DNA from: an uncultured Desulfurococcaceae archaeon
GTDB lineage: Archaea; Thermoproteota; Thermoprotei_A; Sulfolobales; NBVN01
Direction: 5' to 3'
NCBI GenBank assembly: GCA_964627805.1
Contig: CAZVLA010000004.1
Span: forward strand, 5,310-69,309
DNA: 64,000 bases
Made by a program: the position numbers and the translations under genes. The notes under the pieces were generated by a model. It saw only the letters and a program-made list of their open reading frames with translations. It ran no database searches and was not told the DNA's origin. Position 1 is the stretch's first letter; every line of letters starts with the position of its first letter. Positions 1 through 64,000 of the stretch are shown one piece after another.

Positions 1-136
1 GTCGATACTTAATTCAATACCGTCTAAGTAAGACTCCCTTACACGCTTGATTAAGTACTTAATATCGTCAGCACTCCTACCCAAGTCTCTATACCAGATA
101 GACGTCAGTATAGGTACTGAAGGCAGGTTCACCACC

Positions 137-1207
137 TCATACGCTCCTTAATACGTCAATAACAACCTTAGCAGGATCATCAAAGTTACTTCTTACCTTA
201 TTAAGTACCTCATCGAACCTCTTACACCTACACTCACTTACCCTATCACTACTTAATACATAGTTAAGTACTTCGTCAGTATCACCTACCTTAACGAGTG
301 GAAAGCCCTTCTTTATTAGGTAGGTATTTACGTATAGGTCATGAGGATAGTAAGTTAAGCCCAACGTACCTAGTAAGGCAGCCTCCCTAGCCATCGACGC
401 ACCACCAGTGACTACGGCTAAGGCATAATAAGTTAATGAAACTCCGTCGTAGCCTCCATTAATGACCCTAACATCAACTCCTAAACTTCTTAACTTCGTT
501 ATTAAATCCAAGTGCCTACTATACCTAGGCAGGACAAGGGGTGTTAAACCATGAGTATAAATCTCGGAGATTAGCTTCTCTAAATCTATCCTAACTCTAA
601 CACCCTTATAGTACGTAGCTAAATATTCGTGAGGCCTTATAATGACGTACTCGCAGGGTTTTAGACCTAGGCTCTCTAAGTACTTTAGGTTAGGTCTAGA
701 TCTAACAACCCACGTAACCTCATCTACTCCATCATAGGGTACTAGCTTTGTCATTCCCCTAGTAACGTACTTAGATATTTCAAATTCAGGTATTGCTGAT
801 GGGTACACTACGTAATCAGCTAAAGGAAGTGATAACCTACTAGGTATTACGGCATGAGGTGAGTCAGTTAGTGCTACATACTTAATACCTAAGCCAAAAG
901 CTACCCTAGACGCTGGTGGGTTAGGATACGCTATAAGTACGTCTGGATCCCACTTACTTACTAGATCAATTAAGGCCTTCATTCTCTCAACATCAGCTAA
1001 GACCTTTTCAATACTCCCCCCCTCTACATACCTACCAATAACTATGGGGTCAATTCCTAGCCTCCTTAACGACCCTACAGTGTATTCGTATTCTCTACAA
1101 GTAACTAACGTATCAAAGCCTAACCTCTCTAACTCTCTACGTATGTACCCAAGCAATGTACCCTGCTTAGACGTTAATGCGTCCAGCCATACCCTAATGC
1201 ATCCCAC
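137..1207 (-). CDS. DUF354-family protein (predicted glycosyltransferase-like)
   Basis: 356-aa ORF. IRVWLDALTSKQ..GFDTLVTCREYEYT..GIDPIVIGRY and DPDVLIAYPNPPASRVAFGLGIKYVALTDSPHA follow the pattern I recall for archaeal DUF354 proteins. Divergent from a phosphohexomutase gene. Confidence 0.55.
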   Translation of the reverse strand: MGCIRVWLDALTSKQGTLLGYIRRELERLGFDTLVTCREYEYTVGSLRRLGIDPIVIGRYVEGGSIEKVLADVERMKALIDLVSKWDPDVLIAYPNPPASRVAFGLGIKYVALTDSPHAVIPSRLSLPLADYVVYPSAIPEFEISKYVTRGMTKLVPYDGVDEVTWVVRSRPNLKYLESLGLKPCEYVIIRPHEYLATYYKGVRVRIDLEKLISEIYTHGLTPLVLPRYSRHLDLITKLRSLGVDVRVINGGYDGVSLTYYALAVVTGGASMAREAALLGTLGLTYYPHDLYVNTYLIKKGFPLVKVGDTDEVLNYVLSSDRVSECRCKRFDEVLNKVRSNFDDPAKVVIDVLRSV

Positions 1208-1258
1208 CTAAGAGTAGTTGGTGTATTGGAAATATAATAACTTCAGTCAATATATAAC

Positions 1259-2656
1259 GTGGCGTTCGGGATGAAGGGGTATCCGAGGCTCTTCGGTACG
1301 GACGGCGTCAGGGGAGTGGTTAATGAGTGGTTAATACCTGAACGCGTACTTAGGCTCTCACTAGCAATAGGTACTTACTTAGGTGAGGGGTCGAGGGTAT
1401 TAGTTGGTAGAGACGCTAGGGCAGGTAATAGCTTCATAACTAACATAGTGATAGGTGGTCTAGTAGCAACAGGTATTAAAGTGTACTACGCAGGCTACGT
1501 ACCCACACCAGCACTTCAGTACTACATAAAGAGCCTCGGAGGGTTCGATGCTGGGGTCATGATTACGGCATCACATAACCCACCCGAATACAGTGGTATT
1601 AAGGTAATTGCTTCAGACGGTGTTGAATTACCTCATGAGGAGGAAAGAGTTATTGAGAAGATATACTATGAAGAGTCTTTCAGGAGAGTCCCTTGGAGTA
1701 AGTTAAGTAAGGATTATGAAGTAGTTACTGACGTTAATGAGCACTACGTAGATGGGGTACTTCAGCATGTTGATAGAGACAGAATAGCGTCTAAGGGGTT
1801 TAAGGTTGTTGTTGATGCAGCTAATAATGTTGCGTCACTAACGACGCCAAGACTACTTAAGAAGTTAGGAGTTAAGGTAGTGGGGCTAAATACGGAGTTA
1901 TCGCCAGTACCTAATAGATACCCCGAACCAGTTCCTGAGAATTTAGCTGATGCTGTTGAGGTCGTTAAGTCGCTAGGTGCGGATTTTGGCGTAGCTCACG
2001 ATGGTGACGGTGATAGGGCTATATACATCGATGACTTAGGTAGGGTAATATCAGGTGATAGGACAGCCGTCCTGCTCTGTAAGCACATAGTTAGTAATAA
2101 GAACGTTAAAGCCCCTAAGAGAGTAGTTACTGCCGTATCCTCAAGTACCATAATAGAGGATGTGCTTAGAGAGTATGGTGTTGAGGTTGTATGGACTAAG
2201 GTAGGTAGTATAACGATAGCCCGTACAATGATGAGGGTAGGCGCCCTAGCAGGCTTTGAGGAAAATGGTGGGTTCATGTACCCACCACATCAGTACGTTA
2301 GAGATGGTGCTATGTCACTAGCCTTAATGCTCGAGTTCCTAAGTTATGAAGGTAGGAAGTTATCGGAGTTAATTAATGAGTTGCCTAGGAGGTACATCAT
2401 AAAGACGAAGGTACCCTTAAGGAGAAGGGAGGAAGCTACTAAGGTTATTGAGGAGGTTAAGAAGGTTTTTGGAGCTGGTAAGAGGGTGATAGATATAGAC
2501 GGTGTTAAGGTAATAGGTAAGGACTTCTGGGTCTTAGTAAGGCCTAGCGGTACTGAGCCCATCCTTAGAGTATTTGTTGAAGCTAGTGATGAAGAGAGTA
2601 CCAAGAAACTACTTAATGAGGTTCTAACCCTAATTAAGGGGGTGTTGAGTGGTTGA
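1259..2656 (+). CDS. alpha-D-phosphohexomutase (phosphoglucosamine/phosphomannomutase)
   Basis: FGTDGVRG N-terminus, active-site Ser loop ITASHNP, metal loop GVAHDGDGDR, sugar loop GFEENGG, C-terminal RPSGTEP. This is the full motif set of the family. Confidence 0.9.
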   Translation: MAFGMKGYPRLFGTDGVRGVVNEWLIPERVLRLSLAIGTYLGEGSRVLVGRDARAGNSFITNIVIGGLVATGIKVYYAGYVPTPALQYYIKSLGGFDAGVMITASHNPPEYSGIKVIASDGVELPHEEERVIEKIYYEESFRRVPWSKLSKDYEVVTDVNEHYVDGVLQHVDRDRIASKGFKVVVDAANNVASLTTPRLLKKLGVKVVGLNTELSPVPNRYPEPVPENLADAVEVVKSLGADFGVAHDGDGDRAIYIDDLGRVISGDRTAVLLCKHIVSNKNVKAPKRVVTAVSSSTIIEDVLREYGVEVVWTKVGSITIARTMMRVGALAGFEENGGFMYPPHQYVRDGAMSLALMLEFLSYEGRKLSELINELPRRYIIKTKVPLRRREEATKVIEEVKKVFGAGKRVIDIDGVKVIGKDFWVLVRPSGTEPILRVFVEASDEESTKKLLNEVLTLIKGVLSG

Positions 2657-3054
2657 GGTACGCATTACTAAATCTATTAGCCTGCCCTATGTGCAAGCAC
2701 TTTCCCTTAAGGCTTTACGTATTTGAGAAGAACGTACTTAGTAAGGAATTCGATGTAGCTACGCCATTCTGCGACCTCTACTGCGGGCTTAAGGGGGAGT
2801 ATATAGAGAAGTTAGATAAGGACACCCTAAATTGTAAGGAGTGTGTTAAGGTAGATATAATTGCAGGGATAATAACATGCCCCAAATGTGGTAGGTGGTA
2901 CCCAATAATAGATGGTATACCGTGGATGTACCCAGATAACATGAGGAGGCATCACAGAATTAGGAGTAAGGAGATTGAGTTCATTAAGAAGTATAAGGAC
3001 CTCATTCCTAATGAAGTAAAGGATAATATAATGAAATATCTTGAGGAGCCGTGA
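2653..3054 (+). CDS. Trm112-like zinc-ribbon protein
   Basis: LLNLLACPMCK at the N-terminus and ITCPKCGRWYPIIDGIPWM near the C-terminus match the Trm112/DUF343 signature. 4-nt overlap with the upstream gene. Confidence 0.65.
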   Translation: MRYALLNLLACPMCKHFPLRLYVFEKNVLSKEFDVATPFCDLYCGLKGEYIEKLDKDTLNCKECVKVDIIAGIITCPKCGRWYPIIDGIPWMYPDNMRRHHRIRSKEIEFIKKYKDLIPNEVKDNIMKYLEEP

Positions 3055-3137
3055 GCGAATTAAGTAAATTAGTGCATTATTAGTGTTTAAAGAAGTCAGT
3101 AATCGGTAATAAGTAAAAATATAGTAAGGGTAGCTAA

Positions 3138-3626
3138 TTACCTAAACCTTCTCCTTCTCCTCCTTCCTAAACCCCTTAAACTACGTAGTAGCATCTCTGT
3201 TGTTGAGTCCAGAGACTGTATGAATGCCCTTAACTCATTAATTACCTCTTTTACCCTACCTAACTCATCCTGAGATACTCTACCGCCTTCAGCATCTAGG
3301 AACTCCTTACCTAATGACGTTAGCCTCAACTTCCTACTAATAGGGTCTGACTCAATAAGTCCTAAGTAAAGTAGTACTCTAACATCCTCTTGAACCTCCT
3401 TACTATTCGGTGTATCGGCTATTAAGTAGAAGTTATACCCCAAGTCAATTCCCTTTTCCTCCTTCATCTTATGTAGTAACTGAGTTAATGCTTTCTCAGA
3501 TATTTCGCCTACTTCATTAATTATGTGTAGTAACATTAACTTCCTCTTGTCACGCTTCACGGCTTCAACAGTCACTACCGGCCTAGTAACAATCTTTAAT
3601 TCCTTAGTTGTCTTAGACTGAGACAA
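3138..3626 (-). CDS. hypothetical protein (possible winged-helix, Arg-rich C-terminal tail)
   Basis: 162-aa ORF with host-like codon usage and no competing ORF. The C-terminus is GLGRRRRRRFR. No family recognised. Confidence 0.4.
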   Translation of the reverse strand: MSQSKTTKELKIVTRPVVTVEAVKRDKRKLMLLHIINEVGEISEKALTQLLHKMKEEKGIDLGYNFYLIADTPNSKEVQEDVRVLLYLGLIESDPISRKLRLTSLGKEFLDAEGGRVSQDELGRVKEVINELRAFIQSLDSTTEMLLRSLRGLGRRRRRRFR

Positions 3627-3695
3627 CCACTTACCCCAAACACATCACAGTACGTTGTTTATTAAGCATTACGTAATTAGATCCGATATTAGAAT

Positions 3696-3704
3696 CTTTA
3701 TAAG
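3696..3704 (+). promoter_or_regulatory. TATA-box-like element upstream of the TIP49 gene
   Basis: CTTTATAAG lies 26-34 nt upstream of ATG 3730, the spacing typical of leaderless crenarchaeal transcripts. Confidence 0.4.
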
Positions 3705-3729
3705 CACCGTAACTTATCAAAACTTTATC

Positions 3730-5112
3730 ATGGGGTTAAGTATGTGTGCGGAGATTAGGGAGATTAAAGCACCTAGTGTTGAGAGATTCATGGTCAGTCT
3801 GCATAGCCACATTAGGGGTTTAGGACTTGATGAAAGAGGGGAACCACTACCAATAGCTGACGGATTAGTAGGTCAATTAAAAGCTAGGAAGGCAGCTGGG
3901 ATTGTTGTTGAGATGATTAGGCAGGGTAGGATGACTGGTAAGGGTATATTATTTGTAGGCCCTCCAGGTACTGGTAAGACGGCCTTAGCAGTAGCTATTG
4001 CTAGGGAATTAGGTGAAGACACTCCTTTTGTAGCGTTAGATGGTGCTGAGATATACTCAACAGAGATTAAGAAGACTGAGGTACTTATGAGGGCTGTAAG
4101 GAGGGCTATAGGTGTTAAGATTAGAGAGGTTAGGAAGGTTTATGAGGGTGTTGTTAAGGAGATTAAGATAGCATATGTAAGACATCCTTTCAATCCCTAC
4201 GTAAGAGTGCCTCGTGAAGCTAAGATAACATTAGTAACTAGAGACGATAGAGTTACCTTAAGTGTTGGTGAGGAAGTGACAGCGCAATTAGTTCAGCTAA
4301 GGGTTAGAAGGGGTGATCATATATGGATAGATGCTGAGACGGGGGTAGTACATAAGGTGGGAAGGGTCAAGGGTGTTGAGAAGGCTAGGTACTACGACGT
4401 AGAGCCTTGGCGTGTTGAGAAGGAAATGCCTAGAGGTCCTGTGAAGCGTGAGAAGGAGATTGTTAGGGTGTTAACACTTAACGACTTAGACATGGTAGTT
4501 GCTAGTCAGAGATTCTCGATTACCGGGCTATTAGGTATAGAGCTTGAGAAGGAGATTGATGAGGAGGTTAGGAAGAGCGTGAATGCCCAGGTGAGGAAGT
4601 GGCTTGAGGAGAAGAAAGCCGAGATAGTTCCGGGGGTATTATTCATAGATGATGCGCATCTATTAGATCTAGAGGCGTTTTCATTCCTAACTAGGATTCT
4701 AGAGAGTGAGTTCTCGCCTATACTGATACTAGCAACTAATAGAGGTACTACGAGGATACGTGGTACTGATATTGAATCACCTCACGGGATACCTCTAGAC
4801 CTCCTAGATAGGTTACTAATAATACCTTTAGAACCATATACGAGGGATGAGATTAAGGAGATAATTAAGATAAGGGCTGATGAGGAAGACATAGTTTTAA
4901 GTGATGACGCTATAGAGAAGCTAGCTGATATAGGTAGTGAGAGGAGCTTAAGATACGCTGTTCAGTTACTTAGACCTGCACAGATAATAGCTCAGAGGAA
5001 GGGTAGGAAAGAGGTTAGTAGTGAAGATGTTGAGGAGGCTTCAAAGTTATTCACAGATACAAGAAGTAGTGTGGAGTTCATTAGGAAGTATGAGGAGCTA
5101 TTCATGAAGTAG
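3730..5112 (+). CDS. TIP49/RuvB-like AAA+ ATPase
   Basis: HSHIRGLGLD, Walker A GPPGTGKT, Walker B LFIDDAH, and the RuvBL-type inserted domain. The track start (TTG 3655) was moved to in-frame ATG 3730, which sits behind a TATA-like box. Confidence 0.8.
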   Translation: MGLSMCAEIREIKAPSVERFMVSLHSHIRGLGLDERGEPLPIADGLVGQLKARKAAGIVVEMIRQGRMTGKGILFVGPPGTGKTALAVAIARELGEDTPFVALDGAEIYSTEIKKTEVLMRAVRRAIGVKIREVRKVYEGVVKEIKIAYVRHPFNPYVRVPREAKITLVTRDDRVTLSVGEEVTAQLVQLRVRRGDHIWIDAETGVVHKVGRVKGVEKARYYDVEPWRVEKEMPRGPVKREKEIVRVLTLNDLDMVVASQRFSITGLLGIELEKEIDEEVRKSVNAQVRKWLEEKKAEIVPGVLFIDDAHLLDLEAFSFLTRILESEFSPILILATNRGTTRIRGTDIESPHGIPLDLLDRLLIIPLEPYTRDEIKEIIKIRADEEDIVLSDDAIEKLADIGSERSLRYAVQLLRPAQIIAQRKGRKEVSSEDVEEASKLFTDTRSSVEFIRKYEELFMK

Positions 5113-5446
5113 CGATTACTTCTTCATCCATCATTAACGGAGTAAGTAGTGTGGGATCACTAACCTCAATTTTCTCCTCACTAACATCATCCCCCTCCCT
5201 CAGCACTAAAGTAATCACTAAGTAACTACCTACCCTAGCCACTTTAACTCTCTTAACTAATGATGGTAAGTCATTACCTATATCCTCACCTACCCCTCCC
5301 CTAGTCAGCTCCTTAAGTATCCTAGCCCTGACCTTAAGGGCTATGTATCTATCATATCCGGTTACAGCCAGTAGTACGAGCACGATACTCAATACTAATA
5401 AAGTAACTTCTATTAACACATCAGCACCCAATCTTACTGTACTCAT
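5102..5446 (-). CDS. hypothetical membrane-anchored protein
   Basis: 114-aa ORF with one N-terminal hydrophobic helix (VLIEVTLLVLSIVLVLLAVTG). No family recognised. Confidence 0.35.
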   Translation of the reverse strand: MSTVRLGADVLIEVTLLVLSIVLVLLAVTGYDRYIALKVRARILKELTRGGVGEDIGNDLPSLVKRVKVARVGSYLVITLVLREGDDVSEEKIEVSDPTLLTPLMMDEEVIATS

Positions 5447-5458
5447 TGATACTATATT

Positions 5459-6178
5459 TTAAGGAGTGCAACTCTTGAGGTTACTTAAGGCCTCCCTGCA
5501 AGCCATTAATGGATCCTTAGACCTAGTTATGGCTGACCCTATCACTACTACCGAAGCACCCGCATCAACGAACCTGCAGACTTCGTGAGGCTTTATACCA
5601 CCACTTACTGAGAACCTAATCTCTCTACCATAAGACCCTATAAGATCCCTTATTATTTTAATGAATGACGATGCGGTAACACCTAATTTTCTTTGGACAT
5701 CAATACCTACATGTATATTAACTAACTCCACACCTAACCTAACTAACTCATCGATCCTACTACCTAATTTACTGAAGTCTATACCTACAGTATCAACCAC
5801 AACATCCATACCGTACTTACGTGCAGTCATTAGTGCCTCCCTAATGACCTCGTCATTAGTGGAGGCTAAGACCGTCGTTACGTCAAACCCATACCTCCAA
5901 GCCTCTGAGACCTCGATACTACCTACATCAGCTGTTTTAGTATCAGCTAACTTAATCGCGTTAATAGATAATTTATTAATTATGTCATTAAATATTCTCC
6001 TCATACCTTCAGTCTTGATTAGTGGTGTACCGAACTCTATGATGTCTGTTTCGGTATTAAGTATTAAGTTAAGGATCCTTAACGCATCCTTAATACTTGT
6101 GAAGTCTAAAGCTACTTGAAGTAATGCTCTACGACTCTTTCCTAGCTTATTGATTAGTTTTCCCATACATCTGACCAA
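5459..6178 (-). CDS. 3-hexulose-6-phosphate synthase (OMP-decarboxylase superfamily)
   Basis: LQVALDF..DIIEFGTPLIKTEGMRRI..LADTKTADVGSIEV matches the HPS/KGPDC signature (LQvAlD, EvGTPLik, aDlKtmDaG). Confidence 0.65.
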   Translation of the reverse strand: MVRCMGKLINKLGKSRRALLQVALDFTSIKDALRILNLILNTETDIIEFGTPLIKTEGMRRIFNDIINKLSINAIKLADTKTADVGSIEVSEAWRYGFDVTTVLASTNDEVIREALMTARKYGMDVVVDTVGIDFSKLGSRIDELVRLGVELVNIHVGIDVQRKLGVTASSFIKIIRDLIGSYGREIRFSVSGGIKPHEVCRFVDAGASVVVIGSAITRSKDPLMACREALSNLKSCTP

Positions 6179-6285
6179 GAAGATTTGGGAGTTAGGTATT
6201 ATTTCGTTTTCCCTATTATGTACTGATGCTTCCTAGATGGTCTTTAAAAAATGTTTTGGCGTAGCTACTTACTAACTACGTTACC

Positions 6286-6594
6286 TTACTCCTTCTTAGC
6301 TAGCACTATCTCGATAGTTGAGACCCTAGTCTGCCTGCCGTCGGCGGTAGTTACTACTTGGCTACCGATCTTAATATCCTTAATCTCTACCTTATCAGGT
6401 AGGAACCTACTCCTTACGATCTCCACAGTATCTACTGCCTTACTTATTGCCCTACCCCTAGCCTTCACTACGATCTCACTAACTCCCTGGTTTAGTAGTG
6501 TTAGTGTTGCTAGTACGTAGTTCATTACGGGCTTCTTACCTACTAGGACTACATTGCTTGATATTGGGCTTGGGGCCTGAGACTCGGATGACAT
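6286..6594 (-). CDS. albA: chromatin protein Alba (Sac10b family)
   Basis: [49 protein letters not shown] is the classic Alba core. Confidence 0.9.
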
Positions 6595-6777
6595 ATCTAC
6601 TCACCTTCTGCCTCGCTGTGTATTGTTCTCGCATAAATTCCTTGGGGATCCCCTTATAAGCGTTTCCTCTCGATTACATTCATAATACTACTTAAGGTAT
6701 TTCTTAAAACCTTAAGTATACTTAATATGAAAACCTAAAACTAATTAATTAAGGAAGTAGCTAGTTGCTAGGGTGCG

Positions 6778-7116
6778 ATGTTGGTTAGTGATGAGGTTGT
6801 ATTTAGGAAGGATTTCGTAGGTGTTGCTAAGATTGAGAAGACCGTAGTTGACATTGCTAGAGGCTTGGCTGAAGCTAGAATAAGTCCTCAAGACCTAACT
6901 AATCCTGTTTCATTTCAGATAGCATTCTCAAGGCTTTATGAAGCAATAATAAAGTCCCTAGAGCAGGGCGGTAGAACTTCATACGTAGCTGAGGTGAGGT
7001 TTAAGGATAGCTTAGGTAATGTAGTTACATTCGCTCTAGACTTAGGTGAGCAACCACCTCCGGTATCCTCTAACGTCGTTAAGGCGAGGATAACTGTTGA
7101 ATTAATTGAGGAGTAA
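6778..7116 (+). CDS. hypothetical protein
   Basis: 112-aa ORF with host-like purine-rich codons and no overlapping alternative. No family recognised. Confidence 0.4.
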   Translation: MLVSDEVVFRKDFVGVAKIEKTVVDIARGLAEARISPQDLTNPVSFQIAFSRLYEAIIKSLEQGGRTSYVAEVRFKDSLGNVVTFALDLGEQPPPVSSNVVKARITVELIEE

Positions 7117-7186
7117 TTTACTGGAGAACTTAAGTTCTTTTAAGTAAACACTATATAAGAACTCATTAGCTAGGGGTAAGGAGTAG

Positions 7187-8833
7187 ATGGGAGACAACGA
7201 AGATGAGCTGACCTTCACGGTTAAGAGCTGGTTAAGTGACTATGATTTTAGGAGATTATTAAGGATAGCTAAGTATTTGGGGAGGCGCGGAGGCGCTTCA
7301 GTATTTAGACTTAACATAAGCTCGGTAATCGATAGTGGTTATGGGGTAGACGATGTCATAGCTTTACTCGATGAGGTAAATGCTGAATATTCAGACGGTT
7401 TAATTAATGTCCTTGAGGATAAACTAAAAAGAGGAACTAGAGGAAGAGTGATTATAGAATTCAACGGTAAGTACCTTGTACTGAGATTTAGTAATTACTT
7501 AGGTAAGCTATACGATGAACTGAGGGAGTTTATGCGTTACGATAAATCACTTAAGGTATTTAAGGCGCTACCTTATAGGTATAGTGAGTTAATTAATAAG
7601 TTGAGAGATCTAGGGTTTGACATTGATGACAGAACAAACTTCCTTGTTAACTCTCCATTGAGTATTAATGCTGTGTTTAAGGGTGTCCTAAGGGATTATC
7701 AGGAGGAGGCAATTAATTCCTGGGTAAGGAATCACTATAGAGGAGTAATTGCATTACCTACGGGTTCGGGTAAGACAGTAATAGCTATTGCAGCATTAGT
7801 TAAGCTACGTCAACGAGCGTTAGTAATAGCTTACACTAAAGAGCAATTGAATCAGTGGAGAGATGCTATACTGAAGTTTACTAACATCCCTGAATACATG
7901 ATAGGTATGTACTACAGCAGGGAGAAGAGGTTAGCCCCAATAACCTTAACTACGTATCAAACAGCTTATAGGCACGTAGATAAGTTCATGAGGTATTACC
8001 CACTACTAATAATTGATGAGGTGCATCACCTACCAGCTGAGAAGTTTAGGAGGATAGCTACTTTAATGCCCTCACCCTATAGGATGGGGTTGTCGGCAAC
8101 ACCTTACAGGGAGGATGGGAAGCATGTTGAGTTATTCCCATTAATGGGTGGTATAGTATATTATAGAACACCTCAGGAGTTGGCTGAGAAGGGTTACTTA
8201 GCGGAGTATAAGATAGTGACGGTTAAGGTTAGCCTAAAACCGCAAGAAAGGAAGAGGCTGCTTGAATTAAGGAGAAAGTACAGATCTCTCGTAGGTTACG
8301 CTCAGTTTGAGGACGTACTTAAGGCTGCTAGGGAGGGAGATGAAAAAGCCATTGAAGCACTTAGGGTTCATAATGAGATGAAGATGCTTATTCAGAAGTC
8401 TGAGGCTAAAATCGAGAAGGTACGTGAGTTAATTAATAGGGAGTTAGAGCGTGGTAGTAAAATCATAGTATTCGCTCATTATGTAGATTTAGCTGAGAGA
8501 ATAGCTAAGGAAGTTGGAGGGTTACTACTAACAGGTAATGTACCTACGGAACGTAGGAGAGAGATCCTTAGGAAGTTTAGGGACATTAAATCAGGTGTTT
8601 TAGTAGTTACTACCTTAGGTGATGAAGGACTCGACATACCTGATGCTAACGTAGGTATACTAGTAGCAGGTACTGGATCTAGGAGGCAGTTCATTCAAAG
8701 ACTAGGTAGGTTACTGAGGCCTAGTGAAGGTAAGGTATCAGTACTTTATGAGGTAGTAGCTAAGGGTACTTCAGAGGAGCTTCAGTCACGAAAGAGAAAG
8801 GAGATTAAACTCGATGAAGAGTTAATGCCTTAA
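7187..8833 (+). CDS. xpb: XPB/Rad25-type SF2 DNA helicase
   Basis: LRDYQEEAI, Walker A LPTGSGKT, DEVHH box, LSATP, and the C-terminal helicase lobe (TTLGDEGLDIPDANV, QRLGRLLR), preceded by an N-terminal damage-recognition-like domain. Confidence 0.8.
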   Translation: MGDNEDELTFTVKSWLSDYDFRRLLRIAKYLGRRGGASVFRLNISSVIDSGYGVDDVIALLDEVNAEYSDGLINVLEDKLKRGTRGRVIIEFNGKYLVLRFSNYLGKLYDELREFMRYDKSLKVFKALPYRYSELINKLRDLGFDIDDRTNFLVNSPLSINAVFKGVLRDYQEEAINSWVRNHYRGVIALPTGSGKTVIAIAALVKLRQRALVIAYTKEQLNQWRDAILKFTNIPEYMIGMYYSREKRLAPITLTTYQTAYRHVDKFMRYYPLLIIDEVHHLPAEKFRRIATLMPSPYRMGLSATPYREDGKHVELFPLMGGIVYYRTPQELAEKGYLAEYKIVTVKVSLKPQERKRLLELRRKYRSLVGYAQFEDVLKAAREGDEKAIEALRVHNEMKMLIQKSEAKIEKVRELINRELERGSKIIVFAHYVDLAERIAKEVGGLLLTGNVPTERRREILRKFRDIKSGVLVVTTLGDEGLDIPDANVGILVAGTGSRRQFIQRLGRLLRPSEGKVSVLYEVVAKGTSEELQSRKRKEIKLDEELMP

Positions 8834-9642
8834 CACGTATAGAGAATGGACTTAAGCAGGATATTAGGTGATATTAAGTTACTTAAGAACACTAACGACT
8901 TGTTATAGGGTATCTCAAGTATTGCGGGTGAGTCGTTTGCTAATACGAGGGGTTTAGAGAGTAGGTAGAACTTATCGTTCTTAGGTACGTGATAAACGAC
9001 ACATCCACCCCAATGATCGATTACTGTGGGGAAGTTAATACCGTAAATAACAGGATGTGATACCCAGAGAGGGAATACATCCTTGCAAGGACTATAGTCT
9101 AACTCATTCCCTCCGTAATTAGTTAGGTCTATAGGAGCCAATACGTGAGGTTTTAGCAAATAATCAGTTACGTACTCCGAAAATCTGGAAATGCATGATG
9201 AACCTAGTAACTCACATGCCTTATCACCTAATAATGTATTCACATAGTTTATGAAGTCAATTACTTCATTAAATTCCCCTCGGACTTTACTTATGTTTAA
9301 ATTAATGTTAACACCATTATTAAGTAAGTACTTACAATCTATCCAAGAATCCTCACGTAACTTAAGGATCTTAGCATTAAGACCTAACTGAAGAGTGCTT
9401 AGAATTTCATCTAGCTCATCCTCATGATCATTGCTCCTAATTACTATAGATGATGGAGGTATAACTACTAATCTCTTAATACCCTTAACATCTATAGTGA
9501 CTACATTAAAGTTTATTGAGTAATACAAGCTACCGATTCCTGTTAACGAAATTAAATCCTTCAATGCATTCATGATGATCTTATATACCTGTGGTTTACC
9601 CCAGTTAATGACCATTACATAGCTTCCCTCATTAAATCTCAT
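8830..9642 (-). CDS. hypothetical protein (A+T-rich orphan)
   Basis: 270-aa ORF, Asn/Ile/Leu-rich, visibly more A+T-rich than its neighbours. No motif recognised. Confidence 0.35.
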   Translation of the reverse strand: MRFNEGSYVMVINWGKPQVYKIIMNALKDLISLTGIGSLYYSINFNVVTIDVKGIKRLVVIPPSSIVIRSNDHEDELDEILSTLQLGLNAKILKLREDSWIDCKYLLNNGVNINLNISKVRGEFNEVIDFINYVNTLLGDKACELLGSSCISRFSEYVTDYLLKPHVLAPIDLTNYGGNELDYSPCKDVFPLWVSHPVIYGINFPTVIDHWGGCVVYHVPKNDKFYLLSKPLVLANDSPAILEIPYNKSLVFLSNLISPNILLKSILYTC

Positions 9643-9713
9643 GCTAGGACACCTAGTTACGTAAAGTAATTTAGGTGTAAACGTTTTAACGTTACTTCCC
9701 TAGTGAGTATTAG

Positions 9714-9781
9714 ATGATGAGCCTCGTAAGAACCGAGGTATGAGTTACTTAGCAACTAATGAGGTATAACCGGGCGGCTGA
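9714..9781 (+). ncRNA. candidate C/D-box sRNA
   Basis: C box ATGATGA 9714-9720, 12-nt guide, D' CCGA 9733-9736. C'-like ATGAGGT 9759-9765, 12-nt guide 9766-9777, D box CTGA 9778-9781. Both halves obey the 12-nt rule, but the D'-C' spacer is long (22 nt). Confidence 0.35.
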
Positions 9782-9912
9782 TTATGTAACTATATACAGT
9801 ATATAAAGTAGTTAACCTCAAATTATTTACTAGAATCGATAACTTGCCTAGTAATTAGTTCATAAAAATTTAGAGCTTAGACTTTATTAGTTGCTTGGTG
9901 CTATAAATATAC

Positions 9913-10170
9913 TTGAGTGTCCCTATGCCGCTCGCAGTAGTTTTAATAAATACCGAGATAGGGACTGAGAATGAAGTTATGAACACATTAGCGAAGATAG
10001 AGGGTGTTAAGGAGATCTATGAAGTCTATGGTATGTACGATATTGTGGTACTTGTTGAGGCTAAAACTCATGAGGCGTTAAGGGAATTAGTAATCAATAA
10101 AATAAGGAGGATACCTCAAGTTAGAGGAACGACTACAATGATAGTTATTGAGAGTAAGAAAGTTAAGTAA
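9913..10170 (+). CDS. stand-alone Lrp/AsnC-type ligand-binding (RAM) domain protein
   Basis: 85 aa. The sequence VLINTEIGTENEVMNTLAKIEGVKEIYEVYGMYDIVVLVEA..RIPQVRGTTTMIVI has the ferredoxin-like RAM pattern. Confidence 0.6.
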   Translation: MSVPMPLAVVLINTEIGTENEVMNTLAKIEGVKEIYEVYGMYDIVVLVEAKTHEALRELVINKIRRIPQVRGTTTMIVIESKKVK

Positions 10171-10243
10171 TTAGTTAGTACTAACTCGTCCGAGTTAATT
10201 TAATAACTTTTTCTCCTCTTTAAATTAGTACTGTGAATTAATG

Positions 10244-11857
10244 TTAGTACTTTAGAGTGTGCTTATTCATCGACTTAAGTAATTCCAGAAATATAGGTGA
10301 TGGTCTTAACGGTCTACTTCTGAATTCAGGGTGTGCTTGAGTACCTAGGAAGTACCTATAGTCCTTAAGCTCCATTATTTCAGGGAACCCCTCAATACCG
10401 TAGCCGCTAACTATGAATCCAGATTCTTCAAACTTATCTACATACTTAGGATTTACTTGGTACCTATGCCTGTGTCTTTCATAAATTACTGACTTCCTGT
10501 ATATTCTGTACGCTAGGGTATCCCTAACGATCTTTATGGGTAAAGCACCTAGCCTCATAGTACCTCCCTTATAGATAATTCCCCTCTGCATGCTGAGTAA
10601 GTCAACTACTGGGTAAGGTGTATCAGGTTTTATCTCGGTGCTGTGAGCGTCCTTAAGACCAAGTACGTTCCTGGCGAATTCAACAACCATCATCTGAAGC
10701 CCGAAGCATATGCCTAACGTAGGAATTTCTGACTCCCTCAAGTACTTTATAGCCTTAATCTTACCTTCAGCACCCCGCTCGCCAAATCCTGGGAGGATTA
10801 TGGCTCCATCAACAGTACTAAGGACTTCCTCAACGCTTAATTTACCTCTTTCGATGTCCGTTGCTTCAATCCATACAAACTCTGGTCTAATTGATTCGTA
10901 GGCTGCTGCATGCTTAACCGCCTCTATTATGCTTAAGTAACTATCATGCAGTTTAGTGTACTTACCTACCATGCCTATCCTTACGTAGTATTTAGGGTTC
11001 TTTAACTTCCTAACGAACTCCTCCCATTTACTTAGGTCCGGTTCTCTATATTCTAACCCTAGCCTTTTGGCTACTACTCTATGATAGCCTTGAGCTCTTA
11101 GTATTAAAGGTACTTCATATATCGTACTTACGTCATAGTTACTGAAGACTGCCTCCCTAGGTACGTTGCCGTAGAGTGATATCTTCCTTACTGACTCACT
11201 ATTTAGCGGTTGAGGGCACCTAGCAACTATTATGTCTGGCTGAATACCTATTCTCCTTAACTCTTGAATACTGTGCTGGGCGGGTTTAGTTTTCTGTTCT
11301 TTAGTAGTAGTTAGTATGGGTACTAAAACGACGTGAATGAATAACGTATTCTCGAAACCCTCCTCAAGCCTCATCTGCCTAACGGCTTCAAGGAACGGCA
11401 GTCCCTCAATATCACCTACTGTCCCCCCTATCTCAACTATCGTAACGTCACTTCCCTGCTCTTCAGAAACCTCCCTAATCTCCCTCTTGATCTCGTCAGT
11501 TACGTGCGGTATTATCTGAACTGTCTGCCCTAAATAGTCTCCCCTCCTCTCGCGCTCGATAACGGTTAGGTACACCTTCCCAGTAGTGATGTTATTTTTC
11601 TTACTTAGGTTCCTCCCTAAGAACCTCTCGTAATGTCCTAGGTCAAGGTCGGTTTCCCCACCATCCTCAGTTACGAATACCTCACCATGCATGTAGGGAT
11701 TCATGGTTCCTGCATCAACATTTACGTAAGGATCTATCTTGATCGCTGTTACGTTATATCCCATAGACTGAAGGAGTAATGCTGTAGAAGCAGTGGTTAC
11801 TCCCTTGCCTAGTCCAGAGAGTACACCACCCGTTATGAAGATGTACTTCCTACTCAT
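10244..11857 (-). CDS. pyrG: CTP synthase
   Basis: [38 protein letters not shown], and a glutamine amidotransferase half with GICFGLQ and HRHRYQVN. Confidence 0.95.
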
Positions 11858-12013
11858 ACAGTACCATCAAATAATAATCTTAGTTTAGCACCCCTAAAAC
11901 AGTGTTGACTAGATGACGATTATGCAGTAACTAACCACATACTACTAAGCAATGGGGTGCAGGTCTTATAAGGAAGGAGTAAGTAGAAAGCTCAATACAT
12001 AGGTTATGGAGGT

Positions 12014-15000
12014 ATGATATACAGAGGACTATGCCCGAATTGCGGAGGGCCTATTAGTGAGCATAGGCTAAGATTAGGGCTACCATGCAGTAAGTGCTTA
12101 CCTAAGGAGCATGTTGGGAGGGTACGTGACCTTAATGAATTAAGGGACATACTAATTAGTAGCGGTAAGGCTAAAAAACTAATTAACTTATTCCTACTTA
12201 AGGACGAGCTTCACGACTTTGAGGAATTCTTTAAGAAACGTCAGGGAGGTAAGGTACTCTGGAGTATTCAGAGGGCATGGGCTAAGAGAATGCTTAATAA
12301 TGAGTCCTTCGCCTTGATAGCACCTACAGGCGTAGGTAAGACCACCTTACTAGAGACGTACGCAGTTTACCGCGCATTTAAGGGATGTAGGGTCATGTAT
12401 ATAGTACCGACTAGGGAGTTAATGAAGCAAGTAAGTAACGCCTTAAGTATGATTAGTAGGGGCTTAAGTACTAGGATAATTACGTCGGATGAGTTCAAGA
12501 GCTTAAGTAATGAGGTATCAAGGACTAGGAACCTTGTATTAGTAACTACTCACGCGTTTATACATAGGAATAAGGAACTACTAAGTAATCAACATTTTGA
12601 CGTAGTAATAGTTGATGACTTCGATGCATTAATGAAGTCCTCCAACGTATTAAACGTAGTTCTTAAGGTACTTGGGATTAATGAAGAAGCTATTAAGCTA
12701 GCTAATAAGGTAGTTAATTTAAAGAATGAGGCGTTATTCTATAGGATTGTAGGTAATGAGGAAAAGTTAAAGGAAATACATAACGAGCTATATGAGGCTG
12801 AATTAAGTTTAGCTAAGGTACTTAATTACTCGAACGTAGGTCAGTTACTCATAGCTAGTGCTACAGGACGTGCTAAGGGGCAGAGAGCTAAGATACTGAG
12901 AGAGTTACTGGGTTTTGAAATAGGCTCTATACTTGACTACATGAGGAATCTCATTGAGGTCGCTGAGCCAATCGATTCGGTTAATCTTAAATCATTACTT
13001 AGTAAATTACATGGAGGTACGTTAATATTCGTTAGTAAGGATCTAGGAATAGGCTATGCTAAGGAATTAGTTGAGGAGTTAAGGAGTTGGGGTTTAAGAG
13101 CTGAGGTAGCACGTAGTAGGAAGGCGCTTGATTTACTAAGGAAGGGTGATGTAGATATCTTAGTAGGTATAGCTACGTACTACGGAATATTAACGAGAGG
13201 TATTGATGAACCATTAAGGATATATAACACAATATTCATAGGTGTACCTAAGTTTGAGGTGCCTATCGACAACATCTTAGAGAATCCGTTAGGGCTAATT
13301 AAAGTAGTTACGCAATTACAGAGATATGGTTACGTAATTAACGATGAGTGCAGGTCATTACTGAATAGGCTAAGTAAGTTAAGCCCAGTTAAGGTAAAGG
13401 TATTATCACTAGGTATAAAGAGGAAGCTAGAACTTACTCAACCACTAAGTGAATTAGCTAATGATGTAATTAAGGTAATTAACAATGTTAAGGAATTTAT
13501 GAAGAGTAAGGTTAAGGAATTAGGTAAGTTAGTGTTTGACACGTTCATAGTCATTAAGAAGAGTAGGGGGCTATACGCTCAAATACCTGACGTAATGACG
13601 TACATACAAGCCTCGGGAAGATGCAGTAGGTTACTTAAGGGTAGGATGACCTTAGGTCTATCAATACTACTCTACGAGGACGAAGATCTCTTCAAGATCT
13701 TTACTAATAAGTTAAGGAATTACGTAATTACTTATAACCCAGTACGACTAAGTGAGTTAGAGATCAGTAAGGTCATTAGGGAACAGATAAGAAGTAGGAG
13801 GATAGATAATAGGGGTTCAGGAGTAGTTACTAATAAGATTAAGTCGGTACTAATGATTGTTGAATCACCTACTAAGGCTAGGACTATTGCTAAGATGTTC
13901 GGCAGACCCGGTAGGAGGTATTTAGGCGATTACGTAGCTTACGAAACTGTAGTAACGATTAATGATGAGGTCTTAGTAACTACCATAGCACCTACGTTAG
14001 GACACATATACGACTTAGTTGTTGATGAAGGACTCTACGGTGTTTCCTTAAGTAACAATAACTTAACACCAATATACACAACCATTAAGAGGTGTAGGGA
14101 TTGTGGCTACCAATTTACCGAGGATAGTAAGTCATGCCCTAGATGCGGATCCATTAGGATTAGAGATAGTTCAATCGTTGTTAATGCCCTCAGGAAGTTA
14201 GTGCAGGAAGTTGATTTAGTAATACTAGCTACTGACCCCGATGAGGAGGGCGAGAAAATTGCATATGACGTCTACCTAACGTTGAGGCCCTACATAAGTA
14301 AGTTCGTCAGGATAGAGTTCCATGAGATAACACGTCGTGAAATACTTAATGCCTTGTTGAGGCCTAGGGACATAGATATGAGGAGAGTTGATTCACAAAT
14401 CGTTAGACGTGTTGATGACAGATTAATAGGTTTCGAGCTCAGTAACGTACTCAAGAAGAGATTCAATAAGTACTGGTTAGGAGGTGGTAGGGTTCAGACG
14501 CCGGTACTTAAGTGGGTGGTTGATAGGTATGGTCAATACCTTAAGGAGAGGGGTTACTACGTTAGGTTAAGTGTAGATGATCAGCTTAAGGTGGTGTTCT
14601 TCACAAAGGATAAGGAGTTAGCTAAGTCGGTAGCTAATAAGGCGTTAGAGAATGGAGTTGTGTTAATTAAGGTTAGGGAGGAGGAAAGAGTAGTTAATCC
14701 GAAACCACCATATACTACAGATACGCTACTCTCTGAAGCAACTAAGGTGCTTAAATTATCACCTAATAAGGTCATGAAGTTAGCTCAAGACCTCTTCGAG
14801 TTGGGCTTCATTACGTACCATAGAACTGACAGTACACACGTATCAAGCGTAGGTATCGAGATAGCTAAGGAGTACTTAAACACGTTAGGTTTAGCTAATT
14901 ACCTATATCCAAGGTCTTGGGGTGGTCAGGGAACGCATGAATGTATAAGACCTACTAAAGCTGTTGATTCCTTGGATAAACTACTTAGCTTAACTATGCA

Positions 15001-15685
15001 GGCTAACCTAACATGGTACCATAAGAGGTTATATGAGTTAATATTTAAGAGATTCGTAGCTAGTCAAATGCCTCCCGCTAGGATAGTGTATGCCATAGTT
15101 AGGGTTAAGGTTGGTGATGTTGACTTAGGAACCCTCGAATTACCTATTAAGGTAATTGAGGAGGGATTCACTAAGGTACTGGATGTGAGGCTTCATGAAT
15201 ACCTAAGTGAGTTAGTATGTGGTGAAGAAGTTACGATGAAGGTATCTAAGGCTAAGGTGTTTAGAGGGTCTAGAGTTAGGTTATACACGTCAGCTGATGT
15301 GATTAAGTTAATGAAGGAATCAGGTATAGGGAGGCCAAGTACTTACGCCAAGGCTATAGAGAATAACTTAAGGCATGGGTACGTAATAGAGTCTAAGAAG
15401 AGGTTGTACTTAATACCTACGAAGCTAGGTATTGAGGTTAAGAACTACATAGAGAGTAATTACCCTGAATTAGTAAGTACTGAAGCTACGAGAGAGCTTG
15501 AGAAGTTGCTAGATACTGTTAAAAGCGGTGCCTTAAGTAGGGATGTAGCTTTACTGGTGGTCCTAGCTGATTTAGCTAGAGTCATGACTAGAGATGTATT
15601 GGTAAGGACCCACTCAGAGACTTCCTTAATTAATTCACTAAACACCCCCGCAAGCACTAATGACTCTACAGTACTCTCTCAATGA
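12014..15685 (+). CDS. rgy: reverse gyrase
   Basis: 1223 aa. N-terminal zinc finger CPNCGG..CSKC, helicase-like domain (APTGVGKTT, VIVDDFD), then topoisomerase IA module (Toprim LMIVESPTKA, DPDEEGEKIA, active-site region YHRTDS). Confidence 0.95.
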   Translation: MIYRGLCPNCGGPISEHRLRLGLPCSKCLPKEHVGRVRDLNELRDILISSGKAKKLINLFLLKDELHDFEEFFKKRQGGKVLWSIQRAWAKRMLNNESFALIAPTGVGKTTLLETYAVYRAFKGCRVMYIVPTRELMKQVSNALSMISRGLSTRIITSDEFKSLSNEVSRTRNLVLVTTHAFIHRNKELLSNQHFDVVIVDDFDALMKSSNVLNVVLKVLGINEEAIKLANKVVNLKNEALFYRIVGNEEKLKEIHNELYEAELSLAKVLNYSNVGQLLIASATGRAKGQRAKILRELLGFEIGSILDYMRNLIEVAEPIDSVNLKSLLSKLHGGTLIFVSKDLGIGYAKELVEELRSWGLRAEVARSRKALDLLRKGDVDILVGIATYYGILTRGIDEPLRIYNTIFIGVPKFEVPIDNILENPLGLIKVVTQLQRYGYVINDECRSLLNRLSKLSPVKVKVLSLGIKRKLELTQPLSELANDVIKVINNVKEFMKSKVKELGKLVFDTFIVIKKSRGLYAQIPDVMTYIQASGRCSRLLKGRMTLGLSILLYEDEDLFKIFTNKLRNYVITYNPVRLSELEISKVIREQIRSRRIDNRGSGVVTNKIKSVLMIVESPTKARTIAKMFGRPGRRYLGDYVAYETVVTINDEVLVTTIAPTLGHIYDLVVDEGLYGVSLSNNNLTPIYTTIKRCRDCGYQFTEDSKSCPRCGSIRIRDSSIVVNALRKLVQEVDLVILATDPDEEGEKIAYDVYLTLRPYISKFVRIEFHEITRREILNALLRPRDIDMRRVDSQIVRRVDDRLIGFELSNVLKKRFNKYWLGGGRVQTPVLKWVVDRYGQYLKERGYYVRLSVDDQLKVVFFTKDKELAKSVANKALENGVVLIKVREEERVVNPKPPYTTDTLLSEATKVLKLSPNKVMKLAQDLFELGFITYHRTDSTHVSSVGIEIAKEYLNTLGLANYLYPRSWGGQGTHECIRPTKAVDSLDKLLSLTMQANLTWYHKRLYELIFKRFVASQMPPARIVYAIVRVKVGDVDLGTLELPIKVIEEGFTKVLDVRLHEYLSELVCGEEVTMKVSKAKVFRGSRVRLYTSADVIKLMKESGIGRPSTYAKAIENNLRHGYVIESKKRLYLIPTKLGIEVKNYIESNYPELVSTEATRELEKLLDTVKSGALSRDVALLVVLADLARVMTRDVLVRTHSETSLINSLNTPASTNDSTVLSQ

Positions 15686-15932
15686 CTATCTCTATGAACG
15701 AGATGAGCTTACCTCTCCTATCCTCACTTCCTATTCTTACATCGCTTAACTTAATGGCGTCACCCATGCGGTCCTTAACTGCATTATAGACAGCTACAGC
15801 TTTAGAGATATTAGGTCCTCTTCCCCTAATAATTATTCTCTTAATGCCTTGATTCAGTAGTATCGCTATTGAGACTATATAGTCTATTACGGGCTTATTA
15901 CCTACGGTAATTCTACTTTCCTCGACACTCAC
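15666..15932 (-). CDS. Alba paralogue (Alba2-like)
   Basis: ITVGNKPVIDYIVSIAILLNQGIKRIIIRGRGPNISKAVAVYNAV has the Alba fold pattern but diverges from the copy at 6286. Its 3' end overlaps the rgy 3' end by 20 nt. Confidence 0.8.
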   Translation of the reverse strand: MSVEESRITVGNKPVIDYIVSIAILLNQGIKRIIIRGRGPNISKAVAVYNAVKDRMGDAIKLSDVRIGSEDRRGKLISFIEIVIERVL

Positions 15933-16039
15933 TCAGCACCACCTAATGTCTTTGGTTACATTGAGGTAAATATAGGTAATGGGTTTAAGATAGGAAAGCT
16001 TAAATAATCGTAGGTAACACTTCTTTAAGGTAATGTAGT

Positions 16040-16288
16040 ATGTTGCCAGCAAGAACCGAGACACCTTTGAGGACCTTAAGATCAGCCATAAGTAGGGAAG
16101 TATTAGTTAAGGTTAAGGACGGTAACGCATATCATGGCAAGCTAATAATGACTGACTCGACCATGAATGTAGTAATGATTGATTGTGAAGAGTTAAGTGC
16201 TGATGAGAAACCAGTAGCTAGGTACGGTACTGTATTGATAAGGGGTAGTCAGATACTCTACATAGTACTTGATTACACACGCAAGTAG
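16040..16288 (+). CDS. Sm-like archaeal protein (SmAP)
   Basis: Sm1/Sm2 pattern VLVKVKDGNAYHGKLIMTDSTMNVVMIDCEE ... VLIRGSQILYI. Confidence 0.75.
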   Translation: MLPARTETPLRTLRSAISREVLVKVKDGNAYHGKLIMTDSTMNVVMIDCEELSADEKPVARYGTVLIRGSQILYIVLDYTRK

Positions 16289-16402
16289 AGGTAATAGGTA
16301 GCTAATGAAAATACCTGCCTTGCCCCCACCTACCTAGTTAGGGTGCGTGTTGCGTATAATTCTGGTTAGCTGTACAGTAATGTTTAGGTGATATTGAAAA
16401 CT

Positions 16403-16413
16403 TTTAATTTATC
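16403..16413 (+). promoter_or_regulatory. TATA-box-like element upstream of the SAM synthetase gene
   Basis: TTTTAATTTAT lies 30-40 nt upstream of ATG 16443. Confidence 0.35.
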
Positions 16414-16442
16414 TACACCCCCTACACACATAGGTAAGTACA

Positions 16443-17666
16443 ATGCCTAGGAACATACTTGTCGAGGTAATTGAGAGGGAGCCGGTAGTTAATCAGAGAG
16501 TAGAGCTAGTCGAAAGGAAGGGTTTAGGGCATCCGGACTACATAGCTGATGCGGCATCGGAGGTTTCTAGTCTCGAATTATCTAAGTACTACTTAAGTAA
16601 GTACGGCGCTATACTGCATCATAACCTAGATAAGGTATTACTGGTTGGAGGGCAGGCAAGACCTACCTTCGGCGGCGGAGAGGTTATTCACCCGATTTAC
16701 ATAATAGTTGCCGGTAGAGCTACTGAGTACGTAATGAGGAAGGACGGTAGTATCGAGCGCGTACCAGTAGGTACTATAGTTATAAACGCCGTTAAGAGCT
16801 GGATTAAGAGGAACTTCAGATTCCTAGACCCTGAGAAGCACGTCGTAGTTGATTACATGATTAGAAGCGGTAGTACGGATCTAGTGGGTGTTTTCGAGTT
16901 AGGACTTAAGGGTAAGCCATTAGCTAATGACACTAGTTTCGGCGTGGGTTACGCACCCTTAACTACCTTGGAGAGGCTCGTACTCGAGACTGAGAGGTAC
17001 TTAAACTCTAAGGAGTTAAAGATGAAGTTACCTGAGGTAGGTGAAGACATTAAAGTTATGGGGTTAAGAACGGATAAGAAGATAAAGCTAACTATAGCTA
17101 TGGCGACCATATCAGCGTTAATACCAGATCTGGATCATTACCTATCAGTTAAGGAGGAGGTTCTTGAGAGGGTACGTGATTTAGCATGTAAGATAGCTTC
17201 AGATTACGACGTTGAGGTATATGTGAATACAGCTGATAAACCTGATAAAGGTATCGTATACTTAACAGTAACTGGTACGTCAGCTGAGCATGGAGATGAT
17301 GGGATGACTGGTAGGGGCAACAGAGCTAATGGCTTAATCACCCCCTTAAGACCTATGAGCTTAGAAGCAACAGCTGGTAAGAACCCAGTAAGTCACGTAG
17401 GTAAGATCTATAACGTACTAGCGTTTAAGATAGCTAATAGGGTAGTTAAAGAGGTAAGCGGTATTGAGGAGATATACGTTGAATTACTATCACAGATAGG
17501 TCACCCAATAGACCAACCACTAGCTGCTGTAGCTAAGATAATACCTACTAAAGGCGCATCACTAAGTTCATTAAAGTCTGATGTGGAGTCAATAATTAAT
17601 GAAGAGCTGGAGAAAATTACAGACATAACTAACTTAATAGTAAAGGGTGAAGCAATGTTATTCTAG
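16443..17666 (+). CDS. archaeal-type S-adenosylmethionine synthetase
   Basis: 407 aa. [14 protein letters not shown], and [24 protein letters not shown], are characteristic of the archaeal MAT family. Confidence 0.9.
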
Positions 17667-17767
17667 TGTATTTTTAATTTAACGAAATAACCAATAAATA
17701 ACTAAATCCCCTAGTTATATAGGTCAGTTTAATATAGATCTTGAGTATTTTGATTATTAGGTGATGT

Positions 17768-18736
17768 GTGAAACCGGGACTGAAGAGTGATGATAGGTCG
17801 GTGTCTGATAACTTAAAATCCTCCTTAAGTAATTACTTAGAGGTTGAGTTAGTGTTACTCGTGGATATATACAATGAATTAGAGAGTAATGATTTCAAAA
17901 TACTCAACTTACTTGACAGATTACTTAGTAAGTATGAGTACGTACCTATAGAGGTTATTGAAAATAAAGTAAAGATACCGCCTAAGGAACTCCATAGGAG
18001 ATTATCTAAGCTAAATAAACTTAAGGTGATTAAAAGGTCATTAGCTCCTTTCCACGGGTATAGATTAACTTACTTAGGGCTTGATTGTCTAGCCGTTAGG
18101 GATCTAGTTAGGAGAGGTGTTATTGCTTATTTAGGAACTATGGTTGGTATGGGTAAGGAGAGTGAGATCTACATAGCTAAGGATAGTGAAGGTAATGTTA
18201 TAGCGGTTAAGTTCTACAAGATAGGTAGGGTGAGTTTCCAGAAGGTAGTTAGGGTACGTTCATACTTAACCGACGAACCTAACTGGATGATACGCTCTAA
18301 AGTAGCTGCTGAGAGGGAGTTTAAGGCTCTAAAGGAATTAATGAACTACTCCAAGTACGTACCTAAGGTCTACGGCTGGAGTAGACATGCAGTAGTTACG
18401 GAGTATATTGAAGGTACCGAGTTATATAGGTACGCTGAGGCTAAGGACCCGCTAAGCATGTTGAGGAAGATCTTAAGTACTTTGAGGGACGCATACGTTA
18501 AGGTAGGTATAGTTCATGGAGACTTAAGCGAGTATAATGTAATGGTTAAGATAGAGAGTGAGGATCCTTACATAATTGACTGGCCTCAGTACGTATACCG
18601 TGATGACCCTGAACATGAGAGGTACTTGAGAAGAGACGTTGAGTACATCATTAAGTTCTTTAAACGTAAATACAGAGTTGAGATCGACGTGAGTACGGCT
18701 CTCTCATATGTTAAGGGGGAAATTAATGAGGTCTGA
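17768..18736 (+). CDS. rio2: RIO2-type serine protein kinase
   Basis: N-terminal winged helix (YRLTYLGLDCLA) followed by the RIO domain (GMGKESEIY, AVKFYKIGR, catalytic HGDLSEYNV, IIDWPQ). Confidence 0.8.
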   Translation: MKPGLKSDDRSVSDNLKSSLSNYLEVELVLLVDIYNELESNDFKILNLLDRLLSKYEYVPIEVIENKVKIPPKELHRRLSKLNKLKVIKRSLAPFHGYRLTYLGLDCLAVRDLVRRGVIAYLGTMVGMGKESEIYIAKDSEGNVIAVKFYKIGRVSFQKVVRVRSYLTDEPNWMIRSKVAAEREFKALKELMNYSKYVPKVYGWSRHAVVTEYIEGTELYRYAEAKDPLSMLRKILSTLRDAYVKVGIVHGDLSEYNVMVKIESEDPYIIDWPQYVYRDDPEHERYLRRDVEYIIKFFKRKYRVEIDVSTALSYVKGEINEV

Positions 18737-20807
18737 TAAGAAGGTAGTTGTTGGTGTGGACATAATAAGGTCCGGGGGTAATGACCTTAGTAAGTACCTA
18801 TACGCAATAGCCGTGGTTAGTAATGGTGTAGTTAAGAGAGTTGAGGAGGGTGGTTTAGGGAGGTTAGTAAGGATCTTATGGGATAATAAAGCCTCTGTAC
18901 TAGCTGTTGATAACATACTGGAACTAGGTGGTACTAAAAGGAACGTCATTAAATTACTGAAGCTCTTACCACCTGAGACTGAGGTTATTCAAGTAACTCT
19001 AGATGACGGCAAGTTTACGAGCTTAAGGGAGGTAGCTTTTAAGGCTGGATTAACTAGCGATAAAAGTAAGTTAGGGCCTGTAAGAACAGCGGTAACACTT
19101 GCTCTACTAGCTGAGAAGGGTGAGGGAACTAAGCTGAAGTTGTTTGAGAGGAAGGTTAAGATAATAGTAAGTAAGGGTAGGTCAGGGTACGCAGGCGGTT
19201 CAAGATCTGATAAGTACCAGAGGAACATGAGGGCAGCGGTATCTAGGGTTGTTAAGAAGATTAGGGAGGAATTAGAGAGAAGAGGCTTTGATTACGACGT
19301 GATGATTAGGAGGAGTAGGGGAGGTGTTGAGAGGGCTTTATTCATAGTCTATGCAGATAGGAAGGATCTTTACGGAGTAGTTGAAAAGTTAAGGGGGTAT
19401 GATGTTAAGGTTAGGATAAAGCCTGTAATAAATAGTAAGTTATTCGTGATTGATGAAGGTAGTGAGCAGAGGAAGTACTTAATAGTTGGTTATGACCCCG
19501 GCATAGAAGCTGGGTTAGCGGCACTTGATCTTAATGGTAATCCCGTACTTATTACATCAGGTAGGGAGTTAGATAGGGGTTCAGCATTATCTATACTATC
19601 CAAATACGGAGTAGTCACTGTAGTTGCTACAGACAAAAACCCTCCACCGGATGTGGTTAGAAAGTTAGCTTCGTCACTTAATGCTCAACTATACGTACCC
19701 CCACACTCATTAAGCACGAGTGAGAAGGAGTTAATTGTTAAGGAGTTCTGCGAAACCAAGGGCGTGCAGGTAAGAAATACTCACGAAAGGGACGCTCTTG
19801 CAGCAGCAATTAAGGCGTTAAGGACGTTCGAGCAGAAAATGAGTAAGCTTCAAGAAAGGATAAGGTTAATGGGCCTCAAGGTAAGTAACATACAGGAATA
19901 TAAGGTTAGGTTACTCCGTAATGAGCCGTTAAGTAGCATTATTGAGGATATAATCACTGATATGATAGCTAAGAGAAGTAAGGGTGAGAGTAGGAGTGAG
20001 GTTATTAAAGGTTTAATTAAGGAAGCTATAGCAAGTAGGTTTGAAGTTAGGGATAAAGAGAGGAGGATAAGGCACTTAACGAAGAAAGTTGAAAGGCTAA
20101 CTAAGGAAAATGAGCACCTTAGGAGTAAGATTAAGGAGTTGGAGTCGATTATTAGGGAGTATGAATATCAACTAACAATACTTAAGAACGAATTAAGTAG
20201 GGATGTACTCAAAGACAGGAAGATAATGGAGTTAACGCAGAGGTTAAACAATATGAGTAGGTACGTAAGTGAGTTGAGGAGAGAGATAGAGGAGTTAGGT
20301 AATGTAAATAATTCATTAAGGGAATTGATCAAGTCACTAGTTAGGGGAGACTTAGTAGCCACTAAGGTGGTGACTAACTTAGTAAGCGCTTTTGAATTAA
20401 AGAACGATTCATTAGTTATTGATGTTGATGATGAAAAATACAATCTACTCTACTTAAGCCTAAGTAGGGCTGCTTGCGTGAGTACTGAGTTAAGTAGGGA
20501 TGTAATAGAGTTACTAAGAAGCTCTAGGGTAGCTTTAATACTTCCCGACGATTGTAGGGAACTGGCTATTAGACTACGTAACTCGTACGTGCCAGCAGTA
20601 CCCGTGACTGGGGTAGTGGTTATTGATGATATCGCACTAACCAATGCTGAGATCATTAACGAGGTTAAGGGCTGTATTAAGGACATTAAGGAAGCTATAA
20701 GACGTGAGGAGGTTAGTGAATTAACCGAGGAGAAGCTCATTGAATTAATAAGTTCATACAGAAGCGAGAGGGTTAAGGAGAGGTTAGAATTAGGTGCTAA
20801 GGAGTAG
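18708..20807 (+). CDS. DUF460-family protein with long coiled-coil region
   Basis: 699 aa. YLIVGYDPGIEAGLAALDLNGNPV and VVATDKNPPPDVVRKLASSLNAQLYVP fit my recollection of archaeal DUF460 (RNase H-like core). A heptad-rich Glu/Lys/Arg segment spans aa 430-540. Confidence 0.5.
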   Translation: MLRGKLMRSDKKVVVGVDIIRSGGNDLSKYLYAIAVVSNGVVKRVEEGGLGRLVRILWDNKASVLAVDNILELGGTKRNVIKLLKLLPPETEVIQVTLDDGKFTSLREVAFKAGLTSDKSKLGPVRTAVTLALLAEKGEGTKLKLFERKVKIIVSKGRSGYAGGSRSDKYQRNMRAAVSRVVKKIREELERRGFDYDVMIRRSRGGVERALFIVYADRKDLYGVVEKLRGYDVKVRIKPVINSKLFVIDEGSEQRKYLIVGYDPGIEAGLAALDLNGNPVLITSGRELDRGSALSILSKYGVVTVVATDKNPPPDVVRKLASSLNAQLYVPPHSLSTSEKELIVKEFCETKGVQVRNTHERDALAAAIKALRTFEQKMSKLQERIRLMGLKVSNIQEYKVRLLRNEPLSSIIEDIITDMIAKRSKGESRSEVIKGLIKEAIASRFEVRDKERRIRHLTKKVERLTKENEHLRSKIKELESIIREYEYQLTILKNELSRDVLKDRKIMELTQRLNNMSRYVSELRREIEELGNVNNSLRELIKSLVRGDLVATKVVTNLVSAFELKNDSLVIDVDDEKYNLLYLSLSRAACVSTELSRDVIELLRSSRVALILPDDCRELAIRLRNSYVPAVPVTGVVVIDDIALTNAEIINEVKGCIKDIKEAIRREEVSELTEEKLIELISSYRSERVKERLELGAKE

Positions 20808-20837
20808 TTATTAATTCCCTAAGCTTAAGAGGGGTAG

Positions 20838-21182
20838 GTGTGCAGGGTGGGTAGGAAGAAGTTAATATTTAAGCAGATTTACGGACCCGACATATTAGAA
20901 GGTAGGAAAACATCGACTGTAAGGCTGTACTCACCCGTTAAAAAAGGCGATATAGTTGAGATTAGAGCTGGTAAAGTAAAAATAGGGACAGCGATCATCG
21001 AGGACGTTGAGATTAAGGAGGTTAGGGAATTAACTGATGAAGACGCAAACATAGACGGTTTTAGCAATCGTGAGGAACTCATAAGGGCTTTAAGGAGAAT
21101 ATATGGTAGCAGGATAAGTGACACGACTGAGGTTAAGTTAATTAAGTTTAAGTTAATCGGTAAGGAGGAATCTACTCCTTAA
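20838..21182 (+). CDS. ASCH-domain protein
   Basis: ILEGRKTSTVRL..KKGDIVEIRAG..EDA..GF fits the ASCH/PUA-like pattern. Confidence 0.55.
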   Translation: MCRVGRKKLIFKQIYGPDILEGRKTSTVRLYSPVKKGDIVEIRAGKVKIGTAIIEDVEIKEVRELTDEDANIDGFSNREELIRALRRIYGSRISDTTEVKLIKFKLIGKEESTP

Positions 21183-21570
21183 TAGACACGGTAGCTATGC
21201 TTGACTTAGGTATTACTAAGGCCTTACCCTCATTCGTAACAACACCTAACTCATACCTTGTAACCTTCATTAATTTACCCTTAAGTACTGACCCATCAAC
21301 TAAAGTTACGTCAATCCTACACCCTATAAAGTCAGTAGTTAAGACCGTATCCTCTAACTCCTCCTGACTGTATCCGTGGAGGTCAGGAGGCTGAACTTCA
21401 ATAAACAGCACGGCATGCCTAAAGACTATAACGGGCCCGTCTCTGGTACGGAGACCTATCTCGTACCTACTAACTTCATCGATTACTCCCTCAATGAAGC
21501 CATCAACACCGATGACTTTAATCTTGGCAGACTTCCCAGTAAACCTACCGTCTAGGATGTTTTCCTTCAA
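21172..21570 (-). CDS. hypothetical protein with two tandem Sm/Hfq-like repeats
   Basis: Internal duplication is visible: IKVIGVDGFIEGVIDEVSRYEIGLRT..VIVFRHAVLFIEV versus IDVTLVDGSVLKGKLMKVTRYELGVVT..LVIPKSSIATVSI. Confidence 0.45.
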   Translation of the reverse strand: MKENILDGRFTGKSAKIKVIGVDGFIEGVIDEVSRYEIGLRTRDGPVIVFRHAVLFIEVQPPDLHGYSQEELEDTVLTTDFIGCRIDVTLVDGSVLKGKLMKVTRYELGVVTNEGKALVIPKSSIATVSIKE

Positions 21571-21647
21571 TTATACCTACCCAAGAATCAGAGGTGAGTT
21601 AAGAAAGTAAAAAGTATATATGTTAGTAATTTAAAAGAGCTACATAG

Positions 21648-21697
21648 ATGATGAAAGCCGGAGTGATGAATAGGGTGATTAGGCTGAGCTGCGCTGA
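21648..21697 (+). ncRNA. candidate C/D-box sRNA
   Basis: C box ATGATGA 21648-21654, 12-nt guide, D'-like TGAA 21667-21670, 4-5 nt spacer, C'-like GTGATTA 21675-21681, 12-nt guide 21682-21693, D box CTGA 21694-21697. Total about 50 nt, lying in a 150-nt gap between two minus-strand genes. Confidence 0.5.
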
Positions 21698-21721
21698 TTT
21701 GTAAGGGTTTTAAGTAATCAA

Positions 21722-22858
21722 TTAACTTACCTCTTTGTAGGCTAAACCTAACGATTCGGCGAGTTCATAGGCCCTACGCATTTCCTCTCCACTCGGTCTT
21801 CGGGCTATGTCGCTGTATTCCTTCCTATACTTAAGTACTAAGTACTCGGGCCTGTATTGGGCCATTACATTAACTAAGGCATGCTTACAGTTTACGGCTA
21901 TCCACTTAAGTACTGGTTCAGTACAGCAGTTCAGATGATTAGGTAGTACTAAGTGTCTAATGATGATGGGGTCGCCCTCCTTACATATTATGCTTAAGTT
22001 CCTAGTAACTACATTAAAGTAATTACTTACTTTAGATAGTCTTTCACCACAGGAATTATTACCGTACTTAAAGTCAGGTAGCCATATATCTATTAAGTCC
22101 TTAATTAGTTTAAGAGCTTCATTAGTTAAGTACATGTTGCTATTCCACAATTGCGGGACATTTACACGTACGTACTTAAGCGACGATATTATGGTATGTA
22201 TATTAGGTGTGGGGTCACCACCAACGTGGTTTATGTTTCTAGCACCTTCAAACCTTAAATACTCTTGAATAGCCGCTAACTCCGTCGGAGTTACTTTAAT
22301 CCCTGAGCGAGGATTAACTTGTGATATATCGTAATTTTGACAGTATACGCACTTGAAGTTACATCCACCGTAAAATATCGTACCACTAGGTACTAGGGGT
22401 GCCTCCTCACCCATATGTAGGAAGTACGACGATACGTAAGTATGTATGTCAATACTACAAGCACCTGACCTTAATCTCCTATCAATGCCGCATCTCCTCT
22501 CGCAGAACATGCATTCTCTAGTTATTCTCCAAGCAATCTCCTCCTTAATATCTATAAATGAGTACTTAGGGCTATCCATCTCCTCAACATCCTTAAGCGT
22601 TAAGTTACCTTCTCTAGCCTTACTAAGTAACTTAAGGAACTCTCTCCTAACCTCTTCGTGGAGATTCCATAATTCATCGTAACTTAATTCCTTAGGGTTC
22701 TGTTCAGTACCTACCTTCTTAGCTATTAGGAACTTAGCTGGTGTTCTATTCTCCATAACTCTTCTATACCACTTAAGCCTATCATTAACTACTTTAGACC
22801 TCCATACATACTCGGCATCGGGTCTTACTACCCTCCATAGCGCATTATTAAACCTCAT
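21722..22858 (-). CDS. radical SAM protein (PflA-like activating-enzyme family)
   Basis: CNFKCVYCQNYDIS gives the CxxxCxxC cluster motif, with an additional upstream Cys cluster (CMFCERRCG). Confidence 0.75.
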   Translation of the reverse strand: MRFNNALWRVVRPDAEYVWRSKVVNDRLKWYRRVMENRTPAKFLIAKKVGTEQNPKELSYDELWNLHEEVRREFLKLLSKAREGNLTLKDVEEMDSPKYSFIDIKEEIAWRITRECMFCERRCGIDRRLRSGACSIDIHTYVSSYFLHMGEEAPLVPSGTIFYGGCNFKCVYCQNYDISQVNPRSGIKVTPTELAAIQEYLRFEGARNINHVGGDPTPNIHTIISSLKYVRVNVPQLWNSNMYLTNEALKLIKDLIDIWLPDFKYGNNSCGERLSKVSNYFNVVTRNLSIICKEGDPIIIRHLVLPNHLNCCTEPVLKWIAVNCKHALVNVMAQYRPEYLVLKYRKEYSDIARRPSGEEMRRAYELAESLGLAYKEVS

Positions 22859-22894
22859 ACTCCCGAGTAATGTAACGTAATAGTCTCTATAAAC

Positions 22895-23314
22895 TTAATG
22901 AAGTAGGACATCTTCTAAATTAATAACGTGTACCTCGCTGATTACTCTCCTACTACCTAACTTAGTGATTTTAACACCTTCAAGAGTAAGTAATTTCTCC
23001 TTAAATTCTGGGGAACTCCTTGAGTGTAGGGTGTAGCCACCTAGTTCCATATTCGACTTAATCACTCGGTGACAGGGCACTACTATGGGTTTCTCATTAC
23101 TTTTAAGCACGTTAGCCACGAACCTAGGACTTACTCCGAGAACCTTAGCTATCGACGAGTACGTAGTCACCTTACCTATAGGTACTAACTGAATAAGTGC
23201 GAAGATAAGTTCTCTTAAATAGCTCAGTACCTTACTATGATCGCTTATTACCTCGTAGAAGTCATTACTAATAAACAAAACAATATGTTTTGATTTATGC
23301 TTTCTTTCCCTCAT
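22895..23314 (-). CDS. ogt: methylated-DNA--protein-cysteine methyltransferase
   Basis: IPIGKVTTYSSIAKVLG..VVPCHRVIKSNMELGGY contains the PCHRV active site. Confidence 0.85.
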   Translation of the reverse strand: MRERKHKSKHIVLFISNDFYEVISDHSKVLSYLRELIFALIQLVPIGKVTTYSSIAKVLGVSPRFVANVLKSNEKPIVVPCHRVIKSNMELGGYTLHSRSSPEFKEKLLTLEGVKITKLGSRRVISEVHVINLEDVLLH

Positions 23315-23326
23315 TAACTACTATAC

Positions 23327-23551
23327 CTACTTACCCTCACTACTCTCCATGGCTTTCTTAGCTTTTATTATTATGACTCCTTCCTGCTCCCTTCTCTCTA
23401 CTATGAACTCTGTACCCCATTTCTCAACCATGTTCTTCGGAAGGTAAAGGTTCAGTGGTAGTGTGTAGTACTCGTATGTGTATACCTTACCCTTTACCAC
23501 TTTCTTACCAATAACCTTTCTAGCAGTTGCTTCTCGACGAGTAACGCTCAT
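23327..23551 (-). CDS. hypothetical small basic protein
   Basis: 74-aa Lys/Arg-rich ORF immediately upstream of ogt on the same strand. No family recognised. Confidence 0.35.
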   Translation of the reverse strand: MSVTRREATARKVIGKKVVKGKVYTYEYYTLPLNLYLPKNMVEKWGTEFIVERREQEGVIIIKAKKAMESSEGK

Positions 23552-23661
23552 TCATCTCACCCTTTAAAGCTTGTAAAACTAAGTTATTAAGCTTCTGTTA
23601 CATGAGTACTTTAAAATTCATTAATGAAGTATCATTACCGAGATATAACAGTTAAACATTA

Positions 23662-25221
23662 TTAATCTTCATAGCTAAATGAAAATAGAGGTTCATCCTG
23701 TACATAGTTTTTACCCAGCTTTAAAGCAATTTCCGCTTTACTCAATTCGTAACCTAAATAAATTGCATGCTCCTTACTCAACCCTATATTTCTAATAACA
23801 TATCTCCCTAAACTTAAGGCATCCTCTCCGGTAAATCTTATCATAACTTTGTTATTACTTCTTTTGTGTACATCAACTACAATCAATTTCTTCTTATGAT
23901 CAACGTATATCCTTAAATAATATTCTCTATCTAGTACTGGCGGTACTTTACCTACGTTAACTACGTTAGTAATTGGTGATTGCCTAGGTACTTCAGCACT
24001 TCTAGGTCTCTTATCCTTAAGTATGAGTAAGTTTAAGTTAACATTTATTGGTGGGGATCTCCTAACGTAAGCCCTATAAATCATATTACGAGCTATGTAT
24101 GCTTCCTTAATAGCGCCCTTAGCCTTGTAACTTTCCTCAGTTACTAACATATTACTGATGCCTAGCTCAAAGCCTAAGGTCATTAATGTAGCTATCACTC
24201 CATGCGAATCAACGTCCATTAACTCATAAACATTTGATAGACCCATCATAAGCGGTACTCTCATGTTCTTAGATACGTATTTATACTTAATTATCGAATC
24301 TATTAAGCCAAGTAGCGGTGGCTTAAGGACTGCGTCGATAATTATTTTATCAATACCTAAGGTGCTTAATTCTGTGATTATGGATTTAATATATGCTAAA
24401 TTCTCAGCTATAACTACGATTGCCTTATCCTTTAACTCACTTGAGTACTTTCTTATTAAGTCTATCCTATTAATTACGTCTAGATTCATTAGGATATCAA
24501 CATCGCTTAGTAATGCGTCATCCCTAACTATTAAGTCTATAGGTGCATCAATACCTATTAATAACTCACTATCGTAGCTCCTTATTTCCCTAATCAATTT
24601 ACGTAGAGGAGCGGTGTCATAATTACCAGCTTCTAATCCAAGCACTATACCTTGATAATTATATCTTCTTAACTTATTCACTACATTCAATACCTCATTA
24701 AGGCCCTCCTTAATTTTATTCCTAACCACTACTTCGTAGAGTAAGTTAATGGGTGGGGGTCTTACTGGGAATTTAACACCCCTTAAGTAGAATGAAGTAG
24801 GTGATGTGCTTAATGCCTCACGCACCCTCTCATCATATACTTGCCTAAGGTAGTTCTCCATAACTTCATCAGCAGGCTTCTCTTTACTTAATCTACCACC
24901 GCTCATTATGTAATCTATAAGTACGGGGATGTCACCAGCGTATTTAGTGCCTTTGAAGACTTCAGCATTAACTACCCTCTCAATTAATTCAGTACTACCA
25001 ACTACAAGTCCAGGTATGAGAATTATGTCAGCATCTCTCAAGATCCTCTTATAAGGATCCCTACTCAAGTAATTAGCTATGTCCTTGGTAGTAGCTAGGG
25101 AGGCTATAGGTACTTCCTCAAGAGTAATTACCTCTATACTACAGTCACTCCTACGTAGATCCTTAACTATACTCCTCACTATATCACTAGCAGCTCTAGT
25201 AGTTACTAGTACGATCTTCAT
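23662..25221 (-). CDS. dihydropteroate-synthase-like protein with C-terminal DUF4346-like domain
   Basis: 519 aa. The C-terminal segment YYLRIYVDH..IRFTGEDALSLGRYVI..EHAIYLGYELSKAEIALKLGKNYVQDEPL matches my recollection of DUF4346. The assignment of the pterin-binding barrel is weaker. Confidence 0.4.
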   Translation of the reverse strand: MKIVLVTTRAASDIVRSIVKDLRRSDCSIEVITLEEVPIASLATTKDIANYLSRDPYKRILRDADIILIPGLVVGSTELIERVVNAEVFKGTKYAGDIPVLIDYIMSGGRLSKEKPADEVMENYLRQVYDERVREALSTSPTSFYLRGVKFPVRPPPINLLYEVVVRNKIKEGLNEVLNVVNKLRRYNYQGIVLGLEAGNYDTAPLRKLIREIRSYDSELLIGIDAPIDLIVRDDALLSDVDILMNLDVINRIDLIRKYSSELKDKAIVVIAENLAYIKSIITELSTLGIDKIIIDAVLKPPLLGLIDSIIKYKYVSKNMRVPLMMGLSNVYELMDVDSHGVIATLMTLGFELGISNMLVTEESYKAKGAIKEAYIARNMIYRAYVRRSPPINVNLNLLILKDKRPRSAEVPRQSPITNVVNVGKVPPVLDREYYLRIYVDHKKKLIVVDVHKRSNNKVMIRFTGEDALSLGRYVIRNIGLSKEHAIYLGYELSKAEIALKLGKNYVQDEPLFSFSYED

Positions 25222-25302
25222 TACCCACCCACTACCTAGAAAAGCACTGATAAGCTTAAAACTACATAAGCCTATACAGAAAAGTTAGTTTGGTCAGTAG
25301 AG

Positions 25303-25593
25303 ATGGTCGAAAAGATACCCGCACTTGATTTAGAGGGTTTAGCAATAAATGGTCTAATAGAGTCTTTTGAATTACGTGAATGTAGGGAGTTAGGGAATGA
25401 TTACGTTAAGGTAGTAGCTCAGTTAAAGAACGGGGTACGTGTTGAAACCGAATGTGGTCCTAGGCAGAGGATTGGTAGGGTTTACTTAACGTTAGTTAAG
25501 TATAAAGACTGGGGTAAGTCGATAGTCCTTGAGGGAGTTTCAGAGGAGATGATGAGTGGTATTACATATGACCTAGACCTAGGGCAGGAATGA
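25303..25593 (+). CDS. hypothetical protein
   Basis: 96-aa ORF with host-like codon usage. No family recognised. Confidence 0.35.
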   Translation: MVEKIPALDLEGLAINGLIESFELRECRELGNDYVKVVAQLKNGVRVETECGPRQRIGRVYLTLVKYKDWGKSIVLEGVSEEMMSGITYDLDLGQE

Positions 25594-25716
25594 TTAAAAC
25601 ACCAGACGCTGACTTCAGGAGTCACTCCTCATTAATTAAACTAATTAAGCAGAGTGAAGTTGAGTAACGAAAAAGTTTTTAACCTTCTAAGCTCACACCC
25701 ACTGTCGGGTTGCAAG

Positions 25717-26010
25717 ATGAAGTTCTGTCCTAGGTGTGGATCGGTACTAATGCCCGTGAAGAGGGGCGATAAACTAGTATTGAAGTGCCCATCATGCGGG
25801 TATGAGGAGGAGGTCAGGGGTAATATTAAGAAAGACTACACCATAGAGGCTAAGTCAAACGCAGAGAATAAGGTAAAGACAACATCAATAGTGAGTGAGG
25901 GTAGGGGAGGATTCAGGAGTCGTGAGGAGCTTGAGCAGGAGAAGGAGGAGTTCTACGAGGTATTCCTGGAGCTTATGGGTGGTGAAGAAGGAGGCGGGGA
26001 AGGAGAGTAA
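25717..26010 (+). CDS. RPB9/TFS N-terminal-type zinc-ribbon protein with acidic Gly/Glu tail
   Basis: MKFCPRCGSVLMPVKRGDKLVLKCPSCGYEEE is an N-ribbon like RpoM/TFS. There is no C-terminal ribbon and the protein ends GGEEGGGEGE. Start moved to ATG 25717, about 35 nt downstream of AAAAGTTTTTAA. Confidence 0.5.
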   Translation: MKFCPRCGSVLMPVKRGDKLVLKCPSCGYEEEVRGNIKKDYTIEAKSNAENKVKTTSIVSEGRGGFRSREELEQEKEEFYEVFLELMGGEEGGGEGE

Positions 26011-26080
26011 GGGGCAATAATACGCTTATTCACTTATCTTAGTTACTCCCATAACTCTAATTGAGTTAATGAGGCATTAC

Positions 26081-26086
26081 TTATAA
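26081..26086 (+). promoter_or_regulatory. TATA-box-like element for tRNA-Leu
   Basis: TTATAA lies 26-31 nt upstream of tRNA position 1. Confidence 0.4.
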
Positions 26087-26111
26087 CCCCCGACCCTAAA
26101 GAATGGTTGGC

Positions 26112-26214
26112 GCGGGGGTGCCCGAGCCAGGTCAAAGGGGTCGGGCTCAGGACCCTCAGGTGGGAGCCCCGATGGCAGAGGCCTGCGTGGGTTCAAATCC
26201 CACCCCCCGCACCA
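26112..26214 (+). tRNA. tRNA-Leu(CAG) with a 15-nt intron (26152-26166), CCA encoded
   Basis: Hand-folded. Acceptor GCGGGGG/CCCCCGC, D arm CCC/GGG, anticodon stem TCGGG/CCCGA with loop CTCAGG|intron|C, long variable arm, and T arm GTGGG-TTCAAAT-CCCAC. Confidence 0.8.
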
Positions 26215-26219
26215 AAGAA

Positions 26220-26600
26220 TCACTGCTTACTTCTCTCATCTCCACGCTTGATTGATTTAATCCTACGTACCTTCTCAATAATGTCTAAGTACTGACTTAC
26301 TAAGTTAAGTACATCACTACTTACTGAATCCTTAGATACTTCATTTATTAAGTTCAGTAGCTTATTTGACGCGATCTTCTCAACTAAGTCTAGCACAGCA
26401 TTCGTTGTTACTTCAATTGCCTCCCGCTCATCTCTCACTACCTTAACCTCACCGTGTATGGGGCATACTAAGCTGCCATCCTTCAACCTGAATAATGGTG
26501 AGTTACAGAGGGGGCATGACTGATCAAGCATTACAGCTCCTGAACGCATTAGTTCCGTCATTCTCTTTATTAGTTTTGCTCTATCAACACCTTCGCGCAT
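26220..26600 (-). CDS. UPF0148/SSSCA1-like zinc-ribbon protein
   Basis: ELMRSGAVMLDQSCPLCNSPLFRLKDGSLVCPIHG matches the archaeal UPF0148 signature. Confidence 0.65.
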   Translation of the reverse strand: MREGVDRAKLIKRMTELMRSGAVMLDQSCPLCNSPLFRLKDGSLVCPIHGEVKVVRDEREAIEVTTNAVLDLVEKIASNKLLNLINEVSKDSVSSDVLNLVSQYLDIIEKVRRIKSIKRGDERSKQ

Positions 26601-26664
26601 ACATCGACCCCCAACTTAAATCCTTATTTATTCCTTTATCTCTAACCCCAAGGGGTGGGAATTA

Positions 26665-26952
26665 GTGTCGCAACCACTGCCAATGGATAAGAAGTCACTT
26701 AATGAGGCTAAGATACTACAGGCTGTAAGGTTACTCAATAGAATAATAGGTGACTCAAGTGTACCTAGGAACATAAGAAGGGCAGCTATCGAGGCTTTAA
26801 GAATGCTTCAGGACACAAGCTTATCACCAGGTGTTAGAGCAGCTAATGCTGTAGGTGTCCTAGACGAGGTTAGTCAAGACCCTAACATGCCAATGCATAC
26901 TAGAACCATGATATGGAACATAATGGCAGTACTATCAACTGTTAAGGACTAG
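26665..26952 (+). CDS. UPF0147-family protein
   Basis: [47 protein letters not shown] is the conserved UPF0147 core. Confidence 0.7.
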
Positions 26953-26983
26953 CTACACCAGTAATTATAGAGGTAGTGAGGGT

Positions 26984-28423
26984 GTGTATAGAGGTATGGT
27001 GGTAAGAGCTAGGGTTAGGGGAGTATATGCGACTGCACTCTCAAAGATACTCAATGACCACGGCGTAGAGCTCGTAGATGTCAGCGAGGTAATAGCTGCT
27101 AGGTTAGGAATAGATACTAGGAGGGGGTTACCAGCCGATGCTACCGTAAAGACCGATGATGCTGACCCATCACAAATACTGGTGCTTGGATTTCCAGAGA
27201 GCGTTAATTACATTACTGAGGTGATAGAGAATGAAGTACCCTACGTAATAACCTTCAAACCCGAGATAGGTCTCTACTCAGCATTTAAGGCAGTCGTTAA
27301 GCGTAGGTCTGGCGGTGAGTGCTTTGTGGAGACACCATTAGGTGATGCCGTGCTCGTTGACACTGACGAATGTAGTGAAGGGAGTGAGATACCCGTATCG
27401 GTTGTTAAAGTACCTATAAGACCTCATGAAAAACTCGTGGTCTCTGGTAGGGTGCGTGTTGTTGGTAAGTACGCGATAGTTAGTTACGGATCAGGGGTGT
27501 CGTTCAGTAGCTTCATAAGGAATAAGGATAGGATAGCTGAGTTACTAAGTATATCAGCCAAGTACTTAAGGGAGGGGTACGGGATAAGGTGGAGGAGTAA
27601 TGCTGACGAAGCACCTCTAGACGATATAGTTTCTGAGTTACCTAATCTAGTTAAAGAGTTAGAAGAGTTAAAAAAGAAACTTGATGATGCTGAGCCACTC
27701 AAGGTTATCTATGATGGTGAGTACGTAAGGCTAATAGGTCTTACATATCCAGCTAAGGTATACTTAGACAGGATTAGAGAGGAGGTAACACCTACAACAC
27801 CATATCATCACCTACTAAGGAGTTGCGACTCGCCTCAAGTTAATGGACTCGTCGACCTACTGGATATGATTTCTGAATTTATTAATAAGAGTAAGCTAGA
27901 GGCAGTTATTAGGAAGTGGATATGTAGGAGGTTAATTGATAAGAGGGAAGTGATTCTTAATCACAAAAGACTAACTGGTAGGGATGTGATCCTAGGTAGG
28001 GGTAAGGTAGAGAGTTTCGACGCTGACGAAGATAAGGCTAAACTGGTGGTTAGGAGGAGTATAAAGTCAAGAGGTACATACGATGGTTTAGGCATTAAGA
28101 AGGAAGTAGGGGATGTAGCGTATACCGAAGTAGTTGAGGGTAGGTGGTTCATCATACATAGATACTACAGTAGGGACGGTAAGTTAAAGGGTATTTACAT
28201 AAACATAAATACACCACCTGAGCTACTCCCTACAGGATCAATAACGTACATTGACCTAGGCACAGATATAGTCAATGACGGTAGTGGCTGTAAGTTAATA
28301 GAGAGCAGCGACTTCAGGAAGTTAATAGAGCGTGAATTAATTAATGGCGACGTAATTAGGGCTGTAGCTTCATCCTTAAACGAAATACTCAATAATGCAT
28401 GTCTAAAATCAGGGGAGCCTTAA
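26984..28423 (+). CDS. FAU-1-like RNA-binding protein / probable ribonuclease (DUF402 C-terminus)
   Basis: The N-terminus RARVRGVYATALSKILNDHGVELV resembles Pyrococcus FAU-1. Size (about 475 aa) is consistent. Confidence 0.55.
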   Translation: MYRGMVVRARVRGVYATALSKILNDHGVELVDVSEVIAARLGIDTRRGLPADATVKTDDADPSQILVLGFPESVNYITEVIENEVPYVITFKPEIGLYSAFKAVVKRRSGGECFVETPLGDAVLVDTDECSEGSEIPVSVVKVPIRPHEKLVVSGRVRVVGKYAIVSYGSGVSFSSFIRNKDRIAELLSISAKYLREGYGIRWRSNADEAPLDDIVSELPNLVKELEELKKKLDDAEPLKVIYDGEYVRLIGLTYPAKVYLDRIREEVTPTTPYHHLLRSCDSPQVNGLVDLLDMISEFINKSKLEAVIRKWICRRLIDKREVILNHKRLTGRDVILGRGKVESFDADEDKAKLVVRRSIKSRGTYDGLGIKKEVGDVAYTEVVEGRWFIIHRYYSRDGKLKGIYININTPPELLPTGSITYIDLGTDIVNDGSGCKLIESSDFRKLIERELINGDVIRAVASSLNEILNNACLKSGEP

Positions 28424-28424
28424 A

Positions 28425-29021
28425 TCAGTTTTTACATTCAAGAACCTTAATCACTAACTCGTATACCTCCTTAAAGACCTCATCAATAGTAGCTTCAGCA
28501 TTAACAAGTACCAACTCACCATTATTGACTAATGACAGGTAGATCTCCCTTACTCTCCTAAGGACTGAGATGTCCTCTAAGTAGGAAAGTTTCCTTCCAT
28601 TTTTTGATTTAATCCTACTAATTCCTATCTCAGGTCTTACGTCCAAGTATATGGCTATGTTAGGCTTCACCGCAAATTTATTAAGGCTCCTTATCCACCG
28701 TACATCAGCTCCTCTAGCTCCTTGATAAGCTATTGATGAATAGAAATACCTATCGCAGATAATTACGTAACCACGCCTTAAGTTAGGTACTATAAAGTCC
28801 CTAACATGTACGTATCTATCAGCCGCCAGTAGTAAAGCTTCGATCTCAGCACCTAATCTTCTTCCATAGATCTCTATGAGATCTATAAATTCTTTATTTA
28901 TGGGTTCATAGGTGTATACAGCCCTAATACCTCTACTCCTTAACTCCCGTAGAAGCATCTTAGAGATAGTGGTTTTACCTGATCCATCGATACCTTCAAT
29001 AACTATTAACTTACCCGTCAA
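28425..29021 (-). CDS. tmk: thymidylate kinase
   Basis: LIVIEGIDGSGKTT P-loop, and DRYFYSSIAYQGARG. Confidence 0.85.
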   Translation of the reverse strand: MTGKLIVIEGIDGSGKTTISKMLLRELRSRGIRAVYTYEPINKEFIDLIEIYGRRLGAEIEALLLAADRYVHVRDFIVPNLRRGYVIICDRYFYSSIAYQGARGADVRWIRSLNKFAVKPNIAIYLDVRPEIGISRIKSKNGRKLSYLEDISVLRRVREIYLSLVNNGELVLVNAEATIDEVFKEVYELVIKVLECKN

Positions 29022-29427
29022 TACTTAACACCTCATCCTCAATACATGCACTCACTGACCAATTCCTACCAGAACTACTAATTACATCCTCTAATCTACT
29101 GAAGTCATCCCTACTTAATTCGTAGAGGGGTATATCAGCAAGTACAGCACCTACAACAGTGACTACGTCACTCTTCGTTACGATTAACGCCTTAGGCTTA
29201 TTGCCTTCAATATTTAATCCAAGTATCTTATACGAACCAACAGTACTTCCTATACCTCCTAAATAAACAAGTACTTTATTCTTCACGGATACGTCATTAA
29301 GTACAGTACCCCTCTTGGGATCTAAATCACCTAGGTACGAAATAGGTTTATTAATAAAGACTAACTCACCGCAGATTCTGCGTTCCTTACTAGGTACTAT
29401 AGCCTTAAGTCTCAACCTGAGGGGCAA
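29011..29427 (-). CDS. aconitase-X swivel-domain protein (DUF126); phosphomevalonate dehydratase small subunit candidate
   Basis: GELVFINKPISYLGDLDPKRGTV..VLVYLGGIGSTVGSY..PKALIV..VVGAVLADIPL fits the DUF126 pattern. It overlaps tmk by 11 nt and abuts the DUF521 gene. Confidence 0.6.
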   Translation of the reverse strand: MPLRLRLKAIVPSKERRICGELVFINKPISYLGDLDPKRGTVLNDVSVKNKVLVYLGGIGSTVGSYKILGLNIEGNKPKALIVTKSDVVTVVGAVLADIPLYELSRDDFSRLEDVISSSGRNWSVSACIEDEVLSIDG

Positions 29428-29429
29428 TA

Positions 29430-30593
29430 CTACTTACCCCTCAATAACTTAATAATTTCTTTAAAACTCATTACGTACGTAGGTATTTTAGATATCTTAG
29501 GTATGTAGTGAAGTGCCTTAAAGGAATTAGTAATTACTTCCTCTACACCAAAATCGCTTAACCTAGTAACGACAGGACATACGTGTTCTAAAATCTTAAC
29601 GCCTTTAGACGCTAATAACTTAACTTCGTAATTACTTAGGGGCACTGAGTCATGTACTAATACCCATAATTCTGAGGAGTACTTAGCAGGGCTTAATTCT
29701 TTAAGTACTTCGTATAACTTGATTACGTCATCAGATTTAAGGTGAGGACATCCCACAATAAATAACGTATCCTTACGTAACTCCCTATCATGATGAGCCA
29801 CGTCCTTAATAAATCTCCTTAAGTCATTAGTGGTTAAGATGTTTTTATCAAGTAAATCACTACTTACTTCACCGTAGGTGTATTTAGGAGTGACTGAATC
29901 AAGTATGAGTATGGGTGATGATGCGGAGGCACCGAAAGCAGCTAATAAGGACCTTATTAGCTCTAGATCCTTAACCTTAATACCTAATACGTAAGGTACT
30001 TCATGAGGGTATAACTTACCTATTAAGTAACCCAGAGCCGATGCTTCAAGTTCGTTACGTGGATTAATTGCTTTAATCTCAACAGTAGGACTTAAATTAC
30101 CTTTATGAATTTCTGAATTACATGTATAACCAACTAACGCAGACATCAGTGCTGAGGGACCTCCCTCTCGGTTGGTTTTTGCTCCATAATATGAATTAGC
30201 TAGTAGTACGGCATTACTTTCAGCCCAAGCTAAGTGCTCATTAGGCTTAGGTTCCCTGATGAAGTAGGGTGCGCATGTAAAGCCCTTAGCACCTAATAGA
30301 GTTAGGTATTTAACTATCTCGTATTGCTTATTAATGATGCTTTCATCAAGCCTTAATCCTCTAAAATCGGTATTCACTACAGCATATGGATTAGCGGTTG
30401 TGTATACTTTAAACTTACCTCCTCCTAAGTAGAGATCTTTAATTAACTTGAGGCCGTAATCACCTATATTGAAGTACGAAATTCCCGATATGTGTGCATG
30501 AACTACATTAACTACTTCATTAATACCTAACGCGTTACACACCCTATTAATAACCTCCTTAGCGAGTTCGTAGGGACTTAGAACATTACTCAC
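29430..30593 (-). CDS. aconitase-X catalytic-domain protein (DUF521); phosphomevalonate dehydratase large subunit candidate
   Basis: 387 aa. Contains a FIVGCPHLKSDD-type motif and is paired with DUF126 directly downstream. Confidence 0.6.
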   Translation of the reverse strand: MSNVLSPYELAKEVINRVCNALGINEVVNVVHAHISGISYFNIGDYGLKLIKDLYLGGGKFKVYTTANPYAVVNTDFRGLRLDESIINKQYEIVKYLTLLGAKGFTCAPYFIREPKPNEHLAWAESNAVLLANSYYGAKTNREGGPSALMSALVGYTCNSEIHKGNLSPTVEIKAINPRNELEASALGYLIGKLYPHEVPYVLGIKVKDLELIRSLLAAFGASASSPILILDSVTPKYTYGEVSSDLLDKNILTTNDLRRFIKDVAHHDRELRKDTLFIVGCPHLKSDDVIKLYEVLKELSPAKYSSELWVLVHDSVPLSNYEVKLLASKGVKILEHVCPVVTRLSDFGVEEVITNSFKALHYIPKISKIPTYVMSFKEIIKLLRGK

Positions 30594-30595
30594 GC

Positions 30596-31948
30596 TTAAT
30601 CACCTTCATCACCGATTCTAGCCCTCGCGAATAACTCTCTATTACTTAATGGCGCAGTAGCGTCTATCCCTAACTTAGCGGTTAACCCATCCTTAGAACT
30701 AGGGTCTAGGGAGGAGCCACGAGCATTAGTAATTACTACTAAATCCCTATCAGCCTGGAAACGAGTAGCTATTGCCCACTCAACATCGTAGGGATTATCC
30801 GGGTTAATGTCATCGTCAACTACGACAACGTGCTTTAAACTGGGGTGGGCCGCGAAAGCAGCGAATATTGCGGTCTTGCCATCACCCTCACTAAACTTCT
30901 TAATGGATATTACAGCATGCAGCCAACCTCCCCCTCCCCTAGTTAACCTCACCTTAACTACCTTAGGCACCGCCCTAGATACACTACCCCATATAGCCGC
31001 CTCCCTGGGTAACCCCATAAGGAGCATGTGTTCAATACCTGAAGGTAGTATTATGTGGAAGGGGATATTGTTGATATTGATGTATATTCTATCAACCTTA
31101 ACAATCGGTTGCTTCCTGACTCTATCATATAGCATTAGTAAATCCGTGAATGGACCTTCATCAGCTAATTCCTCAGTTATCCTACCCTCGATGACTACTG
31201 AGGCACTAGCAGGTATGGGGATTCCGTATTCTGGAGTAAGTACTATTCCTAAAGGTTCCTTAGTTACGTGGCGATAACCACTTAATTCGAAGGATCCGTA
31301 TGGGGGCGATATAGAAGCAAGTAATTCTATAATAGGGTGCACACCGAATACTATAGCAACGGGTGTTTCCTGTCCTTTACCTATATTCTCCTTATAGATA
31401 CTATATAAATGCCTAGGTACTAACCTTATTACAAGTTCGTCGTTACTCAGCAACATCAACCTATGTATCGATGCATTATAGTGCTTGGGCATTGAAGGGA
31501 TTTCGGAAATAACTATTGATGATGTGAAGTAAGGTCCACCATCACCTTCGAAGAACTTAATTGCTGGTAAGTTACTTAATGAGCCGTTAAATAATCTGTA
31601 GAAACTACTGAAGTCATGTAGTATGAAATAGGAGTTACTGATTAATTCATTAATGTCCTTAGGACTTAGACTTATTATATCATTAATTAACTCGTAAAGC
31701 TCTTCATCATTACTTATGCCTAAATATCTATATAGAGCATCCCTAGAATATATTACGTTACTTACGCATAAGCCGCTAAACCCCTCGACCCTGTATAATA
31801 CGCATGCTTTCCTAGTCTCAGCATCTTTAATAACCTTAGTTACTTCATACCTACGTTTCAGAATTCTATCAGTAACCAGTAGTTTTCCTTCCTTGCGTAA
31901 CTCCTCAATTACCTTACCTAGATCCATACTACAGTATACACCTCCCAA
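30596..31948 (-). CDS. UbiD-family decarboxylase (anhydromevalonate phosphate decarboxylase candidate)
   Basis: About 445 aa with UbiD-like core blocks (GGPYFTSSIVI, HRLMLL, RGGGGWLHAVISI, VVVVDDDINPDNPYDVEWAIATR). Adjacent to the AcnX pair. Confidence 0.7.
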   Translation of the reverse strand: MGGVYCSMDLGKVIEELRKEGKLLVTDRILKRRYEVTKVIKDAETRKACVLYRVEGFSGLCVSNVIYSRDALYRYLGISNDEELYELINDIISLSPKDINELISNSYFILHDFSSFYRLFNGSLSNLPAIKFFEGDGGPYFTSSIVISEIPSMPKHYNASIHRLMLLSNDELVIRLVPRHLYSIYKENIGKGQETPVAIVFGVHPIIELLASISPPYGSFELSGYRHVTKEPLGIVLTPEYGIPIPASASVVIEGRITEELADEGPFTDLLMLYDRVRKQPIVKVDRIYININNIPFHIILPSGIEHMLLMGLPREAAIWGSVSRAVPKVVKVRLTRGGGGWLHAVISIKKFSEGDGKTAIFAAFAAHPSLKHVVVVDDDINPDNPYDVEWAIATRFQADRDLVVITNARGSSLDPSSKDGLTAKLGIDATAPLSNRELFARARIGDEGD

Positions 31949-33227
31949 CCTTTAGACCATCCTCAAATGTATCTAGGGATAATTTAACCTTGCTAATAAC
32001 TAAGGCACTAACCTCGCCATTCCAAGGTGTCAGTAGTTTTATAATGCCTTCATTAAAGTCTACATCCTTAATAATACCTACAGCTACGTCCTTTAGTCTC
32101 TTATTAAGTATACCAACTAGTAACCCCTTAATATCATCGCTCCTCATAACGCATACATCACGCCTGCACTTAAGGAGTTCCATTAAATCCCTAGACTCAC
32201 TATTTATGACGATGTTTAGTACGTTATAGTATTTACTAGCAAATAATACGTTATTCTTAATTACGTCCTCGTCAATACCTAAATACCTAGCTAACTCACT
32301 CATACCCAGTGTATCACCGCATACTAAGTTCGAGTAAATTAGCTTGATGTCATTGATCTTGACTAACCTCTCCTTAGCATTTAAGAAGTACTTTCTATAG
32401 GCTTCAGCCCTTAGTAACCTTCTCTCCTCTCTACTCCTCTCCCTAACCTTAGTAGGTCTTGGTGCTTTAATCACCCTTACAGAATCCGGTAGGGACTTCG
32501 TTAAGTACTTAAAGACCTCATCGTCAAGTACTACTACGTGAGTAGGTTTTAACCATCTAATTAAGGCTAACTTATGGGTTAGTGCTGCGTGGGAGTTTAA
32601 CCAACCATCTGTATTAATAACCACTGTCGAAACTCCGTATGATAAGGCGGAACTTACTAAATCAATAACGGCTGCTATTATTGAGTCTTGACAGTACTGA
32701 GGAGCTATGCACCCTACAAACCTTATTTCGGTGGGTGTTAAGTCCCTCTGCCATAGAAAGTGTTTTTCCGGAATGGCTAAAGCTATCGTTGCTGGTAGTG
32801 CTATGTCCTCTTGACCTACGTCAGCGTCGATTATACCTACCTTAACACCGTACCTCATCAATGTATTAGTTATGAACGCCGTTAATGTGGTCTTGCCAGA
32901 CTCAACAGGACCCACTACAACTATTAGTGACTTACCTACTCTTTCCGTATCCTTAACCAACCCCTCACTAATCTTCAGCCAATCATCGATAACCTCCTCA
33001 CCCTCCTTAGGCTCCTCAAGCGATGCTCCACTACCTAATACTACATTAACTTCACTTCTCTCAATAGCCTTTACTGCATAACTCCTTAATCTATGAATGA
33101 TTACCTGTGAATTACTGCCGTATATAGCACCAACGAGTAGTACGCTACCGCTCTTCACGGTAATCCTAGCGGGTCCAGTAACTCTTACTACCTTACCTTC
33201 ATCAAGCACTAGGTTCACATTCATCAC
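31929..33227 (-). CDS. Clp1/Grc3-like polynucleotide 5'-kinase
   Basis: P-loop VVVGPVESGKTTL followed by IIDADVGQ (Clp1 DxDxGQ motif), with a beta-rich N-terminal domain. Confidence 0.6.
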   Translation of the reverse strand: MMNVNLVLDEGKVVRVTGPARITVKSGSVLLVGAIYGSNSQVIIHRLRSYAVKAIERSEVNVVLGSGASLEEPKEGEEVIDDWLKISEGLVKDTERVGKSLIVVVGPVESGKTTLTAFITNTLMRYGVKVGIIDADVGQEDIALPATIALAIPEKHFLWQRDLTPTEIRFVGCIAPQYCQDSIIAAVIDLVSSALSYGVSTVVINTDGWLNSHAALTHKLALIRWLKPTHVVVLDDEVFKYLTKSLPDSVRVIKAPRPTKVRERSREERRLLRAEAYRKYFLNAKERLVKINDIKLIYSNLVCGDTLGMSELARYLGIDEDVIKNNVLFASKYYNVLNIVINSESRDLMELLKCRRDVCVMRSDDIKGLLVGILNKRLKDVAVGIIKDVDFNEGIIKLLTPWNGEVSALVISKVKLSLDTFEDGLKVGRCIL

Positions 33228-33358
33228 AACACCCCCTAACCTAATGCTTGACTACTTAGTTAGTGCATCGTTACTAGTTACTCAAGAATATAGTTAAGTA
33301 GCGGGATAAGTATATAGCTAAATTATCGCCTGTAGCTACGTTATTAACTGGTTAAGGT

Positions 33359-34195
33359 ATGCGGGATGCATGCTCATGGCTGAGAAAGGCAATCGGGTAC
33401 GTACTTAGGAAGAGAATTAAGTTAGTTAAGGATTTAGGTCAGCATCTAATGATTTGCTGTAGCTTAGGGAAGCATGTATGTTCTGAGTTAAGGAGAATCA
33501 ACGCTGAGTCAGTCCTAGAGATAGGCTCAGGTACGGGTTTCTTGACGGCGTTCATACTCTCATGCACTAATAAAGTCGTAGCTATTGAGTTAGATCATAG
33601 GTTAGCATCATTGTGTGAGGAATTACTAGGTAATAATCCGAAGTTACACGTAATAGTCGGTGATGGTCTCCAAGTTTTAAGAGAATCATCAATACTTGGT
33701 ATAGACTCCGTAGTCAGTAATACACCATTTTATATATCGACGCCACTAATCATGAGTTTCATAAAGTCTAAGTATAGGTATGCAGTCCTAACACTACAAA
33801 GGGAAGTAGCTGATAGATTAGTAGCTGAACCAGGCACTAGGGAGTATGGAAGATTATCCGTAATAGTGAAGTTATTCGCGAAAGCTGAGGTTATTAGATA
33901 CTTCAGTAGGTCATGCTTTATGCCTAAGCCTGAGGTTGATGTAGCATTAGTTAGGATCTCTAAAATTAATGCGTGGATTGACGAATACACTGTATTTGAG
34001 AAGTTTCTTGCGTGTGCCTTTAGTCAGAGGAGGAGGAAAGCATCCAAGGTCGTGCTTAAGTGCCTTAATGAACTAGGTTATCAACCCGACTTAGTCTGTA
34101 AGTCGTTACTAGATACCTTAAGTGATAGGAGGGTATTTCAGTTATCACCTAGTGAGTTCTGGCGGATTTTTGTTAGGTGTATTAGGGGTAGCTAG
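33359..34195 (+). CDS. ksgA: 16S rRNA dimethyladenosine transferase KsgA/Dim1
   Basis: LGQHLM, SAM motif VLEIGSGTGFLT, and VVSNTPFYISTPLI. Confidence 0.8.
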   Translation: MRDACSWLRKAIGYVLRKRIKLVKDLGQHLMICCSLGKHVCSELRRINAESVLEIGSGTGFLTAFILSCTNKVVAIELDHRLASLCEELLGNNPKLHVIVGDGLQVLRESSILGIDSVVSNTPFYISTPLIMSFIKSKYRYAVLTLQREVADRLVAEPGTREYGRLSVIVKLFAKAEVIRYFSRSCFMPKPEVDVALVRISKINAWIDEYTVFEKFLACAFSQRRRKASKVVLKCLNELGYQPDLVCKSLLDTLSDRRVFQLSPSEFWRIFVRCIRGS

Positions 34196-34502
34196 GTGAG
34201 ATGACTATAGGCTTAACCTCGACTAGAGCCTTAACGATCTTCCTCCTACCTTCATTAAGTAACCTCCATAAGGTACCCCTAGAAATGCCCATCTTATTAG
34301 CTGCTTCGCTTTGTGAGTAATTTTCTAAGTAGACTAGACGTAGTGCTTCAAGCTCATCTGGAGCTATGACAACAGCATCTGCGGGTGTTTGGGGTAAGGT
34401 CTTCATGGGTACGAATACTACGTTACCCACTGTAAAACTGATTACTCTAGGTTTAGGTGGTCTACCCCTACCTCTCCATCTTCGCCTAAATCTACCATGC
34501 AT
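34182..34502 (-). CDS. DUF134 (UPF0251) DNA-binding protein
   Basis: GRGRPPKPR..F.P..V.IAPDELEALRLVYLENYSQSEAANKMGISRGTLWRLLNEGRRKIVKAL is the typical DUF134 pattern. Confidence 0.7.
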   Translation of the reverse strand: MHGRFRRRWRGRGRPPKPRVISFTVGNVVFVPMKTLPQTPADAVVIAPDELEALRLVYLENYSQSEAANKMGISRGTLWRLLNEGRRKIVKALVEVKPIVISPSYP

Positions 34503-34568
34503 AACTCATCACCACCTACGACTCATTACGCGTAGGAAGTATTTAATCACATAGTTAATTAGCTGGGG

Positions 34569-35261
34569 TTACTCCCTCTTACCCTCCCTTAAGGCTAAGG
34601 CTAATGCAGCTCTTAAGTTACTGTCTTTGGGCACGGCAAGGCCCTTTATTGACGGTACTAAGTAATTACTTAGCTCCTTACTTGATCTTGCTTCGTTCAC
34701 TAAGTAAGTCTCGAATCCCTCTAGGAGGCACCTTGATAGTATTTCAAAAGCCAAGTTAATTAACCTCCTATCACTAGGCTCACCGACTCTTACGATTACC
34801 CTCTTAGGTTCTAACTCACTAACAACGCTCTTTAATTTGTTAATGAATTCATCAATATCCTTACTATATCCCAGATCCACTAATACGTCGTTAGACAGTA
34901 TTGCATAGGCTATCTCCTTACCTAGGTCAATACCACATAGAATTACGGGTTTACCACCTACCCCAAGCGTCTCTAGAATTACCCTCTTAACGTCATGTAC
35001 TCCCCTAAGAGTAACAACCTTACCAGTTATATTACGTAAGTTAATCCTGCATTCAGTCATAATTACCCTAGTAGCTTCTGAGTCAATCACTAGTAAAGTA
35101 TCCTTGGACTGCGTATTTAATTCACTGCATAAGTCATTAATTACTGAGAAAGTTATTCCGTACTCCTTAGCTAATCTAATGAATTCCCTGAATAACTTGG
35201 GATTATATATAAACACCTTAATATTAACTACTTCACCCGCTACCCTACCACCCACCCTCAT
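34569..35261 (-). CDS. hypothetical protein with RNase H-like (RuvX/YqgF-like) C-terminal half
   Basis: VILCGIDLGKEIAYAIL and C-terminal DSNLRAALALAL resemble RuvX-type motifs. Start moved from 35345 to in-frame ATG 35261, which removes a 23-nt head-on overlap with the divergent RadB-like gene. Confidence 0.35.
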   Translation of the reverse strand: MRVGGRVAGEVVNIKVFIYNPKLFREFIRLAKEYGITFSVINDLCSELNTQSKDTLLVIDSEATRVIMTECRINLRNITGKVVTLRGVHDVKRVILETLGVGGKPVILCGIDLGKEIAYAILSNDVLVDLGYSKDIDEFINKLKSVVSELEPKRVIVRVGEPSDRRLINLAFEILSRCLLEGFETYLVNEARSSKELSNYLVPSIKGLAVPKDSNLRAALALALREGKRE

Positions 35262-35322
35262 GTTGCTAAGGAGTGAATAAATCCTTAGGTAGTGAGTTAT
35301 TATTATCCCTCCCAAAGTAGAT

Positions 35323-35961
35323 GTGTTTGGGAAAAGGTTGGACATAGCAAGTACTGTAGTAAGTCATGGTAGAGGTGTAATAACGTTAATATACGGTGTT
35401 GCAGGTAGTGGTAAGACTAACTTAGCACTCCATATACTTAAGGTAATAGCGGAATCCTCTCCAAGGAGCCTTAAGCATTACTACATAAGTACTGAAGGGA
35501 GTATATTCGCTCATTTGATAGACCGGTACGGATTAGCTAGATTTGATAATATAGAGTTCACTGAAGTGGTTAATTTGGATCACCTCCTAGAGGCTGTACT
35601 TAATATATACGTTACTGAGAGCGTAGGTATGGTTATAATTGATAGCGTTAATAATCATTATAGGTTAGAGGTACTCTACAATAGAAACGCTAACACCCTC
35701 TTGAATTTAGTAATGGCTACCTTATTGAGTATAGCTAAAGCAAGTAAATACCCCGCATTAGTTACAGCACAGACAACCATTAGTGAATTAGGTGATGTTA
35801 AAGTCAGCGGTGAGTCCATACTTAAGTACTGGTGTGATAATGTAGTTAGGCTTGAGCATATCAATGAAAAGAGGGAGGCGTGCTTTGAAGCACCGAGTAA
35901 CTTAAGAGGTCTGTGCATCCCCTTCACTATAGGTGAGGAAGGTGTTAAATCAGGAGAGTAG
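35323..35961 (+). CDS. RadB/RecA-paralogue ATPase
   Basis: Walker A YGVAGSGKTN, Walker B MVIIDSV, about 210 aa with no N-terminal HhH domain. Confidence 0.55.
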   Translation: MFGKRLDIASTVVSHGRGVITLIYGVAGSGKTNLALHILKVIAESSPRSLKHYYISTEGSIFAHLIDRYGLARFDNIEFTEVVNLDHLLEAVLNIYVTESVGMVIIDSVNNHYRLEVLYNRNANTLLNLVMATLLSIAKASKYPALVTAQTTISELGDVKVSGESILKYWCDNVVRLEHINEKREACFEAPSNLRGLCIPFTIGEEGVKSGE

Positions 35962-36496
35962 TGAGGTAATAAACTTCATATTAATCACGGTTACATACTT
36001 CTTACCGGCATTGATAGCTAATGGCGCTCCCGTCGTGTTTATAGGTAAGTTAGTAAAGAGACCTAGACCCTTAGATAGGAATGTATTGTTCATTGATGGT
36101 AAACCTATCTTAGGACCTAATAAGACGTTAGAAGGGTTTATTATAGGTGTAGCTTCAGGACTAATAGTTGGTGTTGCGTATTCACTAATATTCAATAATG
36201 TTAACTTCACGATATACGGATTAACCATGGGTCTAGGGGCTATGGTTGGTGACGCTTTTAACTCATTCATTAAGAGAAGACTAAGCATAAGGAGCGGTGA
36301 CCCGTTCATACCGATGGATCAGTTAAGCTTCATAGTTTCATCCTACCTACTTGTTAAGGTATTACGGATAGACAGGTTATGCGGTATTAACCTGGGTCTT
36401 AAGTACTTCTCAATGATTGTAGTGATAGTGTTAATACTGCACCCACTCTCGAATCTAGTGTCGTATGTACTAGGACTTAAGGATAAACCTTGGTGA
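35933..36496 (+). CDS. carS: CDP-archaeol synthase (DUF46)
   Basis: LPALIANGAPV..PLD....DGKPILGPNKTLEGFIIG..GDAFNSFIKRR, and multiple TM helices. Confidence 0.75.
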   Translation: MRKVLNQESSEVINFILITVTYFLPALIANGAPVVFIGKLVKRPRPLDRNVLFIDGKPILGPNKTLEGFIIGVASGLIVGVAYSLIFNNVNFTIYGLTMGLGAMVGDAFNSFIKRRLSIRSGDPFIPMDQLSFIVSSYLLVKVLRIDRLCGINLGLKYFSMIVVIVLILHPLSNLVSYVLGLKDKPW

Positions 36497-36673
36497 TTAA
36501 TCAGTGCTTTCTAGTTCCCTCTCCAATTTAAACATAACTCTGTACTTCACGTACTTATCCTCTGGTGAGAATCTTGGTGGATGAGCTACTCTAGTAGGTT
36601 CACCGCATTTAGGGCACTCCTCCCTTAGTGTGTACGTACCGCATTTAGGGCATTTCCTGAGTAGGAACTTCAT
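36497..36673 (-). CDS. nop10: H/ACA RNP protein Nop10 (absent from the ORF track, 58 aa)
   Basis: My translation is MKFLLRKCPKCGTYTLREECPKCGEPTRVAHPPRFSPEDKYVKYRVMFKLERELESTD. It has the Nop10 zinc ribbon plus the PPRFSPEDKY motif. Its start overlaps the aIF2-alpha stop as ATGA. Confidence 0.85.
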   Translation of the reverse strand: MKFLLRKCPKCGTYTLREECPKCGEPTRVAHPPRFSPEDKYVKYRVMFKLERELESTD

Positions 36674-37476
36674 CGCCTAATCTTCTCCCTCCTAAATTCA
36701 TAGCTAAGATCTAACTCATCACTTAACTTCTCAACACCACTTAAGTAACTCTGCAGAATCTTCTCAGCGGTTTTATAGTCAGTAGCTATTACCTCCACTC
36801 TATAACGCGGGGCACCTACTGAATAAACCCTTATAGCGGTGTCCTTACTCATGGGCACATCCTTAAGTGGTTCTCCCAGAGCTTTCTTAATCCTCTCAAC
36901 CCCGTCAGGCTTTAGGGAGAACATAGTTATTATACCACATATCTTAACCTTCTTAATCGTTATGTGCTTTCTAATCTGCTCCATTAAAGGTTCGATCCAC
37001 TCCTCAGGTACTCCAGCTTCCCTTAACACATCCTCACCTCTATAGGCGGCCTCCTCAAAAGCAGCGTATATCTCACCATAGTAGTCCTCCAACTTCCACC
37101 CGACCTCATCGTATGCCTCATCAAGGGACTTACCTATGCTCCTGGCAGTCATCTCAAGAATCTTTTCAGCTCTTTGAGCCCTTTTCCACTCAAGAATTTT
37201 CTTCCTCTGCTCGCTGGGATTTACCCTCTTTAGGGATACGTCGATGTGCCCCTTCCTCCTATCAACCCTTATTACCTTAACAACGACCTTCTGTCCCTCC
37301 CTAACTACGGACCTTATATCCCTCACCCACTTAGAACTCACTTCAGACCAAGGTAGGTAGGCTTCTTTACCTCCGTACTCGTCTAACGTCATGTAGGCAC
37401 CATAATCGAATACCTTCGTTACCGTACCTACGACTAACTCACCTACGCTGGGCATCGGCTTACGCTTCCTTACCAA
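36670..37476 (-). CDS. translation initiation factor aIF2 alpha subunit
   Basis: N-terminal S1 domain (GELVVGTVTKVFDYGAYMTLDEYGGKEAYLPWSEVS..VVVKVIRVD) and typical length. Confidence 0.9.
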   Translation of the reverse strand: MVRKRKPMPSVGELVVGTVTKVFDYGAYMTLDEYGGKEAYLPWSEVSSKWVRDIRSVVREGQKVVVKVIRVDRRKGHIDVSLKRVNPSEQRKKILEWKRAQRAEKILEMTARSIGKSLDEAYDEVGWKLEDYYGEIYAAFEEAAYRGEDVLREAGVPEEWIEPLMEQIRKHITIKKVKICGIITMFSLKPDGVERIKKALGEPLKDVPMSKDTAIRVYSVGAPRYRVEVIATDYKTAEKILQSYLSGVEKLSDELDLSYEFRREKIRR

Positions 37477-37596
37477 GCAACACCACCTTACATAAACTTA
37501 GGGCTGGGTTTTTAAGGAATACCATACTAGTCAGTACTACAATGAATTATGTTAAAGTACTTAAGCTTAATTTTAGTGTGACTGTTTTATGTGGTG

Positions 37597-37794
37597 CTAA
37601 CCTAGTATCTTAACTATATCACCTAAAATCTTGGCCTTACCACCAGTAGGCACCACTAAGATTGTACCGCATACTAGGCATCTTGCCGGGAATGTTGCGT
37701 GGTCAAACACTACCTGCTCATTACCGCATGAAGGACATCTAACCTTAACGAATCTAGACTTAGGCATGGGTATGAGTATCTTCCTCTTCTTCAT
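37597..37794 (-). CDS. rps27e: 30S ribosomal protein S27e
   Basis: [21 protein letters not shown]...CLVCG zinc ribbon. Confidence 0.9.
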
Positions 37795-38084
37795 TACTTA
37801 GTCACCTCCACTAACTCGGCCTTCTTAAGCCTTATACCCTCCCTATGCTGTATGTATCCACACTTTGTGCATTTAAGTTTAAGGACTACCTTTTTAGTTA
37901 CCTTAGCAAATCTCTTCTGCTCAGGCTTCCTCTTACTTCCATAACCCTCCTGCTTCCTCCTATACCTCCTCTCACCCTCAGCTAATGCTCTCCTCTTACC
38001 GTGCTTATAGATCGTAACGCTATGTAGTGTATGTGTCCTGCATCTGGGGCAGTACGTTCTTATCCTCTTAGGTATCCTCAACAC
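37794..38084 (-). CDS. rpl44e: 50S ribosomal protein L44e
   Basis: [20 protein letters not shown]...KCTKCG. Confidence 0.9.
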
Positions 38085-38157
38085 TCACACCTACGAGCAC
38101 CTTATATTAAGTGACTTAAATACCTTCCGCCTAAGTAGTTTAAGGTTGGTTAAGGTC

Positions 38158-38454
38158 CTACCTAGTAACTCCTCTCTTCTTTCTCTCACTTTCAGGTCTG
38201 ACCTTAATGACTCCTAGGAATATCGCGCAGCTTACGCAGTAGCACTTAGTTACTGGGTACCTAGCTATTATAGCTCCCTTCTTCTCTAACTCAGCAGCTA
38301 ATTGAGGGTCAACTGGTGAGTACCACCTAGTTACGCATATGGCTTTATCAGCAGGTACTAACCTACCGCATTGATCGCAGTGTACTAATCTAACGGACCC
38401 CTTAGCACCCTTATGTCTACCCCTATTCTCCCTCTTCTTAGGCATCCTAAGCAC
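38158..38454 (-). CDS. rps26e: 30S ribosomal protein S26e
   Basis: MPKKRENRGRHKGAKGSVRLVHCDQCGRLVPADKAI. The likely true start is the internal MPKKR. Confidence 0.85.
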   Translation of the reverse strand: MLRMPKKRENRGRHKGAKGSVRLVHCDQCGRLVPADKAICVTRWYSPVDPQLAAELEKKGAIIARYPVTKCYCVSCAIFLGVIKVRPESERKKRGVTR

Positions 38455-38488
38455 CTTGTGCTACTCTACCTAAGCCTTAAAATAGGTT

Positions 38489-39946
38489 TCAGTACTTCTT
38501 AGCGTACCTCATGAGAGTTACTGCCTTAGCGCCGCATATGGGGCAGACGTCATCACCAACACTTACTTCCTCAATACCACTCACTGGTATGCCTAAAGCA
38601 TCAGCACCTAACTCCTCGGAGGTCTTAAGAGCGCATGACTCATTACCGCACCAAGGAATCTCAACTATGCCCTTAACCTTACTTAGGAACTCCTTGGCTT
38701 CATTCAAATCCTTCACTCTCTTAATTCTTGATTTGAACGCTTCCCAAGCTCTCCTCCTAAGTTCTTCATCAATTGCTCTACCGACCTCAAGGACCTTACT
38801 ACTTAATGTGTTGATAGTTACCTTAATCCTCTCCTTATTATCCCTCCTAACCAACGTAACCGTACCTTCCTTAACCTCCTTAGGACCTACGTCAGCCCTA
38901 ATAGGTACTCCCTTAAGGTCCCAATAATAGAACTTCTCACCAGGTGTTACGTCCTCCCTATCATCTATGTAGACCCTAATACCTGAGTTCTTCAGTACTT
39001 CATAGACCTTACTAACGTAATTCATGACTTCCTTACGTTGCTCCTTAGTAGCTATGGGTATAATAACTACTTGTATAGGTGCTACTTTAAAAGGTAGAAC
39101 AAGTCCGTACTTATCACCGTGAACGGAGATTACGGTAGCTACTACCCTCTCAGATACTCCGTAACTCGTCTGCCAAGCATAATCTATCGTGCCGTCCCTC
39201 TTCTGAATCCTGACCTCAAACACCTTAGTGAAGTTCTGACCTAGGTGGTGCACCGTACCTATCTGTAACGCCTTACCATCGGGAAGTAAGGTATCGAACG
39301 CTATCGTGTATATAGCACCAGCGAACTTATCCCATTCAGGTCTCTTAGATATTACGTAAGGTATCCCTAACTCATCGAAGAACTTACTGTATATCTCGAT
39401 CGCCTCAAGTACCTGCCTCTCGGCGTCCTCAAAGTCCTCGTGAACTGTGTGTGCTTCCTTAAACGTAGTCACCTCCCTTACCCTAAGCATAGCTCTAGTT
39501 GCTTTAGTCTCATACCTAAATATACTAACTATTTGGTAGTACTTCTTAGGTAGTTGCTTATAACTCTTAATCCAGAATGACTCCATGTATGAGAGCGGTG
39601 TCTCACTAGTAGGTCTTAAGGCTAATTTAACGTCTAGGGGCTCGTAACCACCGTGAGTAACCCAGTAGACCTGACCCTCAAAGCCCCTTATGTGTTCACT
39701 CTCCTTAGCCAGTATGGGTTGAGGTATTAGCAGTGGTAGTAGGATCTCCTCATGCCCTGTACTATCTAGTAGGTTCCTAAGTATCTCTAGTATGTACCTC
39801 CTAAGCTTAAATCCGTAGGGTCTCCAGACACCCATACCCTTGACTGGGTACCTACCGTAATCGTATACCTCAGCCTCCTCCAACACCCAATCGAACCACT
39901 CAGTGTAGGGCTTACCTAAGTCCCTATACACGAAGTCACTACTCAT
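38489..39946 (-). CDS. proS: prolyl-tRNA synthetase (archaeal/eukaryotic type)
   Basis: Class II motifs ([39 protein letters not shown]) and a C-terminal zinc-binding extension (CGNESC...CPICG). Confidence 0.9.
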
Positions 39947-40037
39947 GACCTAATTACCGTGATAACTTGGGGTGGGAGGTTATTTAAAGCTGAGGTAGTA
40001 ATACGTTACTAAGTAAAGAGGATGCAGTGCCTAAAGC

Positions 40038-40045
40038 TTATAAAA
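40038..40045 (+). promoter_or_regulatory. TATA-box-like element for tRNA-Asp
   Basis: AAAGCTTATAAAA, with TTATAAAA 28-35 nt upstream of tRNA position 1. Confidence 0.4.
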
Positions 40046-40072
40046 CCCTAGTACCAACCACTTCTACGGAGT

Positions 40073-40178
40073 GCCGCGGTAGTATAGCCCGGCCTAGTAT
40101 GCGGGCCTGTCGGGCCCGCCCTCCTCGAGAGGGCGCAGAAAGCCCGTGACCCGGGTTCAAATCCCGGCCGCGGCGCCA
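40073..40178 (+). tRNA. tRNA-Asp(GTC) with an intron of about 28 nt (40113-40140), CCA encoded
   Basis: Hand-folded. Acceptor GCCGCGG/CCGCGGC, D stem GTAT/GTAT, anticodon stem CGGGC/GCCCG, loop CTGTCG|intron|A, T arm CCGGG-TTCAAAT-CCCGG. The intron holds a 7-bp hairpin (40117-40123 / 40129-40135). Confidence 0.8.
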
Positions 40179-40250
40179 CCGACCTTTACCCTTAACTCAC
40201 TCAAACTGCTTTTTAGGTGGTTTGTGTTATTTCTTAAGGAAGGTGTTAGT

Positions 40251-40661
40251 ATGAGTACAATGTATGCTGAATTAGGTGATCTTAAGGTAGGTAGCTTCAT
40301 AGTAATCGATGGTGAGCCTTGTAGAATAGTTGAGATGTCTAAGGCTAAGACAGGCAAGCATGGTAGTGCTAAGGCTCATGTAGTAGCTATAGGTATATTC
40401 AGTGGTTCTAAGAAGACCTTAGTAGCACCTGTGAGCCAGCGTGTTGAGGTACCGATAATTGATAAGAGAACAGCTCAAGTACTAGCTATAACCGGTGATA
40501 CTGTACAGTTAATGGATCTAAATACCTACGAAACCTTTGAGGTGGATATGCCTAAGGAGGAGGACATAAGGTCTAGACTGGAGCCAGGTGCTGAGGTTGA
40601 GTACTGGGAGGTAATGGGTAGGAGAAAGATTATGAGGGTACTGAAGGGAGCTTCTAAATGA
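40251..40661 (+). CDS. translation initiation factor aIF5A
   Basis: [40 protein letters not shown] contains the hypusine loop. The track start at 40146 runs through the tRNA, so ATG 40251 is used. Confidence 0.9.
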
Positions 40662-42001
40662 AGGGATTAGAGAAGCTTAAGGAACTCGTAGCTGGTTTTT
40701 TAAGGAGTAATCAACCATATAGGAAAGCAGTTAATTCATTCATTAAGGAATTACAGAAGACACTAATTAAGGCAGACGTCAATGTAAGGGTGGTTCTTGA
40801 ATTAACTAAGAAGATCCGTGAGAAGGCGTTAGAGTCTGAACCACCGCCTGGTGTACTTAAGAATGAATGGTTCGTTAAGGTAGTTTATGACTGCTTAACA
40901 GAGCTCTTCGGTGGTGAAGCAGTAAATACCTTACCTAAGAAGCTACCGTGGATTATAATGCTTGTAGGTATACAGGGTAGTGGTAAAACCACAACAGCTG
41001 GTAAGTTAGCACTCTATTACAAGAAGAAAGGTTATAGGCCAGGACTAATAACTACGGACACCTACAGACCAGCTGCTTACGAGCAATTACTTCAGATATC
41101 TAAGGCTATAGGCGTCCCCTTCTACGGGGAGAAAGGGAGTAAGGACCCCGTAGGTATTGCTGTTAGGGGTGTTAAGGAAATGCTTAGGAGGAACGTCAAC
41201 GTAGTAATAGTAGATACTGCGGGTAGGCACGGATATGGTGAGGAGAAGGCATTACTTGATGAGATGGAGGCGTTAGCTAAGGCCATAAAACCTGATGAGG
41301 TCATGTTAGTAATTGATGCGTACATGGGTCAGAAGGCGTATGACCTAGCTAGGAGGTTTCATGAGAGGACACCAATAGGTTCAATAATAATAACTAAGTT
41401 AGATGGTACGGCTAAGGGTGGTGGAGCGATATCAGCGGTAGCAGCTACTGGTGCTCGGATTAAGTTCGTAGGTGATGGTGAGAAACTAGAGGATTTTGAG
41501 GAGTTCAATCCTAAGAGGTTCGTAGCTAGGATATTAGGGTTAGGTGATTTAGAGTCGCTACTGGAGAAGTTTAAGGCGTTAGAGGAGAGTAGGGAACTGC
41601 AGAAGAGACTTGAGAAAGCAATGGTTACGGGTAAGTTAACTATGAGGGACTTATATGCTCAGATAAAGTCGATAAGGAAGTTAGGTCCCTTAAGGAAGGT
41701 ACTACAGCTAATACCTGGGCTCTCCATGATCACTCTTGAGGATGACATGCTTAGAATGTCTGAGAGGAAGATGGATAAGTGGTTACACATAATAGAGTCT
41801 ATGACTTATGAGGAACTAGATAATCCGTCAATCATTGATAGGAAGCGCATGAGGAGAATAGCTATAGGTTCAGGAACTACCGTTGAGGATGTTAAGGAGC
41901 TACTCAACTACTACGAAATGACTAAGAGAATGCTTAGAGATATAAAGAGGAGGCGTGGCTTACTTAGGAAACTGGGGTTAGAGGGTATTGGAGGAGCTTA
42001 A
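40658..42001 (+). CDS. srp54: signal recognition particle protein SRP54
   Basis: NG domain motifs [15 protein letters not shown] and TKLDG, plus a Met-rich M domain. Confidence 0.95.
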
Positions 42002-43301
42002 GGGAGTAAATGAAGAAGTACTTAGCATAGTAAGGAAATCGCTAGAGGTACTGAGTAGGTACCCACTATGTGATAGGTGCTTAGGTAGGTTATTTGCCAG
42101 ATACGGTTTAGGTGTAGATAATAAGTTAAGAGGTAAAGCAATTAAGACGTTACTTCTAATGACACTACATAAGGAAGTTGAGAGGGGGGTACTAAGTCCG
42201 GATGCCGTAAATGATGTTATAAGGAACTCCGGCTATCCGCTAATTAACTTACGTGGGTTAATAGCTAAGGAGAATTTAGGGACCGTTAAGTGCTACATAT
42301 GTAACAATGAATTGGACATACTGATAGGTGAAGCCGCTATAAAGGCATCAAGTAAGTTGGGATCTCTAGATGTAAGAACATTTCTAGTGGGTGTTAGGGC
42401 TGGGTCCTTAATGGAGCGAAGAGAGGCGGAGATTGTCGAGTCGTTAGGCATTGAGAGTTGGGAGAGTATTAGAAGGGAGGTTAAGCGGGAGGTAGGTAAG
42501 GCTATTCAAAGACTAACTGGATTAAGACCGAACTTCAAAGAACCTGACGCATTAGTTATTATTGACTTGGATCGTAGGGATGTTGAAGTTAATGTATATC
42601 CACTATACCTATTAGGTAGATACCTAAAGTTAGGTAGGTACATATCCCAGATGGACTGGGTACTTAAGGACGGTAGTTTAAAGTATGAGTTATCTATAGA
42701 GACTGTATGTAGGGAATTAGCCAGAGCATTAGGGGGTAAGGAGGTAGTAATTCACGCGGCGGGTAGGGAGGACGTAGATGTTAGGATGCTAGGTAATGGT
42801 AGACCGTTAGTTATTGAGGTTAAGGAGCCTATTAAGAGGTATGTAGACTATGATAGGATAGCTAGGGAAGTAAGTAGTAGGTTTAACAATTGGGTTAAGT
42901 TAATTATTAAGGAGTCAGTTCCGCCATCCATAGTTACTAAGGTTAAGGAGGAGGTACACCAAAAGAACTACCTAGCAGTAACGTATGTTGAGGAGGGTAT
43001 AAGTGATGAAGACGTAAATAAGATCAAGAATACCTTTAAGAACTTAAGTGTGCGTCAATTAACGCCTTTGAGGGTATTAAGAAGAAGGAAAGAGGTATTA
43101 AGGATTAAGAGGGTCTATGAGGTTGACGGTATTAAGCTAAGTGATCGATTAGCTGCTTTCTTAATCAGGTGTGATGGGGGGCTCTATGTCAAGGAATTAA
43201 TTAATGGTGATAAGGGAAGAACCGAGCCCAGCTTCTCGTCGGTACTCGGTAAGAGTATCGAGGTAGTGTCGCTGGACGTTATTCACTACCTAGGGTTTTA
43301 A
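41988..43301 (+). CDS. pus10: tRNA pseudouridine synthase Pus10
   Basis: N-terminal CDRCLGRLFA zinc motif, THUMP-like middle, and catalytic block GREDVDVRMLGNGRPLVIEV. Confidence 0.8.
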   Translation: MEELKGVNEEVLSIVRKSLEVLSRYPLCDRCLGRLFARYGLGVDNKLRGKAIKTLLLMTLHKEVERGVLSPDAVNDVIRNSGYPLINLRGLIAKENLGTVKCYICNNELDILIGEAAIKASSKLGSLDVRTFLVGVRAGSLMERREAEIVESLGIESWESIRREVKREVGKAIQRLTGLRPNFKEPDALVIIDLDRRDVEVNVYPLYLLGRYLKLGRYISQMDWVLKDGSLKYELSIETVCRELARALGGKEVVIHAAGREDVDVRMLGNGRPLVIEVKEPIKRYVDYDRIAREVSSRFNNWVKLIIKESVPPSIVTKVKEEVHQKNYLAVTYVEEGISDEDVNKIKNTFKNLSVRQLTPLRVLRRRKEVLRIKRVYEVDGIKLSDRLAAFLIRCDGGLYVKELINGDKGRTEPSFSSVLGKSIEVVSLDVIHYLGF

Positions 43302-43363
43302 CTTAGCGGACTCGGTAGTTACCCTTTTAAGCCCTAATTAAGTCTCTGACGTGGTGTGGTAGT

Positions 43364-43663
43364 GTGGTTAAGGCTTCAAAGGGCTTTAGGCATAGGACTA
43401 GGAAGTTACTTAGGAAGAGCGTGAGGGAGAAGGGTGCAGTACCCCCGCTGAGCTTGCTAATGATCGAGTATAAGGTAGGTGATAAGGTGTACATAAAGCC
43501 TAACCCAGCAATTCATGAGGCAATGCCTCATAGGAGGTATGTGGGTAAGGTGGGTACTATAATAGGTAAGAGGGGTAGAGCTTACATAGTTGAAGTCTAC
43601 TTAGGTGATAAAAGGAAGGAGTTAATAGTGGTTCCAGAGCATTTAAGGCCTGTTAAGTCTTAA
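43364..43663 (+). CDS. rpl21e: 50S ribosomal protein L21e
   Basis: MVKASKGFRHRTRKLLRK...GDKVYIKPNPA..MPHRRYVGKVGTI. Confidence 0.9.
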   Translation: MVKASKGFRHRTRKLLRKSVREKGAVPPLSLLMIEYKVGDKVYIKPNPAIHEAMPHRRYVGKVGTIIGKRGRAYIVEVYLGDKRKELIVVPEHLRPVKS

Positions 43664-44381
43664 TTGAGTATTTAATTCTCTTAAACAACTTATAAAGCAC
43701 AGTGATTTCTGCCTTAGTGACTTTAGATCTGAAGAGTATGTGTTTCATAGCTATTGAAGCACCGTCAACACCTAAGGAACTCTCTACGTCCCTAATAATG
43801 TTGATTACGTACCTAATCTTCTCGGTATCTGCCTCTTCAGTAAGTACGTACTTAGGGGCTGATTCACTACTTAGTAATGAATATAATATGATGGCTACAG
43901 CATGTGATAAGTTCATCGTTGGGTAGTTAGTGCCGGTATCTATAGTAACTACTAAATCACATAAGGCAAGTTCATCTCTACGTAACCCAACACTCTCCCT
44001 GCCAAAGACTAGCGCTATATCCCCCTTAGAGGGTACTACTAAACTTAAGTAATTACTACTTACTGCCTGCCTCAATACGTCAGACTCGCACATTCCCTTA
44101 GCGGTGGTGCATATACTGAAGCTAAAATTACTTAAGCATGTCCTAAAGTCATTAAGTACCCTAATAACGTCCGTGTCAAGTAAGTCACAAGCTTGTGCAG
44201 CGAATCTACATACTTCGTCCTTAGAAGCTCCGAATAAGTCGAATTTAGGGTTAATGATGTAGAGTCTCCTTAATCCAAAATTCTTCACTAATCTAATTAT
44301 GAAGCCTAAATTAATAGCGCCCTCAGGCTCAACTAGTACGATCCCTAACCTACTCCTAATATCCCTAAAACTCAACGCCAC
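43653..44381 (-). CDS. SpoU/TrmH-class RNA 2'-O-methyltransferase (TrmJ-like)
   Basis: IVLVEPEGAINLGFIIRLVKNFG, LVFGRESVGLRRDELALCDLVVTI, and NLSHAVAIILYSL. Confidence 0.7.
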   Translation of the reverse strand: MALSFRDIRSRLGIVLVEPEGAINLGFIIRLVKNFGLRRLYIINPKFDLFGASKDEVCRFAAQACDLLDTDVIRVLNDFRTCLSNFSFSICTTAKGMCESDVLRQAVSSNYLSLVVPSKGDIALVFGRESVGLRRDELALCDLVVTIDTGTNYPTMNLSHAVAIILYSLLSSESAPKYVLTEEADTEKIRYVINIIRDVESSLGVDGASIAMKHILFRSKVTKAEITVLYKLFKRIKYSIKT

Positions 44382-45048
44382 TCCTCTCTAGTTCTTTGTA
44401 TATTTTCTCTAAATAGTTAAGGAACACCGCACCTCCTACGTTAGGAGGCGGTTCAACGAACAGGTAGTAACGCTCCTCACCCTTTATTTCCCTGATTATT
44501 CTCTCAGTAATAGCTACTAATGGATCAGGTGCTTTACCGCGATTCCTTATGTCCTCAAAACTTTCAAAGGGTTTCCTTCTCCTCTCCTCAAGTATTGCCC
44601 ACATTGTTTTCTTACCTATACCCGGTATCAACTCAAGTGCATGTAGCTTTATTGTTAGGGGTGATGCTATATTGAAGAACGTTACAAACACCTTCTCCTT
44701 CTCAGCGACTATCTTCTTAACGGCTTCAGGTAGGTATGACTTAGCGACAGCACTTAACTCATCGTAAGTTAATGGTTCACCCCAGACATAATCAACCTTA
44801 TCTCTTAACTCCTTGAACCTAAAGCTAATGCATACCTTCTCACCCTGCCTTAAGTGAACACCGAACTTAGGGTGAAACTCAACCAACGTAAAATACTTAT
44901 CACCTATGGCCTGAGCTATGGGCCGCGTCCTATGTGAGGGGTGATGGGTATCAACTGGATTACCTTCAGGCATGTAATCAAGTACTATAGCGTAGTCCTC
45001 ACGCATAACTCTACGACTTAATCTCCTATGTGGCTTTGGTACAGGCAT
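44365..45048 (-). CDS. DUF655 protein (OB + HhH nucleic-acid-binding)
   Basis: YAIVLDYMPEGNP..PIAQAIGDKYFTLVEF...LELIPGIGKKTMWAILEERRRKPFESFEDI..ERYYLFV. Confidence 0.7.
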   Translation of the reverse strand: MPVPKPHRRLSRRVMREDYAIVLDYMPEGNPVDTHHPSHRTRPIAQAIGDKYFTLVEFHPKFGVHLRQGEKVCISFRFKELRDKVDYVWGEPLTYDELSAVAKSYLPEAVKKIVAEKEKVFVTFFNIASPLTIKLHALELIPGIGKKTMWAILEERRRKPFESFEDIRNRGKAPDPLVAITERIIREIKGEERYYLFVEPPPNVGGAVFLNYLEKIYKELERSGVEF

Positions 45049-45091
45049 AACTCATCACTAATTAAGACTCATTTAATTACGGGTAGGGCGA

Positions 45092-45424
45092 TTAATCACT
45101 CTCTAAGCAGAACTCCTTAACCTTACTTAATATACTCCCGATATCCTCACTACTTAATGATCTACTCTCAAAATTCAGTAATATCCTAACTTCATCTGGG
45201 TCCTTAGGTACTATATTAGCTATCATTACGGCAGTAATTTCTAATAGACCCATTTTCTTTAATTCTTTAACGAGTTCTTCAGCTCTACTACACTTACTAA
45301 ATTTCTCTGCGTATTCATGAACTCTAACGGTTATTTGATCGACTGGGTACTTACTATCACGTAACTTACCTATTATTTTATACACTTCAGAGTATGTGAT
45401 ATTTCTGTAATTCACTATCCTCAT
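45092..45424 (-). CDS. rpoF: DNA-directed RNA polymerase subunit F (Rpo4/Rpb4-like)
   Basis: 110 aa. ..KCSRAEELVKELKKM..ITAVMIANIVPKDPDEVRILL...SSEDIGSIL parallels Sulfolobus RpoF. The L21e-RpoF-DUF655 neighbourhood is conserved. Confidence 0.7.
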   Translation of the reverse strand: MRIVNYRNITYSEVYKIIGKLRDSKYPVDQITVRVHEYAEKFSKCSRAEELVKELKKMGLLEITAVMIANIVPKDPDEVRILLNFESRSLSSEDIGSILSKVKEFCLESD

Positions 45425-45561
45425 GCTTTTACCTCCTACCCTACCACAAGAGTTACCGTTAATTTATTTAAAAGTTAGTATTATTACTTGTTAGTAAATT
45501 ATTGGTTCATTAAGGAAACGTTAATATATCCCTAGAGGTTACCTAAGCCTAGGTGTGGTGC

Positions 45562-46068
45562 ATGCCATTAAGACCTGCGAGGTGCTATAAGGAGCTTAAG
45601 AAGCCTCCATACACTAGGAAGGAGTACATAGATGGTGTGCCACCGCCAAAGATATCTAAGTTCGTAATGGGTAACCCACACGGCGACTACGAAATCAAGG
45701 TTGAGTTAGTCTCACTAGAGAATGCACAGATAAGGCATAATGCACTCGAGGCTGGTAGGATAATAGCTCATAAGTACCTAAGCAAGAACGTAGGTGAGGA
45801 GAAGTACCTCTTCATCATTAGGCAGTACCCCCACCACGTAATAAGAGAGAATAAGATGATGGCATTCGCAGGTGCAGATAGGCTTCAGGAGGGCATGAGG
45901 CAAGCATTCGGTAAGCCCGTAGGTACTGCAGCTAGGGTTAAGATGGGTAGTGTAATAGCTGAGGTAAGGTTAAGTAAGTCAGCGTTCCCGCACGCTAAGG
46001 AGGCGTTAAGGAGGTTCGCTAGTAAGTTAGGGATTAGGTGGACACTCAAAGTTACTGAATTAAAGTAA
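45562..46068 (+). CDS. rpl10e: 50S ribosomal protein L10e (uL16)
   Basis: [22 protein letters not shown]. Start set at ATG 45562. Confidence 0.9.
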
Positions 46069-46078
46069 CTTTGTTAAA

Positions 46079-47095
46079 GTGGTAATGATTAAGTTAACAG
46101 ATTTTTACTACGTGCCCGTAGATGACCTACGTAAAGTAATTAAGGAGAGAAGACCATCTAAAGTACTCATTCAATTACCTGAAGGCTTAAAGAGGCTCTC
46201 TTGGGAGGTTGAGGAACTCATTAAGCAGTACTCTAGAGAATTAGGTAGTGAGTTAATAGTCGATATTGATGGTAGCCCACTCTTTGGTTCATGTATGATA
46301 AATCTCGACGTAATTAAGGACTACGACTTAGTAATACACATGGGTCATGATCCGTACCCCTACACACCTAGATTCAGTAACGTAGTCTATATTGAATTAC
46401 TTAGTAAGTTAGTATTAAGTAAGGACTTAATCGATGGGATCCATTCATTACTAAGCGAATTAAGTGTCAGGAATATAGCATTACTTACTACGCAACAACA
46501 TAAGAACCTACTTAAAACATTACGTAAGGTATTAAGTAATGACTTCAACGTACTAATACCTAAGAATCCCGTAGTTACTGGGTGTTTAATACCTCGTGAA
46601 GGTAAGGACTTACCTAATGGAGTTGAGGCGTACTTAGTCATTGCTGGTGGTTCGTTTCATGCGTTAGGTGTAGGTCTTAGCCTAAGAGCTTTAAAACCAG
46701 TAGTAAGGATTGACCCTTACTCGGCAGTCGTTAATGAGGTTAGTAATGAGGTTAGGAAGCTACTTATGAAGCGTGAGTGGAGGGTTCATGAAGCATGTAG
46801 TGCCAGTACGTGGTTAGTAGTATCAGGTATTAGTGGTCAGTACAGACCCTACATACTTAAGAAGCTCTTTAAGTTACTTAATGAACGCAGGCTTAGGTAT
46901 AGCCACGTAAGGATGCCTTACTTAACGATTAATGAGTTAAGGAACGTTGATAGTGATTATTATGACGCTATAGTGATTACTTCATGCCCACGCATACCTA
47001 TAGATGACATAAGTAAATATCCTAAACCCGTACTAACACCAGGAGAGGCATTTAAGGCGTTAGGAGCTATTAACGAGTATGTGTATCCGTGGTAG
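46079..47095 (+). CDS. dph2: diphthamide synthesis protein Dph2 (2-(3-amino-3-carboxypropyl)histidine synthase)
   Basis: VLIQLPEGLKR, GSCMIN, three-domain size of about 335 aa, conserved Cys residues (GC..., TSCPR). Confidence 0.75.
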   Translation: MVMIKLTDFYYVPVDDLRKVIKERRPSKVLIQLPEGLKRLSWEVEELIKQYSRELGSELIVDIDGSPLFGSCMINLDVIKDYDLVIHMGHDPYPYTPRFSNVVYIELLSKLVLSKDLIDGIHSLLSELSVRNIALLTTQQHKNLLKTLRKVLSNDFNVLIPKNPVVTGCLIPREGKDLPNGVEAYLVIAGGSFHALGVGLSLRALKPVVRIDPYSAVVNEVSNEVRKLLMKREWRVHEACSASTWLVVSGISGQYRPYILKKLFKLLNERRLRYSHVRMPYLTINELRNVDSDYYDAIVITSCPRIPIDDISKYPKPVLTPGEAFKALGAINEYVYPW

Positions 47096-47729
47096 TATGA
47101 GGCTTAAGGAGCTTGAACTAATGCTTGAGGAGGTCCCTAACTTCATAGAACCTAATGAATACTTAGAGCAGTACGTAACACCTTCAAGTATAGCTGCGTA
47201 TATCCTATGGCAGGCATACATGTCAGGAGATATAGAGGGTAGGAGAGTTATTGATCTAGGCTGCGGTACTGGTGTGTTTACTTACGGAGCTTCATTACTA
47301 GGTGCTAAGGAAGTACTCTGTATTGATCTAGATCCTAAGGCGTTAGGTCAAGCTAGATCCTTCATAACGAAACACTACTTAGGTTCTATAATTCATTACA
47401 TAATCTGCGACATACGTTCAGCTCTAGCGATTAGACCTAGTAGATCCTGTACCGTAATAATGAATCCACCATTTGGGATTAAGTCCAGAGGTGCTGATAT
47501 GGATTTCTTAAGGGTAGCTACCGAGTTATGCGACACTATATACTCCATACACAAGTACAGTGAGGGTTTCATTAATCTATTACGTAACCTATGTGAGGAT
47601 CGCGGATGTATGTACTCAATAGTAAGTAAGGTGTTATTTCCGATAAGGTATTTCCTAAAGCATCATAGAAGGAAAGTGTATTACGTCGACGCTGTGATAG
47701 TTAAGCTCCGAAAGTCTAAGGAGATTTAA
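47079..47729 (+). CDS. METTL5-like class I SAM-dependent methyltransferase
   Basis: LEQY.TP, SAM motif VIDLGCGTGVF, and catalytic NPPFG. Confidence 0.6.
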   Translation: MCIRGSMRLKELELMLEEVPNFIEPNEYLEQYVTPSSIAAYILWQAYMSGDIEGRRVIDLGCGTGVFTYGASLLGAKEVLCIDLDPKALGQARSFITKHYLGSIIHYIICDIRSALAIRPSRSCTVIMNPPFGIKSRGADMDFLRVATELCDTIYSIHKYSEGFINLLRNLCEDRGCMYSIVSKVLFPIRYFLKHHRRKVYYVDAVIVKLRKSKEI

Positions 47730-47772
47730 TACTAGTTCAATACCTTAATTATTAGGTTACGGGTGAGGACGT

Positions 47773-48369
47773 GTGGGTAGACTAGACGAAATAGTTAGTA
47801 AGAGAGTGGTTCCGGGTGATGAAGTATGTATAATTGAGGAGTTCCTACCTGGTATAGGGACTTACGAGAGTAGCGGTATCGTAAGGTCGGCCTTCATTGG
47901 TGAGGTAAGTATTGATATGAACATACGTGTAGTTAGTGTTAAACCTAGGGTTAGGGTACCTACATTACCTACGAAAGGTGTGGTAGTGTATGGTGTCGTA
48001 GCTGTCGTTAAGGATGAGTACGCCATAGTAAGGATATTGGCGGAGGCTAACGGGCATAAGTATCAGAACGTATTTACTGGCTTATTACACATAACTCAAG
48101 CGAGTGAAGGGTATGTTAAGAACCTATACGATGTACTTAGGGTAGGTGATTTAGTTAAGGCTAAGGTACTAAATGATAACCCACCATATAACTTAACCAT
48201 TAGGGACCGTAAGTTGGGGGTCTTACTGGCCTTCTGCGGTAACTGTGGCTTAACCTTAGATAAGTCAAATAACGATACCCTAAAGTGCAGAAGGTGCGGT
48301 AATATTGAGAAGAGAAAATTAAGTATTGACTACGGTAAGATTAAGGGCCTAATAGGATGGGGTCGGTAA
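47773..48369 (+). CDS. csl4: exosome RNA-binding subunit Csl4
   Basis: VVPGDEVCIIEEFLPGIGTYE, S1-like central domain, and C-terminal zinc ribbon CGNCG...CRRCG. Confidence 0.75.
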   Translation: MGRLDEIVSKRVVPGDEVCIIEEFLPGIGTYESSGIVRSAFIGEVSIDMNIRVVSVKPRVRVPTLPTKGVVVYGVVAVVKDEYAIVRILAEANGHKYQNVFTGLLHITQASEGYVKNLYDVLRVGDLVKAKVLNDNPPYNLTIRDRKLGVLLAFCGNCGLTLDKSNNDTLKCRRCGNIEKRKLSIDYGKIKGLIGWGR

Positions 48370-48968
48370 GCTTAATACTTAATTGCGGCAATAGGGATAA
48401 ATGCCTAGAACTACTTGATTACATACTTAATTACAGGGGGTTGAAGGGTACTTACATACAGTACTCAATAGACGATGGTAAACTGAGAATCTGGATCTCG
48501 GGTGCTGAGAGTGAAGCATTAGTAACTAAGCACGTAGTCATGAAGGCATATCGTGAGTGGAGAGCCTTAGACGCTTGGAGGAGAGGCGTTAGTGGTGTCA
48601 GTATAAACTTACTCATTAAGACTGTCGGTAAGCCGTTCGTATCAGAAGCACTTACTGAGGTACTTAAGATGCTAGGTTACGAGGCTGAGTTAAGTAGTGG
48701 TGTATTAGAGACTAATGCACCACCCGATGAAGTGGTTAGGGTGGCTAAGGAATTAGCTGAAGCACTTGAGAAGGTCGTTAAGTTTAGGCCTAGAGCCTCA
48801 TATGCTGCTAAGGCGTTAGTAACTGCGTACTCAGTAATTACTGGTAAGGACCCTCTAGAAGTCATTAAGGAGTTAGAGGATACGGGTTTTCTGGAGATTA
48901 GGGGTTATAGGGTATTAATTAAGGAGGAATGGAGGAGCTTATTAAGGAGGTTAGCCTCAAGGATTTAG
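48357..48968 (+). CDS. conserved hypothetical protein (between csl4 and rpoL)
   Basis: 203-aa ORF overlapping csl4 by 13 nt in an operon-like arrangement. No family recognised. Confidence 0.45.
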   Translation: MGSVSLILNCGNRDKCLELLDYILNYRGLKGTYIQYSIDDGKLRIWISGAESEALVTKHVVMKAYREWRALDAWRRGVSGVSINLLIKTVGKPFVSEALTEVLKMLGYEAELSSGVLETNAPPDEVVRVAKELAEALEKVVKFRPRASYAAKALVTAYSVITGKDPLEVIKELEDTGFLEIRGYRVLIKEEWRSLLRRLASRI

Positions 48969-48978
48969 GGTTAGAGAG

Positions 48979-49266
48979 ATGGAGCTAGAACTTAGGAAGA
49001 GAACTGATCGTGAGATAGTGTTTAAGATTTTAGGTGAGGATCACACACTAGGTAACTTAATAGCTAAGATGGCCCTAAGGCATCCAAACGTTGACTTAGC
49101 TGCGTACACGATCGAGCATCCCCTTGACGGGCAACCAATAGTGAGGATAATTACTGATGGTAGTAAGGACCCTGTTGAGGTTCTTTTAGAAGTACTTAAT
49201 GAGTCTAAGGAGATACTTAATGACTTACTTAGTAAGTTAAGGGCGAAGTTAGGTATTGAGGATTAG
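48979..49266 (+). CDS. rpoL: DNA-directed RNA polymerase subunit L (Rpo11)
   Basis: GEDHTLGNLIAKMAL.HP.V..AAYTIEHPL. Confidence 0.8.
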   Translation: MELELRKRTDREIVFKILGEDHTLGNLIAKMALRHPNVDLAAYTIEHPLDGQPIVRIITDGSKDPVEVLLEVLNESKEILNDLLSKLRAKLGIED

Positions 49267-49413
49267 GGTTAGATTAATTGGGGTTTTCTTGAGATTAGTC
49301 GTAACGCTTTACGTTACTTACTCTTAGGGGATGTAGTTAATAATGGTAGGGCGTAGATATACGTATTAGTACTATCTACGAAAAATGAGTAGGCAGTACC
49401 TTAGGTTGAGAGT

Positions 49414-50652
49414 ATGTACCGTGATAGAAGTATTGAGGATTACATTAAGGTCATAGGAAGGAGGGAGATTGAAGAGATTACTGAGATAGCCAAGGATTTA
49501 GAGGGTATTAGGATAGTCCATATTAACGCTACAGCTTATGGAGGAGGTGTTGCTGAGATACTAAGTAGTTTAGTACCGTTAATGAACTCTGTAGGTCTCA
49601 GGGTTAAGTGGTCAGTTATTAGGGGTGATGAGAGGTTCTTCAAAATAACTAAGAGTATACATAACGCACTACAGGGCAATAAAAGCATTAAGTTAAGTAG
49701 GGATGATATGAAGTACTACGTAGAAGTTGCCAGTAAGAATTCAGACTTAATTGATGAGAACTACGACGTAGTAGTAATTCATGATCCCCAACCATTACCT
49801 CTAGTAAGGTACAGAGGAAGTAATCACTGGTTATGGAGGTGCCACATAGATCTCTCAGATCCTAATGAGGAGGTGTGGAAAGTAATTAGTGGCTTCGTTA
49901 ATAAGTTCGACGCAGCCATCTTTACCCATGAGAAGTACGTACCTAGAGACTTAAGGGTTAGTAGGGTGTATATTAAGTGGCCAGCAATAGATCCGTTAAC
50001 TGATAAGAATAGGGACTTAAGTGAGGACGTAATTAATGAAGTATTAATTAAGTTCGATGTCGACCCTGAGAGACCGTTGATAGGTCAAGTATCGAGGTTC
50101 GATCCCTGGAAGAATACGTTGGGAGTTATAGATACGTATAGGTTAGTTAAGAAGTACTGCCCAGAAGTACAGTTAGCTATCATAGGCTCATTCGCTCACG
50201 ATGACCCCGAGGGTGAGGAGTGGTATAGGAAAACGCTTAATTACGCAGGTAGTGATAGGGATATACACATATTAACTAATAAGGACGGTGTTGGTAGTTT
50301 AGAAGTTAATGCCTTTCAAAGGGCATTCAATGTAGCGCTTCAGCTATCGATCCGTGAAGGCTTTGGATTAGCGGTTACTGAGGCATTATGGAAGGGGACG
50401 CCAGTAGTAGCTACGGCAGTTGGTGGTATACCTCTCCAAGTAATTAATGGATTCAACGGCTACTTAGTAGGTAGTGCGTCTGAGGCAGCTGCTAAGGTAA
50501 TTAAGTTATTAAGGAGACCTTGGCTAGCTAAGGTATTAGGTATTAATGGTAGGGAGCATGTAAGGAGGAACTTCCTAATAACTAGGTTACTTAAGGACTA
50601 CTTACTAATAATTAAAGAATTAATTAGTCAGACACAGGGAAGCTCCTCATAG
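49414..50652 (+). CDS. treT: trehalose glycosyltransferring synthase TreT-like GT4 glycosyltransferase
   Basis: HINATAYGGGVAEILSSLVPLMNSVGLRVKWSVIRGDERFFKITKSIHNALQGN closely parallels the TreT N-terminus. The C-terminal GT-B motif is SIREGFGLAVTEALWKGTPVV. Confidence 0.7.
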   Translation: MYRDRSIEDYIKVIGRREIEEITEIAKDLEGIRIVHINATAYGGGVAEILSSLVPLMNSVGLRVKWSVIRGDERFFKITKSIHNALQGNKSIKLSRDDMKYYVEVASKNSDLIDENYDVVVIHDPQPLPLVRYRGSNHWLWRCHIDLSDPNEEVWKVISGFVNKFDAAIFTHEKYVPRDLRVSRVYIKWPAIDPLTDKNRDLSEDVINEVLIKFDVDPERPLIGQVSRFDPWKNTLGVIDTYRLVKKYCPEVQLAIIGSFAHDDPEGEEWYRKTLNYAGSDRDIHILTNKDGVGSLEVNAFQRAFNVALQLSIREGFGLAVTEALWKGTPVVATAVGGIPLQVINGFNGYLVGSASEAAAKVIKLLRRPWLAKVLGINGREHVRRNFLITRLLKDYLLIIKELISQTQGSSS

Positions 50653-51138
50653 TTCGGTGTTGATGCGGGCTTCATCATCCACCAACGAATCTGAAACCAA
50701 CTTAACTAACCCTAACGCTTTAAGAAATGACGCGCTCAGCACGTCCAATACAGTCGTTGAGCCTTCCCTAAACACTCTATTACCTAAACTAAAGTTCCTC
50801 AGAACCTTAACAACCACATAGCCTTCAGCATCAACTAACCCTAGGAAATACGCTTTATAGAAAGTACTTACTACATCAATTAACTTAAGAAGTAGTAATT
50901 CGTCGAAACTACCTTCAGGTACGCCCACCTCTAAGGCCTTGCTAAGCCTCACCTTACTTAAAGAATTAATTACTTCATTAATAAGGGATTCGTACTTACT
51001 ACATACCTCGTCATCGAGTCTAGATAGGCACCACCAGTAACCCTCAATGACTTCTCTAGATACGCTCTCTAAATCATCACTACCTAACTTAACTAATTCC
51101 TTACTAGTTATTTCATTCCTTATTAATTCCTTAAGCAT
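50647..51138 (-). CDS. GINS subunit (Gins15/51-like)
   Basis: 163 aa, helical A domain plus a small beta B domain (VVVKVLRNFSLGNRVFREGSTTVLDVLSASFLKALGLVKLV). It sits directly downstream of priS, as in Sulfolobus. Confidence 0.5.
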   Translation of the reverse strand: MLKELIRNEITSKELVKLGSDDLESVSREVIEGYWWCLSRLDDEVCSKYESLINEVINSLSKVRLSKALEVGVPEGSFDELLLLKLIDVVSTFYKAYFLGLVDAEGYVVVKVLRNFSLGNRVFREGSTTVLDVLSASFLKALGLVKLVSDSLVDDEARINTEL

Positions 51139-51150
51139 GAACCGAGCACC

Positions 51151-52194
51151 TCACAGTATTTTAACTATTTCGTAAAGACCGTTAAGGGCTAAGAAAATAC
51201 CTAAGTATGTAGGCACTTTACTTAAACCGCTTCTATTTAGTGTGAACTCCCTACCTAGAAATGAGACCTTACCAAGTGGTTCAACACCCTTCCTAGGTTT
51301 TACCAATACGTGTCCCTTCCAAGGAGCTATCTCAGTAGAGTACTTAAAGCTAAGTAACTCACTCTCACTTCCCAGTAGTATCGCAGGTAAGCCTGACTTA
51401 CCATTTATGCTTCCTGGTATTCTAATTAAGCGTGAGACGTCCTGAGTTACTTGCTCATCTATCTCAACACTTAACTTCCTAACACCTTCAATTACGTCCT
51501 CATGCGTGAAATCATCATTAAGCAAGCCCTCCCTAACTAACCTACCTGCCCAACCACCATCTATGGAATCCAATACTATCCTTGCCTTAACCCTCCCCCT
51601 CCTTATGGGTTTAGGTAGTGGAGATAATCTCTCCGGGTCGATACCCACTCCCTTAATGTAGTCAACTAATTCTCTTCTTTGATAACTACTTAACTTAAGC
51701 CAGTCATCATCCTTAGGTCTAACGACTGTATGGAACCCCCTATTACCGCTGAAGTATATCATTATCTCGTCATTAGTGAATCCGAAGTCGTGTTTAAGTA
51801 TGTCTATTAGTCTTAATTCATGCTCTTTAGCTAACTCTATACATTCATTACTAATAAACTCAATAGACTTACCTCCTACCTCTACCTTCTCTACATCACA
51901 TCCAGGTATGTGATCAGCATCAATGTCGAACATTAACTCACTACCCAACCAACCCTTCTCCTCCATCCTCTCAGCTGCTGGGTCTCTATAGATAGCTGAT
52001 GAGTAGTATGCCTGCCTAGGTGTTTTACTTACTAAGTAATTACGTAGGAGTGCTTCGTTCTGGAATGAGAGGTGCCTAACATAAACACCTTTCTCATACG
52101 TTTGAAAAGCGAATTCGCGTAGCATAAAATCCTTAGGTAAGTACAGCTTAGCTGAGGTGTAGTACTCCCTAAGTAGGTCCCTAAGAAGATCCAT
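51151..52194 (-). CDS. priS: DNA primase small (catalytic) subunit PriS
   Basis: REFAFQ..., catalytic ELMFDIDADH, FSGNRGFH, and RIPGSINGKSG. Confidence 0.85.
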   Translation of the reverse strand: MDLLRDLLREYYTSAKLYLPKDFMLREFAFQTYEKGVYVRHLSFQNEALLRNYLVSKTPRQAYYSSAIYRDPAAERMEEKGWLGSELMFDIDADHIPGCDVEKVEVGGKSIEFISNECIELAKEHELRLIDILKHDFGFTNDEIMIYFSGNRGFHTVVRPKDDDWLKLSSYQRRELVDYIKGVGIDPERLSPLPKPIRRGRVKARIVLDSIDGGWAGRLVREGLLNDDFTHEDVIEGVRKLSVEIDEQVTQDVSRLIRIPGSINGKSGLPAILLGSESELLSFKYSTEIAPWKGHVLVKPRKGVEPLGKVSFLGREFTLNRSGLSKVPTYLGIFLALNGLYEIVKIL

Positions 52195-52949
52195 TACTCC
52201 ACCCTAGGTGCTACGTAGTAGTTTACTTTGGCCCCTTGAACGTAGTTAAGTTCTAGGTGTAGCGGCATGTCAGTATCTGCTTGAATTACTACAGTATCTG
52301 CTAACTTAATGGGTTGCTTCATGTAGCTTAAGTACTCCATACCGTAGGTAACTGAAAATCCTGGATTCCCAACATTAGCCTCATCCAGCGTACCTCTCTC
52401 AATATCTAAGACGATCTCAGCCTCACCTAAGTCACTAATTGATTGTAGCTTTATGCTCCTTTCATCACCTGTTATCTTAAGTACATCGCCTACGTCCTCA
52501 ATAGCCTTAACAGCTTCGTGAAGTACGCTACCCCCTACCTTGTACGTGTTCTTATACTCAATACTTAACTCAGGTATTTCCTCAGCTGTAGCCTCTGACT
52601 GTAGAGGTAGTTTAAAGTATCTAGGAACGCCTCTACGCTCAAACATGAAAGTTATTGATGATTGATCCCAATCAATACCTATCTTATCATCCTTCTCTGC
52701 AGTCCTCATTATCTTACTCATGTCCTCGATGTTGAGGATTAGTTTAACGTCCTCGCTAACCTCGAAGGCGTCAAAGCCTTCTCTAGGGATTATCAACTCC
52801 ACTAATGCTGTCCTTGAGGGATCCATTGCCTTGAATTTCAAGCCCTCACTACTTACCTCAAGAAGCCCTACCTCAACGAACTTGCCCGTAGCTGCTATTA
52901 AGTACCTCCATAACCTAGCGTCTGCGAATAATAGCTTCATATACTGCAC
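52194..52949 (-). CDS. pcn: DNA polymerase sliding clamp PCNA
   Basis: About 248 aa with a two-domain repeat pattern (..GLKFKAMDPSRTALVELIIP.. / ..IKLQSISDLGEAEIVL..). 1-nt stop/start overlap with priS. Confidence 0.85.
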   Translation of the reverse strand: MQYMKLLFADARLWRYLIAATGKFVEVGLLEVSSEGLKFKAMDPSRTALVELIIPREGFDAFEVSEDVKLILNIEDMSKIMRTAEKDDKIGIDWDQSSITFMFERRGVPRYFKLPLQSEATAEEIPELSIEYKNTYKVGGSVLHEAVKAIEDVGDVLKITGDERSIKLQSISDLGEAEIVLDIERGTLDEANVGNPGFSVTYGMEYLSYMKQPIKLADTVVIQADTDMPLHLELNYVQGAKVNYYVAPRVE

Positions 52950-53027
52950 CGATTAATGTCTACCTTAGATTACTTATATAACTACCTCAGTAAATTAGCG
53001 TGGTTAGGAATGAGAAAGACGTAGTAA

Positions 53028-53372
53028 CTACTCGTACTCACGCCATACATGACCGCATTTAGTGCATTTATATATCCTCGTAGGCGGTTCATCAGCTCTC
53101 CTAGTCTGTATTATCTTGTAGTAAGCCTCGTCATGACCGCACTTAGGGCACTTAACACCCCTCATCTTAGGTACCCCCTTAAAGATCTCCTCAACATCAA
53201 TGACGTAGGTCCTCTCAACCTCCTTCCTATGCTGCACCCTCCTCTTGAGTAAGAGTGGTGCTGGGTTCGACTTACTAGCGTCTACTTCATAACCACATCT
53301 AGGACATACAAGTACTGTCCTATCACCTTTTCTCCTAGGTACCATAATACTACCGCATTTAGGGCAGAACAC
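53028..53372 (-). CDS. tfs: transcription cleavage factor TFS
   Basis: N-ribbon MFCPKCGSIMVP..CPRCGYE and C-ribbon CPKCGHDEAYYKIIQTRRADEPPTRIYKCTKCGHVW with the acidic RADEP tip. Confidence 0.9.
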   Translation of the reverse strand: MFCPKCGSIMVPRRKGDRTVLVCPRCGYEVDASKSNPAPLLLKRRVQHRKEVERTYVIDVEEIFKGVPKMRGVKCPKCGHDEAYYKIIQTRRADEPPTRIYKCTKCGHVWREYE

Positions 53373-53390
53373 CCCTCACTCACCCCCGAA

Positions 53391-53759
53391 TTACTGTGTT
53401 AAAGAGCTTGCAGAGGTTATTAGCTTAACTAACTCACTCACTAACCTCCTCATGAACAAGCAGGAATTAATGAGTACCCCCTCAGTACTTGGGAGTAACC
53501 TCTCACTAATTAGTTCCGGTAAATCTCTACAATCCCTACCACTCAAATTAACCCAAAACCTAACCTCCCGAAACCTAGGATTACTCCTCAACCACTCAGT
53601 AACACTACCCAAATCACCGAACCTCAATCCCAGATCCTCAAAACCCTTAACACCCCTAACAACAGCATATAGGACAGCCTTAAGGCCATTAGCTAAAGTA
53701 AACTCAAGAAGCAACATAAACCTAACCTCACTCTTAAGGGGCTGCTTAACCTCAGACAC
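53391..53759 (-). CDS. hypothetical protein
   Basis: 122-aa ORF. The plus strand here is almost devoid of G, so the minus strand carries G/T-rich GTT/AGG/GGT codons. No family recognised. Confidence 0.35.
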   Translation of the reverse strand: MSEVKQPLKSEVRFMLLLEFTLANGLKAVLYAVVRGVKGFEDLGLRFGDLGSVTEWLRSNPRFREVRFWVNLSGRDCRDLPELISERLLPSTEGVLINSCLFMRRLVSELVKLITSASSLTQ

Positions 53760-53788
53760 GATACTACCGAAAGCAACATACTAACAAC

Positions 53789-53801
53789 AAAATAAAATAT
53801 A
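53789..53801 (+). promoter_or_regulatory. TATA-box-like element for tRNA-Arg
   Basis: AAATAAAATATAC lies 24-36 nt upstream of tRNA position 1. Confidence 0.35.
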
Positions 53802-53824
53802 CAACCCAAAACCAAGAACAGATA

Positions 53825-53902
53825 GGGCCCGTGGCCTAGCCAGGAGAGGGCGCCGGCCTTCGGAGCCGGAGACCCCGGGTTCAAATCCCGGCGGGCCCGC
53901 CA
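53825..53902 (+). tRNA. tRNA-Arg(TCG), intron-less, CCA encoded
   Basis: Hand-folded, 75 nt plus CCA. Acceptor GGGCCCG/CGGGCCC, D stem GCCT/GGGC, anticodon stem CCGGC/GCCGG with loop CTTCGGA, T arm CCGGG-TTCAAAT-CCCGG. Confidence 0.85.
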
Positions 53903-53957
53903 CATAAAATACCCTAAATATAAGTTTTTCGAAGCGTCCCAGGTAAGTTTTTATACC

Positions 53958-53974
53958 TCTGGGACTGTCCCAGA
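53958..53974. repeat. perfect 8-1-8 palindrome TCTGGGAC-T-GTCCCAGA upstream of the integrase start
   Basis: Read directly. Further GTCCCAG/GGGAC copies are at 53936-53942 and 53990-53994. TAAGTTTTT is duplicated at 53921-53929 and 53945-53953. Confidence 0.6.
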
Positions 53975-53987
53975 CTCATGATGGGAA

Positions 53988-55344
53988 ATGGGACAAGGGC
54001 ATTGCGTACTGGAGGAATGGCAAGCACGTGAGGTGCTTCATAAACTCTACCGGCAATACGGAAGCGTGAGAAAACTAGCCGAGGCACTCGGAGCGAGTAA
54101 ATCCTCGACCCACCGCTGGCTGAAGGGCGAGTCGATACTGGTTCTCATCCGCATGAAGCTATGTGAAATGCTACCAGAGGAAGAGCTGGTCCAGATACTG
54201 AAGGGCCCCGAGCTCCTCCGAAAATACGGCCTGGTTGACGAGGAGGGGAGGCTCAACAAGCCACTCGTTCTCGCCCTGATAGACGCGCTGATGCAAGACG
54301 AGGCGCTGAAGGATGAGGTGTTAAACTACCTGTTAAAGTACTATAAGCGAGACCTCCAGGAGCGGTTAAGCGAAATCTTGCCCAAGATAGTTCTGGAGTG
54401 GAGCCCTGACTTCGAGCGCTGGCTCACAGAGAAGAAGAGCAAGCCTATTTCCGAGCGAACACTGCGCGACTACCGTAACCTCTGGTATAGATGTCTTGAA
54501 GGCAAGGTGTTGGGGTGGCACCTGCTTAAACAGTTGGAAGGAAACAAAATGCTCTGCAACGATGGCAAATATCATCCTACGGGGTGGGCTCGTCAAATAT
54601 TCAGACACTACATTAGGTATCTATATGCAAGCGGGAAGCTTGACTGGGATACCTACTCGCGTCTATTACTAGTTGTGCCCGGGAGGCGTTACGGTCGCAG
54701 GGTTAGCCAGAAGGTTGTCCGCGAATAGGACGTTATCGCGACTATAAGGAAGCTTGATGAGGCTGGGCGCGGCGATATCCTCACACTCTACCTCTTAATC
54801 CTTGGGTCGGGTGTCCGGTTTCTTCACGTGCTTGAGGCGCTTAACAACTGGAATCCCGAGGAAGAGCTATATGTACCCTATCTCAATAGAAACATTAAGC
54901 GGCTCGAATGCTTCGATGAATTCTGCCGGTACTACCTCGGCAAGGAAAAACAGTATCAAGCCAGCGGGCTTCATATACTTCCCCCGAATCATCCTACCAC
55001 TAGTCAAGACATTCGCAGGAAAGCTCCCGAACCGTCGCCGAATAGAGAAGGTAGTGAAGAAGCTTAACGGGCTGCCTCCAAAATACATCCGTATCTTCGC
55101 ACTAAGAGAAATGAAGCGAATCCTTGGCGATAACGATGTGTATAAATTCATAGTCGGGAAGTTCGGCGAACTTACGGTTTCAGCAAGGCACTACATGGAT
55201 TTACTAGAAGAGGCTGACAAGGTTTACCCGAAATACATCGGGCGATGGAGTGAGGTTGTGAGAAGAGGGATTGGACCCGACGTTGAATCCGGCGATGTTA
55301 TCGTGCTTGTGCCGAAGAAGGAGGAAACGGACCGCAGACTGTAA
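53988..55344 (+). pseudogene. tyrosine recombinase/integrase, disrupted (in-frame TAG 54726-54728 plus a frameshift near A5 run 54946-54950)
   Basis: Three track ORFs join into one integrase. 53988-54728 holds an N-terminal HTH (SVRKLAEALGASKSSTHRWL) and a SAM-like domain (ISERTLRDYRNLWYRCL). Reading through the TAG in the same frame gives ..ILTLYLLILGSGVRFLHVLEAL (box I Arg). After a frame change come KPAGFIYFPRII..., YIRIFALREM and GELTVSARHY (box II with the Tyr nucleophile). Confidence 0.6.
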
Positions 55345-55602
55345 AGCCTTGCCCGCGCCCAGTTTTAAGTAGTCGTGCTTCATGTAGGAGAGGTGGCTAC
55401 TGCTGAACGACACTTCCCCGATTCTAGTTCATACACCTAAACACAATGCCGTAGTATGGTTATCTCGTCCTCCCCCTAGTTCAGCAACAAGTTTCCCCAT
55501 TTCATCACTTTAAAAGCATGCACACTTTATTAGGATTTAAGAGATAAAGCAACGAAATATGCATTCATGTGTTTTCATTAACTTATATCATGAAATGAAG
55601 GA

Positions 55603-55947
55603 TTATAGTGGATGTTTAAACCTTATATAAACAGAGTTTATAATCCGGCTTTCAAGTCTTGCTATCTCTTCTCTGGAATACAGCTTTTCCATTTCCTCCC
55701 AGAATCTTTTATCGTGCTGTATTGAGCCCGTTTTATAGTGTGCAAGTTCATGTATTAAGATGTACTTCAGGGATTCATCGTCAAGCTCGTGTACGATGTA
55801 CTTGTTCAATCGTATAGTCTTGGTTTTAAACGATATTGACGCTATTTTACGTTTCATTGGATAAAGCACTACACGTAGGCCGTTATCCTCTATTCCCCAA
55901 AGCTCCATAGCTTCGCGAAGCAACTTCTCAATTCTTTGTTTTGTCAC
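55603..55947 (-). CDS. DUF45/M48-like zinc metallopeptidase (YgjP-like)
   Basis: Contains the HExxH motif in ILIHELAHYKTGSIQHDKRFWEEM. It overlaps the hsdR 3' end by 20 nt on the same strand. Confidence 0.7.
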   Translation of the reverse strand: MTKQRIEKLLREAMELWGIEDNGLRVVLYPMKRKIASISFKTKTIRLNKYIVHELDDESLKYILIHELAHYKTGSIQHDKRFWEEMEKLYSREEIARLESRIINSVYIRFKHPL

Positions 55948-58900
55948 TTTTAATCACCCGCTCTATCTCGGGTGAGACAAATTCTTCGATAAGCTTGTCA
56001 GCAAGTTTAGCGAGCTCATTTGGAGGAACTAGTCCTTTGAGCTCTCTAATTAGGTCAGATAGTAATGCCTTAGCAAGCTTCTTTTTATCTGAAGGTTTTA
56101 GGAACCCGGCCTTCTTTGATGATAATAGCCTTCCTATAGTTCTTTTTGTGTTAGTTAGTTTCAGACGTAGCTTGGTTTCCTTTAGCACTTCAGTAGATAT
56201 GTAAATGCTGATAGCTTCAACCATTCTATCCTCTAAAGCCTTTCCAGAAACCCTCCTATCGTACTCAAGTTTCTGCTCGTGAAGGGCCTTTAGCTGTGCT
56301 AGGAAAGTCTTTAAATCTATTTTCCTCATTATCCATTGTCTTCTAAGCTCTTCAAGTCTTCTCATAATCTCTCTATAGATGGGGTCATGTGGATTGCTAG
56401 ATAGTATGCTTCTTAGATAGAAGTAGTAGTCGGCAACTATTCTTTGGATCTCACGTTTTGGCGGTGTAACCCTTAGTATGTTCTCTATAGTATCAACGTC
56501 TATCTCCACCTCGGCGATCTTATTGAACTCCTCAACTAGGGTCCTTGAGTAAATGAGCTGAGTAAGCTCCTTCCAGAACTCCTTATCGAGCCTAATACTT
56601 TTCCTCCTGATCTTCTTCAATATGCTACCATATATGAACGCTAATACTTGCATGTCTTCAACATAGAATAGTTTCTTTGGATGGGCTCCTAGGGATCTGT
56701 ATAGCTTAATAGCTCTACGCATATCGTTTACGAGACTCTTAGCTAATGCTACCTCTTCAGATGCTTCCATACTTGATGCATAGAGCGCTATTATACCGAT
56801 CTTCCTTTCAAATTCATCACGGTTAAACGTGTTATCACGTAGTTGTCTCTTAAGCTCGTCGATATCTATAGAAACATCCTCATTACCTAATCTAAGGTTT
56901 TTCAACCTATAGCTAATGCTCTTAAAGAGTTCTTCAAACTCCTCGACCTTCTTTTCTATTTCTACGAGTAGGTTTTCCTCAAAGTCTCTACGGATATCTT
57001 CTTCAGCGAGAAGATTATAGAGAGCGAGAGTCTTAGATAAATGCTCTAGAAGACCTACAGAGTCCACGATTAGTCCAAATTCTTTATCCCTATATGGTCT
57101 ATTCACTCTAGCAATAGCTTGTAGAAGCCTGTGCTCGTACAAGGGCTTGTCTAAGTACATCACCTTGAGCATCGGTGCATCAAAACCTGTTATCAGCATA
57201 TCAGTTACAATCAGTATCTTAGGCTTATCCTCTTCCAGGAACCTTCTCTGGATCTCTCTGTTAACCTCGTTCATATCGCTGGTACCATATTTCTTTGCAA
57301 GTTCTTCGCGATACTCTATAATCTCCTTATCAGTATCATTATAGTTGTATGTCATTACGACTTCTACCCAGTCTTTCGCCTCATCACCATATTTTGCTAC
57401 TAGGTATTTCTCTAACGCACGTTTGTATCTAACGCATGCAACTCTATTAACTGCTACAACCATGGCCTTGAACTTGAAACCTTCAGTATCTTTCTCCAGC
57501 CTCTCAACAATATACTTAGCAAGCTTATCGATTCTCTCAGGATTCATTAGGAATACTCTGACTTTATTGATATACTTGCTTACCCGCTTATACATAGTGT
57601 CTAGATGCTCAGTAATGTCTATGCCTTTTTCACGTGCTCTCATGTATTCCTCTATGAATCCCTTAATCTCCTCCTCAGTAAGCTTAATCCTAATACCCTC
57701 TCCACCGACTTCCCCCTCACCAACAGCATGGTACACAAGCGGCAGTGTGAACCCATCTCTAATAGAGTCCCTTATAAAGTAGACATCGAGATAGTATTCA
57801 CCCTCGTGTGGATAAGCGAACTCGACGAAAGTGTTTCTCTCATGTTTGAATACTGGAGTCCCTGTGAATCCGAAGGCTAAAGCGTTTGGAAAAACTGTTT
57901 TCCTCATTGCGGCTAGGATGCCATACTGCGTTCTATGGGCTTCATCGATTAATAGAAGTATATTCCTGCTCTTGACTTGCCCCAGCCCGACAAGATACTC
58001 TAATTTTCCTTTCTCATCAAGCCTTTCGAGAGCCTTAATGTGCTTCTCGTACTCTTCAGGATTCTCCGATTTAAAGTATTCTAAATACTCCTCACCAAGC
58101 TCCCTCAAAAGATCCAAGAGCCCCTTAGCAAACTCTCTTTCCTCGGAGCTAGGCTCGCTCGCTCCCCTCCGAAACTTCTGGATCGTAGTAAGATAAACGC
58201 CGTAGGCTATGGTGCCTCCACGAAACTCGCTCTCCTTAATAACCCTTATCAGCTTGTGGAGCTCTTCTATGCTCTCAACTTTCTTGAATAATCTCTTAAA
58301 CTTTCCTTCCTCGATGGACTTGAGCATTCTTTCATGCTGTTCCTCAAGATCTCTCCTATCAACGATAAAGAAGACTACCGGTCTCTCATGCCAGTACTTG
58401 TCGAGGAACCAGTTAGCTATAAAGAACATAGTATATGTTTTACCGCTACCAAGCCAGTGCCAGATAAGCCCCTTATTCTTCTCCCCGCCCCCCATGTACT
58501 CGTCAATTCTGGCCATAGCCTTCTTGGCAGCATAATACTGGTTGTATCGCGCGACAATCTTGTCTAGAACACCTTCACGACCCCTACGATAGAACACGAA
58601 GTACTTGATAAACTCAAGAAGCCGTCTAGGCTCAAGAATATAAGTTACATCGAAACGCTCAACAACTTTCCCAGAAACATCCCTCTCCTTCACAACCCAC
58701 CTATAGATGGGTAAATCACGTTCAAACCTATCCCAATTGGGTAAGGTAGGAGTATACCTCTCCTCATCACCAACAGCAACACCAAACTGAACATACTTGA
58801 AAAGCTCAGGGCTATACATCTCGTAGCGACGGATCTGCTTAACAGCCTCAAGATAAGAGTATGGCTCAATAAGCCTCTTAACCTCGACGATAACAAGCGG

Positions 58901-59347
58901 TATACCATTAACGTATAGAGTTATGTCGGGCTTGATATTATCGGGAGAACCCCTAAACTTTGCCTCCCGAAGATAGAAAAAGACATTATTCTCGGGTTTC
59001 TCATAGTCTATAAGCCGTATACTCACCTTCCTCCTACGCTTTCTAAGATAAACCTCAACACCATACTTAAGGTAGTCAAGAACCCTAACCTCACTATCAC
59101 CACGAAGCCTATCCAAAACCTCGCGAAGAACCTCCTCTTCCTCCTCAACACTTAGATTAGCAAAAACATCGTAGTTAATCCTCCTAATAATATCCCTTAA
59201 TACCCTATCGAAGAATAGCGGAACAAGATCACCCTCCTCAAAATCAGTACCATACTTCCTCAAATACTCCTTACCATTAACCCAGCCCAAACGCTCAAGC
59301 TTAGTAACAAAACTCTCAACATCGACAATTTCGTATCGGACGCACAT
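55928..59347 (-). CDS. hsdR: Type I restriction enzyme R subunit
   Basis: 1139 aa. N-terminal PD-(D/E)xK nuclease (PDITLYVNGIPLVIVEVK), SF2 motor (WLGSGKTYTM, LLIDEAHRTQYG, GFTGTP, TDMLITGFDAP, QAIARVNR), and a long helical C-terminus. Confidence 0.9.
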   Translation of the reverse strand: MCVRYEIVDVESFVTKLERLGWVNGKEYLRKYGTDFEEGDLVPLFFDRVLRDIIRRINYDVFANLSVEEEEEVLREVLDRLRGDSEVRVLDYLKYGVEVYLRKRRRKVSIRLIDYEKPENNVFFYLREAKFRGSPDNIKPDITLYVNGIPLVIVEVKRLIEPYSYLEAVKQIRRYEMYSPELFKYVQFGVAVGDEERYTPTLPNWDRFERDLPIYRWVVKERDVSGKVVERFDVTYILEPRRLLEFIKYFVFYRRGREGVLDKIVARYNQYYAAKKAMARIDEYMGGGEKNKGLIWHWLGSGKTYTMFFIANWFLDKYWHERPVVFFIVDRRDLEEQHERMLKSIEEGKFKRLFKKVESIEELHKLIRVIKESEFRGGTIAYGVYLTTIQKFRRGASEPSSEEREFAKGLLDLLRELGEEYLEYFKSENPEEYEKHIKALERLDEKGKLEYLVGLGQVKSRNILLLIDEAHRTQYGILAAMRKTVFPNALAFGFTGTPVFKHERNTFVEFAYPHEGEYYLDVYFIRDSIRDGFTLPLVYHAVGEGEVGGEGIRIKLTEEEIKGFIEEYMRAREKGIDITEHLDTMYKRVSKYINKVRVFLMNPERIDKLAKYIVERLEKDTEGFKFKAMVVAVNRVACVRYKRALEKYLVAKYGDEAKDWVEVVMTYNYNDTDKEIIEYREELAKKYGTSDMNEVNREIQRRFLEEDKPKILIVTDMLITGFDAPMLKVMYLDKPLYEHRLLQAIARVNRPYRDKEFGLIVDSVGLLEHLSKTLALYNLLAEEDIRRDFEENLLVEIEKKVEEFEELFKSISYRLKNLRLGNEDVSIDIDELKRQLRDNTFNRDEFERKIGIIALYASSMEASEEVALAKSLVNDMRRAIKLYRSLGAHPKKLFYVEDMQVLAFIYGSILKKIRRKSIRLDKEFWKELTQLIYSRTLVEEFNKIAEVEIDVDTIENILRVTPPKREIQRIVADYYFYLRSILSSNPHDPIYREIMRRLEELRRQWIMRKIDLKTFLAQLKALHEQKLEYDRRVSGKALEDRMVEAISIYISTEVLKETKLRLKLTNTKRTIGRLLSSKKAGFLKPSDKKKLAKALLSDLIRELKGLVPPNELAKLADKLIEEFVSPEIERVIKSDKTKN

Positions 59348-59364
59348 AATGTCACCATGGTAAT

Positions 59365-60579
59365 TTAGTCGATAGGCGAATCCTTGACACGTACCTTACC
59401 AACGAGTAGGAGATTCATTAGACTATTCTTTAATTTTATAAGTATTTCTTTATGAATCGTCTCAGCTTTAAGAAGCTTATCAATCATTTCTAAGATTTCA
59501 GCTATCTTTATTTGTTCATCGAGGGAAGGTAACGGAATTTTTAAGCTTTCTAATAAGTTTCGCGTAATAACAGCATGCCCACCAGCAGCTCTATATGCCA
59601 TTTTTCTAAGATTAATCTTGATTAATGAATAATACAGGTATGGAGGATAGATCAGATCTTTACGGCATTGAATGTATAAAGCATTATCGCTAATCCATAC
59701 CTTCCCTTTAGCTAAATATACTTTGCCTACGCTCCCGGCACCAACTCTAGCTACTACGATAATAAATTCATCATCTACTAAATAGCTATCGGTATATCCA
59801 GCCAATCCTCCAGCACCAAATATAGGGAAGCCTCCTCTTTCAAGTATGATATGTGGTCTCTTGCCATGTTTAATAGTAGCAACCTCATGTAATTTAACTA
59901 CTTTCCATTCTTTTGGTATTTTTCCTATTTCTGTTTCCTTGTACTCCCTGTGTCCTATCCCATGAGTCATTAGGTAGTCTAGTAGTGCACGACGAAGCTC
60001 TTCAACCCTAGAGATGATAGTCTCAGTCTTAGCAATAGCTTCATCAACGGTATAAAGAATCCTAGCAATCTTACGTTGTTCATCAAGAGGAGGAAGAGGA
60101 ATTGAAACTTCGCCCAAACGCTTTAGCGAGATTTCCTTGTACGTGCTTCCTCCTGCAAGACTTTTTAGATAAGGCTTCATTATTTGGATCAAGTAGTAGT
60201 AGAATAACACATCTACTTTATTAGGTTCTTTGGGAATTAAGGCGACAATACCTTGGTTTATTGTAACCTCAATCTTGTTTATGGCACATTCTCCGATGGT
60301 GGCTCTTGTAGTTACAAGCAACGAATTCTTTGGAACAAGTTTTAATCTCTTAGACTCCATTCCCTTTTCTGTTAAATATTTGGATGTTCTCTCTAGGAAT
60401 ACCTGATCAGAGCGACTTAAAGTAGTTATGTCTGTAGGAGTGACAAACGGAATATCGCCATTCCAGTAGTCTGGCACTTTAGTCGAAGGTGTAGTACCTT
60501 TATAGAGATTAAATAGGTCTCTTATCTTGACTATTCTCCAGTCATCTGGTATTGTATTAAATCCTTGGTATAAAGCCAT
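59365..60579 (-). CDS. hsdS: Type I restriction-modification S (specificity) subunit
   Basis: Two target-recognition domains, each followed by a conserved helix (LPPLDEQRKIARIL... and LPSLDEQIKIAEIL...). It lies between hsdM and hsdR. Confidence 0.85.
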   Translation of the reverse strand: MALYQGFNTIPDDWRIVKIRDLFNLYKGTTPSTKVPDYWNGDIPFVTPTDITTLSRSDQVFLERTSKYLTEKGMESKRLKLVPKNSLLVTTRATIGECAINKIEVTINQGIVALIPKEPNKVDVLFYYYLIQIMKPYLKSLAGGSTYKEISLKRLGEVSIPLPPLDEQRKIARILYTVDEAIAKTETIISRVEELRRALLDYLMTHGIGHREYKETEIGKIPKEWKVVKLHEVATIKHGKRPHIILERGGFPIFGAGGLAGYTDSYLVDDEFIIVVARVGAGSVGKVYLAKGKVWISDNALYIQCRKDLIYPPYLYYSLIKINLRKMAYRAAGGHAVITRNLLESLKIPLPSLDEQIKIAEILEMIDKLLKAETIHKEILIKLKNSLMNLLLVGKVRVKDSPID

Positions 60580-60580
60580 G

Positions 60581-62332
60581 CTATTTCACCAAACCTAGTA
60601 TTTGAAGATAATGCTCAATCTTTTGCTCTAGTTCTTCTCTCTCTTTAGTTAATCGTTTAATCTCACTCCATAGTTTTGCTATGTCTGCTTGCTCTGTTGT
60701 GATTAGTGGTTGTACGTAGATTGTTACGTTGAGGTTGTAGTCGTTCTTTCTTATCTCTTCTAAGGGTACTATTCTTGAGAATCCTGGTTCCTCGCGGTAT
60801 TCTTTATAGGCCTTTACGATTTTCTCAATGTTTTCTTCGGCTAGTATATTCAGTCTCCTGACCTCGGGATGTGGTTTGTACTCGTTGCTCGCGTTTATGA
60901 ATAATATTTTGCCTTTCCTCTCGGGTGGTTTCTGCTTGTTAAAGACTAGGATTACTCCTGGTGCCTGTGTGTTGTAGAAGAGCTTCTCTGGTAGCAGTAT
61001 TACTGCTTCGAGCAGATCATCCTCCACTATCCTCTTCCTTATCTCTTTCTCTCTGCCTCCTCTGAAGAGTACTCCTTGGTCTATTACTACAGCCATCTTC
61101 TTCTTGGTGTAGGCTAGCATTAGCTGTATCCATGCCCAGTCAGCTGTGTTGTTTGGTGGATATCCATACCTATAGATCCTTCTTAGCTTGGGATCCTTAG
61201 AAAGGACTTCTTCTCCATAGCCATCCTGGTTCCATGGTGGATTCGCTAGTACGTAGTCGGCTTCGGGAAATCTCGGGTTTAGTAGGCTGTCTCCAACGTA
61301 TAGTTCGAAGTCTCTGATATTGTTGAGTAGTAGGTTGAGCTTTGCGAGTACAGCTGTGATCTCGTTTCTCTCCTGAGCATAGAGCATTAGGTCAGGCTCC
61401 GCATGCTCTCCTCCTTCTTGTATGAGCTTTGATCTAACGTACTTGTAGGATTCTATGAGCATTGCTGCTGAACCAGCGGCGGGGTCAAGGACCGTGCTTC
61501 CGTTTTCAACGTCTAGTAGGCGTACCATGAGTTTAATTACTTCTCTTGGTGTGTAGACTTCTCCCTCCTTAGCCTTCTGAGGTGCAAAGTAGCCTAGAAT
61601 CCACTGGTAGGCTTCTCCGAGGATATCGTAGTCTACCTGTGATAGGTCTAGCTCGTTGAAGAGCTTTACTATCCCCTCAAGTATGTGCATGTTGTCTTCA
61701 CTTATGAATCCAGTTAAGCCTAGTACCTCGACAAGCTTTGAAAGTTCCCTTATCTCTTCGTTTAATTCAGCTATTCTCAGTAGAGCGTTTGTTATCTCTC
61801 TAAGGGTTTCCCTCTTCTTGGTAACTTCATGCCATGTTAACAGTTTCTGTTCATCCTCGTCGTAGAGGACAAAGTATTCCCTGTTAGCTAGTAGATAAGC
61901 CTCTGTAACGCTACATCCCTCACTAACATACTTCTTGACTAGGGCCTGCCACTTATCACTAATAGCCTTGTAGAACAGAAACAGGAGAAGAACCTTGTAA
62001 TCGACGCCGCCACGAATAAGGTCAGCACCAGCTTTTAAAGCTTTGAACAGGCGGTCCCTGGTAACCTTTTTCTCGGCGGGTATTACAAGCCTATAAACAC
62101 TATACCTATGGTCGAGAGCATACTTCTCTACACGGACAAGACCGTGTTTTTGAAGTATTGAGAGAAGCTCCTTAACACTACCAGTCTCAATACCAGCTTT
62201 CCGGAGAGCCTCTTCGGCTTCAGAGAGCATGAATGGCCTTGAACCAAACGTCTTCTCTAGAATGAGATAGCGCTTCTTAACCCAGTTCTCAACGTGAGCA
62301 AGCCTCTCCCAGACACTACCCACTAGCCTCAC
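60581..62332 (-). CDS. hsdM: Type I restriction-modification M subunit (N6-adenine methyltransferase) with N-terminal extension
   Basis: HsdM_N-like ADLIRGGVDYKVLLLFLFYKAISD, SAM motif VLDPAAGSAAM, catalytic LANPPWNQ. About 95 extra N-terminal residues look like a winged helix. Confidence 0.9.
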   Translation of the reverse strand: MRLVGSVWERLAHVENWVKKRYLILEKTFGSRPFMLSEAEEALRKAGIETGSVKELLSILQKHGLVRVEKYALDHRYSVYRLVIPAEKKVTRDRLFKALKAGADLIRGGVDYKVLLLFLFYKAISDKWQALVKKYVSEGCSVTEAYLLANREYFVLYDEDEQKLLTWHEVTKKRETLREITNALLRIAELNEEIRELSKLVEVLGLTGFISEDNMHILEGIVKLFNELDLSQVDYDILGEAYQWILGYFAPQKAKEGEVYTPREVIKLMVRLLDVENGSTVLDPAAGSAAMLIESYKYVRSKLIQEGGEHAEPDLMLYAQERNEITAVLAKLNLLLNNIRDFELYVGDSLLNPRFPEADYVLANPPWNQDGYGEEVLSKDPKLRRIYRYGYPPNNTADWAWIQLMLAYTKKKMAVVIDQGVLFRGGREKEIRKRIVEDDLLEAVILLPEKLFYNTQAPGVILVFNKQKPPERKGKILFINASNEYKPHPEVRRLNILAEENIEKIVKAYKEYREEPGFSRIVPLEEIRKNDYNLNVTIYVQPLITTEQADIAKLWSEIKRLTKEREELEQKIEHYLQILGLVK

Positions 62333-62337
62333 CTAAC

Positions 62338-62365
62338 CGGTAGACTGCTACAATAGTATCTACCG
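62338..62365. repeat. inverted repeat CGGTAGA-N14-TCTACCG in the hsdM / cas10-like divergent intergenic region
   Basis: Read directly. Also present are CCCTA-N8-TAGGG (62384-62401) and a TAGGGTA direct repeat (62397-62403, 62410-62416). Confidence 0.55.
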
Positions 62366-62431
62366 ATTCGTTTAAAGCCTTTCCCCTAGTTAATAATAGG
62401 GTAGGCTGTTAGGGTAAAGTGAGGTAAGACA

Positions 62432-64000
62432 ATGTGCGATAGCTACTATGTTGTGACGATAGGAGCGTTTCTTCACGACATTGGTAAAATAGTGACGAAT
62501 TACTTGTATGATCACAAGGACTTCATGGTATACATTGAGAAGGGTAGAGGTGTAAAGAGCCATAGGCATGCTAAGGTGGGTTCACTTCTTCTTTCTAACT
62601 ATGGTTTTCCCGAATATATAGTGCATATCGTTGAAAAGCATCATGAAAGTGACGTGAAAGATCCTGTTAAGAAGGTGCAGTGGGCTGATCGGTTTGACGC
62701 CAGCTATAGAGCTGGTACGGCAAGGGATAAGGGAAGGAAACTCCCAATAGAGATTGGCGCAGCAATCGGCTTAGATGTAACGAAGACTCTTCATGGGTTT
62801 GACCTAGGCAATTACGTAAAGCATTTCTTAGAGCATATAAACGATATTATTGTAAGTAATCCGAAACTTGCAGCACTGCTTATAGATGGCTTTTATCGTG
62901 AGGCTACCATTCACCTGAGATCTGATAGTATAGGCGATGATAACATATCACTCTATGCTCATTCTAAAATCGTTGCCGCATTGACTAGCCTAAAAGTACA
63001 ATATCCCGATTCCAACCATGTTTTAGTTGTCATAGAGCCTGCTATTGAAGAGCGAGCACAGTTTATGACTGTTGATGTAATAGAGTACCTCGCAGGTTTA
63101 CACTTATATACTTACTTCGGTGTTTTAGGCGCAGCCTCTTGCATGTTAAATGACCTTAGACTCGACCCATCATTTCATATAGCTTCGGAAATGTCGTCAC
63201 GTTTTGTAGTGATTATAGGAGAGGAACATGTGGGGTTGCTCGTTGATCGTTTAAGAAGGCTCGCGACGGATCTCGCTATGCCTATACATGTTGAATCTTA
63301 CATTATGAGAAGAGGTATACTAAGAAAGGATGCAAACATTAGGATAGAGCCAGAGCCTTTACCACTATCAGCAACTTCCCAGCTTGTATGTGACATATGT
63401 CACCAACCGATATATAATAAAAATTTAATGCTTATCCTAAAGAGAGCGTCAAAAACACTTAGACTTTGCGAGCGTTGTAGCATTATAATGCATACATACA
63501 AGGTTTTAGCAAACAGCAAAGGTATTTTATGCATTAAGAGGGGCGAAGACGGGCTGTTGAAGTACCCGCGGTTAAGCTTAGCAGTAACTCTCTGTGACCC
63601 CTTTGAGGACAGTGACTACATAGTGGCACGTATAGCAGGTTTTCAAGCCAAAAGTATTGAGGACAAAACAGCATTAATACCCTCCATAGATATCTATCTG
63701 AATGTGTTCCGAAAAGAATACAAATACTTTACTGGAATATCATATAAAAGACTATTGAATAAGTTAATTAATGAGGGTAAACTTCATGAATATATATCTA
63801 CCGTTAATATTTTGAACAGGCAGTTAATGCATATTATTGGAGAAGCAAGTCAAAACACTAGGATATATCCGCTTGAGATACTCGATGATAGGGCAATACT
63901 TGAGATATTATCGCCGTTTGACTTAAACTCCATTATTAGTAATTCGATAAAGTCGGAATTGGGGAAATATACCATAATAACTATACTGCGTAGGGGTGCT
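62432..64000 (+). CDS. Cas10/Csm1-like HD-palm protein, 5' partial view (ORF open to the window end)
   Basis: Hand translation gives 523 sense codons from ATG 62432, with in-frame TGA at 62420 and GTGAGGT upstream. Motifs seen: GAFLHDIGKI, HRHAKVG, EKHHES, WADRFDASYR (HD set), ISLYAHSKIVAAL, Cys4 knuckle CDICHQ..CERC, and IYPLEILDD at the position of the Cas10 GGDD motif. Confidence 0.6.
   Translation, partial: MCDSYYVVTIGAFLHDIGKIVTNYLYDHKDFMVYIEKGRGVKSHRHAKVGSLLLSNYGFPEYIVHIVEKHHESDVKDPVKKVQWADRFDASYRAGTARDKGRKLPIEIGAAIGLDVTKTLHGFDLGNYVKHFLEHINDIIVSNPKLAALLIDGFYREATIHLRSDSIGDDNISLYAHSKIVAALTSLKVQYPDSNHVLVVIEPAIEERAQFMTVDVIEYLAGLHLYTYFGVLGAASCMLNDLRLDPSFHIASEMSSRFVVIIGEEHVGLLVDRLRRLATDLAMPIHVESYIMRRGILRKDANIRIEPEPLPLSATSQLVCDICHQPIYNKNLMLILKRASKTLRLCERCSIIMHTYKVLANSKGILCIKRGEDGLLKYPRLSLAVTLCDPFEDSDYIVARIAGFQAKSIEDKTALIPSIDIYLNVFRKEYKYFTGISYKRLLNKLINEGKLHEYISTVNILNRQLMHIIGEASQNTRIYPLEILDDRAILEILSPFDLNSIISNSIKSELGKYTIITILRRGA

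Follow-up and report, generated by a model that had tools for sequence, protein, structure and literature searches.

A highly diverged archaeal cas10 heading a probable four-gene Csm-like type III module on a tRNA-Arg integrative element

The locus

The window, by which we mean the whole 64-kb stretch of archaeal DNA that was analysed, ends inside a gene for a highly diverged Cas10, the large subunit of type III systems. A short intergenic region separates this gene from a divergently oriented type I restriction–modification (R-M) operon, and a tRNA-Arg gene followed by a disrupted integrase lies further upstream. The features discussed below are listed with their coordinates, strand, identity and the basis of the assignment.

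53825..55344, plus strand: left end of an integrative element (tRNA, with Phage_integr_3 and HTH matches)
53825-53902, plus strand: tRNA-Arg(TCG) (tRNA detection)
53988-54728 and 54802-55344, plus strand: disrupted SSV-type integrase, two ORFs (Phage_integr_3, HTH)
55603..62332, minus strand: type I R-M operon and YgjP-like metallopeptidase, neighbouring cargo (Pfam)
55603-55947, minus strand: YgjP-like metallopeptidase (Pfam YgjP-like, 1e-10)
55928-59347, minus strand: hsdR (Pfam HSDR_N/SWI2_SNF2/ResIII)
59365-60579, minus strand: hsdS (Pfam Methylase_S, 4e-65)
60581-62332, minus strand: hsdM (Pfam N6_Mtase, 1e-99)
62333..62431, no strand: divergent hsdM/cas10 intergenic region, 99 nt (read directly from the sequence)
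62432..64000, plus strand: cas10, type III large subunit, codons 1-523 of 683 (runs off the window)
62453..62701, plus strand: HD nuclease domain, aa 8-90 (Pfam HD, PADLOC Cas10, NCBIfam Csm1)
62939..63346, plus strand: Palm1 domain, approximately aa 170-305 (opens with the SLYAHSK motif)
63389..63478, plus strand: Cys4 zinc knuckle, C320, C323, C346 and C349 (conservation and alignment)
63725..64000, plus strand: start of a predicted degenerate Palm2 domain (AF2 secondary structure, Csm1 fold match)

The cas10 reading frame is missing from the list of ORFs only because it runs off the window. Re-reading and translation of the sequence confirmed what the original prediction had proposed for it, namely a start at ATG 62432 with an in-frame TGA at 62420-62422, a ribosome-binding-like GTGAGGT at 62419-62425 (positions -13 to -7 relative to the ATG) and 523 sense codons with no stop from 62432 to 64000; by rough estimate, the chance of such a stop-free run is ~(1-0.06)^523, or ~1e-14, at ~41% GC. 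An identical protein from another assembly (P0001), recovered by homolog search, gives a full length of 683 residues, of which the window encodes the 5' three-quarters of the gene. Locus L001, which continues the sequence of the window itself, is 100% identical to window positions 62121-64000 and carries the gene on to its stop codon, a strain with 99.4% identity (L050) has cas10 together with downstream genes, and orthologues with 47-71% identity occur in other assemblies. With an identical protein and orthologues elsewhere, the ORF is a real gene. The intergenic region contains A/T-rich TATA-like stretches (TTTAAA at 62372-62377 and TTAATAATA at 62390-62398) that may serve as promoter elements for cas10; a sigma-70 promoter scan found no match upstream of the gene, as expected because the host is archaeal.

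Identity and domain architecture of the Cas10 protein

The proposal that this ORF encodes a diverged Cas10 whose HD domain is intact was upheld by structure search and by profile–profile comparison. The AF2 model of the full-length protein (pLDDT 84.9, pTM 0.86) retrieved Cas10/Csm1 entries as all of its best 50 Foldseek matches in the PDB, with ~800 aligned columns and TM-scores of ~0.5, the best being 6ifn_A (E = 8e-15). Alignment with hhalign to four bona fide Cas10s, confirmed as such by a separate check, gave a probability of 99.4 and E = 1.6e-21 over aa 1-370, which span the HD domain, Palm1 and the Zn finger, and an exhaustive profile search reached true Cas10s at 1e-6 to 3e-4. The family profile also matched the PDB entry for Csm1 9g9a_A at the HD and SLYDHSK motifs; it alone reached Csm1, a single-sequence phmmer search of the ORF against the PDB returning no match. 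None of the curated Cas10 models reaches its threshold on this protein, and for TIGR02578 (Csm1), whose cutoff is 170 bits, the score is 33-34 bits and comes from the HD region alone. The protein displays the Cas10 succession of HD domain, Palm1, Zn finger, Palm2 and helical C-terminal domain, the C-terminal half being recognized by fold only, and the ORF is the start of a genuine, highly diverged cas10.

All sequence landmarks previously pointed out were found in the translation: IGAFLHDIGKI at aa 10-20, HRHAKVG at aa 44-50, VEKHHES at aa 67-73, QWADRFDASYRAG at aa 83-95, ISLYAHSKIVAALTSL at aa 172-187, LSLAVTLCDPFEDSD at aa 381-395 and RIYPLEILDDRAILEI at aa 477-492. The HD stretch is matched by Pfam HD (E = 1.1e-9), by PADLOC Cas10 (5e-10) and by NCBIfam Csm1. 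Its H15-D16 dyad (62474-62479) is followed by H46, H70/H71, D86 and D89, and in hhalign alignments the ligands fall where bona fide Cas10s have HD, HH and D; H15, D16, H46, H71, D86 and D89 are invariant in 14 sequences that include distant clades, so that the nuclease motifs are complete, as had been claimed. Palm1 opens, again as anticipated, with SLYAHSK (aa 173-179, 62948-62968), which aligns to SLYDHSK of Enterococcus Csm1 9g9a_A and to real Cas10s, and of which L174 and H177 are invariant. The Cys4 knuckle had been correctly located (C320/C323 and C346/C349), with a spacer between CHQP and LCERC of 18 and not 19 residues; none of the four cysteines varies in any clade, and all of them line up with CxxC...CxxC in real Cas10s.

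Residues 365-683 gave no significant match to the C-terminal halves of real Cas10s in global or local hhalign comparisons, and Palm2 therefore could not be mapped by sequence; Palm2 and D4 are predicted assignments that follow the fold of the model. The order of secondary-structure elements in aa 432-555 of the AF2 model (beta-alpha-alpha-beta-beta-alpha-beta-alpha-beta) is that of a palm, with a first strand, YFTGIS (aa 432-437, 63725-63742), that contains no Asp and a hairpin at aa 478-492 in which L484-D485-D486 (63881-63889) falls at the GGDD position. By this topology, a correspondence in secondary-structure order and not a residue-level superposition, ILDD would occupy the GGDD hairpin. 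The degenerate cyclase motif of the original prediction is thus found at the Palm2 beta-hairpin, and the motif is not conserved in the family, other clades having SS, SL or D-P-T instead. The assignment of LSLAVTLCDPFEDSD to the DxD site, on the other hand, is probably wrong, since topology and spacing place the first Palm2 strand at aa 432-437. Both the GGDD motif and the metal-binding Asp of the first strand are missing, and the Palm2 cyclase site appears to be dead, a state in which cyclic oligoadenylate (cOA) would not be synthesized.

A conserved set of four genes

Beyond the window, in L001 and L050, cas10 is directly followed by genes for a Csm2-like small subunit (cas11, 125 aa), a Csm3-type Cas7 (304 aa) and a Csm4-type Cas5 (266 aa). 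The same four genes were found in L001/L050, L002/L037, L004, L006, L041, L044, L046, L048, L051, L052-54 and L055, and their order is kept in more than 12 loci; wherever a homologous locus, L001 included, extends far enough downstream, the three genes follow cas10 as overlapping or abutting ORFs. No ancillary genes follow the module in L050, where a convergent unrelated gene comes next, or in L006, where ribosomal protein genes do. The first alternative of the original prediction, that the ORF begins a type III module extending beyond the window, is therefore correct. The extension shows that the gene is not an orphan, and it also shows that the operon is not canonical: with a minimal four genes and no array at the locus, the module is neither.

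The Cas7 is recognized by PADLOC Csm3 (1e-20 to 1e-21) and by Thermococcus Csm3 in the PDB (4.9e-16). Its D32, which is invariant in eight of eight sequences across clades, aligns with the catalytic Asp of Csm3, a position occupied by Ala in the 6mur construct. The Cas5 is matched by PADLOC Csm4 (4e-15 to 6e-16). The small subunit can be identified as Cas11 only weakly: all loci have a separate ORF of 107-125 aa between cas10 and cas7, and Pfam Csm2_III-A matches seven of eight orthologues (best 2.5e-4), all profile matches being sub-threshold. Foldseek found no significant match for its predicted structure (pLDDT 87.4); of the matches listed, the Cas11 chain 8bmw_B has the highest TM-score, 0.44, at E ~3.

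These neighbours bear on the other half of the first alternative, a type I-D system. In Cas10d, an HD domain is likewise joined to a palm that is inactive, as appears to be the case in this protein. Nevertheless, the neighbours are of the Csm2/3/4 type and not Csc1/Csc2/Cas3', the matches that PADLOC lists at E <= 10 include no Cas10d model and are headed by type III Cas10 and Csm1, the best 50 structural matches are all Csm1, and 683 residues fall short of the typical length of Cas10d. The type III part of the proposal stands, and the chance that the protein is a Cas10d large subunit is negligible.

The integrative element and the R-M operon

L002 has an intact integrase of 441 aa, to whose residues 12-253 and 333-426 the two integrase ORFs align with 66-69% identity, and in L037 a tRNA-Arg(TCG) gene and then an integrase precede the cas10 module in the same order as in the window. 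No downstream repeat of the 3' end of tRNA-Arg that could mark an att site turned up in the window or across 17 kb of L037. A tRNA-Arg integrative element with a decayed integrase carries the cas10 module as cargo, beside a type I R-M operon, and in two genomes the module is found on such an element. The disrupted integrase, together with an array and cas6 that are not in view, could suggest that the module is a relic without function that is decaying on a dead mobile element. Against this, the four ORFs are intact both in this strain and in the 99.4%-identical one, and between clades that share 21-70% overall identity the catalytic and structural residues do not vary, which implies purifying selection; decay of the module is very unlikely.

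The type I R-M operon reported upstream is confirmed by Pfam, with hsdM, hsdS and hsdR all on the minus strand. The proposed hsdM/cas10 divergent pair recurs in a relative, the hsdM-hsdS genes being arranged divergently upstream of a 70%-identical orthologue (L042) as well, but L002/L037, L004, L006, L046 and L051-55 have no R-M neighbour. The association is thus one of cargo co-location, confined to the closest relatives, and not a conserved functional link; elsewhere a TmtA-like gene accompanies the module, as type I R-M does here. The recurring pair, and the lack of CRISPR, cas6, cas1/2 and CARF genes throughout the 64-kb window, would suit a stand-alone Cas10-derived HD nuclease acting with the adjacent R-M system in a non-CRISPR defence island, which was the second alternative of the original prediction. 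That alternative is refuted by the cas11-, cas7- and cas5-like ORFs that follow cas10 in L001 and in all long-enough loci, while the patchy R-M neighbour and the arrays and cas6 of relatives also speak against it, and we regard it as exceedingly improbable. Cas10d or type I-D, a stand-alone HD protein and a functional coupling to R-M were accordingly rejected on the Csm-type neighbours, the RAMP genes and the patchy occurrence of R-M.

CRISPR arrays and the supply of crRNA

As stated previously for the DNA upstream of the gene, no CRISPR array is in view, and none was found anywhere in the 64-kb window, nor were cas6, cas1/2 or a CARF gene; for this genome, no array or cas6 was seen in 64 kb upstream and, from L050, 4.5 kb downstream. 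Most loci of the close clade have no array or cas6 within 5-10 kb, and arrays are absent in six of its seven contexts. The link of the module to arrays or cas6 was seen in relatives, and not at the window locus or L050: cas6 adjoins the module in the distant clades L051, L052-54 and L055, arrays flank it in L052-54, and in L004 an array of 101 repeats begins ~200 nt after cas5 in the same orientation. The L004 repeats end in ...TTGAAAG, a 3' end typical of 8-nt handles made by Cas6. It is possible that this array is part of a different cas locus lying outside the DNA retrieved.

The scarcity of arrays and cas6 in the close clade, and the carriage of the module by tRNA-Arg elements in two genomes, might also be expected of a crRNA-independent type III derivative like HRAMP/ARAMP, or of a module kept by the element for inter-element competition or a non-defence role, with a RAMP backbone that binds other RNA or none; array-less type III derivatives have indeed been described (PMC12669027). 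However, HRAMP and ARAMP associate with other nucleases (HNH, PD-(D/E)xK; PMC12669027), none of which lies beside this module, and most III-B, III-C and III-F loci have no array either but are assumed to rely on crRNAs in trans (PMC12669027). The co-oriented array directly downstream of the module in L004, with its repeat end, and the cas6 genes and flanking arrays of the distant clades likewise speak against such readings, which are unlikely.

Comparison with known type III systems

The four subunits find their best matches in Csm1, Csm2, Csm3 and Csm4 and in this resemble III-A Csm systems such as those of Thermococcus onnurineus and Streptococcus thermophilus. This Cas10 shares with Csm1 the HD motifs, the SLYxHSK motif and the Zn finger, and a zinc-ribbon insertion, IHxC...CPVC, is common to this Cas7 and Thermococcus Csm3. 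In contrast to III-A, the locus has no Csm5, Cas6 or Csm6/CARF effector, GGDD is lost, Palm2 is unrecognizable by sequence and the curated III-A models all score below their cutoffs.

In the 2020 classification, the III-F effector is said to consist of cas10, cas5, cas11 and a single cas7. The type locus is Tlet_0097-Tlet_0100 of Thermotoga lettingae, to which the present module is likened by description and not by sequence. Like III-F, the window locus has a four-gene effector with no cas6, adaptation or ancillary genes (the identity of Cas11 being weak, and cas6 being present in distant clades), and in this family the HD domain is present and the cyclase motif absent. In III-F, Cas10 generally has an HD domain and always lacks cyclase motifs and ancillary effectors (PMC11229360), Cas11 is of the Csm type (PMC11127173), no cas6 homolog has been described (PMC8616872), most loci have no array (PMC12669027) and the target is listed only as 'DNA?' (PMC8036902). 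Unlike III-F, the present family is archaeal, lies on an integrative element, keeps the catalytic Asp of Cas7 and in some clades has adjacent cas6 and arrays. A III-F-like minimal type III system with crRNAs provided in trans would be the best fit to these features.

HD-positive, cyclase-negative, effector-less and mostly array-less subtypes are already known (III-C, III-F, III-G and III-H), and the GGDD motif is also missing from known inactive-palm Cas10 subtypes (PMC11229360; PMC12669027); the III-G and III-H labels are not used in Altae-Tran 2023. In III-C, as here, Cas10 has no cyclase site and often has an HD domain, effectors are not known and immunity proceeds without cOA (PMC11229360); III-C is nonetheless Cmr-type, with a Cmr5-type Cas11 and several Cas7 paralogs, whereas this module is Csm-type with a single Cas7. 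Subtype III-H, typified by AEth_01085 of 'Ca. Argoarchaeum ethanivorans', is rare and distantly related to III-F; like the present family it is archaeal, is known only from MAGs or metagenomes, has an inactivated palm and an apparently active HD domain, lacks an adaptation module and cOA-dependent effectors and reflects reductive evolution (PMC12669027). The archaeal nature of the hosts (an Archaeoglobaceae MAG; intron-bearing tRNAs) and the seemingly inactive palm and active HD domain of this Cas10 family would agree with membership of III-H. In III-H, however, a diverged Cas11 stands in place of Cas10's C-terminal domain, the complex has been modelled without a separate Cas11 and Cas7 lacks conserved catalytic aspartates (PMC12669027), whereas this family has a separate small-subunit gene in all loci, an invariant D32 in Cas7 and a Cas10 C-terminal domain with no significant similarity to the small-subunit profile (hhalign). 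It is doubtful that the module is a III-H system and not III-F-like.

Proposed mode of action and significance

We consider it likely that cas10 heads a compact four-gene Csm-like type III operon (cas10-cas11-cas7-cas5), carried as cargo by a tRNA-Arg element, that combines crRNAs supplied in trans with an HD DNase, a Cas7 RNase and a dead cyclase. Cas10, Cas11, Cas7 and Cas5 would assemble on a Cas6-processed crRNA whose array lies elsewhere in the genome, since the locus itself has neither Cas6 nor an array. Base-pairing of this crRNA with an invader transcript would lead Cas7, which keeps its catalytic Asp, to cut the RNA, and the same base-pairing would switch on the HD domain of Cas10 to degrade DNA. 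Since the Palm2 cyclase site appears to be dead, no cOA signal would be made, which would in turn account for the lack of a CARF or SAVED effector encoded nearby.

The family is rare and unannotated, with about 11 representative clusters among 1.84 billion, and no name for it was found in the literature and databases searched. A scan of GTDB genomes yielded one true relative, in the Archaeoglobaceae MAG, the other 29 matches being generic HD domains, and no relatives were found in annotated plasmids and phages (tblastn) or in IMG/VR viral contigs (pattern scan). The kind of system is already known, and neither a four-protein complex nor carriage by a mobile element overturns current understanding. 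Tentatively, the family might represent a separate subtype-level type III lineage, distinct from III-F and III-H, that derived from Csm, kept the Cas7 RNase and the HD DNase and lost cOA, and of which one clade shed cas6 and arrays to become portable tRNA-Arg cargo using the crRNAs of its host.

A truncated and seemingly orphan ORF is thus a genuine cas10 heading a complete minimal effector, in a system that standard pipelines would miss because it falls below every curated Cas10 threshold. It extends the list of reduced type III systems whose cyclase is dead (III-C/F/G/H), and, with the Cas7 Asp kept, an active HD domain and a dead palm, it would be a four-protein, signalling-free complex cleaving both RNA and DNA. 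The module is found repeatedly on a tRNA-Arg integrative element in the company of further defence genes, type I R-M or a TmtA-like gene, and exemplifies CRISPR effectors that travel on mobile elements without an array and would have to use crRNAs in trans.

Identity of the Cas10 protein

Window 62432–64000, + strand: 5′ part of cas10, an ORF of 523 codons open to the window end

Translation confirmed the uninterrupted 523-codon frame of the original prediction, which is missing from the ORF listing because it never closes within the window; read directly, the sequence has an in-frame TGA 12 nt and the motif GTGAGGT 6 nt before the ATG start codon. A homologue search retrieved from another assembly a 683-aa protein (P0001) identical to the cas10 product, together with ten orthologues of 671–686 aa at 47–71% identity, also from other assemblies, and a further clade at about 32% identity; given the identical protein and the orthologues, the ORF is a real gene. 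The family is tiny (of 1.84 billion representatives, 11 score below 1e-30; of 5.8 billion, ~15 clusters form at 90% identity), and no name for it was found in any source searched. Locus L001, 100% identical to window positions 62121–64000, adds 1.5 kb beyond the window, and L050, from a 99.4%-identical strain, adds 4.5 kb.

Single-sequence searches recognized the N-terminal HD domain alone (Pfam HD, 1.1e-9; PADLOC Cas10, 5e-10; NCBIfam Csm1, 34 bits for a model cutoff of 170 bits), with no match in the PDB. With a profile of 14 family sequences, the motifs LHDIGKI and SLYDHSK of Enterococcus Csm1 (9g9a_A) were matched in collinear order, and profile–profile comparison with four bona fide Cas10s, each checked full-length against Cas10 models, gave a probability of 99.4% (E = 1.6e-21) over aa 1–370, spanning the HD domain, Palm1 and the CxxC...CxxC zinc finger. 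AlphaFold2 modelled the full-length protein with confidence (pLDDT 84.9, pTM 0.86), and the best 50 PDB matches to the model were without exception Cas10/Csm1 chains from type III-A complexes, with ~800 columns aligned and a best E of 8e-15, which together with the profile match upholds the proposed Cas10 identity. Sequence similarity of the C-terminal half to canonical Cas10 was not detectable, so that Palm2 and a helical domain at the C-terminus are predicted from the fold only. The motifs originally quoted were all found at their assigned residues, except that the spacer of the Cys4 knuckle is 18 residues long, not 19.

Active sites of Cas10

Residues His15, Asp16, His46, His71, Asp86 and Asp89 and the four cysteines are invariant, clades at 21–26% identity included, and the HD residues match the HD/HH/D pattern of genuine Cas10s when aligned; the HD nuclease, whose motifs had been considered complete, thus looks functional as judged by conservation. 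In the model, residues 432–555 follow the palm order β-α-α-β-β-α-β-α-β, with Leu484-Asp485-Asp486 at the turn of the β2–β3 hairpin (478–483, 487–492). This topology, read from the order of secondary-structure elements and not from superposition, favours the earlier placement of ILDD at the GGDD position. At the place of DxD in canonical Cas10, the first Palm2 strand (432–437, YFTGIS) lacks any Asp. The segment CDPFEDSD (388–395), formerly the DxD candidate, is probably not that site, as it lies ~90 residues before the hairpin, compared with ~56 in real Cas10s, and is not conserved. Other clades have SS, SL or D-P-T instead of the DD pair. The missing first-strand Asp, the variability of CDPFEDSD and the replacement of DD argue for a cyclase site that is degenerate throughout the family.

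A four-gene effector operon

The proposal that cas10 opens a type III module running past position 64000 was correct: L001 and L050 show three further effector genes directly 3′ of it, with overlapping or abutting ORFs, encoding a 125-aa all-helical protein and two RAMPs, of 304 aa (Cas7) and 266 aa (Cas5). The identical order recurs in L002/L037, L004, L006, L041, L044, L046 and L048 and in the distant clades L051, L052–54 and L055.

The 304-aa protein matches PADLOC Csm3 (1e-20 to 1e-21) and Thermococcus Csm3 in the PDB (4.9e-16), sharing an IHxC...CPVC insertion with the latter, and is assigned as a Csm3-type Cas7. In the alignment its invariant Asp32 corresponds to the `GGID' Asp, a residue replaced by Ala in the target-bound 6mur construct, marking Asp32 as the predicted catalytic residue. 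Matches of the 266-aa protein to PADLOC Csm4 (4e-15 to 6e-16) and NCBIfam Csm4 (48–49 bits; cutoff 55) point to a Csm4-type Cas5. The 125-aa protein is probably Cas11, the weakest of the subunit assignments: seven of eight orthologues gave sub-threshold Csm2_III-A matches at a conserved C-terminal LRKLxxALINFYKYY motif, and Foldseek returned nothing significant for its confident model (pLDDT 87.4), the best TM-score among the matches listed (0.44) belonging to Cas11 chains of Csm complexes (E ~3–4). The ORF of the small subunit and the end of cas10 share 8 nt (L001 2356–2363, with equivalent sites in L002, L041, L044, L046 and L048), and this ORF starts with TTG in L001 and L002, which suggests translational coupling.

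CRISPR arrays and cas6

Beyond the 8.5 kb upstream for which this was noted originally, no CRISPR array was found anywhere in the 64-kb window, nor in the 4.5 kb downstream in L050, where the module stops at a convergent unannotated gene, nor in L002/L037, L006, L041, L044, L046 or L048; in L006, an Archaeoglobaceae MAG, ribosomal protein genes directly follow the module. Arrays occur in the following relatives.

L004, 14336–22031, same orientation as the module: 101 repeats of unit CTTTCAATCCTCTTTTAGAGGATTTCTCTTGAAAG with spacers of ~41 nt, reaching the end of the DNA examined, which is part of a 35.5-kb contig
L052, 57–670 and 6006–6301: arrays of the P0022 clade, also in L053 and L054, with the 24-nt repeat GAATCCTATAAAAGGATTAGAAAG

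The L004 array, beside a Cas10 47–48% identical, begins ~200 nt past cas5, and its repeat end, ...CTTGAAAG, is presumably of the kind giving a Cas6-type 8-nt 5′ handle. In the P0022 clade (L052–54), two arrays in opposite orientations flank the module and cas6, and cas6 (PF10040) adjoins the module in all the distant clades (L051, L052–54, L055). CARF/SAVED effectors and adaptation genes are absent from every locus compared. Since arrays and cas6 accompany some relatives and are mostly absent in the clade of the window, the module is a self-contained CRISPR–Cas effector whose own array and cas6 have been lost from most loci of this clade.

Genomic context

Window 53825–53902: tRNA-Arg(TCG), left end of the element
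Window, within 53825–55344: disrupted SSV-type integrase after the tRNA, as two ORFs (246 and 180 aa), central part missing

The two integrase ORFs are 66–69% identical to residues 12–253 and 333–426 of the intact 441-aa integrase of L002, and are followed by a YgjP-like peptidase gene, hsdR, hsdS and hsdM (minus strand), and then cas10. The tRNA and split integrase bound an integrated element on its left side; the type I R-M operon and the cas10 module are part of what it carries. At 54–56 kb, GC content rises to 0.47. The YgjP-like/SprT-like metallopeptidase gene (114 aa; 55603–55947, − strand) shares 20 nt with the 3′ end of hsdR and forms a small accessory component of the R-M operon.

A like layout is seen in L037 (Cas10 63% identical; 4661–17051), with L002 equivalent: tRNA-Arg(TCG), an intact 441-aa integrase, three unknown genes, the four-gene module, a TmtA-like defence gene (931 aa; PADLOC TmtA, 1e-89; N-terminal sacsin-type ATPase, C-terminal NOV_C) and a resolvase. 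A family of tRNA-Arg integrative elements thus carries the module as conserved cargo, the rest of the cargo being variable. No far att site was found by att-like repeat search of the window and 17 kb of L037, and no relatives were found among annotated plasmids, phages or IMG/VR. In L041, the locus of the 70%-identical orthologue, the module is followed downstream (5487–9197) by a UvrD-like helicase split into parts of 448 and 338 aa and by two ORFs of unknown function, none of them conserved in other loci.

The divergent hsdM–cas10 pair, relevant to the alternative of a stand-alone Cas10 coupled to the R-M operon, does recur in related genomes, albeit only in the closest, L042 and L050. This restriction indicates co-location rather than coupling, and with the cas11-, cas7- and cas5-like genes following cas10 the stand-alone reading is refuted in favour of the four-gene module.

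Elsewhere in the window, two ~100-nt tRNA genes (26112–26211 and 40073–40175), detected by Rfam only and missed by ARAGORN, presumably contain introns; taken with the genes for TFS, PCNA and the small subunit of primase (51151–53372), they identify the host as archaeal.

Proposed mechanism and relation to known subtypes

In type III-A systems, effector assembly, RNA cleavage and HD activation are established biochemically. By analogy, the cas10, cas11, cas7 and cas5 products would assemble on crRNA supplied in trans and, upon binding a complementary transcript, Cas7 would cleave the RNA and the HD DNase of Cas10 would be switched on; no cOA would be made, and no cOA-dependent effector is present.

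HD-positive, cyclase-negative, effector-less and mostly array-less systems are known as III-C and III-F (PMC11229360; PMC8036902) and likewise as III-G and III-H (PMC12669027). Compared by description only, III-F is alike in gene content (cas10, cas11, one cas7, cas5, no cas6), and III-H shares an archaeal, MAG-only distribution. III-H differs, however, in that its Cas11 replaced the Cas10 C-terminus, whereas a separate small-subunit gene is present here, and in that its Cas7 is devoid of the catalytic Asp, which is invariant here as Asp32 (PMC12669027). A distinct subtype-level lineage seems rather unlikely; the family belongs, as a rare and so far unannotated representative, to the known class of reduced type III systems with a dead cyclase, found here in the context of a tRNA-Arg mobile element.
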